DNA of 24,000 nt, from contig NZ_CP059997.1 of assembly GCF_018736145.1 (NCBI RefSeq), positions 1,429,149 through 1,453,148 of the forward strand, written 5' to 3'. The position numbers and the translations under genes were made by a program. This DNA comes from Amycolatopsis sp. CA-230715. GTDB taxonomy: Bacteria > Actinomycetota > Actinomycetes > Mycobacteriales > Pseudonocardiaceae. The notes below the pieces were generated by a model. That model was given only the letters and a program-made list of their open reading frames with translations, ran no database searches and was not told where the DNA came from. Shown piece by piece: positions 1-24,000 of this stretch. Numbering within the stretch: position 1 is the first letter of the stretch; every line of letters begins with the position of its first letter.

Positions 1-13
1 CCGATTGCACCAC
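1..13 (-). CDS. possible 5-prime end of the next 2-oxoacid:ferredoxin oxidoreductase subunit (beta/TPP subunit expected); runs off the window
   Basis: The reverse complement of 1-23 reads TGA GGAAACC GTG GTG CAA TCG G. This gives an SD-like GAGGAA overlapping the alpha-subunit stop, then a GTG 4 nt later. Operon logic predicts a beta subunit here, but only about 4 codons are visible. Confidence 0.25.
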
Positions 14-20
14 GGTTTCC

Positions 21-1268
21 TCACCCGATCCTCGAAGCGACGGCGCCGAGGTCCCGGAGGATGTTCTCGGCACTCGGCCCGGAACGCCGCGTGGTGGCCA
101 GCCGTTCGAGCTCGCGGTCGATGAGTCCCCGGTTCAGGTCGAGGAACGTCAACGGTGCCAGCTCGTCCGCCGCCGCGGCGATGAACAGTTCGGCCAACGA
201 CTTCTTCGTGATCGCCCGGCCGCCGAGACCGGCGACGACCGCGTAGCTCCGGATACCGGGTGCCGACGTCGCGACGTTCCGCGAGACGATCCCGCCAACG
301 CCCGGTTCGAACGCCCGCTCGATCACCACGAGTCGCGTGGCGTGCGCGGTGGCCGCGGCGATCGCGTCCGCGGGGAACGGCCGGAAGCAGGTGATGCCCA
401 GTACCCCGATCCGGACTCCCGCTTCGCGCAGTTCGTCGACAGTGTCCTTGACGGTGCCGAGCACCGAGCCGAGCGCGATCACCACCGTCTCGGCGTCCTC
501 GCTCCGGTAAGCGCGGACGAGCCCGCCGGAATTGCGGCCGAACGACTCCGCGAACCGGTCCGAGACCTCGGGCACCACGTCCAAAGCGGACAGTTGCCTG
601 GCGTGCGCGAGGTACCGCACCTCCGTGAACGCCTCCGGCCCCACCATCGCGCCGATGGACGCCGGTGCGTCCGGATCGACCACCTGGCGCGGCGCGTACG
701 GCGGGAGGAACGCGTCCACCTCGTCCTGCGTAAGCAGGTCGACCCGTTCCCAAGCGTGGGTGAGCACGAACCCGTCCAGGCACACCATGACCGGCGTCGA
801 CAGCTCCTCCGCGATCCGGAACGCCTGCACGTGCAGATCCGCGGCTTCCTGGTTCGTCTCGGCGTGGAGCTGGATCCAGCCGGAGTCGCGCAGTGCCATG
901 CTGTCGCTGTGGTCGTTCCAGATGTTGATCGGCGCGCCGATCGCCCGGTTGGCCACGGTCATCACGACCGGCAACCCGAGGCCAGCGGCGTTGAAAACCG
1001 CTTCCGCCATGTACAGCAGTCCCTGGCTGGCCGTCGCGGTGTAAGCCCTCGCGCCCGCCGCGGAGGCCCCGATAGCCACGGACATGGCGGCGAACTCCGA
1101 CTCGACGTTGACGAACTCGCACGGCGTCAGCACCTCGGCCCGCACCAGCTCGGCGAGACCTTCGACGATGTGCGTCTGCGGCGAGATCGGGTAGGCGCAA
1201 ACCACCTCGGGGCGGCACAGCCCGACCGTCTCGGCGACCGCGCGCGAACCTTCAATCTGCCTGAGCAC
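21..1268 (-). CDS. porA: 2-oxoacid (pyruvate-type):ferredoxin oxidoreductase, alpha subunit
   Basis: 415-aa ORF. The N-terminus MLRQIEGSRAVAETV..VVCAYPISPQTHIVE and the stretch GASAAGARAYTATASQGLLYMAEA are typical of PorA/KorA-type alpha subunits. The GTG start at 1268 is preceded by GGGAGGAG. It overlaps the gamma gene by 17 nt. Substrate specificity cannot be read from the sequence. Confidence 0.9.
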   Translation of the reverse strand: MLRQIEGSRAVAETVGLCRPEVVCAYPISPQTHIVEGLAELVRAEVLTPCEFVNVESEFAAMSVAIGASAAGARAYTATASQGLLYMAEAVFNAAGLGLPVVMTVANRAIGAPINIWNDHSDSMALRDSGWIQLHAETNQEAADLHVQAFRIAEELSTPVMVCLDGFVLTHAWERVDLLTQDEVDAFLPPYAPRQVVDPDAPASIGAMVGPEAFTEVRYLAHARQLSALDVVPEVSDRFAESFGRNSGGLVRAYRSEDAETVVIALGSVLGTVKDTVDELREAGVRIGVLGITCFRPFPADAIAAATAHATRLVVIERAFEPGVGGIVSRNVATSAPGIRSYAVVAGLGGRAITKKSLAELFIAAAADELAPLTFLDLNRGLIDRELERLATTRRSGPSAENILRDLGAVASRIG

Positions 1269-1842
1269 CGGTCAGCTCCTCCCGTGCCGCCACCACGAAG
1301 TCGAAAGCCGCGGTGGCCGCTGCCACGTTCCCTTCGGCCAGTTCGCCGGCGAACCGCTCCTCGATGGCCGAGACGACCGACCGGAGGCGGACGAGACCGG
1401 TGAGCGCCGCGAACCCGCCCAGCAGCGCGGCATTCGGCACCGGGCGGCCGATCCGGGACAGCGACAGCTCGGTCGCGGGCACCATCGCCAGCCGATCGGG
1501 GCGGAGGCCGCGGGCGACCTCGCCGAACCCCAGTTCCTCCGGCGTCCGCGCCGCGTTGACGAGCAGGTAACCGCCGGAGCCGAACCCTTCGAAGAGCGCG
1601 ACCTGGTGCAGCAGGGTCGCGTCCTGCACGATCATCGCGTCCGGCCGGACCACCGGCTCCCTGGTCCGGATCGCGCTGTCACCGACGCGGACGAAGGCGA
1701 CCACCGGCGCACCGGTCCGCTCCGAGCCGAAACTGGGGAACGCCTGCGCGTGCCGCCCCTCGGCGAACGCGGCCATGGAGAGCAGCTGCGCGGCCGTGAC
1801 GACTCCTTGCCCGCCACGGCCGTGGATCCGCACCTCGAACAT
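1252..1842 (-). CDS. porG: 2-oxoacid:ferredoxin oxidoreductase, gamma subunit
   Basis: 196 aa, starting MFEVRIHGRGGQGVVTAAQLL, which is the gamma-subunit GRGGQG signature. The ATG at 1842 lies 1 nt after the aldolase stop (TGAGATG). Confidence 0.9.
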   Translation of the reverse strand: MFEVRIHGRGGQGVVTAAQLLSMAAFAEGRHAQAFPSFGSERTGAPVVAFVRVGDSAIRTREPVVRPDAMIVQDATLLHQVALFEGFGSGGYLLVNAARTPEELGFGEVARGLRPDRLAMVPATELSLSRIGRPVPNAALLGGFAALTGLVRLRSVVSAIEERFAGELAEGNVAAATAAFDFVVAAREELTGAQAD

Positions 1843-1843
1843 C

Positions 1844-2737
1844 TCAGGTGCTCGGATGCTTGGCGAGGATCTCCCGCAAGGCGGCTACGAACCTCAGCGA
1901 CTCGTCGTGGTCGCGTTGCCAGACGTTGCGGCCGAAGATCAACCCGGTGGCACCGGCCTCCATCGACTCGCGGGCCTTCTCCAGCATGGCCTCGTCGCCC
2001 GCCCTTCCCCCGCCCGACACGAGCAGCAGGGTCCGGCCCGCCGACCGGACCACGGCGTCGATCGCCTGCTGCGAGGTGAACTCACCCGAGTAGCTTTCCG
2101 GCACACCCGTGTTCTTGTCCGGGTGCGGGAAGTTCACCTTCACCACGTCGGCACCGAGTTCGGCGGCGGTCCTCGCCGCGTAGTCGACGGCGTAGAACGA
2201 ATCCCGGCCACCCTTGGCCTCGATCGCCGAGCCGCGCGGGTACGCCCACACGATCAGGGGCATCCCCAGTCGTTGCGCGTCCGTGCGGACTTGGCGGTAC
2301 TGCGCGAAGTCCCGTTCCTGCGCGGGCGTTCCCACGTACAGGGTGTAGCCGACGGCGTCGGCGCCGAGCCGCACGGCGTCTTCGACACTCCCGTGCAACG
2401 GCGACAACGCGTCCGCGTCCGACGGGATCTCGGTCTTGCCGTTCAGCTTCAGCACCAGCGGCAGTTCGCCCGCGTACTCCCAGTAGAACTTCTCCGCCAG
2501 TCCGATTTGGACCACGACACCGTTGAACCCGCCTTCGACCGCCAGCCGCAGGACGTATTTCGGGTCCCCGGCGGGCGGGTTCGCGAAGAAGTCCCGTGGA
2601 CCGTGTTCGAGCCCTTGGTCGTAGGGCAGGAAGAACGCGGTGCCGTTACCGAGCCCGTGCTGGTGCAGGATCCGGTGCAGCCTGGTCTTCTTGCCGGTGG
2701 TCAAGCCGAGTTCGGCGAGAGCTGGACGCGGCACCAT
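1844..2737 (-). CDS. class I fructose-bisphosphate aldolase family protein (DhnA/FbaB/LsrF type)
   Basis: Motifs FFLPYDQGLEHGP, PLVLKLNG, GADAVGYTLYVG, ADVVKVNFP (Schiff-base Lys context) and GLIFGRNVWQ. I place the start at ATG 2737 (MVPRPAL..) because GGAGG lies 6 nt upstream. The track start at 2782 has no SD. Confidence 0.85.
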   Translation of the reverse strand: MVPRPALAELGLTTGKKTRLHRILHQHGLGNGTAFFLPYDQGLEHGPRDFFANPPAGDPKYVLRLAVEGGFNGVVVQIGLAEKFYWEYAGELPLVLKLNGKTEIPSDADALSPLHGSVEDAVRLGADAVGYTLYVGTPAQERDFAQYRQVRTDAQRLGMPLIVWAYPRGSAIEAKGGRDSFYAVDYAARTAAELGADVVKVNFPHPDKNTGVPESYSGEFTSQQAIDAVVRSAGRTLLLVSGGGRAGDEAMLEKARESMEAGATGLIFGRNVWQRDHDESLRFVAALREILAKHPST

Positions 2738-2860
2738 GGTTCGCCTCCACGTGTAGTGGCTGGGTTTACCGAAAGCCAACACCCGCGCGGCGCTGCGGCG
2801 CCGCGGCCGAACGCCACCGGCGACGGCGACGTGCGTACCCGATCCCGGTGACCAATGCCC

Positions 2861-4684
2861 CTACTGCCACCGGCGGCGTGGATTTTCCGACGGGCACTTC
2901 CCGGCCGCGTGGTCCGGGTGCCAGGAACGCAGAGACCGCAGCAACGGGTTCTTCTTGTAGTGGTGCCCGGACATCCGGTGCAGAACGTCGGCGAGCACGG
3001 ACACCGCGTCCGCGACGAACGGACCCTTGTTGAGCATCACGCACTCCGCCCGCTCGCTCATCGCCGCGTCGGTGATCTCCGCGCGAGAGGGCTGTCCCTC
3101 CTTGGCGAGCTGTTCGAGCACCTGCGTCGCCCAGATCACCGGAAGGTGCGCCGCTTCGCACAGCCACAGGATTTCCTCCTGCAATTCCGCCATCCGCTCG
3201 TAACCGCATTCCACGGCCAAGTCGCCGCGGGCGATCATCACGCCGACCCGAGGCCATCGCATGGCGGTCAGCAACACCTGCGGCAAGTTCTGGAAGGCCC
3301 GTTTCGTCTCGATCTTGAGCACCACGCCGAGCCGCGTGGCACCGAGCCCGGTGAGCTCGTTCAGCAATCGCTCGACGTCCTCAGGACCGCGCAGGAACGA
3401 CAACCCGACCGCGTCGGCGACTTCCGAAACGACGGTGAGGTCCTCCAGGTCCTTCGCCGTCAGCGCGGACACCGGCAACCGCGTGTCCGGCAGGTTGATG
3501 CCCTTGTCGGCACCGAGCCTCGCTCTACCGGTCTTGGTCCGGACCACCCGTACCCGCAGCGAATCCCGCTGGCGGCCGACCACCACACCGCTCACTTTGC
3601 CGTCGTCGAACAGCACCTGGTCTCGGATGTGAGCATGCTCGAACACCTCGGGCAGCGTGCACCCGATCCGCGGACTCCCCGGCACGACTGGGAGCGGCGA
3701 GCAGTCCGGCACCAGTTCGAGGACGTCGCCGGGACGCAGCAGCAGGCTCTGTCGCGCGGGCGGAACCGCGCCGACGACACCGCCGGAGCCCAGAACGCAC
3801 CCGGTGGCCAGGTAGGTGGTGCGCTCGCTGCTCACCACCGCGCCGCCCTCGGCGAGCGCCACGGTCATCGTGCGGCGCCTGCCGCGCGCGTCCCGCACGG
3901 ACAGCTGCTCGCCATCCTGGCGGGCGCCGAGCCACGCCGCGGGAACGGGGATCGGCACGAGCCCCGGTTCGGGTGCCGCGACCGGGTGCTCGGCCGAGGT
4001 CAGCCAGCCGCGCGCCGGTACCCGGACATGACCGAGGGCGTCCTTCTCCGCGCGGAGCCTGACCACCCTCGGCCCCGGCTCCAACGCGCCGGTGCGCAGT
4101 TTCGGCCCCGCCAGGTCCAGCACGATCCGGCACGGCCGCCCCGCCTCGGCCGCCGCCGTGCGCACGTGCCGCGCCACCGCCCGCCACACCGCGGGATCGT
4201 CGTGCGCGCAGTTGATCCGGGCAACGTCCATGCCCTGCCGGATCAACAGGCGCACCAGACCGAGGTCTTCCGCGGCCGTGCCCGGCAGTGTGACCATGAT
4301 CCTCGCCCGGTGCGTCGGCGGCGCCGGGCCGAGCAGATCCGCCGCACGGCGCCGCAAAACCCGCGTACCGCGTCCCGCCACCGCCGGGTTCGGCGGATGC
4401 CACGCATCACCGGCGAGCGCCCTCACCGCCGCCGCGACCGTCCGCAGCGTGTCTTCCACGTGGGACTCGCTGCGCCCCAGTGACGACAGCCCGACCCCGG
4501 CCAGCCTGCCTTGCAGATCCCGGAGATCGTGCTGCCGAAGGGCCCAGTAGTGCACGAGGTTGCGCGCGCTCTCCCGCTGCCCGGCGTCTACGGACGCCAG
4601 CCACGGCGCCCACCGGGCCTCCGCGGCCGATAGCGATTCCAGCAGTCCGTCCACTTCGGCGCGCATCCGTGACAACGTGTCCAC
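2861..4684 (-). CDS. atypical pyruvate kinase-like protein: PK catalytic barrel with an N-terminal helical extension, an enlarged inserted domain and no C-terminal allosteric domain
   Basis: PK-like motifs in order: RIMVTLPG..MDVARINCAHD, VLDLAGPKLRTG, KGINLPDT..LTAKDLEDL, VVLKIETKRAF, VMIARGDLAVECG, PVIWATQVLEQL..PSRAEITDAA, AECVMLNKG. The start is uncertain: GTG 4684 (AAGGAGAGG 9 nt upstream), ATG 4666 or ATG 4732. Confidence 0.8.
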   Translation of the reverse strand: MDTLSRMRAEVDGLLESLSAAEARWAPWLASVDAGQRESARNLVHYWALRQHDLRDLQGRLAGVGLSSLGRSESHVEDTLRTVAAAVRALAGDAWHPPNPAVAGRGTRVLRRRAADLLGPAPPTHRARIMVTLPGTAAEDLGLVRLLIRQGMDVARINCAHDDPAVWRAVARHVRTAAAEAGRPCRIVLDLAGPKLRTGALEPGPRVVRLRAEKDALGHVRVPARGWLTSAEHPVAAPEPGLVPIPVPAAWLGARQDGEQLSVRDARGRRRTMTVALAEGGAVVSSERTTYLATGCVLGSGGVVGAVPPARQSLLLRPGDVLELVPDCSPLPVVPGSPRIGCTLPEVFEHAHIRDQVLFDDGKVSGVVVGRQRDSLRVRVVRTKTGRARLGADKGINLPDTRLPVSALTAKDLEDLTVVSEVADAVGLSFLRGPEDVERLLNELTGLGATRLGVVLKIETKRAFQNLPQVLLTAMRWPRVGVMIARGDLAVECGYERMAELQEEILWLCEAAHLPVIWATQVLEQLAKEGQPSRAEITDAAMSERAECVMLNKGPFVADAVSVLADVLHRMSGHHYKKNPLLRSLRSWHPDHAAGKCPSENPRRRWQ

Positions 4685-4742
4685 CTGACCGCACCTCTCC
4701 TTCCGTTCGACCGCGGAATCGCGGTGGGGCAAGCGGAAGCGC

Positions 4743-5207
4743 TCAAGTCACCCGCACACCGCTGAGCACGATCCAGATCCCGGCCTGGCCGAGCTTCGCG
4801 GGCTGCCCGAGTTGCAGGACCAGCTTGGTCCCGGTCACGGGATCGGTGACCTCGGCGGTGTGCGGATCCGCCATCGCGACCGACGGACCGGTCCAGCCGA
4901 ACCGGATTTCCACGAACGCACGGGCGACCTGCGCCGGATCGAGGCGCCACGGCTGATGACCGGCGTCCACAGTGGACTGGAGCGCCGCCACCTGTGCCGG
5001 GGTGAACTCCTCTCCGCCGAACTTGCCGGGCACCGGTGTCACGGTGGTCGTCGGCCGCGGTGCCGTGCTCTGCGAGGGCGTCGGCGCAGGGGCCTGGGCC
5101 GGATGGTCGTCCTGGCGCGCCAGTACGACGACGACCGTCATGCCCACCGCCACGACGAGCACGGCGAGCACCACCAGCCAGCGGCGCCGCGTTCCGGAGG
5201 AAGCCAT
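4743..5207 (-). CDS. membrane-anchored or secreted hypothetical protein
   Basis: 154 aa. It has an N-terminal RRRW plus hydrophobic span LVVLAVLVVAVGMTVVVVLA, a Pro/Thr-rich linker, and a C-terminal domain of about 90 aa from no family I recognise. AAGGAG lies 6 nt before the ATG. G/C third positions are strong. Confidence 0.7.
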   Translation of the reverse strand: MASSGTRRRWLVVLAVLVVAVGMTVVVVLARQDDHPAQAPAPTPSQSTAPRPTTTVTPVPGKFGGEEFTPAQVAALQSTVDAGHQPWRLDPAQVARAFVEIRFGWTGPSVAMADPHTAEVTDPVTGTKLVLQLGQPAKLGQAGIWIVLSGVRVT

Positions 5208-5226
5208 GGCGCATCTCCTTTCGAAT

Positions 5227-5257
5227 CCGGTGGCGCGCCCGCGGCATCCGCCACCGG
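5227..5257 (-). terminator. GC-rich hairpin between the DUF2267 gene and the membrane-protein gene
   Basis: CCGGTGGCG (5227-5235) pairs perfectly with CGCCACCGG (5249-5257) around a 13-nt loop. No U-tract follows on the minus strand, so it may be a processing or attenuating structure rather than a terminator. Confidence 0.3.
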
Positions 5258-5258
5258 G

Positions 5259-5885
5259 TCACCGAGAACGCGTCGAACCACCAGCGGCGAGCAGGAGGCG
5301 ATGTGCCGCTTTCGCGGCCTTCGCGACGTGTTCGTCGAGCGGCTCGTCCATCGGTGACCCCGCGATGCCCCCGGCCAGTTCCGTCACGGCCTCGTACAAG
5401 CGCGTGACACTCGCTTCCAGGTCGGCGAGGCGCGTGTCGTCCAGGTGTTCGTCGCGCACCGCGGGCTGGCCGGTGAGCTTGGCCCGCACGGAAGCGGGGA
5501 AGACCGCCAGTGCGTGGCCGAGCTGGCCAGGGGAAAACCGGTCGCCGAGCGCGGTGGTCACCGCGACCGCGACCCGGTCCACATCACCGATTTCGATGTC
5601 CGCCTCGATCGCGAACCGCCGCTGGAACTCCTCGCCGTCGAACTCGGCAGGCACCCGGTTCGGCCGCCAGCCCTCGAAGTAGAGACCACGCAGGAGGGTC
5701 GGGAGCTGAGCGGCGAGGTGCGCGGCGGAATGCACGCTCAACCGGTCGCGGACCACGTGGAGCCATGCCCGCAGCGCGCGGTAGGCGAAGTCGCGGTCCT
5801 CGGTGCCCAGTTCGGTGCGCACCTGGCCCAGCCAGTCACGAGCGGTCCGTTCTGCTTGCGCGATCGCGTCCTGTCGGTGTGGCAT
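5259..5885 (-). CDS. DUF2267-like protein
   Basis: MPHRQDAIAQAERTARDWLGQV..AYRALRAWLHVVRDRLSVHSAAHLAAQLPTLLRGLYFEGW resembles the DUF2267 helical repeat. ATG 5885 has GAGGAG 5 nt upstream. The longer track ORF (to 6038) adds an Arg/Pro-rich tail with no SD. Confidence 0.7.
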   Translation of the reverse strand: MPHRQDAIAQAERTARDWLGQVRTELGTEDRDFAYRALRAWLHVVRDRLSVHSAAHLAAQLPTLLRGLYFEGWRPNRVPAEFDGEEFQRRFAIEADIEIGDVDRVAVAVTTALGDRFSPGQLGHALAVFPASVRAKLTGQPAVRDEHLDDTRLADLEASVTRLYEAVTELAGGIAGSPMDEPLDEHVAKAAKAAHRLLLAAGGSTRSR

Positions 5886-5968
5886 GTCGTCTCCTCGCCG
5901 CCAGACTCGTTCCTGGCTCCAGGGTCGACCGCGCGCCCGGCGGCAGGAAGGGCTCTTCGGGAGCGGGG

Positions 5969-5988
5969 CCGGGGACCTTCGTCCATTC
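5969..5988. promoter_or_regulatory. DosR/DevR-box-like palindrome in the divergent promoter region
   Basis: ccgGGGACcttcGTCCattc compared with the M. tuberculosis consensus TTSGGGACTWWAGTCCCSAA. It matches 12/20 by eye with the GGGAC-N4-GTCC geometry intact. It lies between divergent starts 5885(-) and 6093(+). Confidence 0.5.
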
Positions 5989-6092
5989 ACGCCACGACCG
6001 GTGGGCCGAGACGCATCCGGTGGTTCCTTCGTCGCCACCGCGAAGGACCGAATGCCCTACCCGCCGCTACCGGAAGATCGAAGACTCGTTCC

Positions 6093-7340
6093 GTGACCAA
6101 GCGAATCGTGATACTCGGCGGCGGCACCGGCGGCACGGTGGCCGCGAACCGGCTCCGGCGGTCCCTCGGCGGCGGTGCGCACATCACCGTCGTCGACCGC
6201 GACGACGACCACGTCTACCAGCCAGGGCTCCTGTTCGTGCCGTTCGGCCTGGCGGACCCGGAGGACCTCGTACGGTCGCGGCCCCGTCAGCTGCACGACG
6301 GCATCCGCTACCACCGCAGCGACGTGGAACGGGTCGAGGTCGACAAGGAGCTGGTGCACCTCCACGACGGCGCGGTGCTGCCGTACGACGTCCTCGTGAT
6401 CGCCACCGGCGCGCGCCTGATGCCCGAAGAGACCGAAGGGCTCACCGGCGAGGGGTGGCACGAGACCGTGCACACCTTCTACGACCTCGACGGCGCGATG
6501 GCGCTGGGATCCGCGTTGACCGGGTTCACCGAGGGCAGGCTCGTGGTCAACGTGGTCGACCTGCCGATCAAATGTCCCGTGGCACCGCTGGAGTTCTGCT
6601 TCCTCGCCGACTGGTACCTCCGCGAACGCGGTGTCCGCGACGACGTCCAGCTCGTCTACGCCACACCGCTCGACGGCGCGTTCACGAAACCCGTCGCCGC
6701 CCGCACCCTTTCGGGACTGCTGACGGAAAAAGGCATCGAACTGGTGACGGAGTTCACCACCGGCGAGGTCGACGGCGCGGGTAAGCGCCTGGTTTCCTAC
6801 GACGGCCGCGAGCTCGCCTTCGACCTCGCCGTGGTGGTCCCCCCGCACGGCGGCGCGTCCTATGTGGACCGTTCGCCGGGGCTGGGCGACGAGTTCGGTT
6901 TCGTGCCCGCCGACCCGCGGACCTTGCGGGCCAAGGCGCACCCGAACGTCTTCGTCATCGGTGACGCCGCGGCGCTGCCCACGTCGAAGGCCGGTTCGGT
7001 GACCCATTTCGAGGGTGAAGTGCTCGCTCGCAACATCGTCAGCTTCCTGGGCGGGGACGAGCTGGACGGCGAATTCGACGGGCACACGAACTGCTTCATC
7101 GAAAGCGGCTTCGGCAAAGCGCTGCTCATCGACTTCAACTACGACACCGAGCCGCTTCCGGGTCACTTCCCCGCCCCGATCGGCCTGCCGCTGCTCAAGG
7201 AGTCGCGGCTCAACCACCTCGGCAAGCTGATGTTCGCCTGGTGGTACTGGCACGGTCTCCTTCCCGGACGCGACATTCCCGGTGTCTCCGCGTCGATGCC
7301 CCACAGCGGCAAGCACTTTCCCACCACCGCGGACACCTGA
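6093..7340 (+). CDS. FAD-dependent pyridine nucleotide-disulfide oxidoreductase, sulfide:quinone oxidoreductase-like
   Basis: Rossmann motif at the N-terminus (VTKRIVILGGGTGGTVAANRL). Also HVYQPGLLFVP, LPIKCPVAPLEF (SQR-type Cys context), VFVIGDAA and GHTNCFIESG. GTG 6093 is chosen because it sits directly before the GxGxxG motif. The track ORF upstream of it is antisense to the DUF2267 gene. Confidence 0.8.
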   Translation: MTKRIVILGGGTGGTVAANRLRRSLGGGAHITVVDRDDDHVYQPGLLFVPFGLADPEDLVRSRPRQLHDGIRYHRSDVERVEVDKELVHLHDGAVLPYDVLVIATGARLMPEETEGLTGEGWHETVHTFYDLDGAMALGSALTGFTEGRLVVNVVDLPIKCPVAPLEFCFLADWYLRERGVRDDVQLVYATPLDGAFTKPVAARTLSGLLTEKGIELVTEFTTGEVDGAGKRLVSYDGRELAFDLAVVVPPHGGASYVDRSPGLGDEFGFVPADPRTLRAKAHPNVFVIGDAAALPTSKAGSVTHFEGEVLARNIVSFLGGDELDGEFDGHTNCFIESGFGKALLIDFNYDTEPLPGHFPAPIGLPLLKESRLNHLGKLMFAWWYWHGLLPGRDIPGVSASMPHSGKHFPTTADT

Positions 7341-7360
7341 GCCACGAGGAGGAACATCCC

Positions 7361-7678
7361 ATGTCGACCGCTACCTACGCGGGTACCGAAGTCACCGTCA
7401 ACGAAGAAGGCTTCTTCACCGATCCCGCCGCCTGGACCGAGGCGATGGCACCGGAAATCGCCGACGAGGCCGGTATCGCCGAACTCACCGACCAGCACTG
7501 GCAGGTCATCAGGCACGTTCGCCACGAATATACGGAAAAGGGCTCAGGGCCGACCGTTCGGGCATTGGGAAAAACCTCCGGCGTCGGAGTGAAACAGCTC
7601 TACGAACTGTTCCCGAAAGGCCCGGCGAAGCTGGCGGCGAAGATCGCCGGTATCCCGAAGCCACGCGGCTGCATCTGA
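7361..7678 (+). CDS. TusE/DsrC/DsvC-family sulfur relay protein (single C-terminal Cys)
   Basis: The C-terminus [26 protein letters not shown] closely matches the E. coli TusE tail as I remember it ([26 protein letters not shown]). GAGGAGGAA lies upstream of ATG 7361. Confidence 0.9.
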   Translation: [105 protein letters not shown]

Positions 7679-7699
7679 GCCGGAAAAGGAGAAGACATC

Positions 7700-8158
7700 G
7701 TGATCGAAAAAGTTTCCATCATCATCTCGAAAGGTTCGCTGGAAGCCGTCTACCCCGGGCTCATCATGGCCAACGGCGCACGAGCCGAAGGGATCGAGGC
7801 CAACCTGTTCTTCACCTTCTTCGGCCTGGACGCCGTCCACCGAAAGCACCACGACCACATCAGGCTGGCCACCGTCGGCAATCCCGGCCTCCACCTCCCG
7901 ACCCTGGCCGGCGCCCTGCCCGGCGTTTCCGCGGCGATGACGGCCTACCTGGCCAAGAAGATGGCGAAGCTGGATATCCCGCCCATCCCGGAGTTCATCG
8001 AAATGATCTCCGATACCGGCGCCGGGCTCTACGCGTGCAAGGCCTCGGTCGACCTGTTCGAGCTGGCCAAGGACGACCTGATCGAGCAGGTGCAGGACAT
8101 CATCACGGTCGGCGAGTTCTACGACAAGGCGGACGGCGGCCAGATCGTCTTCACCTGA
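7700..8158 (+). CDS. DsrE/DsrF-like family protein (COG2210-type)
   Basis: 152 aa. Motifs KVSIIISKGSLE, ANLFFTFFGLD and GAGLYACKASVDLF (conserved Cys context). GTG start with AAAGGAGAAG upstream. Confidence 0.8.
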   Translation: MIEKVSIIISKGSLEAVYPGLIMANGARAEGIEANLFFTFFGLDAVHRKHHDHIRLATVGNPGLHLPTLAGALPGVSAAMTAYLAKKMAKLDIPPIPEFIEMISDTGAGLYACKASVDLFELAKDDLIEQVQDIITVGEFYDKADGGQIVFT

Positions 8159-8169
8159 AAGCCGCGAAT

Positions 8170-8208
8170 CCCCGTGCCCGGCCTCGTGCGACGAGGCCAG
8201 GCACGGGG
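8170..8208. terminator. bidirectional intrinsic-terminator-like hairpin between convergent genes
   Basis: CCCCGTGCCCGGCCTCGT (8170-8187) pairs with ACGAGGCCAGGCACGGGG (8191-8208) across a 3-nt loop, 17 of 18 bp. It lies between the stop codons at 8158(+) and 8221(-). Confidence 0.7.
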
Positions 8209-8220
8209 ATCTTCCGTGTG

Positions 8221-9018
8221 TCAGGCAGGCGGGGCGATCAGGCCGTAGTGCCCGTCGTAGCGCCGGTAGAGGACGCTCCCCCGCTCGTTCTCGGTGTCGA
8301 CGAAAAACACGAACGGCATCTCCGACATCGTCAACCGCGTGATGGCCTCGGTGACCGGCAACCGGACAGCGGGGTGCTCGCTCACCGTCAGCGATACCCC
8401 GGTCTGAGGGATTTCCTCGGGTACCGGCCGGACCTGCGCCAGCCGGTAGCCGTCCGGGGTGCGGTACAGCACGCTGTCCTGGCCCGTGGTGTTTTCGACG
8501 AACAGGTGGAAGGCGTAGTCCATCGAGTCCATCTCGTCCGCGGCCTCGTCGACCGAGCACGCGGCAAGCGTGAAAGCCTTGTGCCGCACGATTTGGCACT
8601 CCTCTTCCGGTCTGGGGAAGAAGGCCGGCCGAGCCGATCGCTCGGACCCGTGGCGCCACGAGCCAGGATGCGGCCATCGGCCCCGCCTGGCTTCCCACCG
8701 GGTCGACGACTTCGCCAATCGCGTGCGCAGCCGTTCGCACAACTCGTCCACCGCGCCGGCCACCGTGGCCGCGGCGGCCTGCGCGCGCACGGCCCGGCCG
8801 CGCAGCCGTACGTTCGCCTGGGCCACCACGCGGCGCTCGCGCGTCGGGTCTCGCTGCTCGGTCACTCGCACGCGCGCGTCGAGCACGGGCTTCGGCGCAT
8901 GGCCGAGGCTCTCCATGACGCGGTCACGGGCGTGCTCCCCGGCGCCGGGGAGGGTGCCTCGTACGGTCACCCGCACGTCGGTTTCTGTGTTGATCGTCGT
9001 CTCTCGCACATCGACCAC
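8221..9018 (-). CDS. long hibernation-promoting-factor-like protein (Rv0079/DATIN-like: S30AE domain plus C-terminal dimerisation domain)
   Basis: The C-terminal MDYAFHLFVENTTGQDSVLYR...MPFVFFVD..GSVLYRRYDGHYGLIAP parallels the Rv0079 and long-HPF C-domains. The N-terminal DVRVTVRGTLPGAGEHARDRVMESL is S30AE-like. The start is uncertain: GTG 9018, GTG 9009 or ATG 9132. The last would overlap the kinase gene by 46 nt. Confidence 0.75.
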   Translation of the reverse strand: MVDVRETTINTETDVRVTVRGTLPGAGEHARDRVMESLGHAPKPVLDARVRVTEQRDPTRERRVVAQANVRLRGRAVRAQAAAATVAGAVDELCERLRTRLAKSSTRWEARRGRWPHPGSWRHGSERSARPAFFPRPEEECQIVRHKAFTLAACSVDEAADEMDSMDYAFHLFVENTTGQDSVLYRTPDGYRLAQVRPVPEEIPQTGVSLTVSEHPAVRLPVTEAITRLTMSEMPFVFFVDTENERGSVLYRRYDGHYGLIAPPA

Positions 9019-9043
9019 GATGTCCGCCCGGTCCCCGTGCCGG

Positions 9044-9063
9044 CTGGGGTCCAAAGACCCGTC
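9044..9063. promoter_or_regulatory. DosR-box-geometry palindrome just upstream of the HPF-like gene
   Basis: ctgGGGTCcaaaGACCCgtc has 5-bp inverted arms with a 4-nt spacer and matches the DosR consensus 14/20 by eye, with A/T swapped at positions 7 and 14. It sits in the 68-nt gap between the kinase stop (9087) and the GTG 9018/9009 starts. Confidence 0.4.
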
Positions 9064-9086
9064 TTCGGCGGAATTGGTCTGCTCGC

Positions 9087-9878
9087 TCAGTCCGTCGCGG
9101 GGACGTGGGGTTGCGGGAGGGGAACTCGCCATTCGAGCCGGGTTCCGGCTCCGGGCTCGCTGGTGATGGAAAAGCCGCCATCGTGGATCTGAGCCCGCTC
9201 GCGCATGTTGCGCAGGCCGCTGGAGCGCGTGGTGGTGCCGAGGCCCCGCCCGTTGTCGCTGACGCGGAGGACCAGTTCGTCGCCGACCGCGAGACTGAGC
9301 TCGGCCTTGGTGGCGTGGGCGTGACGGGCGAGATTGGACAGCGCCTCACGGGTGACGGCCAGCAGGTCGGCGGCGATGTGGTCCGGCACCGCGGCGTCGA
9401 TGGGGCCCGCGAAGCTGACGGTGGGGCTGAAACCGAGGTTGTCGTCGGCTTCGGCGATCAGGTCCGCGAGCTGGATGCGCAAGCTCACCGCTTCTTGTGG
9501 GTGGTCGTGGAGGCCGAAGATCGCGGTGCGCAGGTCCCGGACCGTGGCGTCGAGTTCGCCGATCACCGTCCGCACCCGCTCGGCCGCGCGCGGGTTCCGG
9601 ATCAGTGCCGCGCTGCCCTGCAGGATCAGGCCCGCGCTGAAGACGCGTTGGATGACCTGGTCGTGCAGATCGCGCGCGATCCGGTCGCGTTCGGCCAGTA
9701 CCGCGTTTCTCGCCCACGCCCGCGCTTCGGCGTCACGTGCGGCTTCGAGTTCGGTGTGCAACGCGATGATGCCGCGGTTGGTGGTGTCGAGTTCCTCGGT
9801 GAGGTCGGCGATGCGCTGGTGCGCGGCAGCGAGCTCCGCCCGCGTACTCGACGGCTCGTGGTCTTCCGGTTCGCTCAT
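9087..9878 (-). CDS. soluble HisKA_3-type histidine kinase with no recognisable sensor domain (short N-terminal coiled coil only)
   Basis: H-box ERDRIARDLHDQVIQRVFSAGL, N-box REALSNLARHAHA, G1 SDNGRGL and G2 GLRNMRERA..GG. About 50 residues of helical sequence precede the H-box, with no TM, PAS or GAF. ATG 9878 overlaps the upstream stop (ATGA). Confidence 0.85.
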   Translation of the reverse strand: MSEPEDHEPSSTRAELAAAHQRIADLTEELDTTNRGIIALHTELEAARDAEARAWARNAVLAERDRIARDLHDQVIQRVFSAGLILQGSAALIRNPRAAERVRTVIGELDATVRDLRTAIFGLHDHPQEAVSLRIQLADLIAEADDNLGFSPTVSFAGPIDAAVPDHIAADLLAVTREALSNLARHAHATKAELSLAVGDELVLRVSDNGRGLGTTTRSSGLRNMRERAQIHDGGFSITSEPGAGTRLEWRVPLPQPHVPATD

Positions 9879-10885
9879 CGGTCGCCCCCTGCCGTGGCTT
9901 CGCCGGTGTCCTTGACGACGAGCACCGCGGCGTCGTCGTTGCCCCTGGCGTGATCGCGGTGCACCACGGCGGCGATCACAGCCGGGTCGTGGCGCAGCAG
10001 ACCGGGCCAGCGGGCCGGATCCCATCGCGTGTCGATGCCGTCGGAGGTCAGCACCGCGGTGGACCCCGCTGGCCAGGTGCGGATGGCCGGGTGCGGCCGG
10101 GGCGGCCGCAGGGAAGTGCCGAGCGTCCCATGCTGGCCGAGCACCTGATGGTGGTCCGAACCGGTGAGGACCCGGCAGGTGATGTTGCCGACCCCGACGA
10201 AGGAGAGTCTGCTTTCGCCCGGCTCGATCCAGCAGAGTCCGAGGACGCCGCCGCGGGTGCCCCGCATCGCTTCGTGGGCGCGCCGGGGAAAGTCGGTGAG
10301 CCAGTTGTCCGCAGCCCGCTGCCGTTCGAACGCTTCGACCGCCGCACCGGCCGCCGCGGCGGCTTCCGGTCCATGGCCGAGGCCGTCGACCACCAGCGCC
10401 GCCACATCCGATTCGACAGCGGCGACGGCCCAAGCGTCCCCGCTGGCACCGGCACCGCCGAGCGGGACGGTGACCCCGCCCCACCGCCACCGCCCGGCGC
10501 CCGACTCCGCGGCCCGGATGCGGACGAGGACGACCGTCCCGGACCGCGTGGAGTAGGTGTCGAAGACCGACGCGCGGCGCCGGACACCGGCCAGACCCAC
10601 CCCGAGCCCGCCCGCCCTCGGCGGGCCCGGTTCGTCCGGCATACCGGGGCCGTGGTCCACCGCGAGCAGTTCGAGCCCGCCGCCGGTCGGCCGGGTGAGC
10701 ACGTACCCGCCGGCGGTGTGCCGAAGGATGTTCGTGGCGAGTTCCGTCGCGACAAGTTCGGCATCCCCGTCGGGCAGGCCGGGCAGCGTGCTCGCTTCGG
10801 CGGCCATCGCCCGGCGGAGCACGCCGACGTCTTCGACGACGCGGACCGGGTACCGCCGGTGCGTCGTGCTCATCACCGCGCCCAT
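9875..10885 (-). CDS. fusion of an RsbW/RsbT-like HATPase domain with a PP2C/SpoIIE-type phosphatase (RsbX position of a stressosome operon)
   Basis: N-terminal half: ELATNILRH, VDHGPGMP, GGLGVGLAGV. C-terminal half: SGDAWAV..ALVVDGLGHGPEAA, VLTSDGI, GNDDAAVLVV, which are PP2C metal-ligand contexts. Start is ATG 10885, GTG 10876 or ATG 10873; the last two overlap the RsbT-like stop. Confidence 0.85.
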   Translation of the reverse strand: MGAVMSTTHRRYPVRVVEDVGVLRRAMAAEASTLPGLPDGDAELVATELATNILRHTAGGYVLTRPTGGGLELLAVDHGPGMPDEPGPPRAGGLGVGLAGVRRRASVFDTYSTRSGTVVLVRIRAAESGAGRWRWGGVTVPLGGAGASGDAWAVAAVESDVAALVVDGLGHGPEAAAAAGAAVEAFERQRAADNWLTDFPRRAHEAMRGTRGGVLGLCWIEPGESRLSFVGVGNITCRVLTGSDHHQVLGQHGTLGTSLRPPRPHPAIRTWPAGSTAVLTSDGIDTRWDPARWPGLLRHDPAVIAAVVHRDHARGNDDAAVLVVKDTGEATAGGDR

Positions 10886-11295
10886 TTGGTGATCGTGACC
10901 GTGGTCCCCGATTCTCCGGTGACGATCGTCAGCTCGTCGACGAGCCGTTTGGAGCCCGGCAGACCCAGCCCGAGGCTGCCGCTGGTGGAGTAGCCGTCGG
11001 TCAGCGCCGCTTCCACGTCCGCGATACCGGGGCCGTCGTCGGTGAACACCGCCCGCACCCCGCGGCGCCCCGGCTCGCGCACCTGCTCGACCCGCAGCAC
11101 ACCGCGCGCACCGGTGGCGTAGGTCAGGATGTTGCGGGTCAGCTCGCTGCCCGCGGTGATCAGCTTCGTCGAATCGACGAGGCCGAGCCCCGCCTCCTCG
11201 GCGTGCGCGCGCAACGACTGGCGCACCCGGATGAGATCGGCTTCGGTGGCGATCGCCACCGAAGCCCGACCGGTCTCAGTCAGCTCCGTAGCCAT
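10873..11295 (-). CDS. rsbT: RsbT-like serine/threonine kinase (anti-sigma regulatory factor family)
   Basis: About 140 aa. Motifs ITAGSELTRNILTYA, FTDDGPGI and GLGLGLPGSKRLVDEL. It sits directly after the RsbS-like gene with a 20-nt overlap (or 35 nt if ATG 11310 is used). Confidence 0.85.
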   Translation of the reverse strand: MATELTETGRASVAIATEADLIRVRQSLRAHAEEAGLGLVDSTKLITAGSELTRNILTYATGARGVLRVEQVREPGRRGVRAVFTDDGPGIADVEAALTDGYSTSGSLGLGLPGSKRLVDELTIVTGESGTTVTITKWAR

Positions 11296-11671
11296 CGCCA
11301 CGCACCGCATCGTCGCGAAGCCGCCGCAGCAGGGCCAGCCCCTGCTCCGCGTTCAGCGCCGTGTCCAGGTGCCCCATCGGGATACCCAGTTCGACCAGGG
11401 TGATCGCCACAGCGGGGGCGATCCCCACGATCGCCGCCTGCGCACCGAGCAACCGGATCATGCCCACCACCCTGGCCAGCACCCTGGCGATGAACGAATC
11501 GACCACCGTCAGCCCGCTCACGTCGATCAGCACGCCCGCCGCCTGGGTGCGCGCCACCTCCTCGGTCAGGTGCTGCTCGATGCGCACCACCGTGGCGTCG
11601 TCCAGATCGCCCTGCAAGGTGACGAGCAGGGTGTCACCGATCTGCAGGATCGGCACCGCCACCTCGCTCAC
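11276..11671 (-). CDS. rsbS: RsbS-like single-STAS protein
   Basis: VSEVAVPILQIGDTLLVTLQGDLDD...GVLIDVSGLTVVDSFIARVL..GIAPAVAITLVELGI aligns by eye along its whole length with B. subtilis RsbS, including the DSF serine. The GTG start forms a GTGA overlap with the RsbR-like stop (11668-11671). Confidence 0.85.
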   Translation of the reverse strand: MSEVAVPILQIGDTLLVTLQGDLDDATVVRIEQHLTEEVARTQAAGVLIDVSGLTVVDSFIARVLARVVGMIRLLGAQAAIVGIAPAVAITLVELGIPMGHLDTALNAEQGLALLRRLRDDAVRGDGYGAD

Positions 11672-12879
11672 GCCCGGCCACCGGTCACGTTCCTGGCGAT
11701 TTCGTCCGCTTCGCCCGCCCTTTCCCGCAGGATCCGCAAGGCGAGCTGGAGCGCGTCCCGCAGCGTGTTCCGGCTGCGCAGCCGCCCGAGGTCGATACCG
11801 AGGTGCACGATCGCTTGCGCGGTCTCCGGTCGGACACCGCTCACGATGCTCACCGCCCCCATCAAATTGGCCGCCTGCACGGTTTTGAGCAGGTGCTGGG
11901 CGACCAGAGTGTCCACTGTGGGCACACCGCTGATATCGAGGATGACGACTTCGGCCCGCAGCTCGGCGATGTTCTCGAGCAGGCTTTCGGTCAACCGCAT
12001 CGCCCGCCCGGAATCCAGGGTGCCGATGATCGGCAACGCGATCACCTTGTCCCACACCTGGATCACCGGTGTGGACAGCTCCATGATCTCGTCCCGCTGC
12101 TGCCGCAGCCGCGCTTCCTGTTCGCGGCGTTCGGTGACATCCCGGATCGCGGCGCACACCTGCGGCCCCTGATCGGTTTCCAGCGGGCTCAGGCTGATTT
12201 CGACCGGGAACTCGGTGCCATCGCGGCGCACGCCGAGCAGGTCGAGGCCCACGCCCATCGGACGCACCGCGGGCGCGGCGAGAAACCCGTCGCGGTGGCG
12301 GACGTGGCGCTGGTGCAGCCGTTGCGGGACGAGGATTTCGATCGGCTGGCCGACCAGTTCGTCGCGCGGGAACCCGAACAACCGCTCCGCCTGCCGGTTG
12401 ACCAGCGTGATCCGCCCGTCCGGCCCCGCGATCACCATCGCGTCCGGCGCGGATTCCAGCAGGGCCCGGAACATCGACTCGTCCGAGCGCCGTTCCGTCA
12501 CGTCCCTGGTCAGCGTGGCGAAACCGGTCACGGCGCCGTCGTCGTCCAGGATCGGCGCCGCGACCACGTTGGCCCGGAACCGGCCGCCGTCCTTGCGCAC
12601 GCGCCAGCCCTCGACCTCGACCCGGCCGCCCGCGGTGGCGGCGTCCAGGTCCTGCCGGTCACGACCGGCGGCGCGGTCTTCTTCCGTGTACAGCACGGAC
12701 ACCGACCGGCCCCGGATCTCCTCGGCCGCGTACCCCGTCAGTGCTTCGGCGCCGGAACCCCAGTCGACGACGGTCCCGGAAGCGTCCAGCCGGATGAGTC
12801 CGTCCCCGGCGAGCATCGCCACCGCTTCGAGCTCCCGCACGCGCGACCCTGGATCGGATCTCGCCGACGCCCCGTCCAT
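11668..12879 (-). CDS. rsbR: RsbR-like stressosome sensor: PAS-PAS-STAS
   Basis: Two PAS domains, each ending in DVTERR. The C-terminal STAS reads ELSTPVIQVWDKVIALPIIGTLDSGRA...VILDISGVPTVDTLVAQHL, matching the RsbR C-domain. ATG 12879 has GGGAGG 5 nt upstream. The track GTG at 12900 would contain that SD. Confidence 0.85.
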   Translation of the reverse strand: MDGASARSDPGSRVRELEAVAMLAGDGLIRLDASGTVVDWGSGAEALTGYAAEEIRGRSVSVLYTEEDRAAGRDRQDLDAATAGGRVEVEGWRVRKDGGRFRANVVAAPILDDDGAVTGFATLTRDVTERRSDESMFRALLESAPDAMVIAGPDGRITLVNRQAERLFGFPRDELVGQPIEILVPQRLHQRHVRHRDGFLAAPAVRPMGVGLDLLGVRRDGTEFPVEISLSPLETDQGPQVCAAIRDVTERREQEARLRQQRDEIMELSTPVIQVWDKVIALPIIGTLDSGRAMRLTESLLENIAELRAEVVILDISGVPTVDTLVAQHLLKTVQAANLMGAVSIVSGVRPETAQAIVHLGIDLGRLRSRNTLRDALQLALRILRERAGEADEIARNVTGGRA

Positions 12880-12964
12880 GCAGACCTCCCGATCCGGCAC
12901 GCCCTTCCGCGTGGCGCCCCGAATGCTATCGGCCGAAGCTCCGCCCGCACACCCGCCGGCCGGT

Positions 12965-13915
12965 CTACCTCCAGTCCTCGCGGTAGTCAGCGGTGGACGG
13001 GATGCGCAAGGGCGCCGCGGCGGGCGCCACGGGATACCCGACGCGCAGGATCAGCTGGGGAAAACCGGCCAGTCCGAGCTGGTCGACGAGGTCGGAGCGC
13101 ACCTCGGGCAGTTTCAGCGGCTGGGTCAGCACTGACGCCGCGAGGCCCCGTGCGACGGCGGTCAGCCAGACGCGCTGCATCGCGGCTCCGGCCCGCACCT
13201 GGTCCCGCCTGGTGTCGTCGCCGGTCACCAGTACCAGCAATCCTTCACGCGCCAGCCGCTCTGCCAGCGTGACGGTGTCCGGGAGGTGCGTGCTGGAGCG
13301 CACCAGACCCGCCCACGGCAGGCTGGCCCTGGCAGCACCCGGCTCCGGGACCGACGGCATCCACGCGGCCAGTTCCCGTTGGTAGGCGCGGTCTTCCCTC
13401 AGCACGGCGCCGGCGTGGGCGAGCAGCTCCGCCAGCCCGGTCGATTCGCGACGGGGATCGATCACCCGAGCCCACGTTCCGCCATCGCGGGCGATCTCGG
13501 TCAGCAAGCGCAACTCGTGCGCGGAAACTCGGTCGAGACGGAACGGAGCCCGGTGGCTGCGACGGCGGAAGAGCGCCGTGTAGCGCTCGTCCTCGACGGC
13601 GGTGGTGTCCTGACGAGTGGACGTTTCCAGCCTGGCCACCAAGTTCGGCCGTCGGTCGTCGGGGAACACCGACACCGCGGCATCCCGGCCGAGTGCTCGC
13701 ACGGCGAGATGGAGGTTGGCCACCGCTGCACCGCAGGAAATCATCCGGTCGCGTCCCGCGGGGTCGTGCCGCGGCAAGGCGGCGGTGGTCCGTTCGTGGA
13801 GTTCGGCCGTGCCCGTATCGGTTTCCAGCACCCAGGGCTGGGTGTTGTGCACCGACGGCGCGTGGCTGATGGCTCGCGCCAGGATGCCGATCTCGATCGC
13901 CGACCACTCGATCAT
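12965..13915 (-). CDS. Acg-family (Rv2032/Rv3131-like) FMN-binding nitroreductase-fold protein
   Basis: 316 aa. Motifs [11 protein letters not shown] near the N-terminus, [21 protein letters not shown], and a C-terminal second nitroreductase-like half (QRVWLTA...LILRVGYP). Confidence 0.85.
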
Positions 13916-14065
13916 GGCGTCTCCTGCTCCTGGTCGCGCTGACGACCCTCTCCGCGAATGGCTTGTCCTGCGGTGCTTCCAGCGTCGTTTGCCAGGTCCG
14001 GGCCGGACAGAGCCGCCCGCCCTCGACCCGAGGGCCGAAGTGCCTTCCGGGTGGAGCCCCTCGGC

Positions 14066-14136
14066 GAGATGACCTTGGTCCCTTCGGCAGGGGACCTTCG
14101 CCGTGCCGGAACTCGCCCGGAGTCTTTAGCCTGGAA
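14066..14136. promoter_or_regulatory. cluster of three DosR-box-like sites in the acg-like/dosR divergent region
   Basis: Site 14066-14085 is gagatGACcttgGTCCCttc. Site 14088-14107 is cagGGGACcttcGccgtgcc. Site 14117-14136 is ccGGaGtCTTTAGcCtgGAA. By eye they match TTSGGGACTWWAGTCCCSAA at 11, 11 and 13 of 20 positions. The last lies about 40 nt before the dosR GTG. Confidence 0.45.
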
Positions 14137-14175
14137 CACGGCAAGCTGGCAGCGTCTGAGAGAGGCAGTGTCTTC

Positions 14176-14823
14176 GTGATCAAGGTGTTCCTGGTCGACG
14201 ACCACGAGATCGTCCGGCGCGGAGTGGCCGAGCTGCTGGAGTCCGATCCCGAGCTGTCGGTGATCGGCGAAGCGGGATCGGTGGGGCACGCGCTGGCCCG
14301 GATCCCGGCGCTGCGACCGGACATCGCCGTGCTCGACGTCCGGTTGCCCGACGGCAACGGCATCGAGCTGTGCCGCGAGCTGCGGTCCAAACTGCCCGAG
14401 CTGAACTGCCTAATGCTGACCACGTTCACCGACGAACAGGCCATGCTCGACGCGATCCTCGCCGGCGCCGGTGGTTACGTGATCAAGGACATCCAGGGCA
14501 TGCGGCTGGTGGCCGCGGTCCGCGAGGTCGCGTCCGGCAAGTCACTGCTGGACAACCGGGCGGCCGCGACGCTGATGGCCAAGCTCAGGGCAGGCATCGA
14601 AGCGAACACCGGGCCGACATCCGGGTTAAGCGAGCAGGAGCGCACCCTGCTCGACCTGATCGGCGAAGGCTTGACCAACCGGCAGATCGCGGCGCGGATG
14701 TACCTCGCGGAGAAGACGGTCAAGAACTACGTCTCGCGGCTGCTCACCAAGCTCGGCATGGAACGCCGCACCCAGGCCGCCGTACTGGCCACCGAGTTGC
14801 GCGGCAAGCGTTCCGAGCACTGA
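14176..14823 (+). CDS. dosR: DosR/DevR-type NarL-family response regulator
   Basis: [36 protein letters not shown]...[20 protein letters not shown]...[16 protein letters not shown]...[16 protein letters not shown]...[53 protein letters not shown] is near-colinear with M. tuberculosis DosR (Rv3133c) as I remember it. GTG 14176 matches the MVKVFLVDD start of DosR. Confidence 0.9.
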
Positions 14824-14875
14824 CACGATGCTGTCGCACTGACCGCCGCGACTTCCGGGTGCCCGTGGCCGTCCA

Positions 14876-14895
14876 GTAGGGACGTTGGTCCCCAC
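14876..14895. promoter_or_regulatory. DosR-box-like palindrome upstream of ldh
   Basis: gtaGGGACgttgGTCCCcac has both GGGAC and GTCCC arms intact with a 4-nt spacer, 15/20 to consensus by eye. It is the best box in the window, about 115 nt upstream of ATG 15010. Confidence 0.65.
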
Positions 14896-15009
14896 CGGTG
14901 TGCGGAAGACTCGGCGGATCAACGTCCACAAAGGACGATCGTGCGGCGTTCGACCGGTCTCTCGTCGAAGCCGGGTGGACGGTCGGCCACCCCGGCGAGG
15001 AGAAACCAC

Positions 15010-15984
15010 ATGGTCCAGTTGTTCCCGGCGCATTCGGCGCCCCGCAACACCAAGGTCGCGATCGTCGGGGCGGGCGCGGTCGGCGCCACCATCGCCTACG
15101 CGTGCCAGATCCACGGCGTGGCGCACACGATCGCGCTCTACGACACCAACGCCACGAAAGTGCGCGCGCAGGCGCTGGATCTGGCCCACGGCAGCATGTT
15201 CACGCCCACGACCGAGGTCGTGGGCAGTGCCGACGTCGGTGTCTGCGCCGACGCCGACGTCGTGGTGATCACCGCGGGCGCCAAGCAGAAACCCGGCCAG
15301 GACCGGATGGCACTCGCCGGGGACAACGTCGCACTGTGCCGTGACCTCGTGCCGCGGCTGCTGGCGGTGGCACCGGAGGCGATCCTGGTCCCGGTCACCA
15401 ATCCGGTCGACGTGGTCACCCGGGCGGTGCTCACCTTCAGCGGGCTGCCCGCGCGGCGGGTCGTCGGCTCCGGCACCGTGCTGGACTCCTCGCGGCTCCG
15501 GATGCTGATCTCCGAGCACTCCGGCGTCGGCACGCCGAGCGTGCGCGCCTACATCGCGGGCGAGCACGGGGACAGTGCCGTCCCGCTGTGGTCCGGCGCG
15601 TTCCTCGGCTCGGTCCCGATCTCGGACTGGAAGACCGATGGCGCGCCGGGTTTCCCCGACGAGATACGAACCGCCATCAAGCACGCGGTGACCAACGCCG
15701 CGTACGAAGTGATCGCGGGCAAGGGCGCCACCAGCTACGCCATCGGCCTCGCCGTCGCCTACGTCCTGGACACGATCCTCGGCGACCAGCGCCTCATCCT
15801 GCCCGTCACCAGCCTCGTCGAGGACTTCCACGGCATCACGAACGTGTGCCTGTCCCTGCCCCGCCTGCTGGACCGTTCCGGCGCGGGTGCCGTGGTGCCC
15901 TTACCGCTGGCACCGGACGAACTCGACCAGCTCCGGGCGTCCGCGGAAAAGATCCGTGCCCTGTGCCACGAGTTCGGCCTGTGA
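15010..15984 (+). CDS. ldh: L-lactate dehydrogenase
   Basis: KVAIVGAGAVGATIAYA (NAD Rossmann), VVITAGAKQKPGQDR, PVTNPVDV, VVGSGTVLDSSRLR and YIAGEHGDS (catalytic His context). ATG 15010 has GAGGAG upstream. The track start at 14941 adds an Arg/Ser-rich tail. Confidence 0.9.
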   Translation: MVQLFPAHSAPRNTKVAIVGAGAVGATIAYACQIHGVAHTIALYDTNATKVRAQALDLAHGSMFTPTTEVVGSADVGVCADADVVVITAGAKQKPGQDRMALAGDNVALCRDLVPRLLAVAPEAILVPVTNPVDVVTRAVLTFSGLPARRVVGSGTVLDSSRLRMLISEHSGVGTPSVRAYIAGEHGDSAVPLWSGAFLGSVPISDWKTDGAPGFPDEIRTAIKHAVTNAAYEVIAGKGATSYAIGLAVAYVLDTILGDQRLILPVTSLVEDFHGITNVCLSLPRLLDRSGAGAVVPLPLAPDELDQLRASAEKIRALCHEFGL

Positions 15985-16004
15985 GACACGACCGGGAGGC
16001 GACG

Positions 16005-16241
16005 ATGACCGGGAACCGGGACCACGGGGCGGACAGGATCCGCGCGACCGCGGTGGTCGAGCGCTACGCGCGAGACCCCGCCGAGTTGGCGGAGCTGCTG
16101 GACATGCTGGGCCTCCTGAGCCGGCCAGAGGACCGCGCACCGGCACCCGCGCGCGGCGGGCCAGGGCGGCGGTTGCTGATCAGCGAGCTGGCCGCGATGG
16201 TCTCCGCACAGCGCCCACCGGCCGCGGCACCCCACTGTTGA
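16005..16241 (+). CDS. small hypothetical protein (78 aa) coupled to ldh
   Basis: ATG 16005 lies 20 nt after the ldh stop, with GGGAGG 6 nt upstream. Third positions are strongly G/C. I recognise no family. Confidence 0.5.
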   Translation: MTGNRDHGADRIRATAVVERYARDPAELAELLDMLGLLSRPEDRAPAPARGGPGRRLLISELAAMVSAQRPPAAAPHC

Positions 16242-16351
16242 CCTCTCCGCGACCGCGCTCGGGATCACCCGGATCTGCGCCCGACCGCTGCGAGCAGGGG
16301 GCATCGGGCGTGATCGGTGAACGCCACGGGCGAGGGCTGCTGATGCGCGGG

Positions 16352-17317
16352 TCAGGCGCGTTTCGTCGTGACCTGGTCCGCGGTGCGGCGGCCCGTCATC
16401 GGGACCGGGTAGCCGTAGCCGATCCTCAGCAGCGTCTGCACCTGGCCGCGATCTTTGAACAGCTTGAACAGCTCAGGACGGGTGTCAGCGGTCTCGAACG
16501 GCTGGGACAGGAACGAGCTGGCGAGGCCAGCGGCCGTGGCCGCCAGCAGGACGCGTTGCATGACCATGCCCGCGTGGACCTGGTCCCGCGGCCCGGAGCC
16601 CGGCGCGAGCACCGCGGCGAGCAGCGGCTGTTGCTCGTACGAACGCCCTGGCAGGTCGTGGTTGGCGTGGGAGTCGCGCAGGACGATCAAACCGTCCTGC
16701 AACGGTGGTGGCGCGGCGGAAGTGGTGGGCACGCCGTCCGGGCACCCCGCCGGGCGCCTCGTCCAGCTCGCCGACTCGGTGCGATAGGCGATGTCGTTGC
16801 TCTGCACGAATTCCGCGCGCCGGATCAGGGCGACGATGCGGTCGTACTGCCCTGACGCGTCAATGAAGACCAGCGCTCCGCCTTGGGTGAGTGCCGCTGT
16901 CTCGAGCCGACGCCGCACCCCTGGCGGCACCGGCCGGTCCGAGAACGGGCGCCGATTGGTGTGCCTCCTCGCGATCGCGTCGGCAAGCGCGCGTTCGTCC
17001 GAAGTGGACTTGTGGTTGCCCGTGACGCGTGCGGTGGCGAGCAGATCCGGGTGCGCCGGGTCCGGGAGCGTCCGGACGTCGGCGAAGACACCGGCATTGC
17101 GCAGGGCCAGGTCGAGGTTGAGCATCGCGGCACCGCACGCGAGCCGCGCCTCCCACGCGTCGGGATCCGCCACGGGCAGCACCCGGCTCCGGTCGAGCCA
17201 CAGGTCGACGCGCTCGTCCCCTGCCTCGAACCGCCACGGTTGCGTATTGTGCGGCGACGGCGCGAGGATCGCGGATTCCACCGCCCGGTCCAGAACGGCC
17301 GGAAGTGCTCGGTTCAT
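16352..17317 (-). CDS. Acg-family nitroreductase-fold protein, second copy
   Basis: 321 aa. Motifs APSPHNTQPWRF, LACGAAMLNLDLA, RRHTNRRPF and QRVLLAA..LLRIGYGYP. It has the same architecture as 12965-13915. Confidence 0.85.
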   Translation of the reverse strand: MNRALPAVLDRAVESAILAPSPHNTQPWRFEAGDERVDLWLDRSRVLPVADPDAWEARLACGAAMLNLDLALRNAGVFADVRTLPDPAHPDLLATARVTGNHKSTSDERALADAIARRHTNRRPFSDRPVPPGVRRRLETAALTQGGALVFIDASGQYDRIVALIRRAEFVQSNDIAYRTESASWTRRPAGCPDGVPTTSAAPPPLQDGLIVLRDSHANHDLPGRSYEQQPLLAAVLAPGSGPRDQVHAGMVMQRVLLAATAAGLASSFLSQPFETADTRPELFKLFKDRGQVQTLLRIGYGYPVPMTGRRTADQVTTKRA

Positions 17318-17403
17318 CGTGTGCTCCGTACTCGTGTGGATCGGCTCTCGGCCGAGTTTCGTACCGAGATGGCCACATCCGATGCGGTCACCCGGCCCCG
17401 GAA

Positions 17404-17423
17404 CGAAGGACTTTCGCCATCGC
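17404..17423. promoter_or_regulatory. possible DosR half-site upstream of the second acg-like gene
   Basis: cgaaGGACtttcGcCatcgc. The left half and centre (GGACTTTCG) resemble the GGGGACCTTCG motif seen at 5971 and 14090. The right arm is degenerate. Confidence 0.25.
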
Positions 17424-17441
17424 TCCGCACGGCGGGCCCGC

Positions 17442-18929
17442 TCACAGGAGCACGCGTTCGCCTACACCCGGTACCACCGCACACCAGCCTTCGTCCGCGT
17501 GCAGCCGCTTCGCCAACGCGCGTTCACGATCGGGCTCGCCTTGGGTCAGGTACGTGGTTTCGGGCCGGGGCCCTTCCTGCGCCCACGCCACCAGCTCACC
17601 GGCGTCCGCGCTGATCCCGAACCCGCCGAACTCGACGACTTCCGCGCGGACCGGGAGGTACCGGCCGTGGATCTTCACCTGCCGCGCGTGGCGGGCGAGT
17701 TGATCGGCACGGGTGCCCGGCACCGCGTGCCCCGGCAGCAGGACGGCGTTGCGGGGGTCCGGCAGCAGGCGTTCGAGATGGGCAAGCACGCGGCCGCCCG
17801 TGGCCATTCCGGCGCCGGCGATGACGATCGACGGCGCACTCCCGTCCGGTCGGCCCGCGCTCCGCCTGGTCCGCAGCTCGACCAAGCCGGTGGGCGCGCC
17901 GAGCGGACCCGCCGGGTCGCGGCGGACCTCCGGCCACCGCTCGCGCAGTGCGCGCTGGTACACCGCCAGCGCGGTCAGTCCGGCGGAACTGTCCAGGTAC
18001 ACCGGCACGTCCGGGATCCGCCCGTCTTCACGGAACAAGCGCAGCAGCATCAGCAGCACCTCGGTGCGGTCGACGGCCGCGGCCGGGATGACGACGCTGC
18101 CACCGCGCGCCGCGGTGCGGCGGATCGCGTCGGCGAACCGGTCGAACTCGTGCTTGTCCGGTGGCGCTTGGAGGTCGGGTCTCGCGGTGAGGACCAGTGT
18201 GTCGCAGTCGGGGCGCGCCTGCGGCGGCCGGAGGATCGGGTGCGCCGTGCCGCCGAGCGGACCGCAGAGCACCGCGCTGCGTTCGCCGAACCGCAGGTGG
18301 GCCCACGCGGAGCCGAGGGTGTGACCGCTGCGGCCGAACTCGAGCCCGATCCCGTCGGCGATCTCCTGCGAAGCACCGAACGCGAGCGGCCGCAGGAGCT
18401 CCGCCACCGCCGCCGCGTCCGCGACCCGGAACGACGGCAACGCGGGATTGTGCTTGGACGAGCCGAGCGCGTTGGCGATCGCGGCGTCCTCGACGAACTG
18501 GTGCGCGCTGTCGAGGAGCGCGATGGGCACCAGCTCGGCCGCGCCGGGCGTCGCGAACACGGGGCCCCGCCAGCCTTCCGCGACCAGCGCGGGCAGGTAC
18601 CCGCAGTGGTCGAGGTGCGGATGGGTCAGCACGACGGCGTCGAGCCGGTGGAGCTCATCGGGTACCGGTGACCAGTTGCGGCGCCGCATCGCAGCGGGCC
18701 CCTGGAACGTGCCGCAGTCGACCAGCACCCTGGAAGCCGAGGTCTCGACGAGGAACCGGGTACCGGTGACCGTACCGACACCGCCGTGGAAGGTGAGCGC
18801 GGGACGGCGCCCGCGCCTGCGCGGCAGGGACGGGCTGCGGCCGGGCTCTCCGTCCGGCTCCCTGCGCTGCGATCTCGCTGCCCGCTTCGCGTTGGCCAGC
18901 ATGTGCTGGAGGGACACCGGTGTGGACAT
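17442..18929 (-). CDS. MBL-fold beta-CASP family protein with apparently degenerate metal-ligand motifs
   Basis: RVLVDCGTFQG (motif 1), AVVLTHPHLDHCGYLP (motif 2), GRSGHTLGSA (motif 3), PVYLDSS and IAGAGMATGGRVLAHL are all in beta-CASP order. GGGAG lies 5 nt before ATG 18929. There is a basic N-terminal extension of about 45 aa. Confidence 0.8.
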   Translation of the reverse strand: MSTPVSLQHMLANAKRAARSQRREPDGEPGRSPSLPRRRGRRPALTFHGGVGTVTGTRFLVETSASRVLVDCGTFQGPAAMRRRNWSPVPDELHRLDAVVLTHPHLDHCGYLPALVAEGWRGPVFATPGAAELVPIALLDSAHQFVEDAAIANALGSSKHNPALPSFRVADAAAVAELLRPLAFGASQEIADGIGLEFGRSGHTLGSAWAHLRFGERSAVLCGPLGGTAHPILRPPQARPDCDTLVLTARPDLQAPPDKHEFDRFADAIRRTAARGGSVVIPAAAVDRTEVLLMLLRLFREDGRIPDVPVYLDSSAGLTALAVYQRALRERWPEVRRDPAGPLGAPTGLVELRTRRSAGRPDGSAPSIVIAGAGMATGGRVLAHLERLLPDPRNAVLLPGHAVPGTRADQLARHARQVKIHGRYLPVRAEVVEFGGFGISADAGELVAWAQEGPRPETTYLTQGEPDRERALAKRLHADEGWCAVVPGVGERVLL

Positions 18930-19013
18930 CCGTACTCCCGTTCGAGTGTGTCCGAAGTGGACATTCAGAAAACGCTGACTGTTGACGATCTTCGCCGGGA
19001 GCGGACCGGCGCG

Positions 19014-19054
19014 CCGGTGCCCAAAGTCCTCTGATGGTCTCCATTCGTCCCCTA
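19014..19054. promoter_or_regulatory. weak DosR-box-like sites in the MBL/USP divergent region
   Basis: Site 19014-19033 is ccGGtGcCcaaAGTCCtctg, about 12/20. A right-half-only site, cattcGTCCCcta, ends near 19054. Both lie upstream of the USP start at 19112. Confidence 0.25.
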
Positions 19055-19111
19055 TTCACCTCGCCCGCACCCGCCGCACGATCGGCGGAGCCATCGAGAA
19101 AGGGGAAGTTC

Positions 19112-19594
19112 ATGGAGTCATCGACATCGGAGCCGCGCGTGGTGATCGTCGGAGTGGACGGGTCCGAGCAGAGCGTGGCGGCGTTGCGGTGGGCTCTCAC
19201 GATCGGTAGCGGGCCCGGTGACACGGTCCGCGCCATCACCGTCACCGGGTCGGACGATCTGCTCCCCGGCACGTCGTTCGCCGTACAGCCGTACGGGAGG
19301 CACCCGGTGCCGCCACGGGAGTTCTCGCTGACCGAACTGGTGACGCGGTTGCGCCAGGAAGGGATCGGCGAACGGGTACTGGAAGCCCGCACCGACCGAG
19401 GGGATCCCGCGACGGTTCTGCTCGCCGCGGCCGCCGAAGCGGATCTGCTCGCCGTCGGCGCGCACCGGGGTGGCGTGGTGAAGGACCTCCTGATGGGAGG
19501 CGTCGCGACCGAATGCGTACGGCGGGCGTCCTGCCCCGTCATCGTGGTCAACCCCGAGGCGGCCAAGCGGTTCGTGCCCGCGTCGGCGGAGTGA
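19112..19594 (+). CDS. universal stress protein (UspA family)
   Basis: RVVIVGVDGSEQSVAALRWAL..., DLLAVGAHRGG...LLMGGVATECVRRASCPVIVV is the typical USP ATP-binding C-terminal motif. AAAGGGGAAG lies before ATG 19112. Confidence 0.85.
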   Translation: MESSTSEPRVVIVGVDGSEQSVAALRWALTIGSGPGDTVRAITVTGSDDLLPGTSFAVQPYGRHPVPPREFSLTELVTRLRQEGIGERVLEARTDRGDPATVLLAAAAEADLLAVGAHRGGVVKDLLMGGVATECVRRASCPVIVVNPEAAKRFVPASAE

Positions 19595-19600
19595 CGGAAC

Positions 19601-19627
19601 GGCCGGGACAGCGCACTCGTCCCGGCC
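19601..19627. terminator. bidirectional terminator-like hairpin between convergent genes
   Basis: GGCCGGGAC (19601-19609) pairs with GTCCCGGCC (19619-19627) around a 9-nt loop, followed by cgTTTc. It lies between stops 19594(+) and 19632(-). Confidence 0.6.
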
Positions 19628-19631
19628 CGTT

Positions 19632-20000
19632 TCATCCGGCACTGCGCACGCAGGCGCGGACCACCGCATCCGCGTCGCGGACCATCACCCGGTTCTCGAG
19701 ACCGCTCGGCACCTCCGCGGGAACCTCGGGATCGGGCGAGACGAGTACCACCGGTACGTGCGCCCGCACCGCGCAGACCGCGCCGAACTCCCGCGCGGTG
19801 ATCCGGTCGCCCTGCCCCCGGACGTCCACCAGCAGCCCCGGCGGATCGGGCTCGTCGAGCGGGCAACGCCCGCCCGGCGCCAGCGCCCGGCACAACCCCG
19901 CCTTGGTGTGGCAGGACGCCACCCGGCACCCCTGCCCCACCAGCCTGCGCCGCAACGGATCCGCGTCGCCGAACCGCGCTTCGGTCAGCAGCACTCGCAT
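19632..20000 (-). CDS. small Cys-rich hypothetical protein coupled to ackA
   Basis: 122 aa. The ATG at 20000 is 1 nt after the ack stop (TGACATG). It has alternating beta-alpha-like segments (MRVLLTE, LLVDV, VPVVLVS, RVMVRD) and a cysteine cluster, GCRVASCHTKAGLCRALAPGGRC. Confidence 0.6.
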   Translation of the reverse strand: MRVLLTEARFGDADPLRRRLVGQGCRVASCHTKAGLCRALAPGGRCPLDEPDPPGLLVDVRGQGDRITAREFGAVCAVRAHVPVVLVSPDPEVPAEVPSGLENRVMVRDADAVVRACVRSAG

Positions 20001-20001
20001 G

Positions 20002-21102
20002 TCAGCCCACCACCATCCTGGTCAGCGCCCGCTCGGCACCCCGGGCGAGTTCGAGGTCTTCCCTGGTCGTCACGAGCAGCACCGCCGGGCCGGCGCCCGC
20101 GACGCTGAGCATCCGATCGCCGGGGACCCCGTCCGGCAGATCCGGCACCCGCACGCCGAGCACCCGCAGCCCGCGGGCGATGTCGACGACCACGGCGGGC
20201 TGGTGGTCGCTGACGCCACCGGTGAACACGATCGCGTCGATCCGGTCCAGGCTCATCGCCGCGGCCCCGATCTCGCGGCGGATGCGGTGCCGGTAGACCT
20301 CGAGCGCCAGCACCGCGTCACGGTTGCCGGCGGCCGCGGCGGCCGTGACCGCCCTGACGTCGCCACTGGTCCCGCTCATCCCGGCCAGGCCGGAGCGGTG
20401 GTTCAGTGCGTCGCTCATCTCGTCCGGGGACATCGGCGCGGTCCGCATGACGTGCAGGAGCAGTCCCGGATCGATCGATCCCGACCTGGTCGCCATCGCG
20501 GCGCCTTCCAGCGGGGTGTACCCCATGCTGGTGTCCACGCTCCTGCCGTCCTTGATCGAGGTCACCGACACGCCAGCGCCGAGGTGGCAGCACACGATCC
20601 GCAGCGCGTCGGCGTCGCGGTGGAGCATCCGCGCGGCGCCCCGCAGTGCCGACTGGCAGGACAGCCCGTGGAAACCGTACCGGCGCAACCGGTTCTGCCT
20701 GGTCCAGCTCCGTGGCAGCGGGTAGTGCGCGGCCGCGTCGGGCAGATGCGCGTGGAACGCCGTGTCGAAGCACGCCACCACCGGCACCTCCGGGACCACT
20801 CGCATCGCTTCTCGCGCGACAGCAAGCGAAAGTGGCTGGTGCACCGGCGCGAACGGCACCAGTCGCTCCAATGTGGACATCATGGGCGCGGCAAGCTCGG
20901 CCGGTTCCTTCCGCGCACCACCGTGGACGAACCGAATCGCGACGGCGTCGGGCGTCTGCCAGCGCCGGATCGCCTCGCCGACCGGCGCCTCGACACCGTC
21001 CGCGCCGGAAATCGGCCAAGCCGCCCATCCGACGGCGGCCCCGTCGACGACCATCGAGGCCTTCAGGCTCGACGAGCCGGGGTTCAAGGTCAGCACACGC
21101 AT
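20002..21102 (-). CDS. ackA: acetate/propionate kinase
   Basis: MRVLTLNPGSSSLK, RFVHGG, VACFDTAFH, RRYGFHGLS, CHLGAGVSV, DTSMGYTPLEG and IVFTGGV are the canonical Ack motif series. GGAGGAG lies 5 nt before ATG 21102. Confidence 0.9.
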   Translation of the reverse strand: MRVLTLNPGSSSLKASMVVDGAAVGWAAWPISGADGVEAPVGEAIRRWQTPDAVAIRFVHGGARKEPAELAAPMMSTLERLVPFAPVHQPLSLAVAREAMRVVPEVPVVACFDTAFHAHLPDAAAHYPLPRSWTRQNRLRRYGFHGLSCQSALRGAARMLHRDADALRIVCCHLGAGVSVTSIKDGRSVDTSMGYTPLEGAAMATRSGSIDPGLLLHVMRTAPMSPDEMSDALNHRSGLAGMSGTSGDVRAVTAAAAAGNRDAVLALEVYRHRIRREIGAAAMSLDRIDAIVFTGGVSDHQPAVVVDIARGLRVLGVRVPDLPDGVPGDRMLSVAGAGPAVLLVTTREDLELARGAERALTRMVVG

Positions 21103-21120
21103 GGTCGCTCCTCCATCGGG

Positions 21121-23760
21121 TCAGGGTGTGAGAGTGCGAAGCAACGGATCTGCCGGCGCGCACCGCTCCCAGCGGATCCGGATGTCCAAGGCAACGCATC
21201 CGTTCGCGGCGACCCTGACCGGATTGAGGTCGAGCTCGGCGATTTCGGGCAGCAGCACGGCCAGCGCGCCGAGGCGCACCAGCAGATCGTGCACGGCCGC
21301 CCGGTCGATCCCGGTGGCCCAGAGCGCGTCCGAGGACCGCAAACCGTCCAGCATCAGATCGGCGTCGGTGGCGGTGACCGGAGCGAGCCGGGCCGAATGA
21401 TCGGCGACCAGATCGGTGTCGGTGCCCCCGAGCCCGAACACGACCAGCGGGCCGAACACGGCGTCGGACCGGATCCCCAGCACGAGATCGCGGCCGGGCG
21501 GGGCCATCGGCTGCACGAGCACGCCGCGCAACCGGGAACCGAACCGGGCGCGCAGCTCCCGGTGCGCACCGCGAACGGCGTCGGCGTCGGGCAGCCCGAG
21601 CACCACCGCGCCGCTCGCGCTCTTGTGCAGCACGCCTTCGGCGTCGGCCTTCAGCACCACGGGACCGCCGAACGTCTCCAAGGCCGCGACCGCATCGTCC
21701 TCAGTGGACGCGTATCGGCTCGCGGTCACCGGGAACCCAGCCACCTTCAGCACTTCTTCGCACTGCTGCGGCGAAAGCCAGTTCGCATCGGCCGGGATCA
21801 GGTCCGCGACCGTCCTGAGCGCGGCGGTGTCCAGCGTTTCCGGGGTCGGCCCCGCCGGGCGGTGGCGCCAGCGCGCGTACCGGGACAAGGCTGCCAGTAC
21901 CGCCGCGGCATCCACGACGTCGGCGTAGGAGGCGGTGGCCGGTCGTCCCGGCGCGTAGTCCACCGGCTTCACCCGTTCCACCTGGCCCGGCCGCACCAGG
22001 AGCACCGTCTTGGCCGCGCGGTCCAGTAGCGGCGCGAGCGCGCCCTGCGGGTCGCCGACCGCCGTGGGCACCGTGATCACCAGCACCGCGTCGACGCCCT
22101 CGTCACCGAGCAGGATCCGCAGCGCCTCGCTGAAGATGATGGCGGGCACGGCCGCGGTGGTGTCGACCGGATTGGACACGGAGGCCTGCGAAGGCAGGAC
22201 GGCACGAAGCCGATCCGCGGTACCGCGGGACAACGGCGTGAGAACGAGGCCGTCGCGTTCGCACGCGTCGGCCGCGAGCACACCCGCGCCACCGGCGTTG
22301 CTGATCACCGCGACCTTCGAGCCGCCTGGCAGGGGTTGCCAGGAAAGGGCGGCGACCACGTCCGCGACGGCGGACAGCGAGTCGACGGCGATCACGCCGG
22401 CCTGCTCGTAGAGCGCTTCGCGGAGCACGACGGGGGTGGCCGCGGCGGCGGTGTGGGACGCGGCGGCGGACCTCGCGGTCTCACCGGTGCCCACCCGGAC
22501 CGCGACTACCGGCTTGGTCCTGGCGAGCGCTCTCGCCAGCCGCGTGAACCGCCTCGGGTTGCCGAAGGACTCCAGGTACAGCACGGCGATCTCGGTCCGG
22601 CGGTCGTTCCCCCACCACGCGAGCAGGTCGTTTCCGCTGACGTCGTACTTGTCCCCGGTGGAGACCACGGACGAGATGCCGAGCCCCAGTGACGCCAGTG
22701 CGCCCGCGAGCGCTATCGCGACGCCACCGGACTGCGTCACCACCCCGACCCGTCCCGCCGGTACGGGGCCGGCGAGAAACGTGGCATCGAGTTCCTGGCC
22801 CGGTTCGGTGCTGGCGACGCCGAGGCAGTTGGGACCCACCATCCGCAGGCCGTACCGGCGGATCGACCGCCGCATCCGTTCCTCGTGCGGTGTCCCGGTG
22901 ATCCCCGACGAGATGACTACGACGGCGCGCACGCCCGACCGGCCGCACTCCTCGACCGCGTCGGCGGCTTCCGGTGGTGGAAGGCAGATCACGGCCAGTT
23001 CGGGCGGATCGGCCAGCGCGGTCACCGAGCGAGCCGACGGGACGCCGAGAACCTGGTCAGTGCGGGGGTTCACGACGGCGACCCGGGCGTGGTCGCCGCT
23101 TCGGAGGAGGTTCGCCAGCACCGCGTGCCCCACCGAGCTTTCGCGCCGTCCGGCGCCGATCACCGCGACCGAAGCGGGCCGAAGGACGTGGGCAAGGCTC
23201 GCTTCTTCGGCCGCGCGATCGCGGCCGGTGACCGCGCGGCGATACCGGTCGTCGGGGTTCAGCCGGACCGTCGCGAGCACCTCCGGCCCGTCGCGGTCGA
23301 GTTCGTAGGGCAGGCCGAGGTCCGCCAGCACCCGCAGCATCGCCGAGTTCTCGGCCAGCACCTCCGCCACGAAGACCCGGAGGTGGTGCTGCCTGCCGAT
23401 CGACACGAGGTGCTCGAGCAGTTGGGTCGCGACCCCGTGCGCCTGTACCGAGGCGTCGACGACGAGCGCGATCTCCGCGTACGCGCTGTCGTCGAGCACC
23501 TCGTAGTGCGCTACTCCGACCAACTCGTCTCGGAGGAAGCACCCGACGGCGGCATGCCGCTCGCCCGTCTCGGTCGCGATCTTGGCGGCGAGTGCGTCGT
23601 CCCGCGACGCGCCGGTCCCGAAGAACCGGAGATACCGGTCGTGCTCGCTGAGCCGCTCGTGCAGGGCGAGCACCGTCGCGGTGTCCGGCGGCCCGAGCGC
23701 CCGCACCGCGGCCACGGCCCCATCCGCGAGCAGCACTCGCGCCGTCGGTTCGGAAGACAT
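21121..23760 (-). CDS. GNAT-first fusion to an NDP-forming acyl-CoA synthetase-like region (Streptomyces PatA-type order); either a protein acetyltransferase or an ADP-forming acetyl-CoA synthetase
   Basis: The N-terminal GNAT region runs about 190 aa (YLRFFG..., VDASVQAHGVATQLLEHL). It is followed by CoA-binding SVAVIGAGRRESSVGHAV..., VISSGITG, GPNCLGV and VTQSGG. The C-terminal half contains an ATP-grasp-like region (GGPVVLKAD...). ATG 23760 has AAGGGA upstream. The track ORF continues to 24000 only because no stop codon intervenes. Confidence 0.8.
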   Translation of the reverse strand: MSSEPTARVLLADGAVAAVRALGPPDTATVLALHERLSEHDRYLRFFGTGASRDDALAAKIATETGERHAAVGCFLRDELVGVAHYEVLDDSAYAEIALVVDASVQAHGVATQLLEHLVSIGRQHHLRVFVAEVLAENSAMLRVLADLGLPYELDRDGPEVLATVRLNPDDRYRRAVTGRDRAAEEASLAHVLRPASVAVIGAGRRESSVGHAVLANLLRSGDHARVAVVNPRTDQVLGVPSARSVTALADPPELAVICLPPPEAADAVEECGRSGVRAVVVISSGITGTPHEERMRRSIRRYGLRMVGPNCLGVASTEPGQELDATFLAGPVPAGRVGVVTQSGGVAIALAGALASLGLGISSVVSTGDKYDVSGNDLLAWWGNDRRTEIAVLYLESFGNPRRFTRLARALARTKPVVAVRVGTGETARSAAASHTAAAATPVVLREALYEQAGVIAVDSLSAVADVVAALSWQPLPGGSKVAVISNAGGAGVLAADACERDGLVLTPLSRGTADRLRAVLPSQASVSNPVDTTAAVPAIIFSEALRILLGDEGVDAVLVITVPTAVGDPQGALAPLLDRAAKTVLLVRPGQVERVKPVDYAPGRPATASYADVVDAAAVLAALSRYARWRHRPAGPTPETLDTAALRTVADLIPADANWLSPQQCEEVLKVAGFPVTASRYASTEDDAVAALETFGGPVVLKADAEGVLHKSASGAVVLGLPDADAVRGAHRELRARFGSRLRGVLVQPMAPPGRDLVLGIRSDAVFGPLVVFGLGGTDTDLVADHSARLAPVTATDADLMLDGLRSSDALWATGIDRAAVHDLLVRLGALAVLLPEIAELDLNPVRVAANGCVALDIRIRWERCAPADPLLRTLTP

Positions 23761-23884
23761 GGATTTCCCTTTCGGCGAACGGTGAACGCGCTTCGGCCTC
23801 TGCTCCCAGCACACCCCGCGAGCCACCGGTGAAGCTGTGGCCGGACTGCCCGAACCGCGAGGACCTACGTCACCAGCCACCGGG

Positions 23885-23904
23885 CTAGGGACTTTGGGCC
23901 CTGT
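23885..23904. promoter_or_regulatory. DosR-box-like site upstream of the patA-like/ackA operon
   Basis: ctaGGGACtttgGgCCCtgt matches the consensus 13/20 by eye with correct spacing. It lies about 125 nt upstream of ATG 23760 and about 50 nt upstream of a possible divergent start at 23953. Confidence 0.5.
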
Positions 23905-23952
23905 CTTCGGGCCCGGCGGCGATGCGAACGTCTGCCACCGAACGGAGGAGAT

Positions 23953-24000
23953 ATGAACGGACATCCGGACCAGTGGCCGATCGCGATCACGACCGGCCAT
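23953..24000 (+). CDS. possible 5-prime end of a divergent gene running off the window
   Basis: GGAGGAG at 23944-23950 is followed by ATG 23953 (MNGHPDQWPIAITTGH...). Only 16 codons are visible, so the product is unknown. Confidence 0.3.
   Translation, partial: MNGHPDQWPIAITTGH

What the first reader, a model, noticed from the sequence alone, without database searches (positions are those of the whole stretch)
9087..12879. Stressosome-type RsbR/RsbS/RsbT/phosphatase module joined directly to a histidine kinase output
Five consecutive minus-strand genes are joined by overlapping start and stop codons:
- GTGA at 11668-11671.
- A 20-nt overlap at 11276-11295.
- TGATG/GTGA at 10873-10876.
- ATGA at 9875-9878.

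The encoded proteins, in order, are PAS-PAS-STAS (RsbR-like), single STAS (RsbS-like), an RsbT-like kinase, a HATPase-PP2C fusion, and a HisKA_3 kinase.

The RsbS-like protein keeps the VDSF serine. The RsbR-like STAS keeps TLDSGRA and VDTLVA. As I recall, these correspond to the RsbT-phosphorylated residues of B. subtilis RsbS (S59) and RsbRA (T171/T205).

No RsbU/RsbV/RsbW/sigma-B-type partner-switching genes appear in the window, so the read-out seems to be two-component phosphotransfer rather than sigma-factor release. Non-sigma outputs of RsbRST modules are known, for example the Vibrio globin-RsbR module next to a two-component system. An actinobacterial PAS-type version embedded in a dormancy island would be a distinct, essentially uncharacterised wiring.
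Basis: partly seen in the sequence, partly recalled or inferred. Interest (0 to 1): 0.85.

Follow-up and report, generated by a model that had tools for sequence, protein, structure and literature searches.

The report
Stressosome module wired to DosR-type kinase
An Amycolatopsis operon encodes a stressosome-like sensor (RsbR, RsbS, RsbT and a reset phosphatase) fused in one transcription unit to a sensor-less DevS-type histidine kinase beside the dormancy regulator DosR; it is an untested variant of a known signalling kit and shows a conserved helix that may be how such kits talk to kinases.

Summary
Five minus-strand genes (9087-12879) with overlapping stops and starts encode:
- a PAS-PAS-STAS RsbR
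- a single-STAS RsbS
- an RsbT kinase
- an RsbX-type PP2C carrying an extra RsbT-like ATPase domain
- a 263-aa HisKA_3 kinase with no sensor domain

All three phospho-acceptor positions are kept. The source is Amycolatopsis sp. CA-230715.

The block is neither rare nor actinobacterial. R-S-T directly precede the ATPase-PP2C gene in 76 of 82 loci from many phyla, and the next gene is a histidine kinase in 75 of 77.

These kinases share an unannotated helix, EL-E-E-TN-R-G-V-V-AL-Y-x-EL (window residues 29-45). In the model it runs unbroken into the phospho-accepting His72. In other lineages it sits directly behind a fused RsbT-like domain. I propose it is the docking site for released RsbT, analogous to RsbU_N.

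The kinase core is DevS/DosT-like. A 72%-identical DosR lies 4.3 kb away, amid nitroreductases, USP, HPF and fermentation genes. PAS2 aligns with FixL and keeps the haem-binding histidine.

Verdict: new variant of a known kind. Gene identities are solid. The signal, the docking and the DosR target are inferred.

The parts
11668..12879 (-). Gene 1, RsbR-like co-antagonist/sensor (403 aa, QWF77979.1). PAS1 is about aa 26-132, PAS2 about aa 136-258 (FixL-like), linker helix plus STAS about aa 260-385. Key residues: His192 (nt 12304-12306), Ser290 (nt 12010-12012), Thr324 (nt 11908-11910).
   Evidence: - Domains: Pfam PAS x2 plus STAS.
- STAS identity: matches RsbR of solved stressosomes 7o0i, 7b0u and 6qcm at E 1e-29 to 1e-31.
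- PAS2: matches B. japonicum FixL haem-PAS at E 1e-21 to 1e-23, with His192 on the proximal His200.
- Phospho-acceptor conservation in orthologues.
- Exact protein found in NCBI.
11276..11671 (-). Gene 2, RsbS-like single-STAS scaffold (131 aa, GTG start overlapping the gene-1 stop). Ser59 is at nt 11495-11497.
   Evidence: - Pfam STAS.
- Best solved relatives are RsbS of B. subtilis (6jhk, E 3.5e-28), Listeria (6qcm, E 1.6e-27) and Moorella MtS (2vy9, E 8e-22).
- Ser59 aligns with the phosphorylated serine of the IDSF motif.
10873..11295 (-). Gene 3, RsbT-like GHKL serine kinase (140 aa), with a 20-nt overlap with gene 2.
   Evidence: - Pfam HATPase_c_2 and HATPase_c.
- No solved homologue detectable by sequence.
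- Present directly upstream of the gene-4 homologue in 76 of 82 loci.
9875..10876 (-). Gene 4, RsbX-type PP2C phosphatase (about aa 140-325) with an N-terminal RsbT-like GHKL ATPase domain (about aa 1-125).
   Evidence: - Pfam SpoIIE plus weak HATPase_c/HATPase_c_2.
- PP2C matches Moorella MtX (3zt9, E 1e-15) and B. subtilis RsbX (3w40) by sequence.
- PP2C matches the same two by fold: TM 0.89 and 0.79 normalised to the target.
- AF2 model has pLDDT 90 and pTM 0.90.
- ATP-binding motifs (E45, N49, H53; D74-x-G76; G90...G94-L95) and PP2C metal ligands (D147, D164, D314, D315) are invariant in 28 homologues.
9087..9878 (-). Gene 5, sensor-less DevS-type histidine kinase (263 aa, QWF77975.1). N-terminal helix with the conserved motif ELDTTNRGIIALHTELE (aa 29-45, nt 9744-9794). 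HisKA_3 with His72 (nt 9663-9665). HATPase_c about aa 171-255.
   Evidence: - Pfam HisKA_3 plus HATPase_c; nothing matches aa 1-62.
- The ATP-binding domain best matches M. tuberculosis DevS (3zxo, E 7e-20), DosT (3zxq) and 8sbm.
- JGI names many homologues DevS.
- The AF2 model has one unbroken helix over aa 10-92.
- The motif is shared with the fifth gene of 70 of 83 loci.
14176..14823 (+). DosR/DevR orthologue (REC plus GerE/LuxR HTH), transcribed away from the operon. This is the proposed cognate regulator of gene 5. The start is set at GTG 14176 by alignment with M. tuberculosis DevR.
   Evidence: - Pfam Response_reg plus GerE.
- E 6.5e-96 to M. tuberculosis DevR 3c3w.
- 72% identity over 211 residues.
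12965..13915 (-). Acg-type nitroreductase-family gene, 85 nt upstream of gene 1 on the same strand. Possibly the first gene of the same transcript, starting from the promoter region shared with dosR.
   Evidence: - Pfam Nitroreductase.
- Same RR / nitroreductase / R-S-T-X-kinase order in a close relative, L004.
- Nitroreductase genes near the block in several Streptomyces loci.
8221..9132 (-). Long hibernation-promoting-factor gene directly after the kinase on the same strand. With ATG 9132 it overlaps the kinase 3' end by 46 nt; TTG 9054 is an alternative start.
   Evidence: - Pfam Ribosomal_S30AE plus S30AE_C.
- An HPF gene also flanks the block in S. pluripotens and in L014.
14879..14892 (.). 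Perfect DosR-box-like palindrome GGGACGTTGGTCCC, 49 nt upstream of the ldh ORF start. Weaker candidates lie at 9047-9060 (GGGTCCAAAGACCC, after the kinase stop) and 14069-14082 (dosR/nitroreductase intergenic region).
   Evidence: Pattern searches. The count is not above shuffled expectation (3 found versus 3.0 expected), so these are candidates only. The consensus used comes from my own knowledge of the M. tuberculosis DosR box.

Best explanation
**What it is.** This is an rsbR-rsbS-rsbT-rsbX stressosome-type input module translationally coupled to its own output, a sensor-less histidine kinase of the DevS/DosT (HisKA_3, NarL-family) type.

**Proposed working.**
- The PAS-PAS-STAS RsbR and the single-STAS RsbS form a STAS core that sequesters the RsbT-like serine kinase.
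- A signal is read by the RsbR PAS domains. I favour O2, NO or redox acting through a haem on the FixL-like PAS2. The signal lets RsbT phosphorylate RsbS Ser59 and RsbR Ser290/Thr324 and dissociate.
- Free RsbT binds the N-terminal polar-core coiled coil of the kinase dimer, the ELxxTNRGxxALHxEL helix, which runs straight into the His72 helix. Binding switches autophosphorylation.
- The kinase then transfers phosphate to the adjacent DosR orthologue, which controls the surrounding hypoxia/dormancy genes.
- The gene-4 protein resets the system by dephosphorylating the STAS proteins. Its RsbT-like N-domain probably targets it to the same docking surface on the core.

**Shown.** Gene structure, domain identities, conserved catalytic and acceptor residues, conservation of the five-gene order, the shared helix motif, and the DosR-regulon-like context.

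**Inferred.** Particle assembly, the nature of the signal, RsbT-helix docking, the sign of regulation, and DosR as the phosphoacceptor.

**Confidence by step.** About 0.9 that this is an RsbRST-X module with a kinase output, about 0.45 for RsbT-helix docking, about 0.5 for DosR as the target, and about 0.45 for haem/gas sensing. The single figure given covers the statement as a whole.
For: **Gene identities.** (detailed under the parts).

**Unit conservation.**
- R, S and T lie directly upstream of the ATPase-PP2C gene in 76 of 82 loci from many phyla. Five of the six exceptions lack upstream genes without contradicting the order: four lie close to a contig end (L005, L028, L047, L083) and in L035 only the RsbT hit was missed. 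Median gaps are -4 to +4 nt.
- The next gene is a histidine kinase in 75 of 77 loci: 52 HisKA and 23 HisKA_3. One locus has a GGDEF protein instead. None has RsbU_N.

**Output helix.**
- The motif is present in the fifth gene in 70 of 83 loci, plus a DADHG variant in 3 Streptomyces loci.
- It lies at the extreme N-terminus of short kinases, before PAS-HisKA_3 in actinobacteria, and before PAS-GGDEF in a Mycolicibacterium locus.
- In larger kinases it lies immediately after a fused GHKL domain. That domain scores as RsbT rather than as the gene-4 N-domain: 92-120 versus 52-76 bits in 11 of 15 cases, and lower scores with the same ranking in the other four. This is a domain-fusion hint that RsbT and the helix act together.
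- No Pfam model covers the helix.
- Three of three motif-first hits lie right after RsbR-STAS-HATPase_c_2 clusters.
- The AF2 model of gene 5 has one helix over aa 10-92, through the motif to His72. The d positions are I23, L30, I37 and L44; the a positions are T27, N34 and H41 (read from the sequence).
- Precedent: RsbT activates RsbU by rigidifying a dimeric coiled-coil linker, and the same logic has been proposed for kinases and GGDEF proteins (PMC12143880).

**DosR link.**
- The regulator is 72% identical to DevR.
- The kinase ATP-binding domain is closest to DevS and DosT. Homologues are named DevS by JGI.
- Window genes: two nitroreductases, long HPF, USP, LDH, PFOR, Ack and ADP-forming ACS. 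Rv2632c-like, XFP and a further USP lie just beyond the window.
- The same block sits among DosR-regulon-type genes in S. pluripotens and Streptomyces sp. WMMC500, and between narGHJI and a NiFe-hydrogenase cluster in another Streptomyces.

**Signal.**
- PAS2 aligns end to end with FixL, with the proximal His conserved.
- That His lies in the motif LVPxRFRxRHxGHRxGF in 24 of 24 orthologues carrying this PAS type.
- Haem-based O2-sensing stressosomes exist in Vibrio (PMC4976288 by its title; PMC9237108).
Against: - No experiment exists on any member of this subclass. Particle formation and phosphorylation are unverified.
- The FixL distal Arg220 and haem-propionate Arg206 are not conserved (Leu and Gly), so haem binding is uncertain.
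- A DosR-like regulator lies within 10 kb in only about 5 of roughly 25 actinobacterial loci. The kinase and dosR are not in one operon here, and the 10-Mb genome may hold a canonical GAF-type DevS.
- DosR-box-like sites are not enriched over shuffles.
- For the Vibrio system, the authors could not detect an RsbT-kinase interaction and suggested transient phosphorylation instead (PMC9237108).
- The helix could be an ordinary signalling helix whose conservation reflects common descent of these kinases rather than docking.
- The gene-4 ATPase domain, rather than RsbT, could be the partner of the helix.
- The B. subtilis RsbT reference sequence was recalled from memory.
Confidence: 0.55

Rival explanations
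1. The module is a genuine RsbRST-X input, but its real output is a distant RsbU-like phosphatase or SigB/SigF-type partner-switching cascade, as in Mycobacterium marinum. The adjacent kinase would be a co-located but independent gene.
For: - In M. marinum the RsbRST module is reported to feed SigF through RsbUW and RsbV (PMC8115616).
- Actinomycete genomes hold many SigB homologues and RsbW/RsbV paralogues (PMC8346170).
- The rest of the 10-Mb genome was not examined.
Against: - The kinase start overlaps the gene-4 stop (ATGA).
- A kinase follows in 75 of 77 loci across phyla.
- The kinases carry a motif found, in three of three reverse look-ups, only next to such modules.
- The coding-like ORFs I scanned in the window show no sigma factor, RsbV, RsbW or RsbU.
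- M. marinum RsbR is a different, PAS-less 298-aa protein.
Confidence: 0.08
2. Signal transfer to the kinase is by phosphorylation, not docking. RsbT, or the gene-4 ATPase domain, would phosphorylate the conserved Thr33 of the ETN motif, or another residue of the kinase, in a transient encounter.
For: - The Thr of the TN pair is invariant in the 38- and 69-sequence motif alignments.
- RsbT is a Ser/Thr kinase.
Against: - Three Streptomyces loci carry DADHG in place of E-x-TN-x-G, with no Thr or Ser at that position, yet keep the rest of the helix.
- Thr33 lies next to the coiled-coil core (N34 at an a position), a poor kinase substrate if the helix is paired.
- The fusion of an RsbT-like domain directly to the helix suggests stable proximity rather than a hit-and-run reaction.
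Confidence: 0.15
3. The kinase does respond to the module but signals to a NarL-type regulator other than the neighbouring DosR. DosR would be served by a canonical GAF-GAF DevS elsewhere, and the adjacency would reflect co-regulation within a hypoxia island rather than a cognate pair.
For: - Most actinobacterial loci have no regulator next to the block.
- dosR is on the other strand, 4.3 kb away, and is followed by ldh, not by a kinase.
- Orphan HisKA_3 kinases are common.
Against: - Gene 5 is the only kinase in the window and in the about 6.8 kb of a relative's contig beyond its right edge.
- Its catalytic domain is closest to DevS and DosT.
- The DosR adjacency recurs in Amycolatopsis and four Streptomyces lineages.
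- In the loci that lack a regulator, the flanking genes are still anaerobic-respiration genes.
Confidence: 0.25
4. The proteins form only a small partner-switching set (STAS antagonists, kinase, phosphatase), not a stressosome particle. RsbT, or the gene-4 ATPase domain, would be an inhibitor held on the kinase helix and pulled off by unphosphorylated STAS proteins, which reverses the sign of control.
For: - Nothing here tests assembly or sign.
- 7 of 25 PAS-less homologues of gene 5 have lost the phospho-accepting His but keep the helix. This shows that helix-mediated binding can be the sole function.
- Many STAS/GHKL/PP2C sets act as simple switches.
Against: - RsbS and the RsbR STAS are far closer to particle-forming RsbS and RsbR than to SpoIIAA or RsbV-type antagonists: E 1e-27 to 1e-31 versus 2e-4.
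- The R-S-T gene order and both classes of acceptor residue match stressosomes.
- The M. marinum orthologues interact as R-S-T complexes.
Confidence: 0.15

Closest known systems
Bacillus subtilis / Listeria monocytogenes stressosome (RsbRA-RsbS-RsbT, RsbX feedback phosphatase, output RsbU-RsbV-RsbW-SigB)
   Same: - R-S-T gene order.
- RsbS and RsbR STAS domains at E 1e-27 to 1e-31.
- Ser59 and both RsbR acceptor positions are kept.
- RsbT is 46% identical.
- The phosphatase is of RsbX type.
   Different: - The sensor is PAS-PAS instead of a non-haem globin.
- The phosphatase gene follows rsbT directly and carries an extra RsbT-like ATPase domain.
- There is no RsbU, RsbV, RsbW or sigma factor.
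- The output is a histidine kinase without an RsbU_N domain.
Vibrio vulnificus / V. brasiliensis O2-sensing stressosome (globin-coupled RsbR, rsbRSTX plus two-component proteins D1/D2)
   Same: - A minimal rsbRSTX module with no sigma factor.
- A two-component output encoded immediately downstream.
- The output lacks RsbU_N.
- A haem-based gas sensor is plausible (PMC9237108).
   Different: - The sensor is a FixL-like PAS, not a globin.
- Vibrio RsbX is described as a single-domain PP2C, whereas this one has an ATPase domain.
- The output here is a short HisKA_3 kinase paired with a DosR-type regulator, not a PAS hybrid kinase.
- Whether Vibrio D1 has the ETNxG helix was not tested.
Moorella thermoacetica MtR-MtS-MtT-MtX with diguanylate cyclase MtG (Quin et al. 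2012)
   Same: - The R-S-T-X order.
- MtX is the best structural match of the gene-4 PP2C (3zt9, 30% identity, TM 0.89).
- MtS matches gene 2.
- The output is not a sigma factor.
   Different: - MtG receives MtT through an RsbU_N-like domain (PMC12143880). Here RsbU_N is absent and a different helix is conserved.
- The output is a kinase rather than a GGDEF protein. A Mycolicibacterium relative of this block does use helix-PAS-GGDEF.
Mycobacterium tuberculosis DosS(DevS)/DosT-DosR dormancy two-component system
   Same: - The regulator is 72% identical to DevR.
- The kinase has a HisKA_3 plus HATPase_c core closest to the DevS and DosT catalytic domains.
- The surrounding gene set resembles the DosR regulon: nitroreductases, USP, HPF and Rv2632c-like here, plus Rv1733c-like in relatives.
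   Different: - The kinase has no GAF-GAF haem sensor and no sensor domain at all.
- It is not in an operon with dosR.
- Sensing is delegated to separate STAS-complex proteins.
Mycobacterium marinum RsbR-RsbS-RsbT (MMAR_5182-...)
   Same: It is an actinobacterial RsbRST module with demonstrated STAS-dependent R-S-T interactions (PMC8115616).
   Different: - M. marinum RsbR is 298 aa without PAS domains.
- Its output is described as SigF through RsbUW and RsbV, not a histidine kinase.

Membership tests
Stressosome / RsbRST(X) module | RsbS: single STAS domain protein with the conserved phosphorylatable serine (B. subtilis Ser59) | tested here: met
   - The 131-aa STAS protein scores E 3.5e-28 to B. 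subtilis RsbS and E 1.6e-27 to Listeria RsbS.
- Ser59 in VDSF aligns with the serine of IDSF.
Stressosome / RsbRST(X) module | RsbR: variable N-terminal sensor, linker helix and C-terminal STAS with two phosphorylatable Thr/Ser (B. subtilis RsbRA Thr171 and Thr205) | tested here: met
   - The STAS region scores E 1e-29 to 1e-31 to RsbR chains of the cryo-EM stressosomes.
- Ser290 and Thr324 align with the two threonines.
- Those positions are S/T in 29/29 and T/S in 28/28 orthologues.
Stressosome / RsbRST(X) module | RsbT: small GHKL serine kinase encoded directly after rsbS | tested here: met
   - HATPase_c_2 domain.
- 46% identity and E 1e-37 to B. subtilis RsbT; the reference was recalled from memory.
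- The N-box and the G1 and G2 boxes are present in the sequence.
- The gene order is conserved.
Stressosome / RsbRST(X) module | RsbX: small PP2C feedback phosphatase | tested here: met
   - The best sequence and fold matches are Moorella MtX (3zt9) and B. subtilis RsbX (3w40).
- The metal-binding Asp residues are invariant.
- An N-terminal ATPase domain is additional and is not part of the classical definition.
Stressosome / RsbRST(X) module | RsbR and RsbS assemble into a pseudo-icosahedral particle of about 1.5-1.8 MDa that sequesters RsbT | not testable with these tools
   This needs purification with size-exclusion chromatography or cryo-EM. Only sequence similarity to particle-forming proteins is available.
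Stressosome / RsbRST(X) module | Released RsbT activates a downstream effector through an RsbU_N-type four-helix-bundle domain | tested here: not met
   - No RsbU_N hit appears in gene 5 or in any of 77 fifth-gene products.
- The same absence is reported for most non-Bacillus modules (PMC9237108).
- A different conserved helix is present instead.
DosS/DosT-DosR (DevS-DevR) system | DosR-type NarL/LuxR-family response regulator | tested here: met
   72% identity and E 6.5e-96 to M. tuberculosis DevR.
DosS/DosT-DosR (DevS-DevR) system | Kinase with tandem GAF domains, with haem in GAF-A | tested here: not met
   - Gene 5 is 263 aa with only HisKA_3 plus HATPase_c.
- None of its 120 closest homologues has a GAF domain.
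DosS/DosT-DosR (DevS-DevR) system | HisKA_3 dimerisation/phosphoacceptor domain and DevS-like catalytic domain with an intact His and N/G boxes | tested here: met
   - HisKA_3 at E 1.6e-10.
- The catalytic domain scores E 7e-20 to DevS 3zxo and 4e-17 to DosT 3zxq.
- His72, the N-box (SNLARHA) and DNGRG are present.
DosS/DosT-DosR (DevS-DevR) system | Kinase phosphorylates DosR; the genes are co-operonic | tested here: not met
   - Phosphotransfer cannot be tested with these tools.
- The co-operonic arrangement is not met: dosR is on the other strand, 4.3 kb away.
FixL/DosP-type haem-PAS sensors | Proximal histidine on the F-alpha helix | tested here: met
   - His192 aligns with B. japonicum FixL His200 in a gap-free alignment.
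- It is conserved in 24 of 24 orthologues with this PAS type.
FixL/DosP-type haem-PAS sensors | Distal and propionate-binding residues (FixL Arg220, Arg206, Ile215/216) and actual haem binding | tested here: inconclusive
   - Arg220 aligns with Leu, Arg206 with Gly, and Ile215/216 with Pro/Met.
- An invariant Arg196 lies four residues after the His.
- Haem binding needs spectroscopy.

The most novel reading that the evidence does not exclude
The ELxxTNRGxxAL(H/Y)xEL coiled-coil helix may be the general receiver for stressosome-released RsbT in over a thousand histidine-kinase clusters, and a few diguanylate cyclases, across bacterial phyla. It would be the long-missing functional counterpart of RsbU_N. 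In this Amycolatopsis and some Streptomyces, a haem-PAS stressosome would use it to drive a sensor-less DevS-type kinase and hence the DosR dormancy regulon. The one-protein gas sensor of mycobacteria would then be replaced by a multi-subunit, resettable sensing particle.
Probability: 0.3. Interest if true: 0.8.

Novelty: new variant of a known kind. Interest (0 to 1): 0.6.

Why it matters
**An open question in stressosome biology.** Outside Bacillus and Listeria, it is not known what stressosomes sense or how released RsbT reaches outputs that lack an RsbU_N domain. The Vibrio authors state that most downstream modules lack that domain and that they could not detect an RsbT-kinase contact.

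**What this locus adds.**
- A large, phylum-spanning subclass of modules is almost always followed by a histidine kinase.
- Those kinases share a short, unannotated helix that leads into the phospho-accepting histidine. In some lineages it is fused to an RsbT-like domain. This gives a concrete surface that can be mutated.

**Relevance to actinomycete physiology.** The locus suggests that the DosR dormancy regulon, studied almost only through the GAF-haem kinases of M. tuberculosis, can be fed by a different, multi-protein sensor with built-in reset. This bears on hypoxia and NO adaptation in antibiotic-producing soil actinomycetes.

If the docking and DosR steps fail, the locus remains an ordinary, unstudied member of the rsbRSTX-plus-two-component class.

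Tried and rejected
- **DosR boxes.** GGGACNNNNGTCCC with up to 2 mismatches gave 27 hits against 37 expected. GGGNCNNNNGNCCC gave 3 against 3.0 expected. There is no enrichment, so only the perfect site before ldh is mentioned, as a candidate.
- **Promoter and terminator scan, 8000-14400.** Nothing was found, which is uninformative in 70% GC DNA.
- **Pfam or RsbU_N on the kinase N-terminus.** Only chance coiled-coil hits appeared at E > 0.01. One database hit carried a precomputed PF26471 label that the local Pfam copy did not reproduce.
- **LOV hypothesis.** NCBIfam gave a sub-threshold YtvA_fam hit, which prompted the idea. I rejected it because neither PAS domain has the GxNCRFLQ cysteine motif (read).
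- **Word-indexed database search with the 49-aa helix profile.** It returned only fragments of 33-86 aa, so no architectures could be read. The exhaustive search was used instead: 1503 cluster representatives at E <= 1e-3. That profile also included the start of HisKA.
- **S. coelicolor SCO7324-7328.** This five-gene operon, related to RsbR/RsbS, looked like a possible orthologue. SCO7325 and SCO7328 are described as RsbV and RsbW homologues acting on SigB-family factors, so I do not equate the two.
- **Left flank of the window.** The look-up of the PFOR gamma subunit found no record. P0028 was also not on record.
- **Multimer prediction of RsbT with the kinase helix.** This was not possible: the tool is single-chain and accepts only restricted inputs.

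Full report
**Observation**

- Reading the reverse strand confirms GTGA at 11668-11671, a 20-nt overlap at 11276-11295, TGATG/GTGA at 10871-10876 and ATGA at 9875-9878.
- Codon-position GC marks three of these frames as coding; the frames of genes 2 and 5 fell below the listing cut-off I used.
- The first and last proteins exist with identical ends in NCBI as QWF77979.1 and QWF77975.1 of Amycolatopsis sp. CA-230715.
- Pfam gives PAS-PAS-STAS, STAS, HATPase_c_2, HATPase_c(_2)-SpoIIE and HisKA_3-HATPase_c.

**Identity of the input module**

- Gene 2 matches RsbS of B. subtilis, Listeria and Moorella at E 1e-22 to 3.5e-28, against 2e-4 for SpoIIAA. Its Ser59 aligns with the phosphorylated serine.
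- The gene-1 STAS region matches RsbR chains of the Vibrio and Listeria stressosome structures at E 1e-29 to 1e-31. Ser290 and Thr324 lie on the two RsbR phospho-threonines. Orthologues carry S/T at both positions without exception.
- Gene 3 is 46% identical over its whole length to B. subtilis RsbT.
- The PP2C half of gene 4 is closest, by sequence and by predicted fold, to the two solved RsbX-type enzymes, Moorella MtX and B. subtilis RsbX.

**Conservation**

- The gene-4 architecture is abundant: 947 database clusters at E <= 1e-5.
- A genome scan seeded with it returned 80 loci from Actinomycetota, several proteobacterial classes, Cyanobacteria, Acidobacteriota, Gemmatimonadota, Bacteroidota, Planctomycetota and others.
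- In 76 of 82 loci, RsbR-STAS, RsbS and RsbT genes lie directly upstream in that order, with median gaps of -4 to +4 nt. Five of the six exceptions lack upstream genes without contradicting the order: four lie close to a contig end and in L035 only the RsbT hit was missed.
- The gene after it is a histidine kinase in 75 of 77 cases: 52 HisKA and 23 HisKA_3. Seventeen are hybrids with a receiver domain. One locus has a GGDEF protein. None has RsbU_N.
- The five-gene block is thus an old, widespread unit. The actinobacterial form differs by its PAS-PAS sensor and its HisKA_3 kinase.

**A conserved output helix**

- The fifth-gene products share a near-invariant segment, consensus L..EL-E-E-TN-R-G-V-V-AL-Y-A-EL-D. 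It is present in 70 of 83 loci, plus a DADHG variant in three Streptomyces.
- Its position varies with architecture:
  - at the extreme N-terminus of about 290-aa proteobacterial kinases, about 20-25 residues before the H-box;
  - before PAS-HisKA_3 in most actinobacteria;
  - before PAS-GGDEF in a Mycolicibacterium locus;
  - in the window's kinase, at residues 29-45, 27 residues before His72.
- In a second class of larger kinases, the helix comes straight after an extra N-terminal GHKL domain. That domain scores higher with an RsbT profile than with a profile of the gene-4 N-domain in all 15 cases; in 11 of them the scores are 92-120 versus 52-76 bits.
- No Pfam model covers the helix.
- A profile of the helix plus the start of HisKA finds 1503 cluster representatives among 1.84 billion.
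- Three motif-first hits on long contigs all sit just after RsbR-STAS-HATPase_c_2 clusters.
- The AF2 model of gene 5 (pLDDT 87) shows a single helix over residues 10-92. The heptad has I23, L30, I37 and L44 at d positions and T27, N34 and H41 at a positions. A polar core of this kind is typical of switchable coiled coils; that last point is my inference.
- RsbT is known to activate RsbU by rigidifying a dimeric coiled-coil linker (PMC12143880). On that basis I propose this helix is where released RsbT acts.

**Link to DosR**

- The regulator at 14176-14823 is 72% identical to M. tuberculosis DevR.
- The kinase catalytic domain is closest to DevS and DosT. JGI labels many homologues DevS, and none of the top 120 has a GAF domain.
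- The window and the about 6.8 kb of a relative's contig beyond its right edge carry two Acg-type nitroreductases, a long HPF, USPs, an Rv2632c-like gene, XFP, LDH, PFOR, acetate kinase, ADP-forming acetyl-CoA synthetase and an SQR-DsrC-DsrE set.
- Relatives show comparable contexts:
  - in S. pluripotens the block lies among XFP, HPF, Rv1733c-like, a DosR-like regulator, GAPDH, USP and nitroreductase genes;
  - in Streptomyces sp. WMMC500 it lies among USP, nitroreductase, DosR-like and Rv1733c-like genes;
  - in another Streptomyces it lies between narGHJI and a NiFe-hydrogenase cluster.
- A regulator is adjacent in only about five lineages. DosR-box-like palindromes are not statistically enriched. 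The pairing is therefore plausible but unproven.

**Signal**

- PAS2 aligns without gaps to the B. japonicum FixL haem domain (E about 1e-21 to 1e-23). His192 falls on the proximal His200, but the distal Arg220 and Arg206 are not kept.
- The surrounding motif LVPxRFRxRHxGHRxGF is present in all 24 orthologues with this PAS type.
- Neither PAS domain has the LOV cysteine.
- I rate haem-based O2/NO/redox sensing at roughly even odds. The Vibrio globin stressosome is a functional precedent (PMC9237108).

**Gene 4**

- The ATP-binding residues of the N-domain and the PP2C metal ligands are invariant in 28 homologues.
- The two domains are predicted as one rigid body (pTM 0.90).
- The Vibrio RsbX is described as a single-domain PP2C. 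I found no description of this fusion in the papers I searched.
- My reading is that the RsbT-like domain targets the reset phosphatase to the STAS core. That is inference.

**Comparison and verdict**

- The locus meets every sequence-testable criterion of an RsbRST-X module. It fails only the RsbU_N criterion, as reported for most non-Bacillus modules.
- It meets the regulator and kinase-core criteria of the DosRST system but not the GAF-sensor or operon criteria.
- It is a new variant of a known kind. The concept of a stressosome input with a two-component output is published. The ATPase-PP2C reset enzyme, the conserved output helix and the DevS-core/DosR context are, as far as the searched literature shows, undescribed.
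- Confidence is high for what the genes are, moderate for RsbT-helix docking, and lower for haem sensing and for DosR as the target.

Noticed in passing
window 9744-9794 (-), aa 29-45 of gene 5; also the fifth genes of L002-L083: A near-invariant helix motif, ELxxTN(R/Q)G(V/L/I)(V/L/I)AL(Y/H)xEL, is found in the gene that follows R-S-T-(ATPase-PP2C) modules across phyla. No Pfam model covers it. A profile finds 1503 cluster representatives.
   Followed up: yes
L046-L049, L052, L058-L060, L066, L069, L072, L073, L079, L083 (fifth gene, first about 150 aa): A second class of output kinases carries a third GHKL domain fused directly in front of the helix motif. It scores as RsbT-like rather than like the gene-4 N-domain. 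RsbT itself is still encoded upstream wherever the upstream region is present.
   Followed up: partly
homologues P0390, P0391, P0395, P0401, P0433, P0436, P0470 (alignment A5): Seven of 25 PAS-less homologues of the window kinase have Gln in place of the phospho-accepting His and degenerate ATP-binding boxes, but they keep the N-terminal helix. They are likely pseudokinases whose only conserved function is partner binding. The window protein keeps His72 and the boxes.
   Followed up: no
window 12304-12306 (-), His192 of gene 1: PAS2 of the RsbR-like protein aligns gap-free with the FixL haem-PAS and keeps the proximal histidine, but not the distal arginine. The motif LVPxRFRxRHxGHRxGF is present in all 24 orthologues that carry this PAS type.
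   Followed up: partly
window 14879-14892; 9047-9060; 14069-14082; 5972-5985; 23888-23901: DosR-box-like palindromes occur at these sites. The perfect one, GGGACGTTGGTCCC, lies just upstream of ldh. Others lie after the kinase stop, in the dosR/nitroreductase intergenic region, and upstream of the SQR-like gene. The total count is not above shuffled expectation.
   Followed up: partly
window 6087-8158 (+): A sulfide:quinone-oxidoreductase-like flavoprotein, a DsrC/TusE-like protein and a DsrE-family protein form a small plus-strand cluster inside the island. This sulfur-handling set is not usually listed with DosR regulons.
   Followed up: no
window 8221-9132 (-): The long HPF ORF, if started at ATG 9132, overlaps the 3' end of the kinase gene by 46 nt. 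TTG 9054 is the only other in-frame start before the S30AE domain. The true start, and whether HPF is co-transcribed with the operon, are open.
   Followed up: no
window about 19112-19594 (+); L087 (about 6.8 kb beyond the right end of the window): A USP gene on the plus strand was missed by my first gene list. Beyond the window lie an Rv2632c-like gene, XFP phosphoketolase and another USP, which extends the dormancy-type island.
   Followed up: partly
L085 (Streptomyces sp. NPDC051985), 1-19023: In this Streptomyces the same five-gene block sits between the respiratory nitrate reductase narGHJI and a hyp/NiFe-hydrogenase cluster, with no response regulator nearby.
   Followed up: no
L029-L083 (non-actinobacterial loci), L088-L090: Outside Actinomycetota the RsbR homologue is about 280-300 aa. 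In the three loci with gene calls it carries an RsbRD_N domain instead of PAS-PAS. The PAS-PAS sensor is therefore the lineage-specific part of the module.
   Followed up: no

Follow-up and report, generated by a model that had tools for sequence, protein, structure and literature searches.

Modules of the RsbRST(X) type with a two-component output have been described (Pane-Farre et al. 2005, as cited in PMC10014275), and Vibrio vulnificus provides an example, in which VvRsbRSTX is accompanied by VvD1/VvD2 (PMC9237108, PMC10014275). RsbT is known to control effectors bearing RsbU_N via a coiled-coil linker, as for B. subtilis RsbU, Moorella MtG and the RsbU_N kinases (PMC12143880), and most kinases encoded behind RSTX modules are without RsbU_N, their coupling mechanism being given as unknown by Heinz et al. 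(2022). The pairing of RsbRST(X) with two-component systems is thus an established theme, and the module described here, from a 24 kb stretch of the Amycolatopsis sp. CA-230715 genome (hereafter the window), is a variation upon it. We lean slightly towards a reading in which a response regulator gene of the window, dosR1, is a spare copy and the DosR regulon receives, in addition to that of DosS, a second input from the histidine kinase of the module.

The gene map of the window was built from third-position GC framing and Pfam, and it agreed with that of an initial annotation of this DNA in having a DosR-type regulator followed by ldh and one histidine kinase. The gene content is that of a dormancy-type island (two Acg genes, USP, a hibernation factor, LDH, PFOR and AckA, from Pfam and NCBIfam). 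Both Acg-family FMN oxidoreductases are encoded on the minus strand and exceed the NF047509 cut-off of 199 bits, acg1 (12965-13915) with 232.6 and acg2 (16352-17317) with 302 bits; acg1 heads a minus-strand gene run, 64 nt upstream of rsbR, and no terminator-like sites were found across 8000-15000. A long hibernation-factor-like gene (8221-9132, minus strand, with an S30AE domain and two S30AE_C stretches by Pfam) shares 46 nt, by its coordinates, with the 3' end of the kinase gene, and its product is presumably comparable to the DosR-regulated RafH of mycobacteria. That this Amycolatopsis sp. CA-230715 island brings a spare dosR1 and a stressosome-like operon with a kinase together as neighbours seems to us marginally the better bet.

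The operon comprises five minus-strand genes. An RsbR-like scaffold or sensor of 410 amino acids (11668-12900) has FixL-like PAS-A and PAS-B domains and then a STAS domain (Pfam), for which the best PDB match is the RsbR of the V. vulnificus stressosome (7o0i_B, 5e-31), with B. subtilis RsbR next (6qcm and 7b0u, approximately 6e-29). The STAS domain holds a GVPTVDT threonine motif and has Ala at the second phospho-site position, these positions being those that we take to correspond to the B. subtilis site numbering. The remaining genes encode an RsbS-like single STAS protein (11276-11677, 133 amino acids, Pfam STAS 3.3e-15), in which a VVDSF serine motif can be read, an RsbT-like GHKL serine kinase (10873-11310, 145 amino acids, Pfam HATPase_c_2 1e-10) and, at the RsbX position, a 336 amino acid phosphatase (9875-10885) with an N-terminal HATPase-like domain (residues 19-124, HATPase_c and HATPase_c_2 matches falling just under the Pfam cut-off) and a SpoIIE/PP2C domain (Pfam SpoIIE 3.6e-10). 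The histidine kinase gene is the last of the five, its ATG overlapping the PP2C TGA (ATGA). The order PAS-PAS-STAS RsbR, RsbS, RsbT, HATPase-PP2C and kinase was found in all ten sampled contexts (the window, L081, the P0006 contig, L082, L083/84, L085, L087, L167, L168/169 and L170, of which L087 and L167 show only the end of the operon), with overlapping or near-touching gene ends and with the two-domain HATPase-PP2C gene at the same position in all modules. Identities across modules were 51-79% for RsbR, 73-85% for RsbS, 64-76% for RsbT, 46-60% for the PP2C protein and 49-70% for the kinase. In predicted gene content and order, the module is a stressosome-like one of the RsbR-RsbS-RsbT-RsbX kind.

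The PAS-PAS part of RsbR matches FixL (8js5) at 1.4e-21, PAS-B aligns without gaps to the heme domain of BjFixL (approximately 2e-20) and six homologues conserve the position of His200, the proximal heme ligand in FixL, while the window RsbR has Gly and Leu in place of Arg206 and Arg220, two FixL residues with a role in oxygen signalling. From these alignments PAS-B may bind heme, and we rate the chances as evenly balanced.

The kinase (9087-9878, minus strand, 263 amino acids) is the sole histidine kinase in the 24 kb, and its sequence matches an NCBI entry for Amycolatopsis sp. CA-230715 exactly; it is an orphan HisKA_3 kinase without a sensor domain, as judged from Pfam, its PDB match, the NCBI protein and AlphaFold2. 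HisKA_3 begins at about residue 63 of 263 and is followed by HATPase_c, no PAS or GAF (GAF-A, GAF-B) was detected by Pfam, there is no transmembrane segment (maximum 19-residue hydropathy 1.45) and residues 1-63 form a single helix in place of GAF-A (Pfam and AlphaFold2). The earlier description of a sensor-less kinase with a DevS-like H-box (which does read ERDRIARDLHDQVIQRVFSAGL, as quoted there) behind a long helix was therefore accurate. His72 is encoded at 9663-9665, the alignment shows intact H, N and G1 boxes, and the best solved-structure matches of the ATP-binding domain are DevS/DosT (3zxo, 7.5e-20; 3zxq, 4e-17). The further description of the kinase as a DosS-like core stripped of its sensor domains did not hold. 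It is 41% identical to the strain's own DosS over 194 amino acids, the core identity of module kinases with DosS-size kinases is 41-53%, and the module kinases, including that of the window, group apart from the DosS-type kinases (38 of 50 bootstraps). Its identity as a DosS without GAFs was rejected on this grouping with the module kinases; it belongs instead to a separate family of module kinases, among which it is a PAS-less member, its PAS domain having been lost.

Alignment of relatives revealed a family-specific N-terminal helix (the ETNRG helix; residues 19-56, encoded at 9711-9824 on the minus strand) with the motif LTEELDTTNRGIIALHTELEAAR, an invariant Thr33 and invariant columns T, R, G, A, L, E and L. 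AlphaFold2 predicts residues 10-92 as one continuous helix joining this motif to His72 (block-mean pLDDT 85-97). In PAS-type relatives the motif precedes the PAS domain at a fixed 153 residues from the H-box, versus 31 in the short type, while it was absent from the DosS-size kinases at 80 genome loci. A profile of the helix matched 762 proteins among 1.84 billion representatives, including HisKA hybrid kinases, and at approximately 55 metagenome loci motif-bearing HisKA kinases, which belong to an unrelated family, are encoded directly behind RsbR-RsbS-RsbT-(HATPase)PP2C genes. RsbU_N was not found by Pfam on the window kinase or on ten motif-bearing relatives scanned. The earlier suggestion that the stressosome-like proteins supply the sensory input in trans is well supported by the retention of the operon in 10/10 contexts and by the ETNRG helix shared between two kinase families, and we regard signalling from the module to the kinase as probable from this sequence evidence. 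In the mechanism that we propose, the RsbT kinase would be held by RsbS together with a FixL-like, probably heme-binding PAS-PAS-STAS RsbR; a signal, for which the best guess is oxygen or redox state, would trigger the module, upon which RsbT, the HATPase-PP2C protein or both would act on the conserved ETNRG helix and, because this helix continues into the His-bearing helix, would switch the dimeric kinase on, with the PP2C resetting the system. The kinase would then pass phosphate to a NarL-family regulator, the best candidates being DosR1 and DosR2.

The product of dosR1 (14176-14823, plus strand, 215 amino acids, Pfam Response_reg and GerE) is a NarL-family response regulator whose residues 1-212 align end to end with residues 1-211 of M. 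tuberculosis DevR/DosR (PDB 3c3w, E 2.6e-96; 152/212 identical, 72%), which confirms the near-colinearity reported earlier; the second-best structure match, VraR, reaches only 4.7e-35. In the 3c3w alignment the Asp54 context VLDVRLPDG and a ten-residue DNA-contact helix are the same as in DevR, and by these features the protein is a true DosR-type (DosR/DevR-type) regulator. The contact residues within this helix are those that we presume from the DosR-DNA structure. Directly downstream, in place of dosS, lies the L-lactate dehydrogenase gene ldh (plus strand, Pfam Ldh_1_N and Ldh_1_C), as had been noted before; its ORF spans 14941-15984 and the gene call of 15010-15984 was taken from the identical Logan contig L172.

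Amycolatopsis sp. CA-230715 also has dosR2, approximately 90% identical to dosR1, and 100 nt after it a gene for a 557 amino acid GAF-GAF-HisKA_3 kinase, a canonical DosS/DosT orthologue (contig L171), the first GAF of which matches the heme domains of DosT (2vzw, E 2.5e-70) and DevS (3e-62). Positions 9895-10631 of L171 and 14069-14806 of the window show 82% nucleotide paralogy, beginning at the element upstream of dosR1, the 3' part of acg2 is 83% identical in nucleotides to an acg fragment beside dosS in L171, and ldh fills the slot held by dosS in the paralogous locus. As judged from these alignments, the dosR1 locus is a paralogue of the dosR2 locus that has ldh in place of dosS; dosR1 would be a spare dosR, from duplication of the canonical dosR2-dosS-acg locus, with ldh now at the former dosS position. 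Since dosR1 and dosR2 have their promoter boxes and receiver helix 1 in common (the sole differences in the helix being I12V and E19D), the heme-GAF DosS encoded elsewhere is expected to phosphorylate both DosR1 and DosR2.

The conserved promoter element upstream of dosR1 (14066-14107), in the acg-dosR spacer, contains a 12/14 DosR-like box, ATGACCTTGGTCCC (that is, 10/14 specified positions), and a half box, GGGACCTTCGCC, standing 22 bp apart. A perfect DosR-type palindrome, GGGACGTTGGTCCC (14876-14895), lies in the intergenic stretch from the stop codon of dosR1 to the start of ldh and is the window's only zero-mismatch match and the top score against the M. tuberculosis consensus; the perfect GGGACNNNNGTCCC is present as a single copy before ldh, with weaker sites before dosR1, near 5969 and at 23857/23885. 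The window shows no enrichment of DosR boxes (27 observed versus 37 expected at two mismatches in shuffled sequence). The idea that DosR feeds back on acg and the stressosome operon thus has one 12/14 box and a half box in its favour, but the perfect box stands before ldh and enrichment is lacking, and the case for it is weak.

In the initial annotation the kinase was taken as the sole cognate kinase of DosR, in an organism without DosS/DosT in which the stressosome replaces heme-GAF sensing. The DevS-like His-bearing helix and ATP-binding domain are in keeping with this, as is the position of dosR1, 4.3 kb from the kinase gene and with no adjoining kinase gene in the window map, but a DosR without a DosS/DosT kinase is true of the window only and fails at the level of the genome. 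A canonical dosS elsewhere, named beforehand as a ground for refutation, was found straight after dosR2, a result that speaks to the presence of the gene; contig L172 of the same sequencing run is identical to the window (100% over 2842 bp), and the two regulators hardly differ in receiver helix 1. Finding dosS in these sequences refutes most of the sole-partner reading, which we consider very unlikely; with a normal DosR-DosS pair in the strain, the window kinase can be at most an extra DosR input and not a missing partner. We see also only a slim chance that the fifth protein is mainly a binding partner or substrate in a partner-switching circuit (RsbT or PP2C might be sequestered by it, for example), its kinase activity being dispensable. 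Approximately 7 of 26 aligned short relatives (P0014, P0015, P0019, P0026, P0061, P0065 and P0101) have Gln for the phospho-accepting His and degenerate ATP-binding boxes (N, G1) yet keep the N-terminal motif, and at least P0019 keeps an intact operon, so that some fifth proteins of this family cannot donate phosphate. Against this, the window protein and most relatives retain His72 and the N and G1 boxes, and in the wider family the motif occurs on complete hybrid kinases followed by receiver-domain proteins.

More serious, though still rather unlikely in our view, is the alternative that the module kinase serves another NarL-family regulator elsewhere, DosR1 being served by DosS alone and the proximity of dosR1 reflecting the clustering of stress genes. 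The kinase is an orphan in 10/10 contexts, no response regulator of any kind was seen in the visible flanks of the nine contexts other than the window, and the adjacency of dosR, seen in 1/10, may be coincidental; the module kinases are also separate from the DosS-type. In alignment, the module kinases and the DosS-type kinases differ systematically at His+7 (V/I versus L) and His+9/+10. The post-histidine helix of the window kinase (HDQVIQRVFSAGLILQG) is nevertheless almost that of the DosS-size kinases adjoining DosR-type regulators (consensus HDQVIQRLFA.GL.LQG) and unlike that of other HisKA_3 kinases (HDEAGQLLTSLLVGL), and insulated paralogues usually differ more after the histidine than module and DosS-type kinases do. 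DosR-regulon-type genes (Acg, USP, PFOR, CBS-BON, GNAT-ACS) are moreover present in at least 4/10 module contexts, and in L081 and L083 rsbR has DosR-like boxes upstream of it. We therefore keep to a second input to the DosR regulon as the preferred reading, in which DosR is a plausible target because the His-bearing helix differs hardly at all from that of DosS-type kinases, although the choice of DosR as the target stays tentative, at somewhat less than even chances.

Like the known RsbRST(X)/two-component systems, the window module has the order RsbR-RsbS-RsbT-PP2C with a histidine kinase directly next, and neither a sigma factor nor RsbU. It shares with the V. vulnificus stressosome an RsbR whose STAS domain matches VvRsbR best among solved structures and whose sensor may be a heme-based gas sensor, but this sensor consists of FixL-like PAS-A/PAS-B and not of a globin. 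Further differences are an additional HATPase-like domain at the N-terminus of the phosphatase, a small HisKA_3 kinase with a DevS-like core, with the ETNRG helix alone and no RsbU_N or PAS, the lack of a partner regulator in the operon, an actinobacterial host and a location within a DosR-type island. PAS-A and the heme PAS-B of FixL can be aligned with the N-terminal half of RsbR, ungapped over the heme domain, whereas a STAS domain, belonging to a stressosome scaffold, forms the output in place of a fused kinase, and the two BjFixL arginines are not conserved. With DevS/DosS and DosT of M. tuberculosis and OsdK of Streptomyces coelicolor (PMC5069765) the kinase shares the H-box signature RDRIARDLHD-x-VIQR-(L/V)-F, and with DevS/DosT the ATP-binding domain and a neighbourhood of DosR-type regulator, Acg, USP and hibernation-factor genes. 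Unlike DevS/DosT, it has no GAF-A/GAF-B or heme site, its presumed regulator is not adjacent, its core (41-53% identical) falls in a separate group and a genuine DosS orthologue is encoded elsewhere in the strain. As in the RsbT-RsbU_N systems, a helical N-terminal extension runs into a dimeric effector and, by analogy, could be the site of an RsbT-type partner, but here one helix, bearing another conserved motif, takes the place of the four-helix bundle (Pfam).

Third-position GC framing and Pfam were used to map the genes of the window, which has a G+C content of 70%, and together these genes give a dormancy-type island. It opens with PFOR subunits (21-1842, minus strand), followed in order by a DeoC aldolase, a pyruvate-kinase-barrel protein, DUF2267, a pyridine-nucleotide disulfide oxidoreductase, DsrC and DsrE, and then by a minus-strand run encoding a long, 303 amino acid hibernation-factor-like protein (8221-9132), a 263 amino acid HisKA_3 kinase (9087-9878), a HATPase-PP2C protein (9875-10885), an RsbT-like kinase (10873-11310), a STAS protein (RsbS, 11276-11677), a PAS-PAS-STAS protein (RsbR, 11668-12900) and acg1 (12965-13915). 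The DosR/DevR-type regulator gene dosR1 (14176-14823, plus strand) is followed on the same strand by ldh with no dosS beside it, as the initial annotation had read it; then come a second acg (acg2, 16352-17317, minus strand) and, beyond it, a beta-CASP nuclease, a USP, an acetate kinase, and a GNAT protein with an ADP-forming acyl-CoA synthetase. Framing and Pfam found no histidine kinase or response regulator in the window besides the 9087-9878 kinase and dosR1. The hibernation-factor-like protein has one S30AE and two S30AE_C stretches, was matched by none of the NCBIfam models and is one which we take to resemble RafH, DosR-regulated in mycobacteria; the start of its gene overlaps the 3' end of the kinase gene by 46 nt. 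The metabolic genes of the island (LDH and, in 21-8158 and 20002-24000, PFOR, the pyruvate-kinase-barrel protein, acetate kinase, ADP-forming acyl-CoA synthetase and the DsrC/DsrE/oxidoreductase trio) look like a fermentative and sulfur-relay set for survival at low oxygen.

DosR1 and M. tuberculosis DevR (3c3w) align from end to end (E 2.6e-96; 72% identity), a match far above all other NarL-type structures, and its early description as nearly colinear with DosR therefore stands. Searching with DosR1 turned up another regulator, DosR2, on the same 10.36-Mb replicon of this strain (P0277, also present as P0278, which is the same protein given a longer start), with 91% local and 89% full-length identity to DosR1. 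In a Logan assembly of run SRR12367306, one contig (L172) is 100% identical to window 13838-16679 and another (L171) carries dosR2 followed, 100 nt on, by the gene for a 557 amino acid GAF-GAF-HisKA_3-HATPase kinase, whose GAF-A matches DosT (2vzw, 2.5e-70) and DevS (2w3d, 3e-62), whose GAF-B matches 2vjw (2e-22) and whose ATP-binding domain matches DevS (1.7e-35). The headline of the initial annotation, that this organism has a DosR without a DosS/DosT-type kinase, partnered by the window kinase, is thus not right, as a canonical GAF-GAF kinase lies directly after dosR2 in the same strain, and the tempting view of an organism running DosR without DosS is corrected. As far as presence goes, this kinase is the canonical dosS/dosT elsewhere in the genome that the initial annotation had named as a refutation of its reading. 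Contig L171 is 82% identical in nucleotides to the window across promoter boxes and dosR (L171 9895-10631, window 14069-14806) and 83% identical across the 3' part of acg (L171 12936-13250, window 16365-16679); between these paralogous ends L171 has dosS and a small ORF (orf142) and the window carries ldh, no remnant of dosS being left between dosR1 and acg2. The dosR1-ldh-acg2 and dosR2-dosS-orf142-acg stretches are paralogous loci in which the middle cassette was swapped, ldh for dosS. As receiver helix 1 of the two regulators differs only by I12V and E19D, DosS should serve both. The window gene dosR1 is a duplicated, kinase-less copy of dosR adjoining a conserved stressosome-like five-gene module.

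The window kinase is identical to an NCBI protein of Amycolatopsis sp. CA-230715. Its HisKA_3 domain begins near residue 63 of 263, with neither a Pfam domain nor a hydrophobic segment ahead of it, and in an AlphaFold2 model (mean pLDDT 88) residues 10-92 form a single helix leading into the histidine-bearing helix. The best solved-structure matches of its ATP-binding domain are DevS and DosT, so that Pfam, hydropathy and structure matches bear out its description as the only histidine kinase in the window, with a DosS-like core and no sensor domain or transmembrane segment. Nearest to it are some 25 kinases of equally short length (55-70% identity, most of them metagenomic) and then a large set of PAS-HisKA_3 kinases of about 385 amino acids (53-62%; Streptomyces, Planomonospora, Actinomadura, Frankia and others), with no GAF kinase among the best 120 matches. 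Short and PAS-type kinases have in common an N-terminal helix of strong conservation, L(T/N)xEL(D/E)xTNRG(I/L)(I/V)ALHxELExAR, which the PAS type places ahead of its PAS domain; its distance from the H-box is constant at 153 residues in the PAS type and is 31 in the short type, the PAS domain having been cleanly removed from the latter. By this helix motif and H-box spacing the window kinase is a module kinase minus its PAS domain and not, as first proposed, a DosS stripped of its GAF sensors. In a neighbour-joining tree of catalytic cores, 38 of 50 bootstraps set the module kinases apart from DosS-size kinases. A single PAS loss for all short kinases was rejected since these formed no single group (0 of 50 bootstraps), suggesting either that PAS loss was repeated or that the tree does not resolve them. 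The DosS-size kinases used for comparison, and not for synteny, came from an exact 8-mer scan of genome contigs with the window kinase alone, which returned mostly such kinases (41-52% identity) and no module kinases.

The five genes (RsbR, RsbS, RsbT, HATPase-PP2C and kinase) occur in one order, with ends overlapping or nearly touching, in all contexts retrieved, these being the window, where the PP2C stop codon is overlapped by the kinase ATG, and nine others, and conservation extends jointly to all five proteins. Five of these contexts have a short kinase (L081, the P0006 contig, L082, L167 and L168/169) and four a PAS-type kinase (L083/84 from Streptomyces sp. NBC_01451, L085 from Planomonospora, L087, and L170 from Actinopolymorpha), L087 and L167 covering just the PP2C-kinase end. 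Signalling from module to kinase, as predicted from this synteny, is well supported. In the Planomonospora context an unannotated ORF upstream of the module repeats a 12-bp unit, GTCCGGACATCG, in tandem at least five times (L085 6147-6215); these copies had scored as false DosR-box matches.

The N-terminal helix (window 9711-9824, minus strand; residues 19-56, including Thr33), which is without Pfam coverage, has a core of EL(D/E)ETNRG(V/I)(V/I)AL(Y/H)xEL across two kinase families (window, L086, L109-L166), HisKA_3 and HisKA, in both of which the phospho-acceptor domain follows shortly after it; in some kinases it is tandemly duplicated with an 18-residue period. A word-indexed search with a 49-residue profile of this ETNRG helix gave only nine short fragments, and exhaustive HMMER was used instead, finding 762 proteins among 1.84 billion representative proteins. 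Many are HisKA hybrid kinases of 540-730 amino acids with the motif directly ahead of the phospho-acceptor domain, one of which (P0168) is encoded behind STAS, RsbT and HATPase-PP2C genes. A metagenome scan gave about 55 loci in which RsbR-RsbS-RsbT-(HATPase)PP2C is followed directly by a motif-bearing kinase, usually of HATPase_c_2-motif-HisKA-HATPase-REC-REC architecture and often with a REC-HisKA_3 kinase next. The motif is absent from the kinases of 80 DosS-type genome loci, which, set against its presence behind these modules, argues that it is a signature of kinases encoded behind RsbRST-PP2C modules. The conserved operon and this signature support the earlier proposal that sensory input is supplied in trans by the stressosome-like proteins, and the output of the module would be this HisKA_3 kinase, an orphan that is DevS-like, has no PAS domain and carries an N-terminal helix specific to its family. 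A full-text literature search for the motif string returned no relevant paper and none mentioning the motif. In the wider family, a REC-HisKA_3-HATPase protein comes after the motif-bearing hybrid kinase at L111, L118 and some 20 further metagenome loci, and a separate HisKA_3 kinase with a NarL-type regulator often comes next; this points to a phosphorelay likewise ending on NarL-type regulators.

That DosR is one target of the window kinase is a reasonable hypothesis, which we hold tentatively and at somewhat less than even chance. In its favour, the stretch following the phospho-accepting histidine (HDQVIQRVFSAGLILQG) is nearly identical to HDQVIQRLFA.GL.LQG, the consensus of DosS-size kinases adjoining DosR-type regulators, and unlike that of other HisKA_3 kinases (HDEAGQLLTSLLVGL); DosR-regulon-type genes also surround at least four of the ten module contexts, and rsbR is preceded by DosR-like boxes in L081 and L083. 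Against it, the visible flanks of the operon in the nine other contexts show no response regulator, and in about seven short module kinases (P0014, P0015, P0019, P0026, P0061, P0065, P0101; L168 4969-5760) glutamine replaces the phospho-accepting histidine (DLQD or DMQD) and the N and G1 boxes are degenerate. These are apparent pseudokinases, yet they keep the N-terminal motif, and P0019 keeps an intact operon too.

The feedback idea of the initial annotation relied on a box-rich divergent promoter, but the acg1-dosR1 spacer holds only a weak pair, a 12/14 box (10/14 specified positions) with a half box at a distance of 22 bp, each of which is kept in the dosR2 promoter, and the window as a whole shows no enrichment of DosR-type boxes. 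Between dosR1 and ldh there is a perfect GGGACGTTGGTCCC. DosR-like boxes were also seen at the DUF2267/oxidoreductase divergent region (5969-5988) and, as two boxes with 28 bp between them (23857-23904), close to where the GNAT/acyl-CoA synthetase-ackA operon probably has its 5' end. The gap between acg1 and rsbR is 64 nt, and it is possible that the two are co-transcribed from a DosR-dependent promoter; scanning 8000-15000 for promoters and terminators gave no site, which neither defines nor breaks the operon.

The STAS domain of the RsbR-like protein finds its best solved match in stressosome RsbR, that of V. vulnificus being closest (7o0i_B, 5e-31; B. subtilis about 6e-29), while its N-terminal half (residues about 30-270) aligns with the PAS-A and heme PAS-B of FixL. 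The PAS-B alignment with the BjFixL heme domain is without gaps (about 2e-20), and the heme-ligand His200 position is kept in the window RsbR and five other module RsbRs, although Arg206 and Arg220 of BjFixL are not conserved. Heme binding is plausible, which makes the protein a candidate heme-based sensor of the stressosome. PAS-B is missing from the Actinopolymorpha homologue (L170).

Taken as a whole, we think it unlikely, though worth stating, that the operon is a FixL-type heme-PAS stressosome which senses oxygen or redox and drives the DosR regulon via a minimal kinase, with the ETNRG helix coupling RsbRST-PP2C modules to two kinase families across phyla; RsbT would then dock on the invariant helix or phosphorylate Thr33. 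If true, actinobacteria would have a second, stressosome-based hypoxia input to DosR. It would also answer how RSTX modules signal to kinases without RsbU_N, a question for which the ETNRG helix, seen on small HisKA_3 kinases and on HisKA hybrid kinases behind about 55 of these modules, is a concrete, mutable target. For dormancy biology more generally, the locus makes it possible that DosR-type regulons of soil actinobacteria combine heme-GAF sensing by DosS with a second, stressosome-type sensor that may itself be heme-based. Genome comparisons have shown since 2005 that two-component genes can follow stressosome modules (Pane-Farre 2005, as related in PMC10014275), and in PMC10014275 and PMC9237108 RsbRST(X) modules with two-component outputs are already described, most of the kinases behind them being without RsbU_N and their coupling unexplained; phosphorylation of the kinase by RsbT is speculation only in Heinz et al. 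2022. What is new here is a variant of this known stressosome-plus-two-component theme, with a testable coupling element.
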